Assembly: GCA_016795325.1 (NCBI GenBank)
Contig: JAEUHY010000043.1
Span: forward strand, 30,174 to 94,173
Source of the DNA: Planctomycetota bacterium
GTDB lineage: Bacteria; Planctomycetota; UBA1135; GCA-002686595
Length of the DNA: 64,000 nt
Reading direction: 5' to 3'
Every line of letters begins with the position of its first letter. The stretch's first letter is position 1. Positions 1-64,000 of the stretch are shown here, piece by piece. Both the position numbers and the translations under genes were made by a program. The notes below the pieces were generated by a model that was given only the letters and a program-made list of their open reading frames with translations, was not told the origin of the DNA and ran no database searches.

Positions 1-68
1 ACCTGCGCATCGCGCCACTCCACGAGTTCGCCGTTGTGCCAGACCTTGGCTTGCGTGGGCAGCTTCAT
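1..68 (-). CDS. N-terminal fragment of a class IV (IlvE-type) aminotransferase-like protein; the gene continues left of the window
   Basis: The reverse strand has ATG at 66-68 and reads MKLPTQAKVWHNGELVEWRDAQV, open to the window edge. The W.NGELV.W.DA.V opening resembles branched-chain aminotransferase N-termini. Only 22 codons are visible. Confidence 0.3.
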   Translation of the reverse strand, partial: MKLPTQAKVWHNGELVEWRDAQ

Positions 69-134
69 CGCGCGTCGGTGTTCCTCAAACGTGGCGCGCC
101 GCGGCGGCCGGGGCGCGGATGATACGCTCGTGCC

Positions 135-401
135 ATGAACATCCAAGACGCACCCCACGGCATCAACGTGGTCGTCGAGACGCAGGCCGGGCGGGTCTAC
201 ATCGGCCGCTTCGACAGCACGAGCGGCTTCGAGGCCCTGATGCACGACTGCGACATCCGCGACTTCAAACCGGGCGAAGACCGCGAGCCCTTCATCCGCG
301 AGACCGCGACCTACGGCATCGACGTAAAGGAGCGCGACTGCACCGTCGACTGCCTGCAAGTGACGCGCGTTCGACTTCTGCGCGACATCCAAAAGCTCTG
401 A
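135..401 (+). CDS. Small hypothetical protein (88 aa)
   Basis: ATG-started ORF with balanced, non-shadow composition (MNIQDAPHGINVVVETQAGRVYIGRF...). It sits directly upstream of the next gene on the same strand. I recognise no family. Confidence 0.5.
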   Translation: MNIQDAPHGINVVVETQAGRVYIGRFDSTSGFEALMHDCDIRDFKPGEDREPFIRETATYGIDVKERDCTVDCLQVTRVRLLRDIQKL

Positions 402-425
402 ACTCCGCGCGCGGCCTGACTCACC

Positions 426-2117
426 GTGGCACGTTCGCGCACGCCGATCCTGCTCGCGCTGGCGGTCCTGACGATCTGGACCTTGCTGGTTCGCCTGTGG
501 GGCTACGACTTCGGCGTACCGCTCATGAAGGAGGCCGACACCTTCATCGTCGAGCACGTGCGCATGCTGAACGAGGGCGAGGTCAAGCTCGACCGCGCGC
601 AGTCCGCGCTGCAGTACCCCTCGCTGCTGGCCGAACTCGTCGCGCTGTTCTCCGAGCGCAAGCTCGAGCCGACAGGCGCCGAACGCACGCTCGGTGATCA
701 CCTCGCCAGCGCCGCGGCCCTGTGGCTTCACGTGCGGCTCGCCGTCGTGCTCGCGAGCGTGCTGCTCGTGCCGGCGACCTTCGCGCTCGCGCGGCGTTTC
801 GTCACCGACGGCTGGGCGCTGTTCGCGGCGGCGCTGACGAGCTTCAGCCTGTTGCACGTGTGCTTCGCGCAGCAGGCGCGCTGCCACGCGCTCGTCGCCT
901 CGCTCGCCGCTTGGTCGGTCGTCGCGATCCTGTGGATGCGGCGCAGCCCGTCGTGGCGCTCGTACGGCGCGTGCAGCGTGCTCGTGGCGCTGTCCGCGGG
1001 CGCCTTCCACTCCGGCCTCGCCGTGCTCGCGCCGCTCGCCGCCGCGCAGCTCCTGCGCCGCGACAAGCGCTGGACCGACACCCGCATCCTGCTGCCGCTC
1101 GCGCTCACCGCGGCCTCCGTGCGCGTCTTCTACTGGTACTACTTCGACGCCGCAGCGCGCGCCGCCAAGGGCGAGAACGACGGGCTGCTCGAAGCGCTGA
1201 TCAACGGCATGTTCGACGGCTCAGGCTTCGCGCGCCTGGGGCGAACGCTCTGGTACTACGAGCCGGTGCTCACGCTGTTCGTCGCGCTCGCGTTCGCGAC
1301 GACGCTGGCCACGCGCGGCAAGAGGCCGCTGGGAGCGAAGCCGGTCGACCGCGCCGATGCGCTGGTGGTCGCAAGCTATGTCGCGCCGTACGTGCTGCTC
1401 GCGGGATTTTTCAGCGAGACCTTCGAGCGCTTCCTGCTGCCGCTCGTGCCGTACTTCGCCGTGTTCGCAGCCTGGGGACTGTGTCGCCTGCAGCTCTCGC
1501 TCGCGCGCGCACGCGGCGCCTTCGCGCTCGCGTGCGCGGGGCTGCTCGCCCTTCCCCTCGCCGCTTCGACGAAGCTGAGCTGGCTGCGCGGGGGGGACTC
1601 GACGGTGGACGAAGCCACCGCATGGATCGAGCGCAACGTCACGTCGCCGGCGACGCAGCCAATCTACGCGCTGCCGCCCCTGGATTTCGGCGTGCTGCGC
1701 ACTCGCGAGAGCCTGCGCCCGCCGTACTTCACGCCCTGGACGCTGTACCAGAACCGACTCCCCGACGAGGCGCGTGCGGAACCGCTGTACCGCATCTACT
1801 GGCTGGCGGCGAAGGAAGGCCACGGAAAGCTCGACACGCAAGACGCGATCGAGGCGTACCTGCGCTCCCACGGGCCGGGTGTGTTCGCGGTCGAACGCAT
1901 CCACGCCAACCAAAGCGCGTCCCGCGCGGCGATCGTCGACACGCTGGTCGCGCGCGGCCGTCTGCTCGCGCGCATCTCGCCGGACAGCGATCCGCACTAC
2001 AGCGAGCACAAGCTCTGGGAGCAGGACGTCGAGGCGCCGGGCTGGCGCCACGTGACGCTGCGCGTGCTGCGTGCGCGCGCGGTAGGCCCGGTGATCGAGT
2101 TCTACGAGTTGCCGTGA
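426..2117 (+). CDS. Polytopic membrane protein, GT39/ArnT-PMT-like glycosyltransferase (tentative)
   Basis: GTG start at 426. The N-terminus (ILLALAVLTIWTLLVRLWGYDFGVP) and many hydrophobic segments followed by a soluble C-terminal region match ArnT/PMT_2-type architecture. The family assignment is by eye only. Confidence 0.6.
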   Translation: MARSRTPILLALAVLTIWTLLVRLWGYDFGVPLMKEADTFIVEHVRMLNEGEVKLDRAQSALQYPSLLAELVALFSERKLEPTGAERTLGDHLASAAALWLHVRLAVVLASVLLVPATFALARRFVTDGWALFAAALTSFSLLHVCFAQQARCHALVASLAAWSVVAILWMRRSPSWRSYGACSVLVALSAGAFHSGLAVLAPLAAAQLLRRDKRWTDTRILLPLALTAASVRVFYWYYFDAAARAAKGENDGLLEALINGMFDGSGFARLGRTLWYYEPVLTLFVALAFATTLATRGKRPLGAKPVDRADALVVASYVAPYVLLAGFFSETFERFLLPLVPYFAVFAAWGLCRLQLSLARARGAFALACAGLLALPLAASTKLSWLRGGDSTVDEATAWIERNVTSPATQPIYALPPLDFGVLRTRESLRPPYFTPWTLYQNRLPDEARAEPLYRIYWLAAKEGHGKLDTQDAIEAYLRSHGPGVFAVERIHANQSASRAAIVDTLVARGRLLARISPDSDPHYSEHKLWEQDVEAPGWRHVTLRVLRARAVGPVIEFYELP

Positions 2118-2204
2118 GGCCACGGCGCGCGGGAAACGCGCGCGGGCGCCGACTCACACTTCAGGCGGCGAGGCGCGCAGGACGGAGTGCTGGCCGCGCG
2201 CAGC

Positions 2205-2543
2205 TCAGCCGACGCGCCGACGGAACGGCTCGAGGAACTCGCGCGCGACTTGTTTGGCGCGCCCGAACAGCCCGCTCGCCTCGCACTCGAGCGTGAGCGT
2301 GGCCGAGGGAATCCCGTCGGGGCCCTCGACGCGGATGCGCACGCTCGCTGCGCCGCCCAGCAACCCACCCGAGCGCTCACAGTGCAGCTCGAGCCGTTCG
2401 GCGTCCTCGCGCACGAGCTTCCACGCCGCGAGGTCCGCGACCATGTCCTTGGCCTCGGCGAAGACATCTTCGCGGCGCACGGCGACCCGCATCGGCCGCA
2501 GGACGGCGTCGGACTCGTCGTCCGTGGTGCGAAAGCTCGCCAT
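2205..2543 (-). CDS. Hypothetical protein (112 aa), possibly DUF1499-like
   Basis: ATG at 2541-2543. It lies 36 nt downstream of rpsT on the same strand. Composition is coding-like, while the opposite-strand ORFs are Arg-rich shadows. Confidence 0.5.
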   Translation of the reverse strand: MASFRTTDDESDAVLRPMRVAVRREDVFAEAKDMVADLAAWKLVREDAERLELHCERSGGLLGGAASVRIRVEGPDGIPSATLTLECEASGLFGRAKQVAREFLEPFRRRVG

Positions 2544-2579
2544 GTTCGCAGCTCGAGTCCGACGGGCGGCTCGCGTGGC

Positions 2580-2840
2580 CTACTTGGCCGCGGCGAGCTT
2601 GTTCAGCGCCTTCTGCAGACGGCTCTTGCGGCGCGCTGCGGTGTTCTTGTGGATCACGCCGTGCTTGGCGGCCTTGTCGGTGCGCTTGACCGCAGTGCGT
2701 GCGGCGGCGTCGCGCTTGGCGGGCTCGGCGGTCAGCGCGGCCTTGACCGCGGACTTGAGCGCAGTGCGCTCGGCGCGGTTCTTCAGACGGGCCTGTTCGT
2801 TGGTGCGGACGCGCTTGGCAGCTTGCTTGGAGTGGGTCAT
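2580..2840 (-). CDS. rpsT: 30S ribosomal protein S20
   Basis: 86-aa highly basic protein: MTHSKQAAKRVRTNEQARLKNRAERTALKSAVK...HKNTAARRKSRL. This is the characteristic S20 sequence pattern and size. Confidence 0.9.
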   Translation of the reverse strand: MTHSKQAAKRVRTNEQARLKNRAERTALKSAVKAALTAEPAKRDAAARTAVKRTDKAAKHGVIHKNTAARRKSRLQKALNKLAAAK

Positions 2841-2936
2841 TGTGCTGGTTCGGAGGTCGAAATCGGGGGTCTGGCTAGCGAGGGGCTCGCTGCCGGTTGG
2901 TTCTCGGGCTCAGGGCGGACCACCGCGCGCGGCGCG

Positions 2937-4382
2937 CTAGCGGAACTGCTCCATCTTGGCGGCTACGTCGCGGTAGCCGATGTCCACTTCGTAGATGCGC
3001 GCATAGTAAGCGCGCGCATCGCCGGCGGCGCCTTCGGACTCGGCGATGAGCGCGAGGTTGTAGAGCACCTCCTTGGCGCGCTCGTCGACGTCGGCGACGC
3101 CCTCGAGCACACGCAGGTACTCCTTCTTGGCGAGGTCGGCGTAGCCCTTGTGCTGGAAGCACTGCGCCATCGCGAGGCGCGAATCGCGCTGCACACGCGG
3201 GTCGGCGTTGGCCTTCTGGAACTCCGCCAGGGCGGCGTCGAACTCCTTGCGCTTCATCAGCCGCTTGCCGAGTTGGAAGCGCAACTGGGCGTCGGCCGGA
3301 TGCACGTCGACGCGGCGGCGGTAGTCGTCGACCTCCGCGTCGAGCAACTCGCCCTCGAGCCGGCTCGCGAGCGCGGCGTCGCCTTCCTTGTCGGCCTTGG
3401 CGATGCGCTTCTTCAGCGCCTTGGAGCGCAGGTCGCCGACGCGACCGGCGAGTTCGAAGCTGTCCTTGCGGTACTGGAGCGCACGTTCGGCGACCTCGAG
3501 CGCCGCCTCGTAGTCCTTGAGGCGCTCGTGCACGTCGGCGAGCTGCAGCATCAGCTCGGGGTCCTTGGGCGACTCGGCGTAGGCCGCCTCGAGCCGATCG
3601 CGCTGCGCCTGCAGGTCCTCCTGCGACACTTGGAAGCGCTTCGTGCGCTCCAGGTCCGCAGCGTGGTCCTTGTTCTTAATCTGCTCGCGGCTGTGCTGGA
3701 CCTGGTCGAAGCGCCCCGCTTGCAGCGCGCGCTCCGCAGCGAGGTTCTTGCGCGCCTTGAGCGCTTCCTGGTCGCGCGGGTCGGCCTGCAGCGCACGCTC
3801 GTAGTACTCGAGCGCCTTGGCGTGATCTCCCAGGCGGTACGACAGCGCGCCCGCGCGCTTCAGACCCTCGGGATTCTTCGGCGCGATCTCCGCCACGAAC
3901 TCGTACACCGCGCGCGCGGACTTGGCCCAACCGGCGCCTTCGCAGCTGATCCCGAGCAGCAGGTTTGCTTCCTCGTCGAGCGGGTTGCCGGCGAGGTAAC
4001 CCTCGAGGCTCTTGGCCGCCGCAGCGTGCTTGCCCGCCTTGGCCAGCGTCTTCGCCATGGCGAGCGGCCCGGCGCCGGCCAGCGCCTTGAACAGCCTGCC
4101 GCCCGAGTTCTGCTCGGCGCGCTTCTTCAGCGCCTGGCGCAGACCGGCGCGCGCTTCGGCGAGGTCGGGATCGAGCTCCAAAAGCTGCTGGAACACCTCG
4201 ACCGCAAAGTCGTAGTTGCGCCGCCGCAGGGCCTCGTCGGCCTTCTGGAGATGTTTCGAATAGTCCAAGGGAAACGTCGCGTGCCTCGCTTCCGAATCCG
4301 CTTCCGCGACTGCGACCCGCACAGGCGGCGACGCAGCGGGCGTCGGCGCTGCGCGTTCCGCCGACGCGGAGAGGCGCGCCAC
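2937..4382 (-). CDS. TPR-repeat protein (481 aa)
   Basis: GTG start at 4382. It contains repeated 34-aa A/L/Y-pattern helical repeats (e.g. YDFAVEVFQQLLELDPDLAEARAGL, KALEYYERALQADPRDQEAL, DYEAALEVAERALQY). Confidence 0.8.
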   Translation of the reverse strand: MARLSASAERAAPTPAASPPVRVAVAEADSEARHATFPLDYSKHLQKADEALRRRNYDFAVEVFQQLLELDPDLAEARAGLRQALKKRAEQNSGGRLFKALAGAGPLAMAKTLAKAGKHAAAAKSLEGYLAGNPLDEEANLLLGISCEGAGWAKSARAVYEFVAEIAPKNPEGLKRAGALSYRLGDHAKALEYYERALQADPRDQEALKARKNLAAERALQAGRFDQVQHSREQIKNKDHAADLERTKRFQVSQEDLQAQRDRLEAAYAESPKDPELMLQLADVHERLKDYEAALEVAERALQYRKDSFELAGRVGDLRSKALKKRIAKADKEGDAALASRLEGELLDAEVDDYRRRVDVHPADAQLRFQLGKRLMKRKEFDAALAEFQKANADPRVQRDSRLAMAQCFQHKGYADLAKKEYLRVLEGVADVDERAKEVLYNLALIAESEGAAGDARAYYARIYEVDIGYRDVAAKMEQFR

Positions 4383-4493
4383 CGGCGCGGGCTAGGCCGA
4401 AAACGAGGGGCGGAGAGATTACCGGCGCGGCGAAAACCCGTCAACGCGAGGCTACAGTTGGGGGGGGAATACCTCCAGCCCGTCCGTGCCGCC

Positions 4494-5048
4494 ATGACCG
4501 CTCCGCTCGACTTCCGCCTCACGCTCTATCCCGATCCGGTGCTGCGCAAGGTGGCGGCCCCCGTGCCCGCCTTCGACGACGAGCTGCGCGCCACGGTCGC
4601 GGCCATGTTCGAGCTGATGTACCGCAGCAACGGCGTCGGCCTAGCCGCGCCGCAGGTGGGCCTCAACCAGCGCATTCTGGTGCTCAACCCCTCCGGGGAG
4701 CGCGCCCAGGCCGACCAGGAGCTGGCGCTGGTCAACGTGACGATCCTCGACCGCTCCGGCGCGCCGACGAACTACGAGGAAGGCTGCCTGTCGTTCCCCG
4801 AGATCTACGCCGAGGTCAAGCGCCCTGAGCGCTGCAAGGTGAAGGCCTTCAGCCCCGACGGGACGCCGATCGAGCGCGAGTTCGACGGCTTCACCAGCCG
4901 CGTGATCCAGCACGAGTACGACCACCTCGAGGGCGTGCTGCTCGTCGACCGGATGTCGCTCGCCGACAAACAGCGCCACAAGGTCGCGCTCGAGAAGCTT
5001 GTCGAGCGCTACAAGCGCGCTCGTGCATCGGGTGCGGCGCGTCCGTGA
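4494..5048 (+). CDS. def: Peptide deformylase
   Basis: ATG at 4494, in frame inside the long track ORF 2187..5048. All three deformylase motifs are present: GVGLAAPQVG, EGCLSFP, QHEYDHLEG. Confidence 0.92.
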   Translation: MTAPLDFRLTLYPDPVLRKVAAPVPAFDDELRATVAAMFELMYRSNGVGLAAPQVGLNQRILVLNPSGERAQADQELALVNVTILDRSGAPTNYEEGCLSFPEIYAEVKRPERCKVKAFSPDGTPIEREFDGFTSRVIQHEYDHLEGVLLVDRMSLADKQRHKVALEKLVERYKRARASGAARP

Positions 5049-5992
5049 ACGTACGGCGTGACTGGCGCGGTCCGGCGCCGGCCGCGGGCGCTGTCGTATC
5101 GATCGGCGTGTTCGACGGCGTGCACCTCGGCCACCAGGCGATTCTGGCCGCGAATCTGGCCCGTGCGCGCCAGCTGGGCGCGACGCCGACGGTCGTCACC
5201 TTCGACGGCCACCCCAAACAACTGCTGCTGGGGCGGGCGCCACGCACCCTGACGAGCCTGGGCCACCGCTTGGAGCTGTTCGCCGCGGCCGGTATCGAGC
5301 AGACGGTCGTGCTCGAATTCGACGCCGCGCTGCGCGAGCTGTCCGCCGAGCGCTTCGCCCGCGAGGTGCTCGTCGCAGGCCTGGGTGCGCGGGCCTTCGT
5401 GCTCGGCTTCGACAGCAAGTTCGGCCGCGACCGGCGCGGCACGCCCGAGTTGCTCCGCGCGCTCGGGCTGGAGGTCGAGGTCGTCGGCCAGGTGCTCGTC
5501 GGCCAACACGCCGTTTCGAGCACGGCGATCCGCGAAGCCGTCGAACTGGGCGACCTCGAGCGCGCGCGCGCCATGCTCGGCCGCCCCGTGAGCGTGCTGG
5601 GCGAGGTGGTGCGCGGCGCGGCCCTGGGGCGCGAACTGGGCTTCCCGACGGCCAACATCGACCCGCACCACGAGCTCGAACCGCCCTCCGGCGTCTACTA
5701 CGGCCACCTGCGCATCGTCGCGGGCCCGGGCGGCGAGCGCCGAGCCGACGCCGAGCGCCTGTGGCCGGCTGTGGCCAACATCGGCACGCGCCCGACGGTC
5801 AGCCCGGGCCTGCCCGAGCGCCAGCGCCTGGAGGCGCACCTGCTCGGCTTCCAAGGCGACCTGTACGGCTCGACCGTCGAGTTGCAGTTCCTCGGAAGGC
5901 TGCGCGACGAACAGCGTTTCCCCTCGGTCGGCGCGCTCAAGGCCCAGATCGCGGCCGACGTGGCGCGCGCGCGCGAACTGTTGGGCGCGTAG
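5045..5992 (+). CDS. ribF: Bifunctional riboflavin kinase / FMN adenylyltransferase
   Basis: GTG at 5045 overlaps the def stop (GTGA). The N-terminus GVFDGVHLGHQAIL and the C-terminal riboflavin kinase region (GFPTANI...GVYYG...RPT...LEAHLLGF.GDLYG) are typical RibF. Confidence 0.9.
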   Translation: MNVRRDWRGPAPAAGAVVSIGVFDGVHLGHQAILAANLARARQLGATPTVVTFDGHPKQLLLGRAPRTLTSLGHRLELFAAAGIEQTVVLEFDAALRELSAERFAREVLVAGLGARAFVLGFDSKFGRDRRGTPELLRALGLEVEVVGQVLVGQHAVSSTAIREAVELGDLERARAMLGRPVSVLGEVVRGAALGRELGFPTANIDPHHELEPPSGVYYGHLRIVAGPGGERRADAERLWPAVANIGTRPTVSPGLPERQRLEAHLLGFQGDLYGSTVELQFLGRLRDEQRFPSVGALKAQIAADVARARELLGA

Positions 5993-5996
5993 CAGG

Positions 5997-6025
5997 TTGA
6001 CCGCCGCGCCGCGGCTCCCCATAAT
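5997..6025 (+). promoter_or_regulatory. Sigma70-type promoter candidate upstream of tRNA-Phe
   Basis: TTGACC (5997-6002), a 17-nt spacer, then CATAAT (6020-6025). This is a near-consensus -35/-10 pair that stands out in GC-rich sequence, about 85 nt upstream of the tRNA 5' end. Confidence 0.5.
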
Positions 6026-6111
6026 CCTCGCCCCTCTCGCGCGCTCCGCCCGCCCCCAACGGCGCTGGCGACGGTACGCGAGGGCGGTGCAGCGCACGCG
6101 GCGCACCAGGT

Positions 6112-6187
6112 GGGCAGGTAGCTCAGTCGGTAGAGCACTTGACTGAAAATCAAGGGGTCACCAGTTCAAGTCTGGTTCTGCCCACCA
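6112..6187 (+). tRNA. tRNA-Phe (anticodon GAA), genomically encoded CCA
   Basis: I folded the cloverleaf by hand. Acceptor GGGCAGG/TCTGCCC (one G-U pair), D arm GCTC-AGTCGGTA-GAGC, anticodon stem CTTGA/TCAAG with loop CTGAAAA, 5-nt variable loop, T arm ACCAG-TTCAAGT-CTGGT, discriminator A, then CCA. Confidence 0.93.
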
Positions 6188-6223
6188 CCTTCTTCTCTTC
6201 GCGCGGCGCTCCGCGCCTTCGCC

Positions 6224-6281
6224 GTGGTCCGCCCCGCCGCTGGGGTCCGCCCCGCCGCTGGGGTCCGCTGCGGCGCTGGGG
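6224..6281 (+). repeat. Three tandem 18-nt repeats (GGGGTCCGCCCCGCCGCT; third copy degenerate)
   Basis: Read directly: gtggtccgccccgccgct / ggggtccgccccgccgct / ggggtccgctgcggcgct, followed by ggggg. They lie between tRNA-Phe and the DUF971 gene. Confidence 0.85.
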
Positions 6282-6382
6282 GCCTCCCCTGCGCGCGTAA
6301 GCGCTCGCTCCGAGCTTCGCCGGGCGCTCGAGCGACCTGGAACGAGCCCACCGACTCCGCCAACAGGCCGCCCCCCTGCGCC

Positions 6383-6688
6383 ATGAACCCGTTCCAACCC
6401 CTCGTCATCCGTCGCAGCGACCCGGCCAAGCTCGAACTCGAGTGGGCCGACGGCCACAAGACCGTCTACACCGCCGCCCAGCTCCGCGGCGTGTGCCCCT
6501 GCGCCGGTTGCGTCAACGAGGTGACGGGCAAACGCATGCACGACCCCGCCAGCGTGCCCGCGGACCTCACCCAGGCCGATGTGCGCATGGTGGGGAACTA
6601 CGCGATCGCGCTGCGCTTCAGCGACGGGCACGACACCGGGATCTTCCCCTACCGCTTCCTGCGCGACCGCGATCCGCAGCTGGCTTGA
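6383..6688 (+). CDS. DUF971-domain protein (gamma-butyrobetaine hydroxylase-like N-terminal domain)
   Basis: ATG at 6383. L.LEWADGH...Y....LR..CPCA.C and AI.L.FSDGHDTGIF.Y..L match the DUF971 pattern. Size is ~101 aa. Confidence 0.75.
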   Translation: MNPFQPLVIRRSDPAKLELEWADGHKTVYTAAQLRGVCPCAGCVNEVTGKRMHDPASVPADLTQADVRMVGNYAIALRFSDGHDTGIFPYRFLRDRDPQLA

Positions 6689-6700
6689 GGGACTCCGCGC

Positions 6701-7150
6701 GTGGAGCACGAGCAGCCGGACGCTGACGACGACATCGAAGTGGCGCCCGGCGTGCGGATCCGCCGCAGCGAGCTGAAGTTCACGCCGCTGCGCGCCGGCG
6801 GCCCCGGCGGTCAGAACGTGAACAAGGTCTCGAACGGGGTCGAACTGCGCTGGAACCTCGCGACGAGCCCTGCGCTGCGGCCCGACCAGCGCGAGTTGCT
6901 GCGCGAGAAGCTCGGCAAGCGCGTCAACGGCGAGGGTGAGTTCATCCTGCGCGCGGTGGAGTTCCGCGAGCGGCTGGCCAACCTCGAGTCGGCGCAGCAG
7001 CGCTTCGTGGACTTGGTCTCCGCAGCCTTGAAACAGCAGGCTCGCCGCCGCGCCACCCGCCCCACGCGCGGCTCGGATCGGCGCCGGCGCGAGGCCAAGT
7101 CGCACCGCTCCGCCGTGAAGCGCGAACGGCGCTCCGCGGCGGACGAATGA
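6701..7150 (+). CDS. arfB: Alternative ribosome-rescue factor / peptidyl-tRNA hydrolase ArfB (RF-1 domain)
   Basis: GTG start. It has the GGQ motif in AGGPGGQNVNKVSNGVELRW and a basic C-terminal tail (RRRATRPTRGSDRRRREAKSHRS), in a ~149-aa protein. This is the typical ArfB/YaeJ architecture. Confidence 0.85.
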   Translation: MEHEQPDADDDIEVAPGVRIRRSELKFTPLRAGGPGGQNVNKVSNGVELRWNLATSPALRPDQRELLREKLGKRVNGEGEFILRAVEFRERLANLESAQQRFVDLVSAALKQQARRRATRPTRGSDRRRREAKSHRSAVKRERRSAADE

Positions 7151-7470
7151 CCGCGGAAGCCCCCGAAAAGCCTGAACGAGTGGTTAGAAACACCCGTTTT
7201 TCGTGCGCGTCGGAACGCCCCTGGAACCCGCGAAGCGGGCCGCGGACGCGCCTGGCGCCGCGGCGCAACAGCAGCCGCAACCACTTGCGGATAATCGGTT
7301 TAGGTCATCCTGCCTGGCCCCAGGCGGAGTTCGCGCGCCAGGAAGTCGCTCTCACTACCGATGGGCCCCGAACGGCCCAAAGGCCATCCGAACCCGCTCG
7401 GGGTCTTGCTCCGAGCACCGTCGCGCGGCAACTTCTGCGCGCACTAGACCCCATCCCTTCTCTCTGGTGT

Positions 7471-7486
7471 CTCTCTCTCTCTCTCT
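7471..7486 (+). repeat. (CT)8 dinucleotide microsatellite in the porin 5' leader
   Basis: ctctctctctctctct read directly. It is preceded by a further CT-rich stretch (7456-7466) and followed by GGAG (7488-7491) and ATG at 7501. Confidence 0.9.
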
Positions 7487-7500
7487 TGGAGTGAATCCTC

Positions 7501-8589
7501 ATGAATAAGTTTGTTCTCGGCGCGCTCGCCCTCACGGCGGCTAGCACGCCCAGCCTCGCTGGTGAGGCGGACTGGCTGACCCACGACCGGGACATCGAGA
7601 GCCTGGCGAGCAGCCTGACGCAAAACAGCGGTGGCAGCACGGTTGCCGTCTCGGGCTTCCTGCGCAGCAGCTACGCGTTCTCCGGCGACGTCGCCGTTGC
7701 CCCCACGGGCAATGACCTCGGCGGCTTCTCGATCGACGACGCGCGTCTGATCGTCACGGGCAGCATCGGCAAGTACGGCGTCGTCCTCGAGATGGACGGC
7801 TCCACCGACCCTGACTTCGTCACGACCCCCGGCGGCCTGGGCACGTTCACGGGCGCGTACGGCGCCACCGGTGGCGTCGGCGCCGTCGGCGTCCTTGACG
7901 CCTACGCGACGTTCGCCATCACCGACCAGATCAAGGGTCAGATCGGCAACTTCCGTCCGGCGTTCCTCGCCAGCTCGCTGCGCCAGGAAGACGGCCTGCT
8001 GTTCCAGGACCGCACGTTCCTCGGCCAAGCGTTCGCCTTCCGTGACCAGGGCATCCAGTTCAGCGGCTCGTTCGAGATGCTGAACTTCGCCCTCGCGGTG
8101 CAGAACGGCACCGACGGCGCCGGCGATGAGCTCGCGATCTCCGGTCGCGCCAGCTTCACCGTCATGGGCGCTGCGCCCGGCAAGACCGAAGGCGCGCTCG
8201 GCCAAGGCGACGACACCTCGTTCACGGTCGGCGTCGGCTACTACAACGACGGCCAGCTGGACGACGGCACCGCGATCGCGGTCGACGGCCAGTTCGGCAT
8301 GGGCCAGCTCAGCGCTGCGTTCGAGTTCGTCGACCTCGACGTCGACTTCGGTGACGCCACCCCGTTCAACGCCCAGGTCGGCTTCATGGTCGTCCCGGAC
8401 GAGTGGGAAGTCGCCGCCCGCTACGAGGACTTCGACTCGGCCACCGACACGACCGCCATCACCGTCGGCGTCAACTGGTACCACAACGGCCACGCCGCCA
8501 AGTGGCACGCCAACTACATCACCGTCACCGACGACGTGAGCGCCAACGAGCGCGACGTCGTGCAGGTCGGCGTGACCGCCGCGTTCTGA
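7501..8589 (+). CDS. Outer-membrane porin (OprO/P-like beta-barrel, tentative subfamily)
   Basis: Signal peptide MNKFVLGALALTAASTPSLAGE. The sequence has an alternating beta-strand pattern rich in G/D/T/F/Y, and ends in the C-terminal OMP signature ...VQVGVTAAF. Confidence 0.8.
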   Translation: MNKFVLGALALTAASTPSLAGEADWLTHDRDIESLASSLTQNSGGSTVAVSGFLRSSYAFSGDVAVAPTGNDLGGFSIDDARLIVTGSIGKYGVVLEMDGSTDPDFVTTPGGLGTFTGAYGATGGVGAVGVLDAYATFAITDQIKGQIGNFRPAFLASSLRQEDGLLFQDRTFLGQAFAFRDQGIQFSGSFEMLNFALAVQNGTDGAGDELAISGRASFTVMGAAPGKTEGALGQGDDTSFTVGVGYYNDGQLDDGTAIAVDGQFGMGQLSAAFEFVDLDVDFGDATPFNAQVGFMVVPDEWEVAARYEDFDSATDTTAITVGVNWYHNGHAAKWHANYITVTDDVSANERDVVQVGVTAAF

Positions 8590-8676
8590 ACCGAACGCGC
8601 CCGGCGGCGCGCAGCTGAACGTGGTCGACGCGCGCGTCGCGTCGCCTGACGAGCAGCTCAGCGCCACGAAATCGAG

Positions 8677-8710
8677 AAGCCCCGCGCGCGTCGCGGGGCT
8701 TCTTCTTTTT
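8677..8710 (+). terminator. Rho-independent terminator after the porin gene
   Basis: 10-bp GC stem AAGCCCCGCG / CGCGGGGCTT with a 5-nt loop, followed by CTTCTTTTT. Confidence 0.7.
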
Positions 8711-8778
8711 CCGGAGCCTCGGCGCGGATCCAGAGCTGTGCGCGCGAGGAAGGATCGACTAGGACAACACTCTGCTCC

Positions 8779-10953
<2,175 letters not shown>

Positions 10954-11005
10954 ACGCCGCGCGGGAGGCGCTCCGAGCCTTGGGTGCGTGCGTTAACGTG
11001 CTCGG

Positions 11006-13768
11006 ATGACGATTCCGCTCCTCGCCCCCGCCCTGCTCGCTCTCGCGCCCGCCCAGGGCAACGCCGACGCCGCCGCCGCCAAGAGCTGGACGCAACCGTA
11101 CGCCAACGCGCTCGGCAACTCGTTCGTCGACGTCGCGCCGCTGCGCGCAGCGCCCGGTGACACGCAGCCGCTCGACGTCGGCAAGCTGATCGGCGAACCG
11201 GTCAGCTGGGACGGCGTGGTCTTCGTGCTGTGCAACTCCGGGTCACTGCAGTTGCGCGCGTTCGACGCCGCGACACGCCGCCTGATCCGCCACAACCCTG
11301 TGCGCGGCGACGACTGGAATTCGATCGTCGTGTGGAACTGGCGCGCCGGCGTCGTCGGCGACAGCGGCGTCGCGTTCTTCGATCTTCTGCGCGAGACGAA
11401 AACCTGGACGCCGGGCCCGCGGCTCGAACTCCCCAAGCTCGAGACGCCGCGCCTGCACGGCGGACTCGCGCTGTGCGCCGAAACGAACAAGGTCAGCGTG
11501 TTCTCGATCGACAAGGCCGTGGCGCGCGTGAGCTTCGACACGCCGCGCGGGCCCAACGCCTTCCGTCCGCTCAGCGCGTTCGCGCCCGCGGCGCGCGCGA
11601 CGCTCGTCGCCAGCGGCGGCAAGTGGGCGCTGCGCGTGACCGAGTTCGATCGCCTCGACTCGCCCAAGCCCACCGTGCAGGGGCAGAGCGATGTCGACCT
11701 CGGCGAAGGCCCGGCCGACATGAGCGGCGCGATGGTCGTGCGCCTGGAGCCCGTCGGCGCCTCGGGCGCCTGGCTGGTGGCGCGCGCGGACAAATCGCAG
11801 CTCGTGGTCGAAGGCGCGCAGCTCAAGGTGCTCGACGCGCCGTTCGTCGGCCCCGTCGCAGCGGCCGCAGGCGCCGCCTACGGCTTCGACGCCAAGGGCG
11901 CGTTCGTGCGCATGGAGGCGAGCGGCAGCACGGCGGTGGTCGGCGCGGCTTCCGACGCGCCGCGCGGGCCGATCACGATCGCGCGCGACGTCGCCTACAC
12001 CGGCGGCCGCGCGCTCGACCTCGCCAGCGGCAAGGAGCTGTGGAAAGCCGCGAAGTTCGAGCCGAGCGCGCGCGCGATCCCGATCGCCGACCAGCGCGTG
12101 TTGATCATCACCGGCAAGGGTTCGCTCGTGTTCCTCGGGCCCAAACCGGCGAGCAAGGCAGCGAGCGGCGCCAGCGGCGCGGCCATCGCACGGCCGGGTT
12201 CGGGCCCGGGCATCATCCGCAAGGATGGGACGTTGATCGCAGGCAATCCCGTGCGCGGCGAGAACACCTGGCGCATCGAAAATGACGAGGGCGGCCTGGT
12301 CGCCGAGCTCAACGCGGCCGAAGTCGCGCTGGTCGACGACGGCAGCTCGGTCGAGCTCGTCGGCGCGCAGTCGGCGGTCCACCGCGCGTGGCGCAACGCC
12401 GTCGACGTGGAGCACGCCGTGCGCCTGGCCGACAACGCCGCGCTGTTCCTGCGCTCGCGCTTGGTTGACGACGCCAAGCGTTTGCTCGCCGAAGCGAAGA
12501 GCTGCGGGCTCGACAAGACCAAGCTCGCCGAGCTCGAAGCGACGATCGCCAAGACCAAGCCCAACGACAGCAACAGCAAGGAGCAGTCGCGCCGTGCGCC
12601 GCTCGCGAAGGAAGCGGAGGGACGCAAGCTGACGCGCGCCGCGCTCGCCGAGGGCGCGACCTGGTGCCGCGACAACGAGATGTTGCTCGCCGCGTCGATG
12701 CTGCACATCGACGGCGAAAAACTCGCGCCCGACGCGGGGCCGGCCGACGCAGCGTTGAAGGAGCTGATGCCCGAGAGCTTCCCGTGGCGCGACGCGCCGG
12801 ACGCGGTCGCGCGCTGGAAGCAGTGGGCGCCGAAGCTGATCACGACGGGCGGAGCGTTCGTCGAGAAGAGCGAGCCGATCTGGAAGAGCCTGCGCGGCTG
12901 GCCGTGGGATCAGGGTGTGGTCGTGCTGCAGACGCGCCACGTGTTGCTCTGCTCACGCGACGAAACGCCCGAGGTGGTCGGCGGTTGCCTCGACGCCGCG
13001 GAGCAGGCGATGGAGCTGCTGCACGCGCTCGTTCCGCCCGAAGAGGGCGCGCCGAACAACCCGCTCATCGTGCGTCTGTACCCGAACAAGGAGGAGTACA
13101 TGAAGCAGGGCGCGCCCGACTTCACGCTCGGCTACTACTCGCCGGGCGACAAGATCTCGCGCTTCTACGTGCCCGACTCCGAGCGCAAGGACCTGCTCGG
13201 CCGCGGGCTGTACTCGACCGTCGCGCACGAGCTCACGCACCACTACCTCGACGCGGCCTGGCTCGGTCCGGCGACGGAACGCAAGCCGCAGACGAGCGCG
13301 ATGCCCGGCTACTGGATCGTAGAAGGTTTCGCGACCTTCGTGCAGGACGACGTGATCGCCAAGATGCGCGCGCGCGACGGCGAACGGCCGCGTGATCCCG
13401 CCTGTGCGTACGTCGCGCAGGGCGCGCGCGGCAACAGCGCGCTACTGCCGTTCCGCCGCTTGCTCGAGCTGACGCAGGGCCAGTTCCAAGGGCTCAGCAA
13501 GGAACCGCTCTTCGACCTCACGCCGATCACCGGCGACAGCGGCATGGTGCTGCGCCCCGCCGAAGTGAACGTGTTCTACGAACAGTCCGCGGCGCTGGTG
13601 TGGTTCCTCAACTACAAGGCCGGCCCGGAGCGGCGCGCCAAACTCGCCGAGTACGTGCGCGCGCAGTACATCGGCGCGCTCGGCGCCGAGGGCTGGAAGG
13701 CGATCGGCTACGACACGCCAGAGACGCTCGACCAAGCCTTCACGAAGTTCCTGCAGAGCACGAACTAG
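11006..13768 (+). CDS. Secreted 920-aa protein with a C-terminal DUF1570-like gluzincin (HExxH) domain
   Basis: Signal peptide MTIPLLAPALLALAPAQG. The C-terminal region has YSTVAHELTHHYLDAAW ... GYWIVEGFATFVQD (HExxH plus a downstream E). The N-terminal two thirds have no family I recognise. Confidence 0.7.
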   Translation: MTIPLLAPALLALAPAQGNADAAAAKSWTQPYANALGNSFVDVAPLRAAPGDTQPLDVGKLIGEPVSWDGVVFVLCNSGSLQLRAFDAATRRLIRHNPVRGDDWNSIVVWNWRAGVVGDSGVAFFDLLRETKTWTPGPRLELPKLETPRLHGGLALCAETNKVSVFSIDKAVARVSFDTPRGPNAFRPLSAFAPAARATLVASGGKWALRVTEFDRLDSPKPTVQGQSDVDLGEGPADMSGAMVVRLEPVGASGAWLVARADKSQLVVEGAQLKVLDAPFVGPVAAAAGAAYGFDAKGAFVRMEASGSTAVVGAASDAPRGPITIARDVAYTGGRALDLASGKELWKAAKFEPSARAIPIADQRVLIITGKGSLVFLGPKPASKAASGASGAAIARPGSGPGIIRKDGTLIAGNPVRGENTWRIENDEGGLVAELNAAEVALVDDGSSVELVGAQSAVHRAWRNAVDVEHAVRLADNAALFLRSRLVDDAKRLLAEAKSCGLDKTKLAELEATIAKTKPNDSNSKEQSRRAPLAKEAEGRKLTRAALAEGATWCRDNEMLLAASMLHIDGEKLAPDAGPADAALKELMPESFPWRDAPDAVARWKQWAPKLITTGGAFVEKSEPIWKSLRGWPWDQGVVVLQTRHVLLCSRDETPEVVGGCLDAAEQAMELLHALVPPEEGAPNNPLIVRLYPNKEEYMKQGAPDFTLGYYSPGDKISRFYVPDSERKDLLGRGLYSTVAHELTHHYLDAAWLGPATERKPQTSAMPGYWIVEGFATFVQDDVIAKMRARDGERPRDPACAYVAQGARGNSALLPFRRLLELTQGQFQGLSKEPLFDLTPITGDSGMVLRPAEVNVFYEQSAALVWFLNYKAGPERRAKLAEYVRAQYIGALGAEGWKAIGYDTPETLDQAFTKFLQSTN

Positions 13769-13800
13769 CCAGCCCTCGCCGCCCCACCACGACGATCGCC

Positions 13801-14052
13801 ATGACAGTCTGGAAGACGTTCCTCACGGTGACCGCCACCGCGCTCGTCGGCCTGCTCATGGGCGGCGCGTTCGGTTTCGCTGCAGGCAAGCTGACGCCCG
13901 AGTTCTTCCGGCGCTTCACGCCCTGGAACGAGCTCGAGCCCGTCGGCTTCGCCACCGCTGGCGGCGCCGTCGTTGGTGTCTTGCTCGGCGGCGGCTTGGG
14001 ATGTTTCGGCGTGCTGATGCAGTTGCTCTCGGAGTGGCGCAAGAAGCCTTGA
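13801..14052 (+). CDS. Small two-TM glycine-zipper membrane protein (83 aa)
   Basis: ATG at 13801. Two hydrophobic Gly-rich helices (ALVGLLMGGAFGFAAG; GGAVVGVLLGGGLGCFGVLMQLL). The start choice is internal to track ORF 13600..14052. Confidence 0.5.
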   Translation: MTVWKTFLTVTATALVGLLMGGAFGFAAGKLTPEFFRRFTPWNELEPVGFATAGGAVVGVLLGGGLGCFGVLMQLLSEWRKKP

Positions 14053-14090
14053 GGCTCGAGCGCGCGCGGCCGCGCACGGACGAGCATCAC

Positions 14091-15440
14091 TCAGCGCGCG
14101 GTCAACGCGGCGACGCTTGGGCGGAAGAACCACGCGGCGCCGCGCTGCCCAGCTGCGCGCGCGACGACGCCCGAGCCGTGCCACTCGTCCGCCACCGCGA
14201 GAACAACGTGCTCCGCGCCACGAGCGTCTCGTGCGGTGCACACGGCGAGTTCGCGGCCGAAGGAACTCGCGGCGTCACGCGGTGAAACGCTCGCGAGCCG
14301 GCGACCGCTTGCGAGCTCGAGCCAGTGGACGCTCCCCGCACGTTCGGGATCGCGCGTGGGCGCGCCGATGACGAGCCAGGGCGTCGATCCGTCTTCGAGC
14401 TCGACGAGCGCGAGCGCGCGGCCAAAGTCGGGCTCGTCAGGTTCCTCCGCAAACACCGTCGGAGTCCAAGTGCGGCAGTCGTACGCGAGAACACGGCCGC
14501 TGCCGTAGTCCGAACGAGCGCGCGGCGCTCCGACGAGCAGGAGCGGCTCGCCGTCGACGCCGCGCGCGCCCACGACGTCGGCGCCGAAACCCGACGGTGC
14601 GTCGAACGGCGCGGCGAGGCGCGCGAGAAGGGCGCCGTTCGCTCCGGAGAGCACGAGCAGTTCGGGCGCACGGGCGCCTGGCTCTCGCGCGGTGACGACG
14701 GACTCGTTGGCGCCGTCGCCGTCGAGGTCGTAGCGCGCAAAAACGCCGAGAATTTCGGCGTGTGGCTCGAGCGGCAAGGGAACCGCGCCAACGAAATCCC
14801 ATGTCGCCGTTGAGAGCCAGCTCAGCGAGAGCTCCGGCCGCGGCTCGGCTCCGGTGAGTCGGAGGACCACTACGAGATCGCGCTGCCCGTCGCCGTCGCG
14901 ATCGGATCCGAGATCGAACGACGGCGCGATGGAACGACCGGAGCCAGAGTCGAGTGCTCGGCGCCACTGCCCGCGCCACGTCGGAGCTTCGAACACGTCG
15001 ATGCCGACGCAACCCACAGGAGCCCTGGCCAACGAATCGGCATCGAAGGGTGCGCCGACCGCGAGGCGTACGGGCGACGTTGGCCGTGCGCGCGGCAGCA
15101 CCGCGAACGGTGGAACAACGTCCACCACGCTTGCGGGCCACGTATCGGTGATGGACACGGCGACGGACGACTCGGGCGGACCCGCCAACGACCAGTCCAC
15201 GCGAAGCACCTGCGCGCTGTCGGACGTGAACAGCGTGTTCTCGTCGCCGAAGGCCAGGCGCGAACACGCTGTCAGCTCGCGCGAGGCGCCGACTTCTACG
15301 GCGGACTGGAACGCACGCGCGCTGAGCTCGCAGTTCAACGAGGTCGGCGAAGGCGCTCCACGCGGCCCCCCGCACGCTGCGAGCAGCGCGCACAGCGCGA
15401 ACGGCAAAGCACGCGACACTGCGAGACGTTGCGCTTCCAT
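14091..15440 (-). CDS. FG-GAP/VCBS-like repeat lipoprotein
   Basis: Lipobox ALCALLAAC. Ca-loop repeats are DRDGDGQRDLVVV and YDLDGDGANESVV, and there are repeated ...LLVGAP / VIGAP strands. Confidence 0.7.
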   Translation of the reverse strand: MEAQRLAVSRALPFALCALLAACGGPRGAPSPTSLNCELSARAFQSAVEVGASRELTACSRLAFGDENTLFTSDSAQVLRVDWSLAGPPESSVAVSITDTWPASVVDVVPPFAVLPRARPTSPVRLAVGAPFDADSLARAPVGCVGIDVFEAPTWRGQWRRALDSGSGRSIAPSFDLGSDRDGDGQRDLVVVLRLTGAEPRPELSLSWLSTATWDFVGAVPLPLEPHAEILGVFARYDLDGDGANESVVTAREPGARAPELLVLSGANGALLARLAAPFDAPSGFGADVVGARGVDGEPLLLVGAPRARSDYGSGRVLAYDCRTWTPTVFAEEPDEPDFGRALALVELEDGSTPWLVIGAPTRDPERAGSVHWLELASGRRLASVSPRDAASSFGRELAVCTARDARGAEHVVLAVADEWHGSGVVARAAGQRGAAWFFRPSVAALTAR

Positions 15441-15550
15441 GCGCGAAGTGTCGCGCCGCGCACTCCATCGAACTATGCCGTTGCGTCGACCGCAACGTCA
15501 CTCGCGCCGGCGACCGTTCGCAATGCGCGAACGCACCGGCGCGTCGAAGC

Positions 15551-16051
15551 TCAGTGCTCGGGCTCCGGTGCGCCCGCCGTGCCGCCCGGCCGCATCGGCT
15601 TACCCATCACGGCGCGCTCGCCGAATTTGAGCCGCTCGTCGATCTCGCGGTCGAAGCGCGGATGGCGCGGCTCGCGCGCGAAGCCGCGGTGCGCGGCGTG
15701 ACACACGTAGCACATGACCATGTTCGGCGCGAAGGCGTACAGCGCAGCGTCGATGCCGGCGGCCACGAACAGGCTCACGTAGTAGGTGAACGGCGCGAGC
15801 ACGGCCGCGATGACCACGACCGTGATGCCCAGCGCGCGTGGAAAATCCTTGAGCGTGTAGAGCTCGATGTGGCCGCAGCTCACGCAGCCCGCGAGCCCGC
15901 CCTTGTCGGTGATGCTCTCGCGTTGGAGCGCGTGCTCGTCGCCGCAGTGCAGGCAGCGCTGCGCGGCCGCGAACTCGCGCGGCGTCGCGGCGTACACCCG
16001 CGTGAAACCCTCGGCATCGCGCGGGCAGGCGAGTTCGACGCTCGCGCTCAC
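15551..16051 (-). CDS. Zinc-ribbon membrane protein (166 aa)
   Basis: GTG at 16051 overlaps the upstream stop (GTGA). CLHCG...(22 aa)...CVSCGH is followed by two TM helices and a CYVCH motif in the tail. Confidence 0.6.
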   Translation of the reverse strand: MSASVELACPRDAEGFTRVYAATPREFAAAQRCLHCGDEHALQRESITDKGGLAGCVSCGHIELYTLKDFPRALGITVVVIAAVLAPFTYYVSLFVAAGIDAALYAFAPNMVMCYVCHAAHRGFAREPRHPRFDREIDERLKFGERAVMGKPMRPGGTAGAPEPEH

Positions 16052-16842
16052 AGCGGCGCTCCGTACGAATCCTGGAGGAAGATCGACACGGCCGTGCCGA
16101 TCAGCACCAGCACCGTCGAGGCGTACAGGATCCCCGTCGCCGAGCGCGTGTTCTTGTAGCGCAGCGACTCGGAGGTCATCCACGCGAACAGGAGCGGAAG
16201 CGCGACGCCGAGCGCGACGCGCGTGCCGATGTAGAACAGCGACCACGGCCCGAGCAGGTCGATTTCTTTGGCGCGCAAGGGCTCCGCGAAGGTGATGCAG
16301 GTCGCCACGAGCGCGGCCGCCGAAAGCCCCATCCAGACCATCGTCAGCCGGTTGAGCTTCACCAGCCAGGCCACTTCGAGCGTGGGCACGGTCAGGTACC
16401 AGTGGCCGAAGACCATCGCGAGTCCGACGCTTCCGCCGACGAGGCCTGTCGCGAAGGCCGAGAGGCTCGCCACGGCCCAACTCGCCGCACCGTCGACGGC
16501 CGGCGCGCTGCGTACGGCGAGCGCCAGGGCGACCGCGCAGCTCAGCGCCGCGAGCACGAGCCCGACCTCGCGCGTGCGGGCCTTCACCGGGCCGGAGTAC
16601 ACGAAGTACAGCGCCGCGGAGAGCGCGGCCCACAGCCAGTCGAACTCGCCCCAGCCCGCGTCGCCAGTGACGCGCGGCAGCGCGACGGCGGTCATCAGCG
16701 GAACGAGCGCGGTCGCGCCCATGAGGCGGAAAAAAAATACGCCCAGCGGCGCGCGCGCGACGAACACGAGCGTCACGAGCACGCCGAAGGCGAGTTCGAG
16801 GCAGAACTGAGCGCCGAGACTGCTCCAGGGCATCCCGCGCAT
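16048..16842 (-). CDS. Polytopic integral membrane protein (264 aa, ~8 TM), family unknown
   Basis: Continuous hydrophobic-segment pattern. It is translationally coupled to the zinc-ribbon gene downstream. Confidence 0.7.
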   Translation of the reverse strand: MRGMPWSSLGAQFCLELAFGVLVTLVFVARAPLGVFFFRLMGATALVPLMTAVALPRVTGDAGWGEFDWLWAALSAALYFVYSGPVKARTREVGLVLAALSCAVALALAVRSAPAVDGAASWAVASLSAFATGLVGGSVGLAMVFGHWYLTVPTLEVAWLVKLNRLTMVWMGLSAAALVATCITFAEPLRAKEIDLLGPWSLFYIGTRVALGVALPLLFAWMTSESLRYKNTRSATGILYASTVLVLIGTAVSIFLQDSYGAPL

Positions 16843-16856
16843 CGTACGATCTCACG

Positions 16857-17564
16857 ATGACTGCCCCCAAAGTCCTCGTCACCGGCGGCGGCCGCGGAAT
16901 CGGCCGCGCCATCGCCCTGCGGTTCGCGCGCGAAGGCGCGCGTGTGGTCGTCGCGGCCCGCACCTCCACCGAACTCGACAACGTCGTGGCCGAAGTCGAA
17001 CGCGCCGGCGGCGCGGCGATCGCGGCGCAGATGGACGTGCGTGACTTTGGCTCGGTCGAGGCGGCCGTGTGGCGCGCGGTTCAGTTCCTGGGCGACTCGA
17101 TCGACGTGCTGGTCAACAACGCCGGCGTGTTCGACGTGCAGCCGATCGACAAGCTCGACCTCGCCAAGTGGCGCTGGATGCAGGAGGTCAACGTCGACGG
17201 CCCGCTGTACGTGATCAAGGAGTCGCTCGACGCGCTGCTCGAGTCCGAGCGCGCGCACGTGTTCAACATCGCCTCGGCGGCCGCCAAGCGCGGCTTCCCG
17301 GGCAACATCGCCTACTGCGCCTCGAAGTACGCGCTGCGCGGCCTCAGCGATGCGCTGCGCGAGGACCTGCGCCCCAAGGGCGTGCGCGTCTCGACCGTGT
17401 ACCCGGGCGCGACCGACACCACGATCTTCGATCGCGTGCCGGGCGCGTGGGACCGCACCAAGATGAACCGCCCCGAGGACGTCGCCGAGGTGATCTGGCG
17501 CGCCTGGAACGCGCCGGCGAGCGAGAACGTCGACGACCTCGACGTGCCGCCGCGGGCGCCCTGA
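16857..17564 (+). CDS. Short-chain dehydrogenase/reductase (SDR) family oxidoreductase
   Basis: TGGGRGIG Rossmann motif, NNAG, and the catalytic S...YCASK triad pattern. Size is 235 aa. Confidence 0.9.
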   Translation: MTAPKVLVTGGGRGIGRAIALRFAREGARVVVAARTSTELDNVVAEVERAGGAAIAAQMDVRDFGSVEAAVWRAVQFLGDSIDVLVNNAGVFDVQPIDKLDLAKWRWMQEVNVDGPLYVIKESLDALLESERAHVFNIASAAAKRGFPGNIAYCASKYALRGLSDALREDLRPKGVRVSTVYPGATDTTIFDRVPGAWDRTKMNRPEDVAEVIWRAWNAPASENVDDLDVPPRAP

Positions 17565-17813
17565 CCCCCGCCCGACCCCCGCGCAAAGGCCCGCGGACGG
17601 GGCGCCCACACAGAAACCTGGGTTTGTGCTGCGCGCTGGCGGCGCGTTTCACCTAGGCTTCATGGGCTGCGAGGTCTCCGGCGAGTGCCGGAAAGGCGCG
17701 TCCACGGGGACGCGCATGCCACGACCTCTCAGTTTTCGTCTGCTGCCTGCTCCGCTTCCACTCTTCGAGTCGACCGGTCGCTCGCACGCCTAACCAAGAA
17801 AGACCGTTTCGAC

Positions 17814-18134
17814 ATGTCGCGACTTTACGTCGGCAATCTCTCGTTCACGACCACCCAAGACTCGCTGCGCGCCGCCATGGCCGGCGACGGCCGTCAGGTC
17901 AAGGAAGTCAGCATCGTGATGGACCGCGAAACCGGCCGCCCGCGCGGCTTCGCGTTCGTCGAGATGCAGTCCAAGGCTGACGCCGACAAGGCGATCAAGG
18001 CCCTCGACGGCACCTCGCTCGACGGCCGTCAGATCAAGGTGAACGAAGCCCAAGAGCGTCAGCCCCGCACCGGCGGCGGCGGCGGTGGTGGCGGCGGACG
18101 CCGCGAGGGCGGCGGCGGCGGCGGCCGCTGGTAA
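17814..18134 (+). CDS. RRM-type RNA-binding protein with glycine-rich tail
   Basis: RNP2 is LYVGNL and RNP1 is RGFAFVEM. The C-terminal tail is GGGGGGGGGRREGGGGGGRW. ATG at 17814. Confidence 0.9.
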   Translation: MSRLYVGNLSFTTTQDSLRAAMAGDGRQVKEVSIVMDRETGRPRGFAFVEMQSKADADKAIKALDGTSLDGRQIKVNEAQERQPRTGGGGGGGGGRREGGGGGGRW

Positions 18135-18191
18135 GCCTGACAGCTTGACGTCACGCGGGCGCGAGCTTGCGTGATGCAGCTTCGACTTCGT

Positions 18192-18226
18192 GCGGCGGCC
18201 TCATCTGGGGCCGCCGCCGGCTTTTG
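18192..18226 (+). terminator. Candidate intrinsic terminator after the RRM gene
   Basis: Stem GCGGCGGCC / GGCCGCCGC with an 8-nt loop, then cggCTTTTg. Confidence 0.45.
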
Positions 18227-18283
18227 CGCCCTTTGCTCCGCGCGAACGCCGACGCTGGACCGGTCGCGAGCAAAGGAGCCGCG

Positions 18284-18481
18284 ATGGAGTCCTTCAGCAA
18301 ACGCGAACGGGAGCGGCGCAAACGCACCAAGTCTCAAGAGAAGACCGACCGCAAGGCGCAGCGCGACGCCGACCGCGCGCGGGATCCGAATGCGGCCGAG
18401 CACAACTCGGACATCTCCAGTGCGCCGACGGCGGAGCCTGCGCCGCAGGCCTCGGACGACGACCACAAGAAGCGCCGCTGA
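18284..18481 (+). CDS. Small highly charged, probably disordered protein (65 aa)
   Basis: ATG at 18284 is preceded by AAAGGAG. The sequence is MESFSKRERERRKRTKSQEKTDRKAQRDADR.... No family recognised, so coding status is uncertain. Confidence 0.45.
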   Translation: MESFSKRERERRKRTKSQEKTDRKAQRDADRARDPNAAEHNSDISSAPTAEPAPQASDDDHKKRR

Positions 18482-18492
18482 GGCGCGCGCGT

Positions 18493-19047
18493 TCAGCGGC
18501 TGATGCTGCGCACCAGGCTCAAGAACTCGTTGCGAGTCTTCGAGTCGCTCTGGAAGCAGCCGAGCAGGCACGAGGTCATCGCGGAGGAGTTCTGCTTCTG
18601 CACGCCACGCATCATCATGCACAGGTGCTGCGCGTCGGCGACCACGCCCACGCCCTTGGGCGCGAGCGCCTCCTGCAGCGCGTTGGCGATCTGCGTGGTC
18701 ATGCGCTCCTGGACCTGGAGGCGGCGCGCGAAGACGTCGACCAGGCGCGGAATCTTCGACAGGCCGATGATCTTGCCGTCGGGGATGTAGCCCACGTGGA
18801 CGCGCCCGTAGAAGGGCAGCATGTGGTGCTCGCACAGGCTGTAGAACTCGATGTCCTTCACCAGGACCATCTCGGAGCAGTCCTCGTGGAACACGCCCTC
18901 GCCGATCACCTCGGCGACGGTCTGCCGGGCGCCGCCGACAAGCTCGCGGTAGGCGCGCTCGACGCGGTCGGGCGTTCTCTGCAGTCCTTCGCGCTCGGGG
19001 TCCTCCCCCAGCTCGACCAGGAGTTGGCGAATCAGCGGCGAAATCAC
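18493..19047 (-). CDS. folE: GTP cyclohydrolase I
   Basis: GEDP.REGL..TP.RV, the [17 protein letters not shown] sequence, and QERMT.QIA are FolE type-1 hallmarks. I place the start at GTG 19047, overlapping the queD stop (GTGA). An upstream ATG (MSAAP...) is an alternative. Confidence 0.9.
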
Positions 19048-19487
19048 GGCAGCACCGGTCCGTAGTAGTCGACGTAGTTCATGCGGCTCTCGCGCAGCCG
19101 CACGCGGTGCAGCCGACATCCGGGATAGGCGGAGATCGACGCGGCGAGTTCGCCCCAGATCGCCACGGCCACGTTCTCGGCGGTGGTGATCGTGCCGGCG
19201 AGGAACGGCACGTCGTGGTTGAGGTGGCGATGGTCGACGCGCGCGATCACGCGCTCGACGATCAAGCGGCTCAGCCGGTTGAGGTCCATGACCATGCCGG
19301 TGCGAGCTTCGACCGAGCCGCGCACGCTGACCTCGAGCACGTAGTTGTGGCCGTGGTCGGTGAAGCACGGGCCGTAGAGCTCGCGGTTCTCGGCCTCGCT
19401 GAGGTGCGGGCTGATCAGTCGGTGCGCGGCCGAGAACTCCTGGACGTGGGAGATCTCGACTTCCGGCGTTTGCGTGGAGCTGCTCAT
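19044..19487 (-). CDS. queD: 6-carboxy-5,6,7,8-tetrahydropterin synthase (QueD / PTPS family)
   Basis: ATG at 19487. It has the C...HGH motif ([10 protein letters not shown]), F.AAHRL, and DH..LN..V. Size is 147 aa. Confidence 0.85.
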
Positions 19488-19616
19488 CGAGCAGCGGACT
19501 CTACTCGATCGCGCGCCGAGGCCGCGTCGCGGCCGCGCCGGGCCAACGCCCAAGCCCGAGACACTCGCCGCTCGAGGCTGCAGCCCCCCGCCCAAGTCGG
19601 CCGAAGAAGCTTCCCC

Positions 19617-19841
19617 ATGGCGCTCGACCTGCGCACCCACACCGTGACCATCGACGCGGGCTGCATCTCCTGCGGGATGTGCGAGTCGCTCGTCCCGGAA
19701 GTTTTTTCCGTGCCGGCCGGGTCCACGTCGCAGGTCCGCCGCGACTGGCTCGACTGGGCGCAGACGACGCCGGAGAGCGAGGAACGCCTGCGCGGCGCGC
19801 GCGACTCGTGCCCCGTGGACGTCATCCGGCTCGAGTCCTGA
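19617..19841 (+). CDS. Small single-cluster ferredoxin
   Basis: ATG at 19617. CISCGMCESLVP ... CPVDVI gives the CxxCxxC...CP cluster ligands. Size is 74 aa. Confidence 0.7.
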   Translation: MALDLRTHTVTIDAGCISCGMCESLVPEVFSVPAGSTSQVRRDWLDWAQTTPESEERLRGARDSCPVDVIRLES

Positions 19842-19989
19842 GGAACCGGCCGCGTTCGGGCGAGAAATCGGGTGCTTTCGGGCTCGTTTCGGGGAACGCG
19901 TCGGCTAAGGATTTCGGAGCCCAGCGATCGCGCCTCAAGCGGCGCCAGCCGCGGACGGTCGCAGGCGCCAAGACCGACAGGAGGTCCTT

Positions 19990-20343
19990 ATGAAGCGCCA
20001 TCTGAACGAACGTCGCGAAGCCGAGCGGCTGGTCCCGCTCATCCGTTCCATCGGGAACGAGATCCGCGAGCGCAGCGGTCGGGTCGATGTGCTCGAAGAT
20101 CGCCTCGGCAGCCTCTCGAGCGCAAATGACGAGCACCGTATGGCGATCCGGCAACTCGAGTCCGAGCTGAGCATCCACCGCCGCGAGCTGCGGCGCGCGG
20201 AGAAGGAGCTCAAGGAACTCGGCTGCCAACTCGACGCCGACCATCCGCTCCGCGTGCTGATCCCGGGCAAGTCGGGCACGTACGCTTACGAGCGCCTCGA
20301 CAAGACCTCCTTCTACCGGGCCGCTGAGCAGCTGAACCACTGA
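19990..20343 (+). CDS. Hypothetical coiled-coil protein (117 aa), possibly DUF2203-like
   Basis: AGGAGG precedes ATG at 19990. A heptad-like helical N-terminal part is followed by a small C-terminal domain. Confidence 0.6.
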   Translation: MKRHLNERREAERLVPLIRSIGNEIRERSGRVDVLEDRLGSLSSANDEHRMAIRQLESELSIHRRELRRAEKELKELGCQLDADHPLRVLIPGKSGTYAYERLDKTSFYRAAEQLNH

Positions 20344-20384
20344 CGCAAGCGCAGAAGGACGGCGCGAAGGCGCCCGAATCAACA

Positions 20385-20424
20385 CAGCAGGCCGCGCACC
20401 CTTCCTGGGATGCGCGGCCTGCTG
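20385..20424. terminator. Bidirectional hairpin terminator between convergent genes
   Basis: Perfect 14-bp stem CAGCAGGCCGCGCA / TGCGCGGCCTGCTG with a 12-nt loop. T-rich sequence follows on the + strand. Confidence 0.6.
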
Positions 20425-20578
20425 TCGTTCCTTCCGACCATCCGTGGCTTCAAGCCAGTCGACGAGCAGCGCACCGTTGGATGGCTCGCTTCGCGCGCGC
20501 TCACGCGCGAGACGTGAGAAGCGCCACGCGTCGCGCCGCGCCGTGCCGCGAGGCGCCCGGCGCGACGTAGCGCGCGCG

Positions 20579-22432
20579 TTACGGTCTCTGCGGCTTCGCA
20601 GGCTGCGGCTTGGCGCCGTCGGCGCCGCGACCGCTCGCGGGAGCGGCCGGTGCGGCCGCAGGTCGGGCGCCCGGTGCACCCGCCGCCGGCGGCGCCGCAC
20701 GGCCGTTCCCAGCGCCGCCGCGAGCCGGATTCGCCGCGGGCCGCTGCGGTTGCGTTGCACCAGGCGCCGGCGGTTTCGGCTGCGCGCCCGCCCCACTCGG
20801 AGGCGCGCCCGTCGGGCTCGCCGCGTTCCCTTCGGCGCGCGCCTTGGCCTTCGGCCCCTTGGCGCCGCTAGCCTGCCGCGCGATGCGCTTCTCGAGCTTC
20901 GCACGCTCAGCCGCTGCTTCCTCGGGGCTCGCGTTGCGCGCCTTGAGCAGCACTTCCAAGCGGTTGCGCAAGACGGCGGGATCTTGCTCGGGGCCCTCGT
21001 CTTCGTCCGCGGCAGGCGCGGGATCGGCGGGCGCCGCCGCCGGCTTGGGCGCTGCCGCGGGCGCCGCGGTCGGCGCAGTCGCGGGAGCCACGGCCGGCGT
21101 CGCCGCCGGGCCGCCCTGCTGCGCGCGCTGACGCAGCTGCTCCTTGGCGGCTTCGATCTCCTCAGCCGAAGCGCCGTCCTTCTTCATGCGCCGCTCGGTC
21201 GCATCGAGCGCGCGCTGCAACTTGGCCGCCATCTCCGGGTCGACGGGCGCCGCCGCCGGCTTCGACTCGGACGCCGGGGCCGCGGGCGGAGTCGCGGGAG
21301 CTGCGGCCGGCGTCGCAGCCGGATTCGCGGCGGTCCCCGCCCCGTTGCTCAGCGCTTGAGCACGCTGACGGAGTTGCTCTTGGGCGGCCTCGATTTCCTG
21401 GGCCGAGGCGCCGTCCTTCTTCATGCGCCGCTCGGTCGCGTCGAGCGCGCGCTGGAGCTTCGCGGCGGCCTCCGGGTCGACGGGCGCCGTCGTCGGAGCG
21501 TTCGGTGCGCCGGCAGCGCGTGCAGCAGGCTGCCCAGCGTTGGCGCTCGGAGCTGCGGCAGCCGCGCCGGCGGCGCCCGTGGGAGCGTTTCCGGTGGCGC
21601 CTGCGGTCGGACCACCCGTCGGAGCCGAGGCGGGCTTCGCCGGCGCGGCCGCACCCGCGGCACGCGGCGCCGACGGCGCAGAGGGCTCGGCCGGCGCTGT
21701 GGCGGCGCCAGCGTTGTCGATGCGCTGCTGCAGCGCCTGACGTTCGGCCGCCGCCGTCTCCGGCGTCACGCCGCTCGTGCGCAGCCGTCGGTTCAACGCG
21801 TCTTGGGCTTCTTTCGAAAGCCCGGACAGATCGCCCTGCGCGGCAGGTTCCGTTTCCACGCCGCGCGGCCGCGCCGCGCCGCCCGCAGCGCCCGCGTCCT
21901 GTTCCTGCGCCTTGCGGAGAGCTTCGTCGATCTTGCGGTTGATCTCGTCGGCAGGATTCGGCGCCGGGGCCGCCGCGCGCGGCGCAACGGGTTTCGCTGC
22001 CGGCGCTGTGTTGGCAGGCGTCGCGGGAGTCGCAGGCGCGGCGGGCTTCACCGCGGCGCGCAACTTCGCCACCTCCGCTTCGAGATCGGCCTCGATCGTC
22101 CGCCCGCTCGCGCTCAACCAGCCGTGGAAGCCGACGAGGAACTCACTCTCGCTCAGGCGCCCGTTCTTGTCCGCGTCGGCGGCGGTCACGTCGCGCGGCC
22201 CCAGCCCACTGGCCGGCGATTCGCTCGGGCTCAGTGCGCCGTCCGCATCCTTGTCGACGCGCTTGAACAGCGCCTTCGCGCCGGCGAGCGAGAATCCGAC
22301 CGGCGCCTGGCTCTCTCCCGCCGCCTTGCGCGCCTGGGCCCACGCCGGTGCGGCGCTCAAGCTGCTGAGCACCAAGGCTGCGAGCCAAACCCGCGCGCCA
22401 GCCTGCGACTGCAATGCGATGCCGTTGTACAT
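20579..22432 (-). CDS. Secreted EF-hand protein with long Ala/Pro-rich linkers and duplicated helical modules
   Basis: The track start at 22438 is TTG. ATG at 22432 has AGGAG 7 nt upstream. Signal peptide is ...LSAAPAWAQ. EF-hand loops are DKDADGALSPSE and DADKNGRLSESEF. The module PVDPE.AAKLQRALDATERRMKKDGASA.EIEAA.EQLRQRAQ occurs twice. Confidence 0.75.
   Translation of the reverse strand: MYNGIALQSQAGARVWLAALVLSSLSAAPAWAQARKAAGESQAPVGFSLAGAKALFKRVDKDADGALSPSESPASGLGPRDVTAADADKNGRLSESEFLVGFHGWLSASGRTIEADLEAEVAKLRAAVKPAAPATPATPANTAPAAKPVAPRAAAPAPNPADEINRKIDEALRKAQEQDAGAAGGAARPRGVETEPAAQGDLSGLSKEAQDALNRRLRTSGVTPETAAAERQALQQRIDNAGAATAPAEPSAPSAPRAAGAAAPAKPASAPTGGPTAGATGNAPTGAAGAAAAAPSANAGQPAARAAGAPNAPTTAPVDPEAAAKLQRALDATERRMKKDGASAQEIEAAQEQLRQRAQALSNGAGTAANPAATPAAAPATPPAAPASESKPAAAPVDPEMAAKLQRALDATERRMKKDGASAEEIEAAKEQLRQRAQQGGPAATPAVAPATAPTAAPAAAPKPAAAPADPAPAADEDEGPEQDPAVLRNRLEVLLKARNASPEEAAAERAKLEKRIARQASGAKGPKAKARAEGNAASPTGAPPSGAGAQPKPPAPGATQPQRPAANPARGGAGNGRAAPPAAGAPGARPAAAPAAPASGRGADGAKPQPAKPQRP
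21126..21488. repeat. Two ~126-nt near-identical segments, 237 nt apart, inside the EF-hand gene
   Basis: 21126-21251 and 21363-21488 align with a few substitutions. The period is 79 codons. Confidence 0.85.
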
Positions 22433-22627
22433 GTTCAAACTCCTGGACTCGCCAAACTACGCGCGCGGCGGACGGTTGGCGGGTCGGGGCGAGAAAAAGT
22501 TCCGCGCAGCGCGCCGACGGCCGGTGACCCGTCGCGGCCGGCGAACCCGCCCGCGCGCGCCCGAGTTCGACGCTGCGTCGACGAACTTTCGACCATCCGG
22601 CGCGCGAGGTAGCCCGAAGCGCAGGGC

Positions 22628-23254
22628 ATGCAGACCCAACTCCTTCTCGTCGCGTTCCTCACCCTCCCCCTGGCCGCCTGCACCTCGAACGCGCCGCGCG
22701 GCGCCTCGGGCTTCTACGCACGCGCCAACCTCGGCTACGGCCAGACGCTCGACGGCGCCTTCGATCCCAGCGGCGCGAGCGCGGAGGGCGAGTACTCGCC
22801 CGGGCTCGTCAGCGGCGCCGCCGTCGGCTACGACCTCGACGAGCACTGGAGCGTCGAAGCCGATTGGACCTACCGCAGCGGCGACATCGACACGATCGGT
22901 GCGAATGGCTCGCTCGCGAACGGCGGCGACTACGCCTCGGTCGCCGTGACGACCAACGTGATCTACAGCTTCGCGGCGAGCGGCCCGTGGCGACCCTACG
23001 TCGGCGCCGGCCTGGGTTTCCTGCAGGAAATCGACGCCGACCTGGAACCGTCGGGAGGCGAGGTCAGCGACCGCGGCGGGCTGGCGTACCAGTTCCTCGC
23101 AGGCGTTGGCTACCGCGCGACCGACGCGCTCGAGCTCACGCTCGAAGGGCGCTACCTCGGGGCGAGCGGGGTCGAGCTCGAAGGCGGAGGACAGTCGTTC
23201 GACGCCGACTACGAGCACCTCGGCGTGCTGCTCGGCGTGCGCTGGCTGTTCTGA
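22628..23254 (+). CDS. Small outer-membrane beta-barrel lipoprotein (OmpA-like barrel / OmpW-opacity type)
   Basis: Lipobox LTLPLAAC. It has alternating aromatic/Gly strands (YVGAGLGF, AYQFLAGVGY) and the C-terminal sequence LLGVRWLF. Confidence 0.8.
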   Translation: MQTQLLLVAFLTLPLAACTSNAPRGASGFYARANLGYGQTLDGAFDPSGASAEGEYSPGLVSGAAVGYDLDEHWSVEADWTYRSGDIDTIGANGSLANGGDYASVAVTTNVIYSFAASGPWRPYVGAGLGFLQEIDADLEPSGGEVSDRGGLAYQFLAGVGYRATDALELTLEGRYLGASGVELEGGGQSFDADYEHLGVLLGVRWLF

Positions 23255-23267
23255 GCCCGCGAGTCGT

Positions 23268-24536
23268 TCACGCGGCGGCGCCCGCGAGGCGCGGCGCGAA
23301 GTCGAGCACGACCGTGAACACGCCGTCGTGCTCGCGCGTTTCCAAGCGCCAGCCGAAGCGTGAGCACAGGTCGCGCGCGATCTGGAGTCCAAAGCCGAAA
23401 CCCTCGGCCGACGAACGTGATTCGTCAGCGCGAGCCGCGTTGCGCACGACCAGGCGAGCTCCGTCGACTTCGAGCTCGACGGCGCCGCCGCCGTGGCTCA
23501 GCGCGTTGCCGAGCACGTTGCCGAGCACGATGCGCGCGAGGCGCTCGCTGCCGTCGACGAGCGCGTCGGCGCCGCGCGTGAGTTCGAGCTTCGCACCTGC
23601 GCCGGCGACGGTGCGCCGTTCGCTCACCAGCGCCGCCACGAGCGCGCCGAGCGTGAAGCACTCGCGATCCAGGCCCGCTGGAGTCGTGGCCGGTTCGCGT
23701 GCAAGCCACAGGAAGGCGTGGACCAAGTCCCCCATCTCGACCAGCGCGGCCTCGACGCGCCGCAGCAGCTCGAGGCGTCGCGCGTCCGTGGCTTGCGGCT
23801 CGTCCCGCAACAGTTCGAGCGCGCCGCGCGCCGCGGCGATCGGCGTGCGCAGCTCGTGGCTGGCGTCACGCGTGAAGCGCTGCTCACGCTCGAGCGCCGC
23901 GCGCAGCCGTGTGTCGGCGTCGCGCCACAGCCGCGCGATGCGGCCGATCTCGTCGTCGCGTTGTTCGGCGGCGGAAGCCGGCGCCAGCGGCGCAGCTCCG
24001 GCGACGAGCCGCTCCAGGTCGTCGAGCGCGCCGAACAAACGCCGCGCAGCCATCAGCCCGACGATCGTCGCGAGCACGGCCAGCGCGAATCCGCCGCCGA
24101 CGGCGCCGACGTAGTTCCAACTCCACGGTCCCTCGAGCGCCTCGAGCCCGGTCAGGTCGTAGAGCAACCAACGCTCCGGCCTGCCCGCAGCGTCGCTCTC
24201 GACAGCCACGATCAGCTCGGTCGCGTCGAGGCCGGGCAACGGCTCGTCGTTGAACTCGTGCACACCGGGCGGCAGGGAGCGCAGGAACTCGGCCAGTTCG
24301 GGCCGCTCGCGCGAAAGATCGCGCACGACACGCGCGCCAGGCGCCGCGAGCGCGCCGTCGAGGTCGCCGGGACGCGCCGCTTGCTCGCGCAGTCGCTCGA
24401 GCTGGCGCGCGAAGATCTTGTCCTCGGTGTCGAGCACCAGGCGCGGAACGACCCACGCATAGGTCAGTGCGAGCGCCGCGCCGAAAGCGGCGATCAAAAC
24501 GGTCAAACCACGACGCAGGCGCGGCGGAGAACTCAC
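23268..24536 (-). CDS. Sensor histidine kinase (two TM, HisKA + HATPase)
   Basis: GTG at 24536 overlaps the regulator stop (GTGA). H-box is FTRDASHELRTP. N/G boxes are LGNALSH and GFGFGLQIA. Two TM segments flank a ~130-aa periplasmic loop. Confidence 0.88.
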   Translation of the reverse strand: MSSPPRLRRGLTVLIAAFGAALALTYAWVVPRLVLDTEDKIFARQLERLREQAARPGDLDGALAAPGARVVRDLSRERPELAEFLRSLPPGVHEFNDEPLPGLDATELIVAVESDAAGRPERWLLYDLTGLEALEGPWSWNYVGAVGGGFALAVLATIVGLMAARRLFGALDDLERLVAGAAPLAPASAAEQRDDEIGRIARLWRDADTRLRAALEREQRFTRDASHELRTPIAAARGALELLRDEPQATDARRLELLRRVEAALVEMGDLVHAFLWLAREPATTPAGLDRECFTLGALVAALVSERRTVAGAGAKLELTRGADALVDGSERLARIVLGNVLGNALSHGGGAVELEVDGARLVVRNAARADESRSSAEGFGFGLQIARDLCSRFGWRLETREHDGVFTVVLDFAPRLAGAAA

Positions 24537-25213
24537 GCGCCCTCCTCGCGCGCGACGCGATAACCGATGCCGCGCACCGTGTGCACGAGCGGCGCGAGCC
24601 CGTCGACGTCGATCGCCTTGCGCAGGGCGTAGATGTGCGAGCGCAGCACGCTGCTCTCGGGCGAGAAGCCATCCCACAGCACACGCTCGAGGTGCTCGCG
24701 AGTCACGACGCGCGGCGACGCGCTCATCAGCTCGCGTAGGATGCGCAAGCCGACGCGGTTGAGCTCCAGCGCGCGGCCAGCGCGCTCCACGCGCAGCTGT
24801 CCGAGGTCGTAACGCAGGTCATCGACAATGAGGACCTCCGACTCTGCGCGCGTGGAACGCCTCGCCAACGCCTGCAGACGCACCAGCAGCTCGGCGCCTT
24901 CGAACGGCTTGACCACGTAATCGTCGGCGCCTGCCGCGAAGCCCTCGAGCTTGTCCTCGAGCGTGTCGCGCGCGGTGAGCATGAGCACCAGCGGTCCGCT
25001 GCCGCGCTGCTCACGCAACTTGCGACACAACTCCAGACCATCGAGGTGCGGCAAGCCCAGATCGAGCACGACGACCTCGTGGTTGCCCGCCAGCGCGAGC
25101 AAGAGCCCGCTGCGGCCGTCGATGGCAACGTCGACTTCGTGACCAGCTCGTTCGAGCTGTTCGGTCAGGTTCGCGCGCACCGCGTTGTTGTCTTCGATGA
25201 AGAGGATTCGCAC
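24533..25213 (-). CDS. OmpR-family response regulator
   Basis: GTG at 25213 (VRILFIEDN). It has the receiver residues ...VVVLDLGLP, LTAR and DDYVVKPF. The winged-helix C-terminus ends TVRGIGYR. Confidence 0.9.
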   Translation of the reverse strand: MRILFIEDNNAVRANLTEQLERAGHEVDVAIDGRSGLLLALAGNHEVVVLDLGLPHLDGLELCRKLREQRGSGPLVLMLTARDTLEDKLEGFAAGADDYVVKPFEGAELLVRLQALARRSTRAESEVLIVDDLRYDLGQLRVERAGRALELNRVGLRILRELMSASPRVVTREHLERVLWDGFSPESSVLRSHIYALRKAIDVDGLAPLVHTVRGIGYRVAREEGA

Positions 25214-25340
25214 CGCTTCAAAGTACGGCGCCGAACAGCGCGGCGGAGCACCGCGGACCGCTCGAGCAGCTGATTCGACTTCGAATCGACGCGGAATCGA
25301 CACCACGCCGCAACGCGTCGTGCGCACACTCGCACGCCCC

Positions 25341-26240
25341 ATGAAGAGCCTCACCACATGTGCTGTTTTCCTCGCGATTTGCGCCAGTTCCTGTGCAGCC
25401 GGCGCCGGCGCCTTGCGTTCCTCGAGCACGTCGCCACGCTCTCGACCTGGACCTGCTCAAGAGCAGGGCGCAGCTGTCGATACCCAAGCGGCCGCGCTCG
25501 TCCCCTCGCCCTCCGTGCTCGACTTCACGCGCGGCGGCGGCTGGGGCGTCGCGCTCGGCGTGGGTGTCGAGTACGAGGCCGCGTACGACGGCTCCGACGA
25601 GTACGAAGTCGAGCTCGACCCCGCGGGCGCGATCCAGTGGCGCAGCGGACAGCACCTGCTGTTCTTCGAAGGCGCTGAACTCGGCTGGCGCGGCGTGTTC
25701 GACGAGCGCTGGTTGGTGCAAGCGGGTGCGCGCTACGAAGACGGGCTCGATCCGAGCGACTCCGAGGATGGCGTGCTGGACGGACTGCCCAAGCGCGATT
25801 CCCACTTGACCGGCTTCTTCGAGGTGCGGCGCGCGCTCGACGCGCAGTGGCGCAACTGGATCGCCGGTCGCGTGCTCGCCGGCGAGAGCGACTTCGGCGC
25901 GCTCGGAGTGCTCGCCGCCGGACACCGCTTCGGCGACAGCATCGAGGGACTTGGGACCGAAGTGTTCGTGTTCTCGACCTTCGGCGATCGCGCGTTCGTC
26001 GAGAAGGACTTCGGCGTGACCGCCGCTGATTCCGCAGCTTCGGGGTTGGCGCAGACGGACATCGACGGCGGCTATCGCTCCAGCGGCCTGCAGCTCGTGC
26101 ACCGCGAGCGCCTCACCGACAACCTGCAGGTCATCGCGCAGGCGGGCGTCGAGTTCTACAACTCGCAGATCGGCGGCAGTCCCATCGCGCGCGACGACTT
26201 CGAGGGTGAGGTGTCGCTCGCGCTGGTCTGGGCGTTCTGA
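25341..26240 (+). CDS. MipA/OmpV-family outer-membrane protein
   Basis: ATG at 25341 with signal/lipobox FLAICASSC. The beta-strand pattern [16 protein letters not shown]... ends in LALVWAF. It is divergent from the two-component system, a common MipA context. Confidence 0.75.
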
Positions 26241-26371
26241 GCCGCATCCGTAGCGCGGCGCGGGGCTCGAAGCAGCCTCTTTTCCGCCGCGAACTGCGCA
26301 CTTTGGCTGGCGCGAGCGCCTGCAGCACGGGGTGGAGTGCAGCAACTCGCTTTGCTCTCGCGGAGGACCTC

Positions 26372-27034
26372 GTGAAGAAGATCGTCATCATCGGCGCGTT
26401 CGCGCTGGGACTGGTCGCCAGCGCCGTCGCCGCCGCGCATTGGACCGCCCCCGGACGCAAGGCGCAGTTCGTCTTCGGCGGCGCGCTCGTCGACGTCGGA
26501 TACGGCCTGCAGGACGGCGTCGAGAGCTACGACTTCGCGCACGAGCACGAGCTCAAACCGGCGCAGGTGTGGGCCGAGATGCTCAAACACAATCGGCTTT
26601 CGTCCGGCATGCGCCACGCGTTTCCGCGCACGGCGCACCACCCGCTGGTGGCGCTCGTGGTGTGCATGGACGCGCGCATCGACACCAACGAGCTCGTCGG
26701 CGACACACGCCGCTTCTACTACGTGATCCGCACCGCGGGCTCCGTCATGGGCGAGCGCGAGCACGAGATGCTCGAGCTGGCGGTGGCGAACGGCGTGAAG
26801 CTCGTCGTGCTCACCACGCACAGCGACTGCGCCGCCGAGCGCGCGGCCGCCACGCCGGAGCTGCGCGAGAAGTTCCCGGCGCTCTCGCGCGCGGTCGATG
26901 AGCGCGAGGCGTCCGTCGCGGCCTTCTTGGAGCGCCCCACCATCGCGGCCGCGCTCGCCGCCGAGCGGCTCCGCGTGGAGCGCGTCGCCATCGAAACCCT
27001 GACCGACCAGCTGGAAACGGACGGCGAGCGCTGA
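26372..27034 (+). CDS. Membrane-anchored beta-class carbonic anhydrase-like protein
   Basis: GTG at 26372 is preceded by GGAGGA. N-terminal TM is [19 protein letters not shown]. Zinc-ligand motifs are CMDARID (CxDxR) and THSDCAA (HxxC). Confidence 0.7.
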
Positions 27035-27063
27035 GCCCGTACGCGGGCTCTCCATGCCCGCTC

Positions 27064-30000
27064 TCACGGTTTCTCGGCCTCGAAATCGAGCCGCAGCTGG
27101 GTGTTGCCCTCGGCGCCGAGTTCGAGCTCGACGGGCGTAGCGCGCGTCTTGCAGTCGAGTGCGACGCGGTAGCGCCCCGGTTTGAGCCCCACGACTTCGA
27201 AGCGTGCGCGCCCCTCGGCGTCGACGCGCGCTGCAATGCTCCGCACTCTGCCGACCGTTTCGTCGACTCCTCGCACGTGCAGGTTCACGACGCGATCTTC
27301 CGCAGGAACGCCGACGAGCAGTTCGTCGGGAACGCCGACCGTTCCAGCGCAGACGACGCCTCGATCCAGTCGCAACTCACACGTGACGAGTGATGCGCCC
27401 TTAGACACGACGCATTCGCCTGCGCAGTAGCCGTGCGTCGCATGTTCCGCCGACGCGCTGAAGGCGCCAGCCTGGTACACCGCGACCGTGACACGTCCCT
27501 CCGAGTCGGTCTCAAGCGTTCCGAAGCCCACTTGGCGCTGCTCGCTGTCGCGCAACTCGCACGGCACATTCGCAACGGGCTTGCCCGCGACGTCGAGCAC
27601 ACGCACCTCGATCACGCAGCGCTGGAGGGCTATCTCGAGTCTGCGCGCCTCGCCCGCAGCGAGCTCGATGCGGCGAATCCAGGGCGTGAAGTTGGAGTCC
27701 TCGTCCCTCAACCTGAGGAAGCGCAGCTGTGCGCTGTACGAACCCGGCTCGATCCAGCCGAAGTCGAACCCGCCCTCGGCGTCGAGGCGGACTTCGCGGA
27801 AGCGTTGCGCACTTGCTCCACGGCCAGCTAGGCTCAGCGCGAGCCCTTCGTGTGCTCCGGCGGCGAGCGTGACGCGGCCGTGCAAGCGCGCACGTCCGCT
27901 GTTGGCGGGAGGAAACGAAGGATCGACTTCGATGGTCAGTTCCGTGCGCTCGCCGGGATCGATCCCAACGCTCACCATGCGCTGAGGAGTCGCATCGCCT
28001 TCCACGGACGCGAGCCAGGTTTCGATGCCGGCATCGCTCGCCAACGGCTCGTGCAGGTCGAGCAACCAGCGTCCCGCGGCGAGCCGATCGATCGTCGCTA
28101 CGCCGTCGGCCTTCGTGCGCGCGGAGAGGCTCCACACGCCGAGATCGCCGACTGCGACGTTGGCGATCCACGGACGTTTCGCGGGCGCACCGCGTTCGAG
28201 CACCTGCACACGCACGGAACCGCCCTCATCGAGCGTGAACTCCTGGGAACGAGCGCCGTACTCGACCGGCACGTTGTAGAGCGGCGCGAACTCGTGATGC
28301 CAGACGTCGCAGCGCAGGTCGTGAGCCGCAAGGCCCGCTGGCAATGCGAGCTGCGCGACTCCGTCGGCGCCGGAAAGCGCGCGGGCCACGACCCTTCTGG
28401 AGTCGGAGCGCAGCGTGACTCGGGCGCCGGCGATCGGGCGAGCGTCGGCGGCCTGCACGATGCGCACGTCGTATTCGACGGCGGCGTCGAGCGAAATCGC
28501 GAACTCGGCGGACTCGTCTCGAACCTCGACCGGTGCACGCACCGACGCGAAACCTCGCCGCCGCGCAGTCGCGAGGTAGCTTCCGGGCGCCAAAGCGTCG
28601 AACACAATCGGCGAGTTGCCGCGGCGCGTCTGCAGCGCCTGTTCCGCGAGAGCGCTCAGCGCAGCGCCGTTTTGCGTCGTGGCGTTCAGCTCCACTTCGA
28701 CATCGTCGAGCGGCTCGCCAGTGGACGAGCGCACGACGACGCGCAATTCGCGTTCGCGCGGCAAACGCAGCTCAAGCGCCTGAAGCGTGGCGAATTCGGC
28801 GCACGTCCAAGCCATCTTCGCCGAGCGGCGCGCCGCAACGACGACGACGCCAGCGGTGGCGAGTCCGTCGCACTTGAAAGTGCCGTCGAGCGAGCTGAGT
28901 CCAGCGCTGCGGAGCTGCGCGAAGCTCGCAGCGGGCGCGCAGACTCCGACGCACACCTCTACACCGGAAATCGGCGCTCCATCGGCGTCCACGACGCGGC
29001 CGACGAGCGATCGGCCACGTGCGAGCACGACATCGCCGAGTTCGCGCGTCGCTCCGACAGCGGCTTGCTCGCGAAGGTCGCGGGGCGCGAAGCCGTGCGC
29101 CGTGAACTGCAGCTGCACCTCCCCCTTCGGCGCCGCGATCCGGAACGCCCCCGACTCGTCGCTAAGTACCGTGGGAGTTGGAAGTTCCTCGAGCGACGTC
29201 CTGAGCCACGGCGCAGGCGCGACAACCGACCAGCGGTCCTCCAAGCGACTCGCAACGGCGGCTTCGACAAGCGAGACGGCGCCGAGCCTGCCCGGCAGTG
29301 CAACGCGCACGCGCACACTGGCGAGCGGCGCGCCGGCGTCGTCGACGACTCGCCCGACCAACTCCGCGCGCTTCGCGAGCGGCACGTCGCCCAGGTCGAG
29401 TTCCCCGTCGGACGCTGGCGAGCCTTCGACCCCACGTGCGTGGCCACGCGGTCCTCCGCTGTCGATCGCGAGGAGCAGCAGTTCACCGCGCCGCCCACCC
29501 GGCAGCACGAAGCGACCATCCGGACCGGTCGTGTCGCGCGAACGTTCGACGTTCGGCGGCGCGTCGCGCTCGTCGGGGAGCTTGGGCGCGGACAGGTCGA
29601 GATCGAACGCGAGCAGCCGCACGTCGAGCTTCGCGAGCGGCGCACCCTGCGCGTCGACGAGCCGACCGCGCACCCCGCGAAGCGCTTCGACGCCGGCGTC
29701 CCCGCCCGAACTGACGGCTTCGGCGCGCGCAGTCGCCAGCGCCGCGGTTGCAGCGTAGTTCACTTCGGCGAGAGGCTCCGACATCTCGAGTGTGGCCGGC
29801 GCGGTCGCGGTGTCGGTTACGGACGAGCTCGCCGACTCGACAGCGATCCACGCGGCGCCGGCGAGAAGCGCTGCGAACGCAGCGACGAGCGCAATCGGCC
29901 CCGCCATGAGAGGCGCGGCCGGCGTCGGCAGGCCGCGCGCTCGGCACGCCCGCGCCAAGGTGTCCGCGCGCAACCTGCGCAGCCGCAGCGGCTCGATGGT

Positions 30001-30537
30001 CCACGCAAACAAACCACCGCCGAGCGCGCGGCGCAGGCGTTGCAGCCCGCGGTGAATTTGCATGCGCACCGTGCCCGGTGCGCGTCCTGTGAGCAGCGCG
30101 ATGCGCTCTGCCCCGAACTCACCGTGGAGGTAGGGTGCGAGCACCTGGGAATAGTGCGGCGGGAGCTCGCGCACTGCCGCGGCGACACGCTCCAACAACT
30201 CCGCACGCTCGGCGGCGGCGTCCGGCGAGTCGCCGTCGACGAGGGTCGGCAGCTCACTCGTCCTGCCGCGCTTGCGCCGCAAGTTGCGAGCGTGCAGGAC
30301 AAGGATGCCGACCATCCACGGCAGCGGGCTGCGTCCGCGTTCGTGCGTTGCGGTCTTTTCGATCGCTGTCAGAAAACTCGCCTGCACGAGGTCTTCGGCG
30401 TCCTCGCGCGAGTTGCCCAGGCGCCGCGCGACCCGCAACAACTCGGGAGCGCAGGCGTCGAACGCTCGCCCCAGCGCGTCGGTGTCCCCGCGAGATCGAA
30501 AGCGCTCGAACAGTGCTGCGAGATCGTGTTGCTGCAT
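27064..30537 (-). CDS. ECF sigma-70 factor fused to a TM helix and a ~900-aa ectodomain of carboxypeptidase-regulatory-like beta-sandwich repeats (1157 aa)
   Basis: ATG at 30537. Region 2 is DAEDLVQASFLTAIEK...PWMVGIL. Region 4 is LPPHYSQVL...ERIALLTGRAPGTVRMQIHRGLQRLRRAL. The TM is MAGPIALVAAFAALLAGAAWIAV. Repeated modules follow, e.g. GRLVDAQGAPLAKLDVRL, GRVVDDAGAPLASVRVRV, GRVVDADGAPISGVEVCV. It is one uninterrupted frame. Confidence 0.75.
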   Translation of the reverse strand: MQQHDLAALFERFRSRGDTDALGRAFDACAPELLRVARRLGNSREDAEDLVQASFLTAIEKTATHERGRSPLPWMVGILVLHARNLRRKRGRTSELPTLVDGDSPDAAAERAELLERVAAAVRELPPHYSQVLAPYLHGEFGAERIALLTGRAPGTVRMQIHRGLQRLRRALGGGLFAWTIEPLRLRRLRADTLARACRARGLPTPAAPLMAGPIALVAAFAALLAGAAWIAVESASSSVTDTATAPATLEMSEPLAEVNYAATAALATARAEAVSSGGDAGVEALRGVRGRLVDAQGAPLAKLDVRLLAFDLDLSAPKLPDERDAPPNVERSRDTTGPDGRFVLPGGRRGELLLLAIDSGGPRGHARGVEGSPASDGELDLGDVPLAKRAELVGRVVDDAGAPLASVRVRVALPGRLGAVSLVEAAVASRLEDRWSVVAPAPWLRTSLEELPTPTVLSDESGAFRIAAPKGEVQLQFTAHGFAPRDLREQAAVGATRELGDVVLARGRSLVGRVVDADGAPISGVEVCVGVCAPAASFAQLRSAGLSSLDGTFKCDGLATAGVVVVAARRSAKMAWTCAEFATLQALELRLPRERELRVVVRSSTGEPLDDVEVELNATTQNGAALSALAEQALQTRRGNSPIVFDALAPGSYLATARRRGFASVRAPVEVRDESAEFAISLDAAVEYDVRIVQAADARPIAGARVTLRSDSRRVVARALSGADGVAQLALPAGLAAHDLRCDVWHHEFAPLYNVPVEYGARSQEFTLDEGGSVRVQVLERGAPAKRPWIANVAVGDLGVWSLSARTKADGVATIDRLAAGRWLLDLHEPLASDAGIETWLASVEGDATPQRMVSVGIDPGERTELTIEVDPSFPPANSGRARLHGRVTLAAGAHEGLALSLAGRGASAQRFREVRLDAEGGFDFGWIEPGSYSAQLRFLRLRDEDSNFTPWIRRIELAAGEARRLEIALQRCVIEVRVLDVAGKPVANVPCELRDSEQRQVGFGTLETDSEGRVTVAVYQAGAFSASAEHATHGYCAGECVVSKGASLVTCELRLDRGVVCAGTVGVPDELLVGVPAEDRVVNLHVRGVDETVGRVRSIAARVDAEGRARFEVVGLKPGRYRVALDCKTRATPVELELGAEGNTQLRLDFEAEKP

Positions 30538-30644
30538 GCCTGTAGTCGTCGCCGGACACGCAGAGTGCAACACGAAACGCAGCGATTTGCGCTCGCGGGG
30601 CGTTCGGTACGGCGCAGCATCTTCGCGAGCGCCGCTAGACTCTC

Positions 30645-32015
30645 GTGGTGTTCCGCTGGATTGGCCTTTTGGCACTGCTGGCCGCGCTCGTGTGGATCTT
30701 CACGCGTTCGGACGACCGCGGCGCCGCCACGGCGCACGCGGACTCGCCTTCGACTCCGATCCCGCGCCCAGCGCAGGTCGCGGAGCTCGTCGAGTCGGAG
30801 AGCGAGCAACGCAGAGCCGTCGACGTCACGCAGACGCCCGACACAGCAACGTCCGCTGCCGACGACCGTGAGATTCCAATTGAACTCGCAACGCTCACTG
30901 TGCGCGTTCTCATGCCGGATGGAACACCGTGGACCGACGCCCGGGTCCAAGTGACGGCGGGCCCGCTGTCGCTGTCCGGCGTGCGCTTCGACCTGGGGCC
31001 ACGCAGCGACGGGCGTTGGCGCTACAACCGAGTGCTCTCGGACGCGCTGGTCAGCTACGCGATCGTCGATGTGGACGAGCACGGTTGCGCGCGTCTGCAG
31101 CGCGTCACGCCTGGCGTGGCGTTGGAGGTGCGCGCGCGCGATGTGCTCGAGACCGTCGGCGCGCGAGCCGAGCGAGTGGTGCTCGAAACGGGCGAGCAGC
31201 GCACGCTCGAGCTCAAACTCGATTCGTTTCCACGCGAGCTGCACGGCCGCTGCAGCGATGAGCGCGGCGTCGGCGTCGCTGGCGCTGAAGTGAGCATCGG
31301 CGTCGCACTCGAGTTCACGGACGAGTTGGCCACGGCGCTGCGAGCGCGTTCCGACGACGCCGGCGAGTTCACGACGCCGTCCCTGCTGGCAGCTCGGCTG
31401 GCCTTGCACGCCACGCACGCCGGGCGCAGCGCGAACACGATCTTCGACACCTCATCGCGCGTGGGAGGCGTCAAGTTGCTCCTCGAGACCCCGCGGAGCC
31501 TGCGCGTCGAGTTGCAGGGCAGCAATGGCGATCCGCAGCGCGACGTGCGCGTGAGTGTGCACGAAACGACGGGCGAGGAGCTGTTCGACACGCCCCGGAC
31601 ACCTGGCGAGTACGGGATCCTGTTCACCGATCTGCCGCGGCGACCGCTCGAGTTGCGCTGGGGCTCGCGCTGCGCTCCGCAGTCGCAAGTGGTCGCGGAG
31701 CACGTCGACCGAGTCCTCGTGATCGCGCCGCGCAACGGAGAATTGCAGCTTTCCGTCGGCGCGCTGCCGGGCGACGAGCGCACGCGGTACGCCGTGCAGA
31801 TCCACTGCGCCGACGCGGATCGCGCGGCCGCGCCGCCTTGTTCCTTTTTCAACGACGGCCGCTTCGAAGGCTCCTGGACGCTCGCTCCGGGCCACTACGC
31901 ACTCAAGCTCGTGCGCTTGCCGAGCGCCGCCGCGGAGCAGGTGCTTGTGTGGGGCGAGCCGCTGCGCGTGGAACTTCGCGCTGGCGAAACAACCCGCGCG
32001 CGGCTCGGGCAGTAA
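30645..32015 (+). CDS. N-terminally membrane-anchored protein with beta-sandwich (CarboxypepD_reg-like) repeats (456 aa)
   Basis: GTG start. The TM is WIGLLALLAALVWIF, followed by an acidic/Pro linker and modules such as LTVRVLMPDGTPWTDARVQV. It is divergent from the sigma-fusion gene, with a 107-nt gap. Confidence 0.7.
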   Translation: MVFRWIGLLALLAALVWIFTRSDDRGAATAHADSPSTPIPRPAQVAELVESESEQRRAVDVTQTPDTATSAADDREIPIELATLTVRVLMPDGTPWTDARVQVTAGPLSLSGVRFDLGPRSDGRWRYNRVLSDALVSYAIVDVDEHGCARLQRVTPGVALEVRARDVLETVGARAERVVLETGEQRTLELKLDSFPRELHGRCSDERGVGVAGAEVSIGVALEFTDELATALRARSDDAGEFTTPSLLAARLALHATHAGRSANTIFDTSSRVGGVKLLLETPRSLRVELQGSNGDPQRDVRVSVHETTGEELFDTPRTPGEYGILFTDLPRRPLELRWGSRCAPQSQVVAEHVDRVLVIAPRNGELQLSVGALPGDERTRYAVQIHCADADRAAAPPCSFFNDGRFEGSWTLAPGHYALKLVRLPSAAAEQVLVWGEPLRVELRAGETTRARLGQ

Positions 32016-32130
32016 CGCCGCGAGCGAATCCGCGGCCCAATCTCGCGAAAAACGCAACAGCCGTGCGGCGCTCTGCGGTTAGCCTGCAGGCCATGGAACG
32101 AACGCTCAACGCACGGCGGCGTCGGCCCTG

Positions 32131-33222
32131 ATGGCCGCCGGGTGTGAGTACCGTCGGCGCAGGTTGGCGCTCGCGCGCACCTACGGCGCGAGCAGCAACG
32201 CGATTGGACTGCTCCAGTCGGCGACCACCCTTGTGCCGCTCGCCGCGTTGTGGGCCGCGGCGGTCTGGGGACTCACGCACAACGTGTACGTCATCCTCGC
32301 GGCGGCGCTCGGCATCACGCTGATCCTGGTGCGTGTGTTCGCGATGATGCACGAGTGCGGGCACAACGCGCTCTTCGCCAGTCGCACTCTCAATCGCGCC
32401 TTCGGCTTCGTGTACGGCGTGCTCTCCGGAATGCCGCAGTACGTGTGGTCGGTGCACCACGAGTTCCACCACCGCAACAACGGCAACTGGGAGCGCTACC
32501 GCGGTCCGCTCTCGACGCTCTCGACCCACGAATACGCCGCGCTCAGCGAAACGCAGCGCGCGACTTATCGCCGCATGAGGCACATCGCCGCGGCGCCTCT
32601 GGGCGGGTTCCTCTATTTGATCTTCAACCCGCGAGTCAACTGGCTCAAGGGCAGTGCGGCGCTGCTCGGGCATCTGCTTCGGGGCCGCGACCTCGCAAGT
32701 TTCCAGACGCGATATTGGAAGTGCTGGCGCGAGTATCGGCACATGAGCGCGAACAACATCGTGCTGATCAGTGGGTGGGTGGCCGCCAGCTACTACCTCG
32801 GAGCGGGCCCCTTCTTCGCGCTGTACTTGCCGACACTTTCGCTCGCTGGCGCAGGGGGAATCATCCTCTTCACGGTCCAGCACAATTTCGAGCACTCCTA
32901 CGCCGCGCCGACAGCCACTTGGGATTACGACAAGGGCGCGGTCTTCGGAACGAGCTTCCTCGTTCTGCCGGGATGGTTGAACTGGGTCACGGCCAACATT
33001 GGCTACCACCATGTGCACCACCTCTCGTCGGCGATCCCCAACTACGCCCTGGTGAAGTGCCACGAAGAGAACGTCGAGCTGTTCGCCGACGTTCCGCGCC
33101 TGCGCTTGAGCCAAGTGCCAGCGTCTTTGCGCTGCATCCTGTGGGACCCCGAAGCGGAGCGCATCATCTCGTTCGACGAGTACGAGAGCAGCGTGGCTTC
33201 GCGGCAGCCGCAGACCGCCTGA
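32131..33222 (+). CDS. Membrane fatty-acid desaturase
   Basis: Three histidine boxes (HECGHNALF, HHEFHHRNNG, HHVHHL) with intervening TM segments. Confidence 0.9.
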   Translation: MAAGCEYRRRRLALARTYGASSNAIGLLQSATTLVPLAALWAAAVWGLTHNVYVILAAALGITLILVRVFAMMHECGHNALFASRTLNRAFGFVYGVLSGMPQYVWSVHHEFHHRNNGNWERYRGPLSTLSTHEYAALSETQRATYRRMRHIAAAPLGGFLYLIFNPRVNWLKGSAALLGHLLRGRDLASFQTRYWKCWREYRHMSANNIVLISGWVAASYYLGAGPFFALYLPTLSLAGAGGIILFTVQHNFEHSYAAPTATWDYDKGAVFGTSFLVLPGWLNWVTANIGYHHVHHLSSAIPNYALVKCHEENVELFADVPRLRLSQVPASLRCILWDPEAERIISFDEYESSVASRQPQTA

Positions 33223-33313
33223 GAACGTGTGGGCGCGCGTCGCAGCTGCGAGCTGTGACTGCGTCCGAAGTTTCGACTAGCCGGGCGCCTCGAGCGCCAG
33301 CTCGAGCTTCACG

Positions 33314-35563
33314 ATGCGCGTTCAAGCCGTTCTCGCCGTTTCGATCTGTGCAGCGCTGCTCGTTTGGCTGGCTCTGTCGCGTTTTGAGCACGAGCAGTAC
33401 GCCAGGCCCGCGTCTGTCGCTTCGATGCGGGCGAACGCGACGAGCTCGGCCGTCGGCGACGCTGCTGACGAGCTGCAGTCAAGCACGCCGCAGCGCACGG
33501 CCGCCCCCGCAGCCGTCGAAGCGTCGTCGATCGAGGACGAACTCGAGCCGGCCTTCACCCGCACCGTGCGCGTCGAAGTTGTCGACCGCCATGGACGCCC
33601 TGCGTCCAACGTCGTGGTGTCACTCTTCGAACCGGATCGCGGAGAGTGGAGCGACCACGACTCAACAACCAGCGACGCCACGGGCGTCGCGACGTTGACG
33701 ATCGAATCCGACGAGCCGTTCGAGACGGACGGACTGTGGCGCATTGCGACGCCCGTCGTCGGATGCGAGCCAGAGTTCCTCGAGCTGTCGCTCGCAAGTC
33801 CCTCGCACCCCGCACTGCGGCTGACCATCGCCGAGAGTGCAACGCTCGAAGTTCAAACGAGAACGCTGGCCGGCGCTGCGATCGAACTGCCGAGCGACAT
33901 CGCCCTCCAACTCGTCTCCAAGCGTGGTCAACCGTTCGGCATCGCGCACGGGTGGTGGCTGGTCGGACGAGCGCGCCGCGGATTCGCTCGCTTCGAGCAC
34001 ATCGGCTTGGGGCTCGAGTTCAGAGTCACCGCACGTTCTGACTTCGCAGACTTCACCGCGTGCACTGTCGAGAGCCCGCGAACGCCAGAAACCAAGCTTG
34101 CGGTCGCGCTCCAGGCCGAGCGGCTGTTCACTCGCGTTCGCGCCCGGCTGCAGACAGCCTCGGACAGGCCGCTCGCAGATCAGTACGTCCACGTGCGCGC
34201 GTCCTGCGCCGACTGGCGTGAACACTCGGCGGCGCGGGGGCTCACCAACCGGGCGGTCGTCAAGAGCGACGGCGAGCTCGAGTTCTTCGTGGAACACAGC
34301 CTCTTGGGGATGGGCCCGTGGATCGAGTTCGTGGTGAACACGAACCGATGTGCGCGCCTAGCGGGGCGGACTGCACTGGGGCCACCGGCCCTCGAAGACG
34401 GCCCGCTCGAACGCAACGTCTTCGATGTCGGCGACGTCGTCCTGTACGAAGCCCCCTACTTCGCGTGTGGCCGGGTGATCGACGACGACGGCCGTAGTAT
34501 CGCGCACGCAGCGGTCCTGCTGATCGATCTCGACGCGCAAGGACTCGAGCGCGTGTGCGCACGCACAACGGCCGGCGAAGAGGGCGCATTCGAGCTTGAC
34601 CCCTCGTGCGAGGCCGACGAGCACGAGATCCGCGCGAGCCACGGCGATGGCGAGCCAAGCACATCGCAGAAGGTGCGACGTGGCGCCGCCGCCCTCGTAC
34701 TGATCCTGCCGGCAAGGCCTCAGTACGGCTACCTGCGGGGCGAGCTGCTCGTTGCAGAAGGCGTGAACTGCGAGTTCCTGGAGCTGACGAGCGAACTGCT
34801 CCCATCTGAGTCGGCGCCTTCCGAGGGAATTTGGCTGGAGCCCACCGGGAAGTTCGAGACGAGCCTCCGCGCTCCCGGCGACTACACCCTCTCGGTGAGC
34901 TTCCTTGGAACGACGCTAGTGCGAGGCGCGCCGTTCACGGTCGTGCAGGGCGCAACCACCGAGCTCGAGCCGATCGACTTGCGCGATCAACTCCACGCCT
35001 TTGCCGTGACGATCACGAACGCCGCTGGCGAAGCGCTGCCCGATGCGTTGGTTCAGATCGTCGAGCCCGACGGCAGCGGCGGCCAAGAAGCCGAGTCCGA
35101 CGCGAAAGGCCTGGCGATCCTGACCACCGTTCAGCGCCGCCACGATCTCGTCGTGCTGGCAGCGGGCTACCGCACGCAACTCGTGAGGGACACCGTCTCT
35201 GGCGCGCGGATCGCGCTCGTCGACGGCCTCTCCGCTCGCCTGCGTCCTCCCGAACTCGGACCCGACGCGACCGGCTTCGCGCTGAGCGTCACGCTCTGGC
35301 GCGACACGCGCGAGGACGAGTTGCGGGAGGCCCCCGTCCGTCTCACCAGCGTAGACGCTTCGCCGATCGACGTCCGCTTCTCCGCGGCGGGGCACTACCG
35401 CGTGGCCAAGGCGAGCTGGCGCGAAGTCTCCACGGGCATCGAAACGCCGATCGAATGGCCGCCGGAGCTGATTCTCGACGTGCCTGAACACGGCGGCGAG
35501 CTCGCGTTCGTGTGGCCGGTGGACACGTTGCGACAAGCTCTGCCGCGTGCCAGACCGAAGTGA
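33314..35563 (+). CDS. N-terminally membrane-anchored protein with beta-sandwich repeats (749 aa); paralog-like to 30645..32015
   Basis: The TM is AVLAVSICAALLVWLAL, followed by a Ser/Ala/Glu linker and modules such as VRVEVVDRHGRPASNVVVSL, GRVIDDDGRSIAHAAVLL, VTITNAAGEALPDALVQI. Confidence 0.7.
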   Translation: MRVQAVLAVSICAALLVWLALSRFEHEQYARPASVASMRANATSSAVGDAADELQSSTPQRTAAPAAVEASSIEDELEPAFTRTVRVEVVDRHGRPASNVVVSLFEPDRGEWSDHDSTTSDATGVATLTIESDEPFETDGLWRIATPVVGCEPEFLELSLASPSHPALRLTIAESATLEVQTRTLAGAAIELPSDIALQLVSKRGQPFGIAHGWWLVGRARRGFARFEHIGLGLEFRVTARSDFADFTACTVESPRTPETKLAVALQAERLFTRVRARLQTASDRPLADQYVHVRASCADWREHSAARGLTNRAVVKSDGELEFFVEHSLLGMGPWIEFVVNTNRCARLAGRTALGPPALEDGPLERNVFDVGDVVLYEAPYFACGRVIDDDGRSIAHAAVLLIDLDAQGLERVCARTTAGEEGAFELDPSCEADEHEIRASHGDGEPSTSQKVRRGAAALVLILPARPQYGYLRGELLVAEGVNCEFLELTSELLPSESAPSEGIWLEPTGKFETSLRAPGDYTLSVSFLGTTLVRGAPFTVVQGATTELEPIDLRDQLHAFAVTITNAAGEALPDALVQIVEPDGSGGQEAESDAKGLAILTTVQRRHDLVVLAAGYRTQLVRDTVSGARIALVDGLSARLRPPELGPDATGFALSVTLWRDTREDELREAPVRLTSVDASPIDVRFSAAGHYRVAKASWREVSTGIETPIEWPPELILDVPEHGGELAFVWPVDTLRQALPRARPK

Positions 35564-35654
35564 ACCGGCGGGCGCGCGCGACTGCACTGCGCGCGCAGCG
35601 CGGCGTTATCTTGGCCCGCGCAAGCATGGGCGAGGCGAAGCGAGCGAGCGTGCG

Positions 35655-36263
35655 ATGAGCGACGAGCTCGAACGTAGGGTGGAAGCAGCGTCGCGCGGCG
35701 AGGTCGGCGCGCTCGAGCAGTTGCTCGAGGCGTTCTTGCCGGACCTGCGCAAGTACCTCGCGCGCCACGCCGGTCCGCTGGTCAGCGCGAAGGAATCGAG
35801 CTCGGATCTCGCGCAATCGGTCTGCCGCGAGGTCCTCGAACGCTTGGGCAGCGAGCGGCTGCAGTACCGCGGCGAGGCCGAGTTCAAGCAGTGGCTCTAC
35901 AACGCCGCGCTGTTCAAGATCCGCGCGCGCCAGCGCTTCTACCTCGCGGCGATGCGCGACGCCGGCCGCGACGAACGCGGGGCCGCGAGCCAGGACAGTC
36001 GCGGCAGCGTTGCGCCCGACTGGAGCGATCCCGCGAGTGCGACGCCAAGCCGCGCGGCAGAGCAACACGAGGACATCGAGCGCATGCGCGCCGCGCTCGC
36101 CAAGCTGCCGCCCAAACACCGTGAGGTGATCGTGCTGGCCTACGTCGACGGCCTCTCGCACAAGCAGATCGCTGAACGGCTCGAACTGAGCGAAGCCAAT
36201 TCGCGCGTGCTGCTTTCGCGCGCGCTCGCGCGGCTCGCAACGCTCGGCGTGAAGAGCGAGTGA
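35655..36263 (+). CDS. ECF-type RNA polymerase sigma factor
   Basis: ATG at 35655. Region 2 is SSDLAQSVCREVL...FKQWLYNAAL. Region 4 is LPPKHREVIVLAYVDGLSHKQIAERLELSEANSRVLLSRALARL. A Ser/Asp/Arg-rich ~45-aa linker lies between them. Confidence 0.85.
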   Translation: MSDELERRVEAASRGEVGALEQLLEAFLPDLRKYLARHAGPLVSAKESSSDLAQSVCREVLERLGSERLQYRGEAEFKQWLYNAALFKIRARQRFYLAAMRDAGRDERGAASQDSRGSVAPDWSDPASATPSRAAEQHEDIERMRAALAKLPPKHREVIVLAYVDGLSHKQIAERLELSEANSRVLLSRALARLATLGVKSE

Positions 36264-36267
36264 GGCC

Positions 36268-39018
36268 TCAGCGCTCGGTGTCGGGCGCGTGGCGCGCCAG
36301 AAAGTCGGTCAGTCGCTTGCGCACGCCGGCGACGTTCTTCGCCTGACTGGGCGCCGACTCGACGACCTGGAGCGCGCGTTCGAGCTGCTCGCGCGCGAGT
36401 GGAAGCTGCTCCAGCCCCTCGTACGCATCCGCGAGCCACAACAGCGACTGACCGACGTCGAACTCCGCGCGCGGGATCGAGGTGAGGATCTCGAGCGCGT
36501 GGTCGAGCGCGGCGCGCGCGGCCTCGTACTGGCGCAGCTTGAGGTGGCAGTGGCCCGTGCGCATCAGGATGCCGCCGAAGTTCCAGCGCGCCTCGAGTTC
36601 CTCGCGCCCCTCGAACAGCCGCGCGGCCTCGCTCAGCGCCTCGAGCGCCTCGGCGAAGCGACCCGCGGACACGAGCGCGCGGCCGCGGCCGTAAGCCGCG
36701 ATGCGGCCCACGTGCCCCACGGCGCCGCTGCTTTCGCGGTCGACCTCCTGCGCGCGCGCGAGCAGGCCGAGCGCGCGGTCGAAGTCGCGCTGTTCGACAA
36801 GCAACATGGCCCAGTTGTGCAGCAAGTTTGCGTACGCGCTGCCGCGGTCCAGGCGTAGTTCGCGCGCCAGACAGTCGGCCTCTTCGTAGAGCACGCTCGC
36901 CTCCGCCGGCCGTTGTTCGAGTTTGGCGAGCAGCGCGGCGACGCCGACCGTGTCGAACAGATCGGGGTGAACTGACGGCAACAACTGACGCTGCAGCGCA
37001 AGTGCGCGCTCGAGGCAGGCGCGCGCTTCGGGCCGCTCCTGACGCTGCATGTGCAGCTGGGCGAGCAGGGTCAGCGTGCTCGCGATGCGCCGCTCGCGCT
37101 CGGGCACATTCGCGCGCTCGAGCAACGCGAGCACCTCGCGCGTTGTCGCGATGGCGAGCTCCCACTCGGAGAGCGTTCCCTGCAGCGTGGCCTGCAACGA
37201 AAGCGCGTCGACCAGCGCGTCGTCCGACTCGCTCGCGCGGGCCTGCGCGATGGCGCGTTCCACGACGGGCCGCGCGAGCTCGAACTCGCCCAATTGCACG
37301 TAGCTCAGGCCCAGAACCTCGTCGAGCTCGCACACGACTTCGGACGGCGGTCCTTCGAGCCCGGCATAGTGCGCGCGAGCGCGCTCGAGCAGCGGTCGTG
37401 CTTCGCGGTGCCGCCCGAGCTTTCCGAGCACGCGACCGATGCCCGCTTCGATGCGAGCGCGCGCCGCGGGGTCCAAGTCCGCGTCGCTCTCGACGCGCCG
37501 CGCGCCCTGCTCGAGCAACGCGAGCGCAGTCGTGTCCGTTCCCAGCGTGAACTCGGGCGAGGTCGACGTGAACAGCTCGAACACGAAGTCGAGGGCGCCG
37601 CTCGCGGTCGCGGCGGCCGTCTCCGCATTCGCGCGTTCCCGCGTGGCGGAGAGTTCCGCCGCGGCAGCAACCGCGCGCTCGCGCTCCGCTTCGCCGCGCG
37701 CCGCGCGTTCCTTCTCGAGCGCATCGCTGAGCTCGCTCGCATGGGCCTGCTCGCGCAGCAAGAAGGCCGTCGGAGTCGCGACCGCGACAAGCAAGCCCGC
37801 AGCGAGCGCCGCGACAAGTCCCGGGCGCCGCTCGGCGAAGCGCAGGGTGCGCACGAAAGGCCCCGCAGCGCGCACTCGGATCGGCTGCCGTGCGAGCAGG
37901 CGGTCGAGATCGTCGCGCAGCAACGCGGCGCTCGCGTAACGCCGCGCGACGTCGCGCTCGAGGGCGACGAGGCAAACCGTCTCGAGTTCGGCGCCGACGC
38001 GCCGGTTGCGCGCGCGGACTGGCGGCGGCCGACCCTCGAGGATCGCGGCCTGCAGCTGCACGGCGTCTGCGCCGCGGAACGGGAGCTGGAGGGCGAGCAG
38101 CTCGTACAACGTGACGCCCAGGCCGTACACGTCGACGCGCCCGTCGAGCACACGCTCGCCGCGCACTTGCTCGGGCGCCATGTACGGCAACGTGCCTAGC
38201 TGCGCGCCGGTGCGCGTCTGCGCACTGTCGCCTTCGAGCAAGGTGAGCCCGAAGTCGATCAGGCGCGCGCGGCCGTCGAGCGTGAGCATCACGTTCGAGG
38301 GCTTGATGTCGCGGTGGAGCACGCCGCGCTCGTGGCTGTGCTCGAGCGCATCCGCGACATCGCGCGCGATGCGCACGCAGGCTTCGGTCCACGACACTTC
38401 GAACAGCGACTCCGGCGGCGGAGCGAAGTCTTCGCCCATCTCGCGGCGCAGCGCGGCCAACAGATCGGCGCCGTGCAGCGTGTCGGGCGCGCGCGTGGCC
38501 AGCGCTTCGAGGAGCTTCGCGAGCGTGGCGCCGGCCACGTGCTCCATCGCGTAGAACGGAACGCCGCGCTCCTCGCCGACCTGGTAGATCGGCACGACGC
38601 CCGGGTGCGCCAAGCGCGCGACGGCCTCCGCTTCGCGGCGAAAGCGCTCGCGGACACGCGGGAAGTAGAGCTGGTCGGCGCGGATGAGTTTGAGCGCGAC
38701 CTCGCGGTTCAAGGAGCGCTGGCGTGCGAGGAACACCACCCCCATGCCGCCGCCGCCGAGCCGACGCTGCAGCGCGAAATCGCCTAGTTCCGCCGGGAAC
38801 TCCTCGCCCTCCGCAGGTGCGTCTTCGACCAGCCCCATGCTCGCCAGCAAGCTCCAGCGCCGGCGCAGCTCCCCCGAATGCGTCGGGTGCCGCGAACACA
38901 GCTCGTCCAGGCGCGCGGAACGTTCCTGGGGGGCACGCTCGAGGCACTGCGCGAGGAGCAGCTCCACTTCGTCGCTGCCGTCGTCGGCTTCGAAGGCTTG
39001 CTCGGATACGAAGCTCAT
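36268..39018 (-). CDS. Ser/Thr protein kinase with TM helix and C-terminal TPR array (916 aa)
   Basis: Kinase motifs: GGGGMGVVFLA, VALKLI, HRDIKPSNVML, DFGL, GTLPYMAPE. The TM is LVAALAAGLLVAVATPTAFLL. Many TPR-like repeats follow. Its stop is 4 nt from the convergent sigma gene stop. Confidence 0.92.
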   Translation of the reverse strand: MSFVSEQAFEADDGSDEVELLLAQCLERAPQERSARLDELCSRHPTHSGELRRRWSLLASMGLVEDAPAEGEEFPAELGDFALQRRLGGGGMGVVFLARQRSLNREVALKLIRADQLYFPRVRERFRREAEAVARLAHPGVVPIYQVGEERGVPFYAMEHVAGATLAKLLEALATRAPDTLHGADLLAALRREMGEDFAPPPESLFEVSWTEACVRIARDVADALEHSHERGVLHRDIKPSNVMLTLDGRARLIDFGLTLLEGDSAQTRTGAQLGTLPYMAPEQVRGERVLDGRVDVYGLGVTLYELLALQLPFRGADAVQLQAAILEGRPPPVRARNRRVGAELETVCLVALERDVARRYASAALLRDDLDRLLARQPIRVRAAGPFVRTLRFAERRPGLVAALAAGLLVAVATPTAFLLREQAHASELSDALEKERAARGEAERERAVAAAAELSATRERANAETAAATASGALDFVFELFTSTSPEFTLGTDTTALALLEQGARRVESDADLDPAARARIEAGIGRVLGKLGRHREARPLLERARAHYAGLEGPPSEVVCELDEVLGLSYVQLGEFELARPVVERAIAQARASESDDALVDALSLQATLQGTLSEWELAIATTREVLALLERANVPERERRIASTLTLLAQLHMQRQERPEARACLERALALQRQLLPSVHPDLFDTVGVAALLAKLEQRPAEASVLYEEADCLARELRLDRGSAYANLLHNWAMLLVEQRDFDRALGLLARAQEVDRESSGAVGHVGRIAAYGRGRALVSAGRFAEALEALSEAARLFEGREELEARWNFGGILMRTGHCHLKLRQYEAARAALDHALEILTSIPRAEFDVGQSLLWLADAYEGLEQLPLAREQLERALQVVESAPSQAKNVAGVRKRLTDFLARHAPDTER

Positions 39019-39218
39019 GGCGAGATCGGAACAAAGTCGCGCGGGCCCGCGACGTGACAGACAAACGGAGGATTCCTCCGCGCGAGTCGCATTGTAGAGC
39101 CGTCAGGCTCCGCCGACGGCGTCGCCGCACTCCAGCGCGCCCGTTTCGTCGGAGTTTTCCTGCAACGAAACCACGCGGCGCAACTTTGGGTGTTCTGCCC
39201 CACCAACCCAACCACGCC

Positions 39219-40889
39219 ATGCATACCCGCGCACTTCTTCGCGTCGCCTTCGCGACTGCCTCACTCACCCTCAGCGCAGCGGCCCAGCTCAACGGGCCCT
39301 TCGTCGGCGCGGAGCAGGCGCGCTTGGTCGGAGCAGGCATGGTGTTCACCGACGCGCTCGGGGCCACGCTCGACGTCGATGGCGACACCGCCGTGATGGG
39401 CAATCCATCCAGCGTGGGCGCCGGGCTGAGCCAAGCGGGCGCGGCGCTGGTCTTCAGCCGCAGCGGCGGCGCCTGGTCGCAGCAGGCCACGCTCGTCTCG
39501 CTCGACCTCGAGTCGGGCGACCGCTTCGCCGGCGCCGTGGCCGTCGACGGCGACACGCTGGTAGCCGGTGCGGTCGGCAAGGTGCTCACCGGCGTCGGCC
39601 GCGCAGGCGCCGCCTACGTGTTCGTTCGCAGCGGTTCGACTTGGACGCAGCAGCAAAAGCTCGTCGCGAGCGACGCCGCGTTGTTCGACAACTTCGGGTA
39701 CTCGGTCGCGCTCTCGGGCGACACGCTGCTCGTGTCCGCGAACGCCGACGACGTGAACAACACCATCAACGCTGGCTCGGCCTACGTGTTCGTGCGCTCG
39801 GGCGGCGTGTGGACGCAGCAGGCCAAACTCAGCGCGAGCGACGCGGGCTTCGGCGAACAATTCGGGCAGTTCGTGGCCCTGGACGGCGACACCGCGCTCA
39901 TCGGCGCGCCCTTCGACAACCAGCCGCCGTTCCTCTCGGGCGCCGGCTCGGCGTACGTCTTCGTGCGCTCGAACGGCGCGTGGACCCAGCAGCAGAAGTT
40001 GCTCGCTTTCGACGCCGCGCCCTTCGACACGTTCGGTCACACCGTCGCGCTCTCCGGCGACACCGCGCTCGTCAGCGCTCCCGCCGATGACCACTCTGGG
40101 TTCAGCGATGCGGGGTCCGCGTACGTGTACACGCGCAGCGCTTCAACCTGGACGCTGCAGCACAAGCTCACCTCGTTCGCGCCCGGCACGGACCAGAACT
40201 TTGGCAACGCCGTGGCCTTGTCAGGTTCGATCGCGCTCGTCGCGCAGTCGTCCGTCGACAACATCGACCCGAGCGATCCGGGCGCCGTGTACGCCTACTC
40301 GCGCAGCGGCGCGACGTGGAGCTACGAGACCACGCTGTGGCCCGGCGACGCGGCGAACGGCGACGAGTTCGGCGCGGCGGTCGCACTCGACGGCACGACA
40401 GCGCTCGTCGGTTCGCTCGAAACGCTTCCCGTGGGCGCCGGCTACGTGTTCGAGCTGCAAACCTCGCCCGCGCTGTACTGCACGGCGAAAACGAACAGCC
40501 AGGGCTGCGCTGCGACGCTCAGCACGAGCGGCGCGCCCAGCGCCACGAGTCCCGCGGCGTTCCAGATCAACGCGAGCTCCGTGCTCAACCAGAAGGTCGG
40601 CCTCTTGTTCTACGGCTTCGAGCCCGCCAACGCGCCGTTCCAGGACGGCTGGATCTGCATCCAACCGCCGACCACACGCACGGCGCCGCAGAGCTCAGGC
40701 GGAAGCGCGCTTCCCGACAACTGCACGGGCAGCTACTCGTTCGACTTCAACGCGCGGATCCGCAGCGGCGCCGATCCGCTGCTGGTCGTCGGGCGCGACG
40801 TGTTCGCGCAGTACTGGAGCCGCGATCCGGCGTACAGCGGCGTGAAGACCGGCCTGACGAGCGCCGTGCACTTTGCGATCCAACCCTGA
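39219..40889 (+). CDS. Secreted seven-repeat FG-GAP-type beta-propeller protein with a C-terminal Cys-containing domain
   Basis: ATG at 39219 with signal ...LTLSAAAQ. About seven repeats of G.AYVF.RSG..W.QQ.KL.A.D...D.FG..VAL.GDTALVGAP. The C-terminal ~137 aa starts at YCTAKTNSQGC. Confidence 0.85.
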   Translation: MHTRALLRVAFATASLTLSAAAQLNGPFVGAEQARLVGAGMVFTDALGATLDVDGDTAVMGNPSSVGAGLSQAGAALVFSRSGGAWSQQATLVSLDLESGDRFAGAVAVDGDTLVAGAVGKVLTGVGRAGAAYVFVRSGSTWTQQQKLVASDAALFDNFGYSVALSGDTLLVSANADDVNNTINAGSAYVFVRSGGVWTQQAKLSASDAGFGEQFGQFVALDGDTALIGAPFDNQPPFLSGAGSAYVFVRSNGAWTQQQKLLAFDAAPFDTFGHTVALSGDTALVSAPADDHSGFSDAGSAYVYTRSASTWTLQHKLTSFAPGTDQNFGNAVALSGSIALVAQSSVDNIDPSDPGAVYAYSRSGATWSYETTLWPGDAANGDEFGAAVALDGTTALVGSLETLPVGAGYVFELQTSPALYCTAKTNSQGCAATLSTSGAPSATSPAAFQINASSVLNQKVGLLFYGFEPANAPFQDGWICIQPPTTRTAPQSSGGSALPDNCTGSYSFDFNARIRSGADPLLVVGRDVFAQYWSRDPAYSGVKTGLTSAVHFAIQP

Positions 40890-40909
40890 GCGGCCCGCTC
40901 GAGCGAGGT

Positions 40910-41713
40910 TCAGCTCGAGCGCACCAAACCAGCCGCGCAACGCACGCGCGTCGAGCGCTCTTCCTCGGCCACGCGCTGTTGGATCGCGTCCGAGTTGGGC
41001 CGCTCGAGGTGGTGCAGGTGGTAGACGATCGCGCGGTTGACGAGCGCGACGAAACGCGCGCCGCTGCGCTCCAGGCGCAAATCGAGGTCGCGGTCGCCGC
41101 GACGACCCGGCCAGTCCTCGTCGTAGCCGTTCACGGCTTCGAAGGCGCGGCGCGAGAGCGAGAAGTTCACGCCCATCAGCTTGCGCGGCCGCGGATGCAG
41201 CGCGCGCGCGAGCGGGTCGGGCAGGCGCAGCCCGAGCGCGACGCGTTCGCTGTCGCCGAACAGTCCGTCCCACAACAACGGACCGAAGGTCTGCTCGAGT
41301 GCGCCGCTCTCGACGAGCGCGCGGTCGACGCGCGCCGTGAAGCGCGGGCCGAGCTTGACGCGACGGCCGCACAACACGTCGCCGCGGCTGCTCCAGGAGA
41401 GGTGGTCCTCGACCCACTGGCGGTGCGGAATCGAATCGCCGTCGAGGAACAGGAGCCACTCGCCGCGCGAGCGCCGCACGGCTTCGTTCGACACGGCCCA
41501 CTTGCGAAAACCGCGGTCTTCGTGCCACACGCGCTCGAAGCGCACACCCGCGGGCGGGCGGAAGGCCTCGATCACGCGCGTGGTCGCCTCGCCCGAACCG
41601 TCGTCCGCCACGAACAACTCGTCGGGCAGACACGTCTGGCGCGTGAACGCCTGGAGAACGAGGGCGAGCCGGTCGGGCTCGTTGTAGGTCGTGACGACGA
41701 CGCTGGAACGCAT
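40910..41713 (-). CDS. Family 2 glycosyltransferase
   Basis: ATG at 41713. VVVTTYNEPDRL, ELFVADDGS and FLDGD (DxD) match the typical GT-A/GT2 N-terminal fold pattern. Confidence 0.85.
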   Translation of the reverse strand: MRSSVVVTTYNEPDRLALVLQAFTRQTCLPDELFVADDGSGEATTRVIEAFRPPAGVRFERVWHEDRGFRKWAVSNEAVRRSRGEWLLFLDGDSIPHRQWVEDHLSWSSRGDVLCGRRVKLGPRFTARVDRALVESGALEQTFGPLLWDGLFGDSERVALGLRLPDPLARALHPRPRKLMGVNFSLSRRAFEAVNGYDEDWPGRRGDRDLDLRLERSGARFVALVNRAIVYHLHHLERPNSDAIQQRVAEEERSTRVRCAAGLVRSS

Positions 41714-41815
41714 GGGCGGAACTTCGGCGCGGGATCCTAGCAGCCGAGGATCGGCCGCTGCGCGGCACGCCGCACTTGCTCCGCCGCCGCGCCGTCCGCA
41801 GCATGGCCGCGCGCC

Positions 41816-42958
41816 TTGAAGCCCGTCGTCCTGCACTCGGTCAATCCCTACCTGTTCCGCACGGGCAGCTGGGTCTACGGCCAAGTCTCGAAGCTGCGGC
41901 GCTGGAAGCCCGTGGTCGTCGCGACCAAACGCGAGAACATGGACGAGTTCCCGCTCGACGACGTTCACGCCTGGGTCGATCTGCCCGCGCCGCAACGTTG
42001 GTTCGAGCGCACGCTCAAGTCGCTCAACGGCGGCTACTTTCCGTTCATGGTGCGTGTCGCGCGTTCGAGCGGCGCGAAACTGCTGCACTCGCATTTCGCG
42101 GGAAAAGGTTGGAAGGATCTGCCGCTGGCGCGCGCGAGCGGCCTCCCGCACGTGAGCTCGTTCTACGGCGCCGACATCTGGGTCAACGCGCGCTCGGAGA
42201 AATGGCGCGCGCGCTTCGCGCAGCTGTTCGAGCGCGGCGATCTGTTCCTGGTCGAGGGCGGCGCGATGAAGGCCAAGGTCGTGTCGCTCGGCTGTCCGCC
42301 GGAGAAAGTGCTCGTCCAGCACTTGGGCGTGGACCTCGGCGCCGTCGCCTTTCGCGAACGTCGCGCGCCCGAGGACGGACTGGTGCGTGTGCTGATCTGC
42401 GGCCGCGCGACGGCGAAAAAAGGCCATGAATTAGGCATTCGTGCGTTCGCGCGCGCGCGCCGCGACAACAGCAAGCTGCGTCTGTCCGCCATGCTGCTCG
42501 CCGTCGACGACGAACAGCGGAGCGAAGTGGCGCGCCTGCAGCAGCTCGTGCGCGAGTTGGGCCTCGAAGACTGCGTCGATTTCCCGCCGCCGCTCCCGTA
42601 CAGCGCGTGGCGCAAGTCGCTCGAGCGCTACCACATCTTCCTCGCGCCCAGCCTGCACGCACCCGACGGCGACGCGGAGGGCGGCGCGCCGGTCGCGCTG
42701 ATCGACATGTCCGCGCAGGGCATTCCGATCGCCGCCTCGAGCCACTGCGACCTGCCCGAAGTTGTGCCGCACGACGTCGGAGGACTCGTGTTCCCCGAGG
42801 GCGACGAAGCCGCTGCAGCGGCGACGTTGCTCGAAATGGCCGGCCGGCCGCAGGACTGGCCGCGCTGGGGCCGCGACGGCCGCGCGCACGTCGAAGCGCA
42901 GTACGACGCCGATCGCCAGGCCGCCGCGCTCGAGCGCATCTACGACCGTTTCGCGTGA
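41816..42958 (+). CDS. Family 4 (GT-B) glycosyltransferase
   Basis: The only in-frame start near the expected N-terminus is TTG at 41816. The C-terminal half has the GT4 pattern: ...FLAPSLHAPDGDAEGGAPVALIDMSAQGIPIAASSHCDLPEVV. Confidence 0.8.
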   Translation: MKPVVLHSVNPYLFRTGSWVYGQVSKLRRWKPVVVATKRENMDEFPLDDVHAWVDLPAPQRWFERTLKSLNGGYFPFMVRVARSSGAKLLHSHFAGKGWKDLPLARASGLPHVSSFYGADIWVNARSEKWRARFAQLFERGDLFLVEGGAMKAKVVSLGCPPEKVLVQHLGVDLGAVAFRERRAPEDGLVRVLICGRATAKKGHELGIRAFARARRDNSKLRLSAMLLAVDDEQRSEVARLQQLVRELGLEDCVDFPPPLPYSAWRKSLERYHIFLAPSLHAPDGDAEGGAPVALIDMSAQGIPIAASSHCDLPEVVPHDVGGLVFPEGDEAAAAATLLEMAGRPQDWPRWGRDGRAHVEAQYDADRQAAALERIYDRFA

Positions 42959-42996
42959 AGTGCGTCGATCCACGCGGTCGAGCTAGAGTCTGGGGC

Positions 42997-43551
42997 GTGC
43001 ATTTCGCTCGCACTTTGCTCCTCGCCAGCGCCTGCGTCGCGGCGGCATGTTCGCCGGAAGGCCCGTCGACGACGAAGGCGACTTCGCCCGAGCCGGACGC
43101 ACGCGCCGAACTCGCGGCGCTGCTCGCGCGCGAGGGTTTCGCGGCGCTGCGCATGAGCGAAGAGGAGCTCGCGAGCCTGACCGAGGCCGCGAAGGCGTCG
43201 GGTTGGAAGGAACTGCGAGCCGACGTTTTCCCCGAGCGGATCCGGCGTTTCGACGGCGTGTCGGTACGCATCGAAGGCTGGATGATCCCCGGACGTGTCG
43301 AAGGCCGCAAAGTGCTCGACTTCATGCTCGTGCGCGACAACGCGGCGTGTTGCTTCGGCGCCAGTCCCAAGGACGACGAGTGGATTCAGGTGGTGATGGC
43401 CGGCGGCGCGCACGCGAGCTACGCGCGCTACGCGAAGATCGCGGTCGAGGGCGTGCTGTCGATCGGCGGACCCGTGCTGGTCGAAGGTCTGGCGCCACCC
43501 GCGCTGCGCATGAGCGCGACACGCTGCGACGTGATCGAAGCGCCGCGCTGA
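42997..43551 (+). CDS. DUF3299-family lipoprotein
   Basis: GTG at 42997 gives MHFARTLLLASAC (lipobox). An alternative GTG at 42955 overlaps the GT4 stop. FDGVSVRIEGWMIPGR...DFMLVRDNAACCFGASP...WIQVVM is the DUF3299 hallmark. Confidence 0.7.
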   Translation: MHFARTLLLASACVAAACSPEGPSTTKATSPEPDARAELAALLAREGFAALRMSEEELASLTEAAKASGWKELRADVFPERIRRFDGVSVRIEGWMIPGRVEGRKVLDFMLVRDNAACCFGASPKDDEWIQVVMAGGAHASYARYAKIAVEGVLSIGGPVLVEGLAPPALRMSATRCDVIEAPR

Positions 43552-43670
43552 GCGGCCGGCTGCTTTCTCCAAAGCCCCGCCCGATCGGCTTGCGCACGGC
43601 CGCGAAGGCGCTATTCTGGCTGAGACCCGGTCTCAATCTCTACATAACCGGCCAGCGCAACGGCACCGCC

Positions 43671-45245
43671 ATGCAACCGACCAACTTCACCGTCCGAACC
43701 CGCTCCCTGCTCCCCCTCCTCGGCGCCTGCGCGATGTTGTCGAGCGCGCCCGCGCTCGCCCAAACGCCCTTCGTGCCGCGCGCTGACCTGTGGGTCACGG
43801 ACTCGAGCAACGACCGCATCACGCGTGTGCGCGACCTCAACTTCGACGGCGACTACAACGACGCGGGCGAGAGCGTGGTGTTCTACAGCGACCTGCTCGG
43901 CGCCTTCCCGCTCAGCAACAACGTCAACATCGAATCGACGCGCGACGGCGCGCTGTGGGTCAGCGAGACGAACACCGACCAGATCCTCGTGCTGCGCGAC
44001 CTCGACAACGACGGGACCGCGCACGGCTCGAACGAGGCGCTGGTCTTCTTCCAGGCCGGCGTCAACGCCGCCGGGCTCGCGTTGCCCACGCCGCAGGGCC
44101 TGCATTGGGACGGGTCGGTGCTGTGGGTCGCCAACGCCCAGGGCGGTTCGAGCGGCAAGGACACGATCGTGCGGCTCGAAGACCTGAACAACGACGGCGA
44201 CGCGTTGGATGCAGGCGAAGCGCTCGAGTTCTACGTCAGCGACGATTTGAGCCAAGGCGGCAGCACCAACGACTCGAGTCCGCAAGACGTGCAGGTGGGC
44301 CCCGACGGAGCGTTGTACTACCTCGACATCGCCTCGAGCGGCGCGCTGGCCAAGGGCCTCTACCGCCTCGAAGACCTCGACGGCAGCGGTGGAATCGACG
44401 CACCGAACGAGGTGACCGCCTTCTTCATCCCGCCGCCGCAGGCCGCCAACGCGTTCTTCTGGAACGTGAGCCTCGACGCGCAGGGCTACTGGTACCTCGC
44501 CGACACAGGCAACGATGTGCTCTGGCGCGCGCGCGACGACAACGGCAACGGAGTGATCGACGTCGCAACGGAGGCGAAGAAGTACTGGACTTCGCCGGCC
44601 TCGAGCCTGATCTGGGACGTGCGCGTGGCCGCCGACGGCGCGCTGTACGCGGGCGAATCGCAGAACAACGAGCGCTTCTTCGTGATGCGCGATCTCGACG
44701 GCAACGGTGAGATCGATCCCGTCGCCGAGGTCGAAGCGGTGTTCGACGAACTGCTCGCTCAAGGCGACGCGATCGGGCAACTGCGCGGCTGGTGCTTCGA
44801 CGCCAAGCAGCAAACCCCGGCTGCGAGCTACTGCACGGCGCAGGTCAACACGTTGGGTTGCTCGGCGAGCTACTCCTTCGCGGGCTGGCCGAGCGCGAGC
44901 CAAGCGAACGGATTCCTGCTGACGGTTTCGAACCTGCGCAACCAGAAGACAGGAGTGCCGTTCTACGGGTTGTCCGGTCCTGCGAGCGCGCCGTTCAACG
45001 GTGGAACGCTGTGTGTGCAGCCGCCGATCCAGCGCATCGTCGTGCTCGCTTCGGGCGGCTCGGCGAGCGGTGACGACTGCAGCGGCAGCGTGACCTACGA
45101 CTTCAACGCCCGCATCGCACTCGGCGTCGACCCCGGGCTCGTGCTCGGGGCGGTGGTCCACACGCAGCACTGGTCGCGCGACCCCGGCGCGGCGCCGAGC
45201 AACACCAACCTCTCGAACGCGCTCGAATTCTGCATCTTGCGCTGA
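43671..45245 (+). CDS. Secreted six-repeat Ca-loop beta-propeller-like protein with the same C-terminal Cys domain as 39219..40889
   Basis: Signal ...SSAPALAQ. Six repeats each carry an RDL(N/D).DG(D/E)..D..E loop. The C-terminal ~140 aa starts at YCTAQVNTLGC. Confidence 0.8.
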   Translation: MQPTNFTVRTRSLLPLLGACAMLSSAPALAQTPFVPRADLWVTDSSNDRITRVRDLNFDGDYNDAGESVVFYSDLLGAFPLSNNVNIESTRDGALWVSETNTDQILVLRDLDNDGTAHGSNEALVFFQAGVNAAGLALPTPQGLHWDGSVLWVANAQGGSSGKDTIVRLEDLNNDGDALDAGEALEFYVSDDLSQGGSTNDSSPQDVQVGPDGALYYLDIASSGALAKGLYRLEDLDGSGGIDAPNEVTAFFIPPPQAANAFFWNVSLDAQGYWYLADTGNDVLWRARDDNGNGVIDVATEAKKYWTSPASSLIWDVRVAADGALYAGESQNNERFFVMRDLDGNGEIDPVAEVEAVFDELLAQGDAIGQLRGWCFDAKQQTPAASYCTAQVNTLGCSASYSFAGWPSASQANGFLLTVSNLRNQKTGVPFYGLSGPASAPFNGGTLCVQPPIQRIVVLASGGSASGDDCSGSVTYDFNARIALGVDPGLVLGAVVHTQHWSRDPGAAPSNTNLSNALEFCILR

Positions 45246-45276
45246 GCGCGCCGAAGCGCACAGGCGAGCCGTTCGA

Positions 45277-45302
45277 CGCCGCCCGGCAGGTCTCGGGCGG
45301 CG
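45277..45302. terminator. GC hairpin between convergent genes (weak terminator candidate)
   Basis: Stem CGCCGCCCG / CGGGCGGCG with an 8-nt loop and no U-tract. Confidence 0.3.
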
Positions 45303-45322
45303 CCGGGCGGCCCGCGGCCTGT

Positions 45323-48300
45323 TCAGCGACCGAGCAGGATGCGCGCGGCCGCCGGCAATTCCTCCGGCGCGACAGCGCCGTCGCCGTCGAGGTCCCAACG
45401 CTCGATGAAGCGGTCGGGCGAGGCGTCGATGCCGACGCCGGTCACGCCAGCGATGCGCTGGGCGAGTTCGGCCTCGCTGACGACGCCGTCCGCGTTGAGG
45501 TCGAGGTCCGTGAACAGGTCCAGGCGCTTGCGCAGGTCCCGCTGCGAGAGCTTCCCGTCCTTGTCGACGTCGAAGCGCGCGAGCACGGACTCCGCCGTCG
45601 CTGTCGGCGGCAGCGGCGAATACAGCACGCGGCGCGTGGGCCACTCGCTCTGTGGTCCCAAGATCCCGCGCTGTTCGAGGTAACGATTGCGCGGCGCATC
45701 GAGTTGCACGTAGCCGTCGCGATCGACATCGAGCGCCTCGAAGTCACCCGGTTGCACGGAGAACTCGCGCGCTTGCACGGCGCCATTGCGGTTGGTGTCG
45801 ACCTCGCGGAACTTCTTCGCCGCCCATTCGCCGCCGTAGCGCAGCTGGCGCCAATCGCCCGGGTGGCGCGACATCTCCGAGGGCGACAGCGCGCCGTCGC
45901 CATCCAAGTCCAGCGCGGCGAAGAACGCCTTCGAAGTCTCCCCGCGATCGAGGCGCCCATCCTTGTTCGCGTCGAACGTGTACGGCCACAGCCCGTCGAG
46001 CAGGCGCGAGAGGTCGCCGTCGCGGTCCACGCGCGTCGCCAGCACTCCACGCGGCGTGGGCTGTGAGGCTTCGGTCGTCGGCGGTCCGTGCAGGCCCGCC
46101 ACTCCCGCGAGTTCGGCGAGCAAGATGCGGCCGTCGCCGTTCGCGTCGAAGCTCGCCCCAGCGGCCTTGAGTTCCTCGCCGTCGAGCACGCCCGATCGAT
46201 CGACGTCCAGGCGCGCGAAGTGCAGCCGCGCGGTGTGCGCCGGCAATTCATCGTCGCGGCGCAGGTTGGTGACCGTGCCGAGCAACTCGCCCGGCACGCG
46301 CAGGATGCGATCGATCTCGCCCAGCTTCAGCCAGCGAGAGCCCACGTGGCTCACGTCCTTCAGCGGACGATCCGCCTCGTCGAGCATCTGATCGAGCGGG
46401 AACTTCTCCAGCGCGACGACGTAGGCCGAACGCAGCGCCGGCAGCGCGCCGGCCTGCTTGGGCGCAGCCGAAACCGTCGCGTCGACGAGCGTGACTCCGA
46501 GTTCGCCGGGAACGAGCGCCACGGTCTGCAGGAACGGCGTGTTGTAGAACGAGCCGAGGGCGAACATCTCGGTCGAGAAGCCGGCCTCGGTCTGGCCCAC
46601 GCTGCGTGCGCGGCGCGGCTCCGTGACGTCGAACACATGCAGCCGCGAGCGCACGTTGCCCCCGCCGTCGTCGACCTCGCCGAGCAAGTACACGTAGTCC
46701 CCTTCGCGCGTGCGCGAGCCGCCCTGCGGCTCCGCGAGATCGACGTGGCTGGCGATGTGCAGCCCATGCCAGGTGAGCGGGATCCTCCGCGCCCGGCTGC
46801 GCCCGTCGGGATCGGGAAACAGGCGGCTGGTGCGGCGCGGCTCCGTGGCGTCGAACAGGAACAGCCCTTCGCTCGCGTCGAGCGCCGCCACGAGCAGTCG
46901 CGCCGGCGTCCGTTTGGTGTCGTCGAGTTCGCCGTCCTTCACGCGCGGACGCGAATACTGGAACAGCGCCGCGACCTGCACGACGTCGTCTTGCTTCTCG
47001 GGGTTGTCGTTGGCGCGGAAGCCGCCCGCCAGGACCGGCGCGGCCGGGTTGCGCACATCGACGATCAGCACGCCGCCCGGTCCGTCGGCGACGTACACGT
47101 AGGGCCACTGCACGAACAGATCGTGCGCGTCGAAGGTCGGCAGCACGCTCGCGAGTGCGAGCTTGCGATCTGCTCCGTAGGCGAAGATCCGCAGACCGCC
47201 GACGCCGTCGGCCACGAACAGATGCTCGCCGGCGAGCTCGAGCGCCTTGGGCTGGATCGCGGTGACGAACTGCGTGCGCCGCAGCTCGGTGTTGTCGCTC
47301 GCGTCGAGCACGTGGATGCCGCGCTGGCCCTCCGCGGCGAACAACGTGCGCGCTCGCCCCTGGAGCGGGTCGCAGTCCAGTTCGAGCGCCACGATGTCGG
47401 GCAGCACGAACTTCGAGATCGGAGTGGAGGCCGCGAGGTTGGAGCGCTCGAGCGCGACGATCTCCAGGCCGCGGCGATCGGCGACGAAGGCGCGTTGGCG
47501 GGTGAGTTCGAAGTTGGCCGAGCCCAGCCCCCAGGTCGCCGACGAACGATGGCACTCGACACACCCGCGCGCCGTCGCGCGCACGGTGTGCATCTGGTGG
47601 TGGATCATCGTCATGCCCGACAGGCCCGCGGCCGTGACCGGCAGCCCCTGGTCGACCAGCACCTCGCCGTCCGCGTCGCGCGCCGTACCCATGGTCGAAA
47701 ACCCCGTCAAATACGGGGCGAAACGGCCCGCTTCGTTGAGTCCGGCGTAGAAGCTCTTCCAGGTCGCGAAGACCTTCTCCTGCGTCGTCACGCGCCCCTT
47801 GGTCTTGGCGCCGGAGAGCAGGTCGAGCTGCGTGAGCGACTCGTTGCGGTCGAAGTGGAAGCCCAGGAAGTTGGGGTTCCAATTCGAGTGGCAGACGTAG
47901 CACTCGAGCTTGCCGTGCGCCTTGGTCATCGCCGCCGCGGCGTCCGGGTTGTACTGCGGACGCTTGGGGTCGACCACGTACGCGACCTGCGTCACTTCGT
48001 GCTCGCGGCCGTCGACCTTGCTCTTCAGCACGACCTTGTCGCCCACGCGCTTCAAGTGCGTCAGCGGCGTCCCGCGCCCGGTGCGCAACGTCGCGGGCTT
48101 CTCGAACGTTCCGTGGCAATCCGTGCACGCGATCTCGACCGCATGCTCCATCGCGCCGTACAGCTTCCCGTCCCCCATCACATCGTTCTGCGTGTGGCAG
48201 TCGATGCAGTGCATGCCCTTCTCGTGGTGGATGTCCGGCGGGCACAGCGCGGGGTCGTCGAGATAGAACTGCCGGTTGAGCAGCGCATCGGTCGTGCCTG

Positions 48301-49228
48301 GGATCTCCGGGCCGCCGGGTGCGCCGGGCGGAAGCTGCGAAAAACCGCGGAAATTGAGGCCGATCGTCGCATCGCCGTAGTGGCACGACGTGCAAGTGTC
48401 CGTGGTCGGCGCACGCGTCATGGCGTGGACGCGCGGATGACCGGGCTCGCTGCGACGGGCGCTGCGGTCGGCGCTTTCGGACAGCCCGTCGCGCGCGTAC
48501 GCGACGTGACACGCCGCGCAGCCTTCGCCGCGGTAATCGCCGTCGAAGCCCACGCGCCCGCGCACGGCGCGCCCCTCCGACCACAGGTGGCACTGCATGC
48601 ACTCCTTGCGCGCGAGGTCAGAGAAGTGCGAGGAGATCTGGTTGCGCGGGCCGCCGTCGCGGTGTGCGGGAACCTGCGTAAGCGCCTTGACGTCGCCCGG
48701 CTCGGCGAGGTGCGGCGGCACGTTGAAGACCGAGAAGGTCGAACCCTTCTTGGGGGCCAAACCCATCTCGTAGTAGCCGTCCGAGAGGTGGCCCGCCGTC
48801 GTTCCGTGCAGGCTCGTGTGCACGTCGCGCACTTCGCTTTCGTGGCACGGAGAGCAGGTGAGCTTTGCGACCCGCAGGTCCATCGGATTGCGAAAGCGCC
48901 GCCACGGCAGATCGTCTTCCTGGCCCGCGACGCGCTCGTCCTTCCCGGAACCCGGCGGAGGCGGGACGTGCGCCTCGAGCTTGTTGCGCGCGGCGCCGTT
49001 GCCGCCGTGGCAGTCCACGCACGAGAGCTCCGCCTGCGGATGCATGCTCTCGATCCCATCGTGGCACGCGACGCAGCCCGCGTCCGCGCCCGAGCGCGCG
49101 CCCTGTTGCGAGGGCGCGCCCTGCACCGAACCTTGCGGCGCGAGCAGCGCAGCGACCGCCAGTGCGAAGACAGCGAGCACACTCGCCGCACCGCGCGCGT
49201 AGCGCAACACTGCCAACTTCGCTTTCAC
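45323..49228 (-). CDS. Decaheme c-type cytochrome fused to an LVIVD-type beta-propeller region and a C-terminal EF-hand array (1301 aa)
   Basis: GTG start with signal ...ALLAPQGSVQG. Ten CxxCH motifs: CVACH, CVDCH, CSPCH, CMQCH, CAACH, CTSCH, CIDCH, CTDCH, CYVCH, CVECH. LVIVD-like strands include GGVLIVDVRNPAAPV and LHVFDVTEPRRA. There are 9-10 DxDxDG loops in the last ~300 aa. Confidence 0.9.
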   Translation of the reverse strand: MKAKLAVLRYARGAASVLAVFALAVAALLAPQGSVQGAPSQQGARSGADAGCVACHDGIESMHPQAELSCVDCHGGNGAARNKLEAHVPPPPGSGKDERVAGQEDDLPWRRFRNPMDLRVAKLTCSPCHESEVRDVHTSLHGTTAGHLSDGYYEMGLAPKKGSTFSVFNVPPHLAEPGDVKALTQVPAHRDGGPRNQISSHFSDLARKECMQCHLWSEGRAVRGRVGFDGDYRGEGCAACHVAYARDGLSESADRSARRSEPGHPRVHAMTRAPTTDTCTSCHYGDATIGLNFRGFSQLPPGAPGGPEIPGTTDALLNRQFYLDDPALCPPDIHHEKGMHCIDCHTQNDVMGDGKLYGAMEHAVEIACTDCHGTFEKPATLRTGRGTPLTHLKRVGDKVVLKSKVDGREHEVTQVAYVVDPKRPQYNPDAAAAMTKAHGKLECYVCHSNWNPNFLGFHFDRNESLTQLDLLSGAKTKGRVTTQEKVFATWKSFYAGLNEAGRFAPYLTGFSTMGTARDADGEVLVDQGLPVTAAGLSGMTMIHHQMHTVRATARGCVECHRSSATWGLGSANFELTRQRAFVADRRGLEIVALERSNLAASTPISKFVLPDIVALELDCDPLQGRARTLFAAEGQRGIHVLDASDNTELRRTQFVTAIQPKALELAGEHLFVADGVGGLRIFAYGADRKLALASVLPTFDAHDLFVQWPYVYVADGPGGVLIVDVRNPAAPVLAGGFRANDNPEKQDDVVQVAALFQYSRPRVKDGELDDTKRTPARLLVAALDASEGLFLFDATEPRRTSRLFPDPDGRSRARRIPLTWHGLHIASHVDLAEPQGGSRTREGDYVYLLGEVDDGGGNVRSRLHVFDVTEPRRARSVGQTEAGFSTEMFALGSFYNTPFLQTVALVPGELGVTLVDATVSAAPKQAGALPALRSAYVVALEKFPLDQMLDEADRPLKDVSHVGSRWLKLGEIDRILRVPGELLGTVTNLRRDDELPAHTARLHFARLDVDRSGVLDGEELKAAGASFDANGDGRILLAELAGVAGLHGPPTTEASQPTPRGVLATRVDRDGDLSRLLDGLWPYTFDANKDGRLDRGETSKAFFAALDLDGDGALSPSEMSRHPGDWRQLRYGGEWAAKKFREVDTNRNGAVQAREFSVQPGDFEALDVDRDGYVQLDAPRNRYLEQRGILGPQSEWPTRRVLYSPLPPTATAESVLARFDVDKDGKLSQRDLRKRLDLFTDLDLNADGVVSEAELAQRIAGVTGVGIDASPDRFIERWDLDGDGAVAPEELPAAARILLGR

Positions 49229-49232
49229 GCGC

Positions 49233-50366
49233 TCAAGCGTACAAGCGCGGGAGCGCCTTGGCTTTTGCGCGCGGCGCCGTTGTTCCGAGCAGTTGGCACA
49301 CCGTCGGGCACAGGTCGACGGCGCGAACGTCGTCCTCGATGACCCGATCTCGGGCGAATTCCGGCCCCCAAGCGACCGCGGAGACGAACTCCAGGTCCTC
49401 GGACCCGTCGCCGTGGTCGAGCCCGCGGCGCGAGTTCAGGTCGCGGTCGCGCCCGAACTCCGGACAGGCGATCACGGCCGTCGAGTCGCGCAGGGCCGGA
49501 TCCGCCCGAATGGCCTTCATCAGGTCCCCGATGGCGGCGTCGTTCTGGCGCACCACGTCCGCGTAGCCGTTGAAGTTGCCGTGCGCGATGTCTGCGCTCT
49601 GGAGCACGATCGCGACCAGCCGCGGCTTGAACAGCACGAGCAGGTTGCGCGCGACGCGGATCGCCTTGGCGTCGGCCGCGTTCGGGCCGCGCAGGCTCGC
49701 CGTGCCGCCCGTCAGCTCATCGAGGATGAAACGCTCGACCTGCGCCGCCGACTCGGCGTTGTTCAGCGCCGCCTTGGGGTCCGCGCCGCCGATCGACGCA
49801 CGCATCTTCGCGAGCAACTCCGCCTCGCGCTCGTCGAGCTTCTTCGGCCGCCCGAGCGTCTCGAGGATCGACTTGAACTCGGCGTTGAACAGCCCGTCGC
49901 CGTCGACCGTGTTCGCGCCGTAGCGCTCGCCGTAGTCCGCGTGCGTGCTGTAGCTGTAGTTCGTCTGCTGCGCACCGCCCGAGGTTGCAATCCACACGTC
50001 CTTCGCCGCGAGACCCAGCCCCTTGCGCGCGTACTCGAACAGCGTGGGCTCCTCTCCGCGGCCGTTCTCGCGAATTCCACGCGGCTCGGCCACCCCGGTG
50101 AACAGCGAGAGCGCCGCGCCGTAGTGCCCGAGGTTCGAGCTCTTCACGCGCTTGTAGAGCACGCCTTCCTTGGCGAGCGACACGAGGTTCGGCACGTTCG
50201 ACGGCGAACCGAAGGTCTCGCGCGTGCGCACGCCGCCGGCGAAGCCGATCAGCACGACGTGCTTGGTCTTGCGCTCGGCGCTCTGCGCGCCGAGTCCGGC
50301 GCTCAGCGCGAGCGTTGCAGCCGTGGCGCCGAGGAAGGTGCGGCGATTCAGCGCTTCGAACGACAT
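49233..50366 (-). CDS. DUF1501-family protein with twin-arginine (Tat) signal
   Basis: GAGGAG precedes ATG at 50366. The Tat motif is NRRTFLGATAATLALSAG. The sulfatase-fold-like DUF1501 pattern includes VVLIGFAGG.R..ETF and ...EFGRDRD...GLDHG. The stop is 4 nt before the cytochrome start. Confidence 0.88.
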   Translation of the reverse strand: MSFEALNRRTFLGATAATLALSAGLGAQSAERKTKHVVLIGFAGGVRTRETFGSPSNVPNLVSLAKEGVLYKRVKSSNLGHYGAALSLFTGVAEPRGIRENGRGEEPTLFEYARKGLGLAAKDVWIATSGGAQQTNYSYSTHADYGERYGANTVDGDGLFNAEFKSILETLGRPKKLDEREAELLAKMRASIGGADPKAALNNAESAAQVERFILDELTGGTASLRGPNAADAKAIRVARNLLVLFKPRLVAIVLQSADIAHGNFNGYADVVRQNDAAIGDLMKAIRADPALRDSTAVIACPEFGRDRDLNSRRGLDHGDGSEDLEFVSAVAWGPEFARDRVIEDDVRAVDLCPTVCQLLGTTAPRAKAKALPRLYA

Positions 50367-50385
50367 GCGATTCTCCTCGTTGACT

Positions 50386-51486
50386 TCAGTAGAGCTGGTA
50401 TTCGGCGTGCGTGACGAGCGCGTAGAGCACGGTGGCGGGGCGACAGGCTTCGTCGGCGAAGGCGGCGGCGAAGGCCTCGAGCTCTTGGGCGGAAGGCGCG
50501 CGGCCGAGCAGCGCCTCGAAACGTTGGGCGATCCACGCGCGCGGATCGCGGATCGACTTCTTGTCGGGGAGCGCGACCATTCCGGAGTCGATCAGCACGC
50601 GCGCGAACACCGAGCGCAGCGGACCGGCGTCGCTCATGCCGTCGAGCGCCGTGCGCAGGCGCCGCGCCTCGGCTTCGTCGGGCGCGCGATCGAGCAGGTC
50701 GACGTACAGCGCGCGCGCGAACAGTCGGTTGGACACCGGCCGCTTGCGCGCCGCGCGGCGATCCCAGGCTTCCGAGAGCAGCCACTCGCGCACGATGGCG
50801 CCGTACTCCCGCGGAGTTTGGTGGAAGCGCCGCGCCCATTCGGCGCGCTCCTTCGCCGGCGCGCTCTCGCCGAGCAGACGTTCGTACTCGCGCGCGACGA
50901 ACGTCTCCGCGAAGGCCTTGTGGTGCAGCGCAATGTCGACGATGTCCGCCTGGCGCTTGCCGACCTTGCCCAGGAACGTGCCGCCGGCGCCGTCGTAGAT
51001 CGCCTTGCCGACCTCGAGCTCGCGCACGTTCTTCTGCACCGTGATGCCGGTGAACTGCTCGAGCACGACGGTGACGAACGTGTCCGCGCCGGGATTGCGT
51101 TGGTCGAAGCTGGGCGAGAGCGCGATGCGGTGCGTCGCCTCGCGCGGGTCGAGCTTGCCCGCCGCGAGGTCGGCGGGGATGGCGAGCACGCGCTCGCTCT
51201 CGGGGCGGAAGTTGTCGATCAGGAAGAAGTAGTACAGCTGCTCTTCCAGCCACTGCGACCAGAACGGCTCCGAGCCGAGCAGCGCGTCGAGCAGCGTGTG
51301 GCGCGCCTGACCCAGCCAGCGCTCGCGTTCGGCCGCGAAGGGCGGCCGTCCGAGCAGGTCGCAGAACACCGAGCGCAGCGTGGCGGCATCGAGCGCCCGG
51401 GCCGGCGAGGCCTGCGTGCGGCCGTCGTCGAGCGGCGCCTGTCCGGCCTGCGTCGCGCTTGAGGTCCAGGAACTCGACGGTGCCAT
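50386..51486 (-). CDS. DUF1549/DUF1553 (or DUF1800)-like protein, partner of DUF1501 (366 aa; assignment tentative)
   Basis: ATG at 51486. Three motifs of the type ..DLLGR.P...E...... are present (FCDLLGRPPFAAERERW; YVDLLDRAPDEAEARRL; FEALLGRAPSAQELEAF). The C-terminal ...LVTHAEYQLY resembles the N.xEF..-type end of those families. I see no CxxCH and no obvious signal peptide. Confidence 0.65.
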   Translation of the reverse strand: MAPSSSWTSSATQAGQAPLDDGRTQASPARALDAATLRSVFCDLLGRPPFAAERERWLGQARHTLLDALLGSEPFWSQWLEEQLYYFFLIDNFRPESERVLAIPADLAAGKLDPREATHRIALSPSFDQRNPGADTFVTVVLEQFTGITVQKNVRELEVGKAIYDGAGGTFLGKVGKRQADIVDIALHHKAFAETFVAREYERLLGESAPAKERAEWARRFHQTPREYGAIVREWLLSEAWDRRAARKRPVSNRLFARALYVDLLDRAPDEAEARRLRTALDGMSDAGPLRSVFARVLIDSGMVALPDKKSIRDPRAWIAQRFEALLGRAPSAQELEAFAAAFADEACRPATVLYALVTHAEYQLY

Positions 51487-51603
51487 GACAGGCAGTCTAT
51501 CCCCCCCGTGGAACCGCACTACACGCGGTCTACAGCCCCTGGCGAATGGTTCGATAAGCAGGAGAACGAGGCGCCGCGCCCCAGCCGTCTCGATACTTCC
51601 CCC

Positions 51604-54600
51604 GTGAAGAACTCCACACGCCACGGCCTCTACGGCCTGCTGACCGCGCAGTCGCTCGCGAGTTTCGTCGATTACGCCTGGAAGTTCGCGGTGACGCTGC
51701 TGCTCCAGCGCGGGATCGAGAACGACGGCGCGCGCCTGCAGAGCGTGATCACGCTCGTGACGGTCGTGTTCGGCCTGCCGCTCGCGCTCGGCGCGTTGCC
51801 GGCGCTCGCCGTGGTCGACCGCTTCAGCAAGCGCAGCGTGGTGATCGCCACGCGCGTCGCCGAGTGCGCGCTGCTCGCCACGGGCGCGCTGCTGCTCGCA
51901 CGTCGGCCGGAGGGCGGCCCGGAATTGCTGTGGATCGTCGGCGCGCTCGGCGTGTGCGCCGCGCTGCTCTCGCCGGCGAAGTACGGCCTGCTCCCGCAAC
52001 TCGTGCCGCACTCCGAGCTCTCGCGTGCGAACGCGTTGCTCGAACTCTCGACGCTCGTCGCGATCGTCGCGGGCACGGCCGGCGGCGGCTGGCTGCTCGA
52101 GCAGACGGGCGCTTCGACCTGGATCGTGCCCGCGTGCCTCGCGGCGCTCTCGGCGTTCGGACTTGCAACCGCGCTGCGCATTCCGCCCGTTGCGCCGAGC
52201 GACGCGAACTCGCGCTGGAGCGATGCCGCGCGCAGTGCGGTCGCAGCGATCCGCGGCGACCGCGTGCTCGCACTCGCCGTCGCCGGCTCCGCGCTGTTCT
52301 GGAGCGTCGCGAGCCTGCTCGGCCAGAACATCCTCGCCTACGGCAAGCTCGAGCTCGCACTGAGCGAACAACTCGTCGGCGCGCCGCTGGCCGTGATGTC
52401 GATCGGCGTGGGCCTGGGATGTTTGCTCGCCGCGCGCATGTCGCGCTCGAAGGTCGAAATCGGCCTGCTTCCGCTCGGCAGCGCGTTGCTCGCGACGCTC
52501 GTCGCAGCCTTCGCGGCGACGAAGCCCGGCTTGGGCGGTTCGATCGCGTGGATGACCGCGATCGGCATCGCCGGCGGCCTGCTCGTCGTTCCGCTCAACG
52601 CGCTGATCCAGTGGCGCGCGCCCGAAGAGCGCCGCGGCGCCGTGATCGCCGCCTCCAACGTGGTCGTGTTCGCCGGCGCGCTCATCGGCTCGCTCGCCTG
52701 CGGCTGGCTCGCGGAACTGGGCCTCTCGACGCCCGCGATCTTCGCCGCGAGCGCCGCGCTCGTCGCCCTGTGCGCCGCGTGGGCCCTGTGGCTCGCGCCG
52801 CTCGCACTCGTGCGTCTGGCGATCGTCGCGCTCACGCAGAGCGTCTACCGACTGCGCGTGCGCGGCCTCGAGCACGTGCCGCACAAGGGCGGAGCGCTGC
52901 TCGTGCCCAACCACGTCTCCTTCGCCGACGGCTTGTTCCTGCTCGGCAGCATCGACCGCCCGATCCGCTTCCTTGTCGACGCGCCGTTCTTCGACAAACC
53001 CGGCATCGGGCACGTGCTGCGCTGGCTCAACGCCATCCCGATCTCGTCGACCGGCGGTCCGCGCGTGATCCTGCGCGCGCTGCGCGCCGCGGGCGAGCAC
53101 CTCGACGCGGGCCACGTCGTGTGCATTTTCGCCGAGGGCCAGATCACGCGCACCGGCATGTTGCTGCCCTTCCGCCGCGGGCTCGAACGCATCGTCAAGG
53201 GCCGCAACGCGCCGATTCTCCCCGTGTACCTCGAAGGCGTGTGGGGCTCGATCTTCAGCTTCCACGGCGGGCGTTTCGGCTGGAAACTGCCCGCGCGCAT
53301 TCCGTATCCGGTGAGCGTGTCGTTCGGCGCGCCGATCGCGCCCGGAACGCCGCTGCACCGCGTGCGCCGCGCCGTTCAAGCACTCGGCCAAGAAGCGTGG
53401 CAAGAGCGTTTCGCGAAGGCGCAGCCGCTGCACCGCAGCTTCGTGCGTCGCGTGCGTGCGGCGCCGCTGCGAATGCTGTTCGCCGATGCGAACAAGCCGC
53501 GCGTTTCGCGCCTGCAGGCGCTCGCCGGTTCGATCGCGCTCGCTCGCAAGTTGAGCGAACGCTGGCGCGCTCAAGAGCACGTCGGGCTGCTCTTGCCTCC
53601 GTCCGTGGGCGGCGCGCTCGCGAACCTCGCGGCGTCCTTCGCGGGCCGCACGACAGTCAATCTCAACTACACCGCCGGCGTGGCGGGCATGGGCTCGGCG
53701 GCGAAACAAGCTGGACTGCGCACGGTCGTCACGACCCGCCTGTTCCTCGAGAAAGCGAAGCTCACGCTGCCCGAAGGCCTCGAGCCGATCTGGCTCGACG
53801 AAGTCGCGGCGCAGGTGAGCACAATCGATCGACTGACGGCGCTTGCGCTGGCGCTGTTCGCTCCGACGCGCTGGATCGAAGCGGCTTGCGGCGCCGAACG
53901 CGCTCCGAGCGCCGACGACGTCGTCACCGTGATCTTCTCCAGCGGTTCGACCGGCGAGCCCAAGGGCGTGATGCTCAGCCACGCCAACATCGCCTCGAAC
54001 TGCGCCGCGCTCGATCAGATCTTCCACGTCGGCCCGCGCGAGAAGGTGCTCGGCATCCTGCCCTTCTTCCACTCGTTCGGCTTCACCGCGACGATCTGGT
54101 TCCCCGCGACCAGCGGCTTGGGCGCGGTCTTCCACCCCAGCCCGATCGACGCGCCCGCGATCGGCGAGCTCGTCGAGCGCCACCAGATCTCGTTCCTGCT
54201 CGCGACGCCGACGTTGCTGTCGATCTACATGCGGCGCATCGCGCCGGCGCAGTTCGGATCGTTACGGCTCGTGCTCGCGGGCGCGGAGAAGCTCTCCGAG
54301 CGGCTCGCCAACGCCTTCGAGGACCAATTCGGCATTCGCCCGCTCGAAGGTTACGGCGCGACCGAATGTGCGCCGGTGATCGCTGCGAGCCAGCTCGACT
54401 TCCGCGCCGCCGGCTTCTACCAACCCGGTTGGCGCCGCGGTTTCGTCGGCCAACCGCTGCCCGGCGTCGTGTGCCGCGTCGTCGACCCCGACACGTTTGA
54501 AGATCTGCCGCCCAACACGCCGGGCATGCTGCTCGTGCGCGGCCCCAACGTGATGAAGGGTTATCTCGGGCGGCCCGATCTGACCGAGAAGGCGCTGCGG

Positions 54601-55002
54601 GACGGCTGGTACGTCACCGGCGACATCGCGCTGCTCGACGACGACAGCTTCCTCAAGATCACCGACCGTTTGTCGCGCTTCTCGAAGATCGGCGGAGAGA
54701 TGGTGCCGCACGGGCGCGTCGAAGAAGAACTGCACAAGGCGGCGGGCGTTTCCGTTCCGACGTTCCTCGTCACCGCGCTGCCTGACGAGAAGAAGGGCGA
54801 GCGCCTCGCCGTGCTCACGACGATGGCGCTCGACGCGGTGCCGTCGCTCGTCGACAAACTCTCGAGCTCAGGCCTGCCGAACCTGTTCCTGCCGCGCGCC
54901 GACGCCTTCGTGAAGGTCGACGCGCTGCCGGTGCTCGGGACGGGCAAGTCGGACCTGCGCGCCGCCAAACAGATCGCGAGCGACAAGCTGGCGGCGCGCT
55001 GA
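51604..55002 (+). CDS. Triple fusion: MFS lysophospholipid transporter (LplT-like) + PlsC-type acyltransferase + acyl-ACP synthetase (Aas-like)
   Basis: The N-terminal ~400 aa form a 12-TM MFS. The acyltransferase has NHVSFADG and FAEGQITR. The adenylation domain has IFSSGSTGEPKGV, YGATE and GD...D..G...I.DR.SRFSKIGGEMV. The start is uncertain: GTG at 51604 is preferred over ATG at 51508, which would leave only 21 nt to the divergent gene. Confidence 0.88.
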   Translation: MKNSTRHGLYGLLTAQSLASFVDYAWKFAVTLLLQRGIENDGARLQSVITLVTVVFGLPLALGALPALAVVDRFSKRSVVIATRVAECALLATGALLLARRPEGGPELLWIVGALGVCAALLSPAKYGLLPQLVPHSELSRANALLELSTLVAIVAGTAGGGWLLEQTGASTWIVPACLAALSAFGLATALRIPPVAPSDANSRWSDAARSAVAAIRGDRVLALAVAGSALFWSVASLLGQNILAYGKLELALSEQLVGAPLAVMSIGVGLGCLLAARMSRSKVEIGLLPLGSALLATLVAAFAATKPGLGGSIAWMTAIGIAGGLLVVPLNALIQWRAPEERRGAVIAASNVVVFAGALIGSLACGWLAELGLSTPAIFAASAALVALCAAWALWLAPLALVRLAIVALTQSVYRLRVRGLEHVPHKGGALLVPNHVSFADGLFLLGSIDRPIRFLVDAPFFDKPGIGHVLRWLNAIPISSTGGPRVILRALRAAGEHLDAGHVVCIFAEGQITRTGMLLPFRRGLERIVKGRNAPILPVYLEGVWGSIFSFHGGRFGWKLPARIPYPVSVSFGAPIAPGTPLHRVRRAVQALGQEAWQERFAKAQPLHRSFVRRVRAAPLRMLFADANKPRVSRLQALAGSIALARKLSERWRAQEHVGLLLPPSVGGALANLAASFAGRTTVNLNYTAGVAGMGSAAKQAGLRTVVTTRLFLEKAKLTLPEGLEPIWLDEVAAQVSTIDRLTALALALFAPTRWIEAACGAERAPSADDVVTVIFSSGSTGEPKGVMLSHANIASNCAALDQIFHVGPREKVLGILPFFHSFGFTATIWFPATSGLGAVFHPSPIDAPAIGELVERHQISFLLATPTLLSIYMRRIAPAQFGSLRLVLAGAEKLSERLANAFEDQFGIRPLEGYGATECAPVIAASQLDFRAAGFYQPGWRRGFVGQPLPGVVCRVVDPDTFEDLPPNTPGMLLVRGPNVMKGYLGRPDLTEKALRDGWYVTGDIALLDDDSFLKITDRLSRFSKIGGEMVPHGRVEEELHKAAGVSVPTFLVTALPDEKKGERLAVLTTMALDAVPSLVDKLSSSGLPNLFLPRADAFVKVDALPVLGTGKSDLRAAKQIASDKLAAR

Positions 55003-55021
55003 ACGGTCCGATGGCGCGCGT

Positions 55022-58000
55022 TCAGTCGCGCTTGGGCTCGTTCGGCGCCGGCGCCGCGGGCTTGGGCGCGGTGAGCGCGTCGATCGCCGCCTGCGCGGCC
55101 TTGCGCACGTCGCCGTTCGAGTCCTTGAGCATCCGCACCAGCGCGGGCAAGTGCTCGACGGCCTCGAGCGCGCCGAGCGAACGCGCCGCCTGCGCGCGGA
55201 TCGTCGCGTCCTTGTCGGCGAGCATCGGCACAAGCTCCGCGATCGCGGCCTCGCGCGCCGCGCGCGAAGTCTTGCGCGTGGCCCAGCGTTCGCGTTCGTC
55301 CTCGTAGCGCCGGATCGATTCGAGCGCGGCGAAGCAGGCGTCGCGCACCTCTTTGTTCGTCGTCGCGGCGAGTCCCTTGAGCAGGATCGCGGCCGCGCGG
55401 TCGTCGAGGTACGAGGCGAGCGCATTCGCAGCCGCGATGCGGTTCTCGGCTGTGTCCGGACCGCCGCCCGGCGGATTGCCGAGCATCACACGCTCGAGGA
55501 ACGGCAAGTGCGCGTCGAGATGGGCTCGCGCGATGCGGGTCAAGATTGGCGATCCCAGGTTGTACGGGTAGACACGCTCGAACAAATCCGTGAACGGCCG
55601 CGCTTCGGTGGGCTTGAGACGCAACAACGCCATGGCGCCCGCGCCGATCCACTCCAGACTGCCCGTGGCTGCGATGTGCTCGAGAACGGCGATGGCGAGG
55701 GGTTCCGACATGTCGTGCTTCGCCGACAGATTCCCGAAGAAGCGCGCCGTGACTTTGTCGTCGACCCCCGGCACATCGAGCAGTTGAAGCAGCAGGGCAT
55801 CGCGCTCTTCGACGGGCAGTTGAGTGCGGAAACTCAGGCCGCCGACAGCGTCCGCGCCATCGGGGCCTGCGAACAACTCGAGCACAGCCGCACGCCACTG
55901 CGCATCCGCCGTGCTCGCCGACGCGCCGGCGCAAAATCCGCGCAGATCGTTGGGCGCGGAACGATCGAGCAGAATGCCGCGCAGCGCCGGCTGGTACGTA
56001 CTCGGCAACTCGTAGGCGAGTCTGGGAACGCCGTCCTTGTACACGCGCGCGCCGATTCCTCCGCGAAGCAGCGCTTCGGCATCCTCGAGCGAAAGCGCGC
56101 TCCACGCCGTGCGCTCGGGGTTGTACGCCAGTCCGCTCGCCACCCGCGCTTGCGCGGCCGCGCTGCTTTCGAGCGCTGCGCGCACAAGGGCGGTGACCCC
56201 CTCCGGCTTTCGGCAGGCCACAGCGATGATCTCCGGATTCACGTTGAGGCCATCGCCTGCTGGATTGGAGATCCAAGCGACAAGCGCCGGTACATACTCG
56301 TCGCTCCAGCGCCAGGAGACCTTGCCGGCCAAGAGATCCGCTTCGACCACAGGCCGACCATCGGGACCACGAATCAAGTCGGAGAGCCGGCTCGACACGT
56401 TGTCGAGCACTCTGACATCCGTCTCTCTAGCCAGGACCTCCAATACGGGCGCGGGAATCGGCTCCAGACGTTGCTGCCAAGAATTGACAAGTCGCCGCCG
56501 CGAATCGACGCTCGGGTCCCGCGCGATCGCCACGAGCCGAGCGACATCGACGACCACGGCCGGGCTCCGCGAGAAGGCAATGAGCGCTGCGGCTCGCACG
56601 TGCTCCTCAGCGTCACCCAGCAACGCGTCGACCAGGGCGCTGTCGCCTGCCTCAAGCGGCGGCCGTTCTGCATCGGGGCCTTCCGTAAGCCACGCGGGCA
56701 AAACACTTGAACTCGCGTTCGGCCGGTAGATCGGGACTTGTGTGTTGCCAAGCAGCGAGTGCGCGATGGCCGCGCGGACAGCCGTTGTCGGGCTTGCGAA
56801 CTCCCGCAGCAGCGCCGCGCTGCGCGGGAAGTAGGCGAGTTCTTGAGCCGCGACGACCTGCAGCTCCTGTTCCCTGCGGTTCACAACACGCTCGAGCACC
56901 GGACGAAGGCTCTCGCGGCCGCGGCCCGCTTCGAACAGCTTGCTCGCCGCGCGCCACGCCGCGGGTCCGCCGCGTTCGATCTTCGCGATCAAGCCCATCT
57001 GCAGCGGCGCGTCGAGCGCGTCGTAGGTCGCGAGATTGGCGATCTCCTCGAAGCTGTCGAGGCCGACGTCCTCGTCCTTGACGGCGCGGCCGAGCAGCTC
57101 GCGCCAGCCCGTGTCGACGAGCGTCGGAGGCGTGCGTGTGTGGATCTGGTTCACCGGCAGCTCGAGCAGCCACGTGCCAGGATTCGTGAGCACCGCGGCT
57201 TCACCCATCGCCCGCAGCACGCGCTTGCGCCACAGAAGCCGCCCGCGATTCCAGTGTTCGAGCGCGAAGGCGGCGCCGCGCGCCTCGTCGACGCGGAAGA
57301 GCAGCACGAGCGGATCGAGCGACGCCCTGGACGGCAGCGCGTCGAAGTCGGCGCGCACCAACGCTTCGAGCGCCGGCGCCGCACGCGCGCCGAGGTCGAC
57401 GACGAGCGAGGGCTGCTCTTCGGCGAGCGCGCGGTCCACGGCCTCCTCGAGCGAACGCACGACCTGCGTCGATCCTCGACCTCCGGCTGTCGCGCCGCGC
57501 AACTGCGCGTCAAGCCGGTTGCGCAGCGCGACGAGTTCCGGCGTCGCAGCGGCGGTTGCGGCGCGCACCAGCTCATCGGGGGCCGCTTTCAGCTCGAAAC
57601 CGAGCTTCTCCGCAGCGAGTTCGTCACGCACAGCACTGCTGAGCAGCAACTCGTCGGCCGCGCGCCGCGCGAGCGCCAGCTCGCCGCGCCGCTCGAACTC
57701 GGCCGCGCGCGCCGCCGCGATCTTGGCGAGCATGTCCCAGCGCCGCGGGTACTCGTTCGCCAAAGCTGCGCGCACCCACAAGTCGCGCAAGCCGCCGCGC
57801 AGGTCGACCGCCGGGCCGTCGACTTCACGCGCGACCTGCAGCTTCGCCAGGTCGCGCTCGAGCTGCGCCGCGTAGCCGGCGAGTTCGCCCGGCTTCACAC
57901 GCTGCACGCCGTCGCGCACGCCGGTCCACACGTACTGCGTCGCCGGCGCCGTCGCCTCGTTCTGCGCGTGTGCGCGCGCGAACTCGCTCCACAAGATGCC

Positions 58001-58057
58001 GAGCAGCGCCAGCAGCAGCACTCGCAGCATCACCGTTGCATCTTGACTTGTGTTCAT
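55022..58057 (-). CDS. Secreted all-helical HEAT/PBS-lyase-like repeat protein (1011 aa)
   Basis: ATG at 58057 with signal MLRVLLLALLGILWSEFARAHAQ. C-terminal HEAT-like repeats include LVPMLADKDATIRAQAARSLGAL and LVRMLKDSNGDVRKAAQAAIDAL. Confidence 0.75.
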   Translation of the reverse strand: MNTSQDATVMLRVLLLALLGILWSEFARAHAQNEATAPATQYVWTGVRDGVQRVKPGELAGYAAQLERDLAKLQVAREVDGPAVDLRGGLRDLWVRAALANEYPRRWDMLAKIAAARAAEFERRGELALARRAADELLLSSAVRDELAAEKLGFELKAAPDELVRAATAAATPELVALRNRLDAQLRGATAGGRGSTQVVRSLEEAVDRALAEEQPSLVVDLGARAAPALEALVRADFDALPSRASLDPLVLLFRVDEARGAAFALEHWNRGRLLWRKRVLRAMGEAAVLTNPGTWLLELPVNQIHTRTPPTLVDTGWRELLGRAVKDEDVGLDSFEEIANLATYDALDAPLQMGLIAKIERGGPAAWRAASKLFEAGRGRESLRPVLERVVNRREQELQVVAAQELAYFPRSAALLREFASPTTAVRAAIAHSLLGNTQVPIYRPNASSSVLPAWLTEGPDAERPPLEAGDSALVDALLGDAEEHVRAAALIAFSRSPAVVVDVARLVAIARDPSVDSRRRLVNSWQQRLEPIPAPVLEVLARETDVRVLDNVSSRLSDLIRGPDGRPVVEADLLAGKVSWRWSDEYVPALVAWISNPAGDGLNVNPEIIAVACRKPEGVTALVRAALESSAAAQARVASGLAYNPERTAWSALSLEDAEALLRGGIGARVYKDGVPRLAYELPSTYQPALRGILLDRSAPNDLRGFCAGASASTADAQWRAAVLELFAGPDGADAVGGLSFRTQLPVEERDALLLQLLDVPGVDDKVTARFFGNLSAKHDMSEPLAIAVLEHIAATGSLEWIGAGAMALLRLKPTEARPFTDLFERVYPYNLGSPILTRIARAHLDAHLPFLERVMLGNPPGGGPDTAENRIAAANALASYLDDRAAAILLKGLAATTNKEVRDACFAALESIRRYEDERERWATRKTSRAAREAAIAELVPMLADKDATIRAQAARSLGALEAVEHLPALVRMLKDSNGDVRKAAQAAIDALTAPKPAAPAPNEPKRD

Positions 58058-58170
58058 CGCTCTTCCTGTTCGTGTTGAGCTGGCTTGAGGGCCGCCAGCG
58101 ACATCGACCATTCGACGCGGCAGCTCGCGTGCGTTGGCCAACGCGCGGTTCCCGCGCCGTCAACGAGCTG

Positions 58171-58893
58171 TCAACTCGGCCCGGGCCCCTCGCCGCCGCG
58201 GCTGAAGCGGTAGCCCACGCCGTGCACAGTGAGGATGTGCCGCGGCCGGTCCGGTTCGCGCTCGAGCTTGCGGCGCAGTTTGAGCACGTGCATGTCGACC
58301 GTGCGCGGCGTCGACTCGTTGCCACGTCCCCACACCGCGTCCTGGATGCGCATGCGATCGAGAACTTGGCCCTCGTGCTCGAGCAAGTAGCGGAGCAGCT
58401 CGAGCTCCTTGCGCGACAGCCCCGCGCGCGCGCCGTCGCGTTCGATCGTGTAGGCCGCGAAGTCGATCTGCGCGCCGCCGATCGAGACCTTGCCCACGTC
58501 GGCCGGCAAGCCCGGAGCGCGACCTTCGAGTCGCTGCAGCACCGCGCGCATGCGGCCGAACAACTCGCGCGTCGAAAACGGCTTGACCACGTAGTCGTCG
58601 GCGCCGAACTCGAAGCCCTGGATGCGGTCCCACTCCTCGCCACGCGCCGAGAGCACGATCACCGCCGACTGCAGGCGGTCCTCGCGGATCGCGCGCAACA
58701 CGCTGAAGCCGTCGCGGCGCGGCAGCATGAGGTCGAGCAGCACCAGCTCGGGAGCTTCGCGTAGCGCGAGCTGCAGCCCGCTTTCGCCGTCGGCCGCCTC
58801 GAGCACCTCGTAACCCTCCGAACGCAGCGCGTCGACGAGCGCGAGCCGCAGCGCCTCTTCGTCCTCGACCACCAACACACGTGCTTTGGTCAT
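58171..58893 (-). CDS. OmpR-family response regulator
   Basis: ATG at 58893 overlaps the kinase stop (ATGA). It has VLVVEDEE, LVLLDLMLP, LSARG and DDYVVKPF. The winged-helix end is TVHGVGYRF. Confidence 0.92.
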   Translation of the reverse strand: MTKARVLVVEDEEALRLALVDALRSEGYEVLEAADGESGLQLALREAPELVLLDLMLPRRDGFSVLRAIREDRLQSAVIVLSARGEEWDRIQGFEFGADDYVVKPFSTRELFGRMRAVLQRLEGRAPGLPADVGKVSIGGAQIDFAAYTIERDGARAGLSRKELELLRYLLEHEGQVLDRMRIQDAVWGRGNESTPRTVDMHVLKLRRKLEREPDRPRHILTVHGVGYRFSRGGEGPGPS

Positions 58894-60821
58894 GCGCCGC
58901 TTTCCGTAGGCTGCTCCAGGGGAAGCTCGATCGAGAGCCGCGCGCCCACGCCATCCAGCGGCTCGAGCGCGCGCGCCTCGCCGCCGTGCTCGCGCGCGAT
59001 CTCGCGCACGATCGCAAGCCCCAAACCGGCGCCGCCGGCGCCGTTCGTGCTCTCGAGGCGCTCGAAAGGCTCGAACACCTTCGCGCGCTGCTCGACCGGA
59101 ATGCCGCGGCCACGGTCGCGCACTTCGAGGTGCAACGCGCCGCTCTGCGTGCTCGCGCTCAGCGCGATCTGGTTCGATCCCGAATGCTTGCGCGCATTGT
59201 CGAGCAAGTTCTCGAGCGCGCGGCGCAGCGCCTCCGCGTCGACGTTGACGCTCGTCGACGTCGCGCTGTCGGCGGCGAGCTCGAGCGACAGTTCGACGCC
59301 GTGTCTGTGCGCCCACTCGCGCGCTGCGTAGCTCAACTCGGCGAGCAGCGCGTCGAGCGCGCGGCTTTCGCGCCTCAGCTCGAGCTGGCGGCCGCGTTCG
59401 AGGCGCGAGAAGTCGAGCACGTCGGCGACCAGGCGCCGCAGTCGTTCGGCCTCGCGCCGGATCAGGCTCGCGTAGCGCTCGCGCGCCGCCGGTTCGCTGA
59501 CGCGGTTTTCTTCGAGGTTTTCGGCGAGCATCAGGATCGACGCGACGGGCGTGCGCAGTTCGTGGCTCACGCTGGCTACGAACGAACTCTTCAGCTCGGC
59601 CAAGCGCCGCCCGCGGCGCAGCGCGCGAAAGGTCGCGAAGCTCGCACCCGCCGAAAGCGCCGCCGTGAGGAACAGAGCGCCGCGCAGCAACGCGACGCGT
59701 TGGCCGGCCTGCGCGATGGCCGCGTTCGGATCCTCGTGGAACAACTCGAATCCCAGATCTGCGGCGTCGAGTTCGCGCCGCTCGCGCACGCGCTCGCCCG
59801 GGACGGCGCCGCCGGGCAATCCGAAGTCGAGCGCGAATCCGTCGGGCACGAGTTTGCGCTGCGCGAGGCGCGCGACGAAGTTGGCGAGCAGATCGGCGCG
59901 CGTGACGAAGCCCGCGAGCACGCGCTCGGCGCCGTCGGCGCGCCAAGCGAGCAGCGCATGGCGCGCGGGATGCGGTTCGAAGCGCCAGGCGCCGTCGTTC
60001 GGGCGTTCGGGCAGGCGACCGGAAGGCCGCGCGCGGGCGAGGAGTTCGAGTTGGCGCACGCGTTGGTGCTCGCGCAGTTGCGCACCTGCGGAGTCGCCGG
60101 GCGTGAGGCTGCCGATGCGTTCGAGCCACGCCTGTCGAGCCGCGCCTTCGCTGAGCTCGAGCGCGCCGCTCGTCACGCCCGCGACGAGACGCGCTTGCAG
60201 CGCGGCGCGCGCGTCGTCCGACAGGGCCGGCGCGACCGCGAGGGCGCACGCCGCGAGCAGCGGGACGTCCGCGTCGACTTCTGCGCCGGTCAACTCGCCT
60301 TCAACGGCGCTCCACGCTTCGCGCGCGGCGTCGGCGTCACCCAGACCACGCGCGCAGCGGATGACGACGAGCGTCGCGCGAGCACGACCCGCTGGGTGCT
60401 GGGCCTGCGCTTTCGCGTCGAGAGCTGCGGAGCGTGCTTCGGCCAGCTGCCCCAGCGCCTCGAGCCGCTGCGCCTCGCTCACGAGCAGTTCGAACACGAC
60501 CGACTCGCTCGTCGCGGCGCGGCTTTTCGCGTTGGGCGGATCGGCCGGCGCCACGCGCGCCAACGCCGCGAGTTCGCCGTCACGCCAACTGTGCGGCTCG
60601 CCCAGCTCGAACGCGTCGGGTTCGGCGCGCAGGCGCTCCCATTCGGTGACCACCGCGTCCTCCGCGCTGCGGGCCGCTTGCGCGAAGCTCGCGCGGCCCG
60701 CAAGCTCTGGGTCGTTCGCCGGCGCCAGCGCGACGGCGAGGAGCAACGCCGACGAGAGCCCTCCGAGCAGCGCGACGGCGAACTCCCAGCGCTGCCCTCG
60801 CACTCGTCGGACGGCGGCCAT
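58890..60821 (-). CDS. Sensor histidine kinase with large (~340 aa) helical periplasmic domain
   Basis: TM1 is FAVALLGGLSSALLLAVAL and TM2 is ALFLTAALSAGASFATF. The H-box is FVASVSHELRTP. N/G boxes are LLDNARKH and GAGLGLAIV. Confidence 0.88.
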   Translation of the reverse strand: MAAVRRVRGQRWEFAVALLGGLSSALLLAVALAPANDPELAGRASFAQAARSAEDAVVTEWERLRAEPDAFELGEPHSWRDGELAALARVAPADPPNAKSRAATSESVVFELLVSEAQRLEALGQLAEARSAALDAKAQAQHPAGRARATLVVIRCARGLGDADAAREAWSAVEGELTGAEVDADVPLLAACALAVAPALSDDARAALQARLVAGVTSGALELSEGAARQAWLERIGSLTPGDSAGAQLREHQRVRQLELLARARPSGRLPERPNDGAWRFEPHPARHALLAWRADGAERVLAGFVTRADLLANFVARLAQRKLVPDGFALDFGLPGGAVPGERVRERRELDAADLGFELFHEDPNAAIAQAGQRVALLRGALFLTAALSAGASFATFRALRRGRRLAELKSSFVASVSHELRTPVASILMLAENLEENRVSEPAARERYASLIRREAERLRRLVADVLDFSRLERGRQLELRRESRALDALLAELSYAAREWAHRHGVELSLELAADSATSTSVNVDAEALRRALENLLDNARKHSGSNQIALSASTQSGALHLEVRDRGRGIPVEQRAKVFEPFERLESTNGAGGAGLGLAIVREIAREHGGEARALEPLDGVGARLSIELPLEQPTESGA

Positions 60822-60981
60822 GCGTTCGGCATCGTAGTTGGGCTGGCGCGCGAGTTGTCACCAGCTTGTCAAGCGAGTTGGCGGTACGTTGCCAGGATCG
60901 AATCCGGCCTCCGCGCGCGTAACCATCGGCGCGCAGATGACGGAGTCGAACCTGGCGCCGTACCGCCGACTCCACATCGCC

Positions 60982-61593
60982 ATGCAAACGCATCGACCCC
61001 ACTCCGTGGTGTTCACACTCGGCGCAGGCCTGCTGCTCAATGCTTGCAGCACCGACAGCACGCCGCCCAGCCCGCCGCCCGAGAAGCTCGAGGCAGCGCG
61101 GACGCAAGCCGCCGCGGTTGCGGACGAGCTGGGTCAACAACTCGTCGCCGCGCTGGGCGAAGCGATCCAGCGCTCCGGGCCGGTTGGCGCGATCGAAGTC
61201 TGCCAGCTGCGCGCACCGCAGATCGCGGCAGAGCTCGGGAAGCAACGCGACATCGAGGTCGGCCGCACGGCGCTGCGCCTGCGCAATCCGGCCAACGCAC
61301 CGGGCGAGTTCGAGCGAGGCATGCTCGAGCACTTCCGCGGCGAGCTCGAGCGCGGCGTGGCGGCGAGTTCGCTTCACGCGAGTCGCTGCGTACCTGACGA
61401 GAACGGCTGGCGCTACGAGTGGATCCGCCCGATCGCACTGCAGCCGATGTGCGTTGTGTGCCACGGCGAGCAGCTCGCGCCCGAGCTCCGCGACGAGCTC
61501 GCGCGGCGCTATCCCGCGGATCAAGCGACAGGCTTCAAGCCCGGCGAATTGCGCGGCGCGTTCACGGTGAGCTTGTCGATCCCGCGCGAGTAG
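60982..61593 (+). CDS. DUF3365-family (Tll0287-like, c-heme-binding) lipoprotein
   Basis: ATG at 60982 gives signal/lipobox FTLGAGLLLNAC; the alternative ATG is at 60937. The family pattern GRTALRLRNPANAP..FE...L..F ... RYEWIRPI...P.CVVCHG is present. Confidence 0.7.
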   Translation: MQTHRPHSVVFTLGAGLLLNACSTDSTPPSPPPEKLEAARTQAAAVADELGQQLVAALGEAIQRSGPVGAIEVCQLRAPQIAAELGKQRDIEVGRTALRLRNPANAPGEFERGMLEHFRGELERGVAASSLHASRCVPDENGWRYEWIRPIALQPMCVVCHGEQLAPELRDELARRYPADQATGFKPGELRGAFTVSLSIPRE

Positions 61594-62467
61594 CGGCCGC
61601 GCCGCGCGCCTGCGCGAGTTCGCCGCGGCACGCGTCGCATAGCTCGAGCGGCACGCCATTCAACACGCCGGAGAGCAACGAGCGCCAGTCGAGCGCAGGG
61701 TAGAGCACGCACTCCGGTCGCGTGCAGTGCGCGCCGCGGTGCGGCCCGCGCCACGTGCGCTGCGGTTCGACGGGCACACCGAGCGCGTGCGCGAACTCGT
61801 GCATCAGCACGTGCTCTTCAAGTTGTCGGCGCGACACGAACCAGTTCGAGCGCGCCGCGAGCGCGTCGGCTTGGATCACGATCAAGCTGCCGGAGTCGCG
61901 CACGGCGCCTTCCTCCAAACGCATCAGGCGTTCGTGCAAGCCGAGGAGTTCTGGGCTCGCAGGATCGCGTGGCACGATGGCGACCAGCACGCGCTGCGGC
62001 TCGACCACCGGTTTGCGCACGAACGTGCCCTCCTGCGTCGCGCTTTCGAGCGCGATGACCTCCGCGCCGCGCGCGTACTCGAACCATGTGCCGGGCACGA
62101 TCTCGCGCCGCACGACCGAGCCGAGGAGGAGTTCCTCGGCGCCGTGCGTTGGCCATTCGAACGGCGCGGCGAGCGCGCCGTCGCCGCGCGCGGGCAGTTC
62201 GAGGGGCGCTGCGTCGTCGAGCACGATTTCGCCCGTGATTTCGCGCTCCACACGCGCGAGCACACGCTCCCAGCTTCGCTGCGAGAGCTCGCGGCCGTTC
62301 ACGCTCAGCCGCGTGATGCGCAGCTGCGGCGCCGCCACGAGTTCCGACCGAACACCGCGCGACCCACCCAAGCCCAACGGGTCGACGGACTCGGGACTGT
62401 GCGGCGCCACGCGGCACGCAACGCACGCGAGTGCGGCGCACAGCGCGCTCCACCACCCGCGGCGCAC
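61562..62467 (-). CDS. Archaemetzincin-like zinc metalloprotease lipoprotein
   Basis: GTG at 62467 gives VRRGWWSALCAALACVAC (lipobox). It has HEFAHALG ... HCTRPECVLY ... CDAC, i.e. HExxHxxG plus a CxxxxC...CxxC pattern. Its 3' end overlaps the convergent DUF3365 gene by 32 nt. Confidence 0.65.
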   Translation of the reverse strand: MRRGWWSALCAALACVACRVAPHSPESVDPLGLGGSRGVRSELVAAPQLRITRLSVNGRELSQRSWERVLARVEREITGEIVLDDAAPLELPARGDGALAAPFEWPTHGAEELLLGSVVRREIVPGTWFEYARGAEVIALESATQEGTFVRKPVVEPQRVLVAIVPRDPASPELLGLHERLMRLEEGAVRDSGSLIVIQADALAARSNWFVSRRQLEEHVLMHEFAHALGVPVEPQRTWRGPHRGAHCTRPECVLYPALDWRSLLSGVLNGVPLELCDACRGELAQARGAAATRAGSTSSP

Positions 62468-62471
62468 GGCG

Positions 62472-64000
62472 CTACTTCTCCTTGAGCTCGAGCCCTTCGA
62501 CGAACGCGCGCCACTCGGCCTGCAGCGCATTGAGGTCGATGTCCTTGAACGCCTGGTCGAGCGCGAAACGCCGCGCATCCGCGCCGGCCGCCTCCTTCTG
62601 GTCGGCGCGCTCCGCGAGACCCTGCTTGGCCAGACCCTCGAGGCGCCGGCCGTACTCGGCCTTCAAGGCCTGGAAGTAGTTGTCGACGATCTTCGACCAC
62701 TGCGGGTGCTTGCGCACCACCGGCGAGCTGCGCAGGAAGTACACCATCGACCAAGCCTGTGCGTAGCACTGACCGATGCGCGCGGGGTCGTAGAACTGCT
62801 GGCGCTCGAAACCGATGATGTCCTTCCAGGGGATGATCTGGCCGCGTTCAACCAGGCCCTTGATGTAGCCCGCGCGCCAGGGGTTCACGCCGATCGAGCG
62901 CACCTTGCCGCCCGAGATGTTGGCGCCGGAGAAGTAGTCGCCGTGGCCCTCGTTGAACCAGTAGTGCGGCGGCACGGCGCCCGCCGAGTAGTGGATGTAT
63001 TGGTGCAGCGCCTCGTGGTACAGCACGATGAACGTGTCCGCGTCGCCGCTGGAGCGCTTGCCCTTCTCCTTGACGCGCGCGTCGTAGAACACGAGCTCTT
63101 CGCTCTGCGGATTCCAGTAGCCCGCGCTGCCCGGCGGCCCGCCGTAGGCCATGTACTCGCCGCGGTCCTTGCAGATGCGCACGACGGACACCGCGTCGAT
63201 CGGGCGGTCCGGCGGAAAGAGCTTCAAGTACTCCTTGCGGATGGCCTCGATGTCGGCGCCGATCGCGCGCACGAGCGGCTGGTCGGCGGTGTGGAACACG
63301 AGGATGAAGTTCTCGGTGTCCTCGGCCTTCCAGCCGCGCACGAGCTGCGATCGCGCCTTGATGCGGAAGTCCACGCCGCGCAGGGCTGAGCTGCGGTAGC
63401 GCGCGCCGATCTTCTCGAGGTCCTCGCCGCGCGGCTCGAAGAACTCGGCGTGTTCGGCGATGTGGCGCCAGATCTTCGACTGCTCCTCGAAGTTCGCTTC
63501 GGCGCACTCGCCCACGAACGCGATCGTGCGCTTGCCGGGTTGCTCGAACACGTAGGCCCAGCCAACTCCGACTTGTTCGGCGGCGAGATTGCCGCGCGGC
63601 TCGAGCTTCATCACGCGCCCTGGATAGCCCGAACGTGTCTTGCCCGTCGTGCTGGCCCCCGAAGTCCAGATCGTGCGCCGCGTCAGGAAATCCTGGATGG
63701 TCTTGATCGGCGGAGGCGGCGGCGGAGCATCGCTCCCCATCGGCTTGGCCTTGCTGCGGCCTTCTTCTTCGGGCGGCGGCGGAGCATCGGGCGGCGGCGC
63801 ATCCGCGGGCGGCGGCGGCGGATCCGCCGGCACGTCGATCCACACCACGCTGAGCTCGGAGCGTTTGCCCACGCGCAGCTTGGGATCCTTGGACGCCTTC
63901 TCGACGTAGTACAGGATCACCTGCTCCTCGTCGGGCTGCGTCGGAACTTGTTCGTAGTCGCGCGCCCGCGGCAGTTCGATGCCGAGCTCGGGGTGCTTTT
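62472..64000 (-). CDS. DUF1570-like gluzincin protein with polyproline linker; the 5' end probably lies beyond the window
   Basis: The frame stays open from the GTG at 63920 to the window edge. LYHEALHQYIHY ... WFNEGHGDYF gives HExxH plus a downstream E. Proline runs are PPPPPADAPPPDAPPPP and PPPPPP. Confidence 0.75.
   Translation of the reverse strand, partial: KHPELGIELPRARDYEQVPTQPDEEQVILYYVEKASKDPKLRVGKRSELSVVWIDVPADPPPPPADAPPPDAPPPPEEEGRSKAKPMGSDAPPPPPPIKTIQDFLTRRTIWTSGASTTGKTRSGYPGRVMKLEPRGNLAAEQVGVGWAYVFEQPGKRTIAFVGECAEANFEEQSKIWRHIAEHAEFFEPRGEDLEKIGARYRSSALRGVDFRIKARSQLVRGWKAEDTENFILVFHTADQPLVRAIGADIEAIRKEYLKLFPPDRPIDAVSVVRICKDRGEYMAYGGPPGSAGYWNPQSEELVFYDARVKEKGKRSSGDADTFIVLYHEALHQYIHYSAGAVPPHYWFNEGHGDYFSGANISGGKVRSIGVNPWRAGYIKGLVERGQIIPWKDIIGFERQQFYDPARIGQCYAQAWSMVYFLRSSPVVRKHPQWSKIVDNYFQALKAEYGRRLEGLAKQGLAERADQKEAAGADARRFALDQAFKDIDLNALQAEWRAFVEGLELKEK

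Follow-up and report, generated by a model that had tools for sequence, protein, structure and literature searches.

Within the window (the whole stretch of 64,000 nt that was analysed), a minus-strand gene was found to encode an ECF sigma factor (residues 1-172) that is joined in one polypeptide, through a basic juxtamembrane segment of 38 aa, to a transmembrane (TM) helix (residues 211-233), a disordered spacer and nine beta-sandwich modules. Comparison with homologues strongly supported the view that this fusion is ancient and has been maintained by selection in a large family of Planctomycetota. The architecture and topology of the protein, and the lack of a fused or linked anti-sigma domain, were shown directly or strongly supported. 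By analogy with known systems, the gene is somewhat favoured to specify one polypeptide that is both an envelope sensor and a transcription factor, from which the sigma domain would be released by regulated proteolysis. The parts of the gene were assigned as follows.

27064..30537, minus strand: entire coding sequence of the fusion (1157 aa), stop codon at 27064-27066
30259..30537, minus strand: sigma region 2 (residues 1-93), from PF04542, AF2 helices and invariant residues
30022..30225, minus strand: sigma region 4 (residues 105-172) with the -35 recognition helix, which includes M159, from PF08281 and TIGR02937
29908..30021, minus strand: juxtamembrane segment, basic, residues 173-210; conserved helix within it at residues 177-201, from AF2 and family conservation
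29839..29907, minus strand: single TM helix (residues 211-233), N-in/C-out, from hydropathy and charge bias
29677..29838, minus strand: disordered periplasmic spacer rich in Ala, Ser, Thr, Pro and Glu (residues 234-287), pLDDT ~30
27067..29676, minus strand: ectodomain of nine tandem beta-sandwich (CarboxypepD_reg/prealbumin/Ig-like) modules, from PF13620 and AF2
Modules 1-5, approximate residues 288-386, 390-504, 509-591, 596-683 and 685-769
Modules 6-9, approximate residues 773-870, 883-971, 974-1056 and 1061-1151

The ORF list and translation gave a minus-strand frame without interruption from 30537 to 27064, which bore out the single frame with sigma regions 2 and 4 described in the sequence-only reading. 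A mechanical ORF call extended upstream to a GTG at 30675. The start codon was assigned to the ATG at 30537 because the N-termini of the orthologues align there, because a conserved promoter falls inside the would-be extension, and because that extension would overlap the start of the divergent gene at 30645; the longer GTG start was ruled out by the first two of these. The 3474-nt gene and 110 nt of upstream region were recovered with 0 mismatches in the Logan assemblies of two different runs, and the fusion persists in homologues down to 24% identity. On these grounds the frameshift or hidden stop that had been raised as a possible artefact was ruled out. On the plus strand, an ORF of 1034 aa (27850-30954) was rejected as an Arg-rich shadow frame of the kind typical of high-GC DNA (GC3 0.75).

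The sigma domain was identified by profile searches. Sigma70_r2 (PF04542) matched residues 26-93 at 43.0 bits (cutoff 24) and the sigma70-ECF model TIGR02937 matched residues 21-172 at 55.0 bits (cutoff 42.9), while Sigma70_r4_2 (PF08281) matched residues 116-168 at a borderline 25.1 bits, slightly below its cutoff of 25.7. The predicted match to sigma-70 profiles was thus confirmed, region 4 being the marginal part. Regions 3 and 1.1 were absent in the profile search, and the domain was placed among the ECF (group 4) sigmas, having sigma2 and sigma4 only and an above-threshold ECF profile. Among the NCBIfam subfamily and equivalog models none reached its cutoff, the best being TIGR02983 (60.5 vs 141.6 bits) and TIGR02989 (55.2 vs 124.6 bits). 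Sequence and fold matches in the PDB were to ECF sigmas only and all ended at residue 172. AF2 modelled region 2 as helices over residues 2-91 with pLDDT ~95. In the family alignment D49, Q52 and W74 of region 2 were invariant, and R158, R163 and G164 of region 4 were near-invariant.

A short basic linker followed by one TM helix had been proposed, with the helix at nt ~29840-29908, and both were found, the helix at nt 29839-29907. The 19-residue Kyte-Doolittle maximum was 2.45 at residues 211-233, the sole segment of the protein at or above 1.6. Seven K/R residues lie in the 30 residues before it and none in the 30 after it; for the topology, which the earlier reading had left to be predicted, this indicates N-in/C-out. 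Homologues share the same single TM helix, and its W230 is kept in 130 of 166 family members. The helix is rich in Ala and Gly.

Between region 4 and the membrane, AF2 predicted a helix at residues 177-201 with pLDDT 77-91. One face of this helix was conserved among 166 family members (L186 in 142, R190 in 155, V193 in 147, L194 in 135 and A197 in 119), with mean information of 2.04 bits, a level comparable to the 2.47 bits of sigma region 4. Anti-sigma and zinc-finger profiles, zf-HC2 included, found no match in residues 173-210, which hold no His and a single unconserved Cys. No Cys was conserved among the 166 relatives, the most frequent Cys column being occupied in 11 of them. Profile searches of the whole protein found no anti-sigma, ZAS, FecR or WD40 domain, and anti-sigma, FecR and WD40 domains were found in 0 of 37 sampled relatives; a fused anti-sigma, ZAS or FecR domain was accordingly rejected.

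The spacer at residues 234-287 was the least conserved region (21% identity among close orthologues) and is a candidate zone for site-1 cleavage. Beyond it lies an ectodomain of ~920 aa, which AF2 modelled as all-beta, with nine beta-sandwich modules over residues 288-1151 and pLDDT mostly 85-95. PF13620 (CarboxypepD_reg) matched six stretches in the Pfam search for a total of 127.8 bits (gathering score 32.3), and Big_1 and DUF4198 also matched. The sequence-only reading had counted at least eight modules bearing a G-R-(V/L)-V-D..G.P signature. The count stood, at nine, but the signature is explicit in only three to six of them: three strict copies at residues 291, 395 and 513, and three weaker ones at ~600, 688 and 975. 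Foldseek with the ectodomain returned arrays of pilin, adhesin (SdrD-B) and macroglobulin domains; these are Ig-like arrays of a generic kind, none with a TM-score above 0.26, and they pointed to no specific function.

The extent of the family was determined from both ends of the protein. Fifty-seven full-length homologues carried the same fusion, and the order sigma-TM-CarboxypepD_reg was kept in homologues of 24 to 68% identity. With residues 1-210 alone as query, at least 117 clusters (50% identity) were obtained at E<=1e-30; among the best 150 matches 128 were at least 600 aa long, and CarboxypepD_reg was present in 35 of 37 sampled relatives selected by the sigma domain. Since a query of residues 1-210 finds almost only long proteins of this kind, the sigma clade and the ectodomain have been co-inherited. 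The same fusion was found at at least 365 loci in GTDB species-representative genomes, with several copies per MAG; together with the clusters, these loci make the fusion commoner than the sequence-only reading had implied. Nearly all carriers are Planctomycetota MAGs, joined by the cultured Engelhardtia mirabilis. Among close orthologues, identity was 70% in sigma2, 63% in sigma4 and 38% in the ectodomain, which could be aligned over 865 of 869 residues, a pattern that strongly supports purifying selection.

No linked anti-sigma gene was found at the locus. The divergent neighbour was considered for this role and rejected on two grounds: only 4 cytoplasmic residues precede its TM helix, and synteny differs in each orthologue examined, with no conserved neighbour gene. 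FecR and TonB-receptor profiles matched neither the protein nor its neighbours. The earlier proposal of a self-contained sensor and sigma factor was thus supported as to architecture, with an ECF sigma in the cytoplasm, one TM helix, a large ectodomain and no separate anti-sigma gene.

An ECF-type promoter was located immediately upstream of the gene.

30546..30573, minus strand: ECF-type promoter; -35-like element GTGTTGCA, 30566-30573; -10-like element GGCGACGA, 30546-30553
30574..30590, minus strand: a phased pair of patches rich in A/T that precede the -35 element (AAAT, 30585-30588; TTT, 30575-30577)

The layout at this gene is GTGTTGCA-N14-CGACGA (30546-30573), and the -10-like element GGCGACGA ends 8 nt upstream of the ATG; from this spacing alone, the mRNA is probably leaderless. 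All close orthologues carry the consensus GYGTTGC-N15-GCGACGA-N8-ATG. The 'AAC'-like -35 and 'CG(A/T)C'-like -10 elements expected of an ECF promoter are thus both present upstream of the sigma factor's own gene. Across the family, a GT[GAT][AG]C element starting at -40 to -31 was found at 50 of 81 loci, compared with 2 of 81 in a control window. A/T enrichment was family-wide at -8 to -5 and -17 to -14 from the -35 element, often as GAATC repeats, in genomes of ~70% GC. Within the 64-kb window no second copy of the promoter rose above chance by a clade-specific regular expression or a family PWM, and a scan for sigma-70-type promoters gave 0 sites in 26900-30800. The interval 30538-30644 had been viewed as a divergent promoter region; it does hold a conserved promoter for this gene, but the motif was not found before the divergent gene.

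The -35 variant matched residue 159 in the recognition helix of sigma region 4 at all 49 loci compared: V159 occurred with GT[AT]AC (19/19) and other residues with other variants (30/30). On the best sigma tree the residue and the variant switched together at least nine times, among them between L041, which has V and GTTAC, and its well-supported sister L087, which has M and GTTGC. This tree is weakly resolved, with strong branch support for only two independent pairs, so that shared ancestry explains part of the association. Covariation of the -35 variant with the protein's own recognition helix argues for positive autoregulation by the sigma domain at its own promoter.

A mechanism can be proposed by analogy with IutY of Pseudomonas putida and with RIP of anti-sigma factors. 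The cytoplasmic sigma domain (sigma2 and sigma4) would be tethered through the basic juxtamembrane helix and the TM helix to the disordered linker, beyond which the nine Ig-like modules would form a rigid stalk in the periplasm. While tethered, the sigma domain would be inactive or poorly accessible to RNA polymerase. A signal or damage at the ectodomain would lead to site-1 cleavage in the exposed linker, after which a site-2 intramembrane protease would cut the Ala/Gly-rich TM helix. The freed fragment of ~22-25 kDa, comprising the sigma domain and the juxtamembrane helix, would then bind core RNA polymerase and amplify its own synthesis together with a regulon. Both modes put forward in the sequence-only reading, regulated proteolysis and action at the membrane, stay in contention; proteolysis is regarded as the most likely and is preferred to the other solely by analogy with IutY. 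A simple tether would not need a strongly conserved juxtamembrane helix, which hints at a further role beyond this model, for example in autoinhibition, in dimerisation or in recognition by a protease.

It is also conceivable, if unlikely, that the sigma domain is active while membrane-tethered and is never released. The 38-aa segment would let it join RNA polymerase at the membrane with the exposed C-terminus of sigma-4 still attached, and the ectodomain would modulate it allosterically or through oligomerisation of the juxtamembrane helix, in the manner of membrane-bound regulators of the ToxR/CadC type. The strongly conserved helix face suits signalling or dimerisation better than a disposable tether, and a leaderless, autoregulated transcript would let transcription, translation and membrane insertion be coupled close to the locus. 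In the holoenzyme, ECF sigmas do accept C-terminal extensions, as in ECF41 and ECF42 (PMC7826278), but IutY, the one studied analogue, requires RseP cleavage for any activity (PMC5411451). A chromosome-wide regulon would also be hard to reach from the membrane. We know of no sigma factor shown to be active while tethered to the membrane, which counts further against tethered action.

[quoted passage not shown] The conserved residues L186, R190, V193, L194 and A197 and the fairly confident AF2 helix would fit such a role. In Foldseek comparisons the N-terminal model lay closer to compact, anti-sigma-bound sigmas (rmsd 9-12 A) than to holoenzyme-extended ones (22-23 A), but TM-scores were at most 0.52 in both and pTM was only 0.61, so the relative domain placement is unreliable. 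A single 25-residue helix, moreover, is far shorter than class I anti-sigma domains, and the profile searches showed no similarity to any anti-sigma domain.

Quite improbable, in our estimation, is a more specific form of permanent tethering, in which the anchored sigma factor would assemble RNA polymerase on the leaderless gene that encodes it, and on a small number of others, while held at the inner membrane, and the stalk, estimated at roughly 30-40 nm for nine modules, would signal through the conserved juxtamembrane helix how wide or how intact the unusually large planctomycetal periplasm is. If true, a single protein would serve as a mechanical ruler of the envelope with a direct connection to transcription initiation.

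Least credible by far is a sequencing or assembly frameshift that merged an ordinary sigma gene with a membrane-protein gene downstream of it, or a recent chance insertion of a duplicated sigma cassette ahead of an unrelated gene, lacking integrated function: some planctomycetal sigma duplicates have gained unrelated C-terminal extensions by insertion (Pinto et al., PMC7671368), and the genes at 30645-32015 and 33314-35563 encode TM-anchored CarboxypepD_reg proteins without a sigma domain, the type that such an insertion could capture, but the gene is identical in two independent assemblies, its shared domain order across homologues and the sigma-selected relatives indicate an old, co-inherited fusion, and similarity to the two neighbours is marginal (27% over 259 aa, E 3e-5, for one; not significant for the other), on which ground recent paralogy with them was also rejected.

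Three features are new: a juxtamembrane helix that, in the family alignment, is comparable in conservation to sigma region 4; a predicted ECF-type promoter that abuts the start codon, so that the mRNA is probably leaderless; and the tracking of residue 159 by the -35 variant of that promoter. The fusion family does not overturn current concepts. It offers naturally occurring orthogonal sigma/promoter pairs whose specificity code can be read at residue 159, and a lead on envelope sensing in Planctomycetota, a phylum of unusual cell biology. The cultured E. mirabilis is a tractable test case for control of a sigma factor that is itself a membrane sensor. IutY, which was regarded as unique, is the only fused membrane-spanning sigma dissected so far, and here there are hundreds of fusions.

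IutY (ECF243) is a proteobacterial sigma/anti-sigma hybrid of 374 aa that was described as unique, with a FecR-type periplasmic domain that communicates with a TonB-dependent receptor encoded next door (PMC5411451). Prc removes its periplasmic part and RseP cuts in the membrane, yielding a sigma fragment of ~23 kDa (PMC5411451; review PMC8999054). Both proteins combine, in one polypeptide, a cytosolic ECF sigma and a periplasmic sensory domain, joined by one TM helix that directly follows region 4, and neither has a cytosolic anti-sigma domain. The present protein differs in its nine-module ectodomain, in having no FecR domain or receptor partner, and in belonging to a large planctomycetal family for which proteolysis is a proposal by analogy.

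In Bacillus subtilis, pro-sigma-K is membrane-associated until cleaved by the site-2-type intramembrane protease SpoIVFB, the sigma factor itself being the substrate. Under the proteolysis proposal the fusion would share with it a sigma factor, rather than an anti-sigma factor, as the substrate of such a protease; pro-sigma-K, however, belongs to the group-3 sigmas, carries a short pro-sequence at its N-terminus, and has neither a TM-anchored ectodomain nor extracytoplasmic sensing by the sigma polypeptide.

The actinobacterial groups ECF48, ECF52 and ECF53 (e.g. SCO4117) have an ECF sigma fused C-terminally to TM helices and an extracytoplasmic region, which in ECF52 consists of a proline-rich linker and a carbohydrate-binding domain; a zinc-finger (ZAS-like) anti-sigma lies between sigma-4 and the membrane, and activation by proteolysis has been proposed (PMC5826349, PMC8999054). 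In the present protein only 38 residues occupy that position, and the HxxxCxxC motif of a ZAS is absent between sigma-4 and the TM helix.

ECF01-Gob was reportedly described by Jogler et al. in 2012 as a planctomycetal ECF with a long C-terminal extension. Such long-extension ECFs resemble the fusion in phylum, in joining an ECF core to a very long extension and in the presence of several copies in a genome, and no member of either is known to have been characterised by experiment. The planctomycetal group ECF57 (PMC8999054, PMC7826278) is described in PMC8999054 as carrying WD40-like repeats and two conserved Cys bridging sigma2 and sigma4. By that description the present family differs, its relatives carrying CarboxypepD_reg in place of WD40 and no conserved Cys; membership of ECF57 or ECF01-Gob was rejected as these hallmarks are absent. 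The family is likewise distinct from the duplicated clusters of Pinto et al. (PMC7671368), in that its extension has been inherited together with the sigma clade.

The target gene (27064-30537, minus strand) was read as a single open frame of 1157 codons, with a codon-position GC of 0.76/0.53/0.80 that was even over its length. A GTG at 30675, the upstream limit of the mechanical ORF, was rejected as the start in favour of the ATG at 30537, because the first residues of close homologues (MQQHDL, MQHPQL, MRHDL, MKQREL) all align to this ATG, because the family-conserved promoter sits within the would-be N-terminal extension, and because that extension would run into the divergent gene, which starts at 30645. 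The 3474-nt gene and 110 nt of upstream DNA were found with 0 mismatches in Logan assemblies from two different sequencing runs. The uninterrupted sigma-TM-ectodomain frame described in the sequence-only reading was thus upheld, and the frameshift it had considered, hiding a stop that would split a sigma/anti-sigma pair, was dismissed, since the gene is identical in both assemblies and the fused architecture is conserved in homologues far beyond this genome. An antisense ORF of 1034 aa (27850-30954, plus strand), Arg-rich and of low complexity, appears to be a shadow frame arising from high GC content and not a gene.

The protein was screened against Pfam and NCBIfam profiles and modelled at full length with AlphaFold2 (30 homologues in the input, mean pLDDT 79.9).

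Features of the target protein
Residues 26-93: sigma-70 region 2 (Pfam/NCBIfam profile, 43 bits, cutoff 24)
Residues 116-168: sigma-70 region 4_2 (25.1 bits, just below the cutoff of 25.7)
Residues 21-172: general ECF model TIGR02937 (55 bits, cutoff 42.9)
Residues 211-233 (nt 29839-29907): single TM helix, the sole hydrophobic segment
Residues 2-91: sigma2 helices (AlphaFold2)
Residues 105-171: sigma4 helices (AlphaFold2)
Residues 178-200: juxtamembrane helix (AlphaFold2)
Residues 215-234: TM helix in the model (AlphaFold2)
Residues 235-287: disordered stretch (AlphaFold2, pLDDT about 30)
Up to residue 1151: nine confident beta-sandwich modules (AlphaFold2)

The matches above cutoff to TIGR02937 and region 2, together with PDB sequence matches that were exclusively ECF sigmas, every one ending at residue 172, confirmed the N-terminal region 2/4 assignment; none of the curated ECF subfamily models in NCBIfam came near its cutoff. 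The single TM helix proposed after the sigma domain was likewise recovered. Seven Lys/Arg residues occur in the 30 residues preceding it and none in the 30 following, which places the sigma domain in the cytoplasm and the remainder outside. CarboxypepD_reg was matched in six stretches of the ectodomain (127.8 bits, Pfam). At least eight modules bearing a common signature had been proposed; the number stood, given the nine modelled sandwiches, while the signature itself could be read clearly in three modules and, in weaker form, in three others. Fold matches to the ectodomain were unspecific, to the Ig-like stalks found in pilins, adhesins and macroglobulins.

A word-indexed search with the target returned 57 proteins of 774-1517 aa, the named sources being Planctomycetota MAGs; sigma and CarboxypepD_reg domains were recorded in all but two, one of these a truncated call at a contig end. 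The cytoplasmic 210 residues alone were searched against 1.84 billion cluster representatives, with at least 117 clusters reaching E<=1e-30; of the best 150, 128 had a length of at least 600 aa. Among 37 sampled relatives selected in this way by their sigma domain, region 2 was present in 37, region 4_2 in 36 and CarboxypepD_reg in 35, and WD40, FecR, zf-HC2 and RskA domains in none. When a single genome was scanned for each species, at least 365 relatives were found, nearly all in Planctomycetota MAGs and often in several copies per MAG. The persistence of the fusion across homologues, sigma-selected relatives and species genomes indicates that sigma clade and ectodomain were inherited together. 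Ectodomains of close orthologues align end to end. Sequence identity among these orthologues falls from 70% (sigma2) and 63% (sigma4) to 41% (juxtamembrane segment), 34% (TM helix) and 21% (spacer), and is 38% for the ectodomain as a whole. One of the relatives from the species scan, of about 896 aa and likewise laid out as sigma, juxtamembrane helix, TM helix and beta-rich ectodomain, belongs to the cultured planctomycete Engelhardtia mirabilis Pla133 (locus L044; NZ_CP036287.1, 6037526-6043047), and is therefore usable for experiments; it pairs V159 with a GTAAC -35 element.

All close orthologues share GYGTTGC-N15-GCGACGA-N8-ATG, located in the target at 30546-30573. Judged from its sequence, this motif has the layout of an ECF promoter, with a putative AAC-like -35 and a CGAC-like -10 separated by about 15-16 nt. 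Its placement would allow a leader of about 3 nt or less, so the mRNA is probably leaderless. At 50 of 81 family loci GT[GAT][AG]C begins between 40 and 31 nt ahead of the start codon (a control window gave 2), and an A (82%) is conserved 24 nt 3' of the element, 9-11 nt before the ATG. Within the recognition-helix context GTVR-X-Q, where X is residue 159, Val occurred with GT[AT]AC at 19/19 loci and other residues with other variants at 30/30; Met accompanies GTGAC or GTTGC, and Thr mostly GTAGC. On a sigma tree built with these columns left out, residue and -35 variant changed at least nine times, always jointly. The tree is poorly resolved and hence only two pairs lie on strong branches; among the joint changes, a supported sister pair is formed by family loci L041 (V, GTTAC) and L087 (M, GTTGC). 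Autoregulation with co-evolving specificity would be expected to leave such a pattern, and the target sigma domain probably drives its own promoter. No further copies of the motif above chance were found in the 64-kb window.

Variants outside the regular expression occur at the same position (GCAAC, GCAGC, GTGAG, GAAAC; L055, L085, L081, L043, L073, L082 and other loci) and go with particular states of residue 159, namely Ser (by eye, with GCAAC) or a changed H/N-M context, which hints at a wider residue-to-base code. Many family promoters (L010-L089) also carry a pair of A/T-rich patches, spaced by one helical turn, just 5' of the -35, at -17..-14 and -8..-5 relative to it (30574-30590 in the target), often as direct repeats GGAATC-N4-5-GGAATCC. 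These could form an UP-like element or the site of a tandem-binding regulator, e.g. an OmpR-type response regulator.

The target gene stands alone among the following neighbours.

Genes flanking the target
30645-32015, plus strand: divergent neighbour, 456 aa: a single N-terminal TM helix preceded by 4 cytoplasmic residues and followed by a CarboxypepD_reg-like ectodomain
32131-35563, plus strand: fatty-acid desaturase (PF00487, 78.9 bits), then a 749-aa TM-anchored CarboxypepD_reg/Big_1/MG4 protein
In 35547-39018, plus strand: second ECF sigma (ORF end 36263), its stop 4 nt from the convergent kinase stop
36268-39018, minus strand: TPR-repeat Ser/Thr kinase, 916 aa, convergent with the second ECF sigma
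In 24533-27034, minus strand: OmpR-family response regulator, downstream of the target
25185-26240, plus strand: MipA-like outer-membrane protein, downstream of the target
26303-27034, plus strand: convergent beta-carbonic-anhydrase-like protein, hydrophobic anchor at its N-terminus, ending at 27034 downstream of the target

Given the layout listed above, the divergent 456-aa product is not a classical anti-sigma factor; its CarboxypepD_reg match reaches 29.7 bits, slightly short of the cutoff. It resembles the target ectodomain weakly (27% over 259 aa, E 3e-5), and the target promoter motif is absent in front of its gene. Three membrane-anchored beta-sandwich-repeat proteins, the target included, lie within 9 kb, and similarity of the target ectodomain to the two neighbouring ones is marginal. 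The gene arrangement suggests that the second ECF sigma may be a kinase-regulated ECF of planctomycetal type. Around seven orthologues no conserved partner gene was found, the neighbours differing each time.

In the target, an intact, selected ECF sigma domain on the cytoplasmic side is covalently joined to a membrane anchor and, beyond it, to a large array of periplasmic domains. In Pseudomonas putida IutY, sigma, TM helix and periplasmic domain likewise form one chain without a cytosolic anti-sigma domain, which stays inactive until its periplasmic part is trimmed by Prc and cleavage by RseP within the membrane frees a sigma domain of ~23 kDa (PMC5411451; PMC8999054). IutY is the best-supported analogy for control of the target, and on that analogy we lean slightly towards release of the tethered sigma domain by proteolysis. 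A 54-residue disordered, unconserved periplasmic linker, a TM helix rich in Ala/Gly and the putative positive autoregulation would all be compatible with such a route, though none proves it. That the sigma domain acts while still tethered is considered rather unlikely, and a built-in inhibitory role of the juxtamembrane helix, compatible with either release or tethered action, is given a similarly low likelihood.

Over 166 family members the post-region-4 segment is conserved at 2.04 bits per column, compared with 2.47 for region 4, with near-fixation along one face of its helix (L186 in 142, R190 in 155, V193 in 147, L194 in 135, A197 in 119). In the same alignment a conserved Pro/Gly turn precedes this juxtamembrane helix, which is followed by a Lys-Lys pair ahead of the TM helix, by W230 at the outer end of the TM helix and by P239. 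No known anti-sigma profile matched the target segment. A separate model of residues 1-240 (pLDDT 88.4) was compared using Foldseek, with rmsd of 9-12 A to anti-sigma-bound and 22-23 A to holoenzyme sigmas; this would lean towards a compact sigma2/sigma4 arrangement, though with TM-scores <=0.52 and a pTM of 0.61 the domain placement is not reliable.

Among planctomycetal ECFs with long extensions, ECF01-Gob is reportedly one already catalogued. In the collection of papers searched, none linked sigma factors with CarboxypepD_reg extensions; the family may already be numbered as an ECF group. ECF sigmas carrying a fused, membrane-spanning C-terminal extension and presumed to be activated proteolytically are a known kind that includes IutY and the actinobacterial ECF48, ECF52 and ECF53 (PMC8999054), and planctomycetal ECFs with long extensions, including ECF57, have been catalogued (PMC7826278, PMC8999054, PMC7671368). 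The present family lacks the FecR domain and receptor partner of IutY, the zinc-finger anti-sigma domain of ECF52 and ECF53, and the WD40 repeats and conserved cysteines by which ECF57 is described. Pinto et al. (PMC7671368) describe planctomycetal duplicates whose extensions are unrelated, whereas here sigma clade and ectodomain were inherited together. The features newly described here are the conserved juxtamembrane helix, the putative start-abutting promoter and the covariation of residue 159 with the -35 element.
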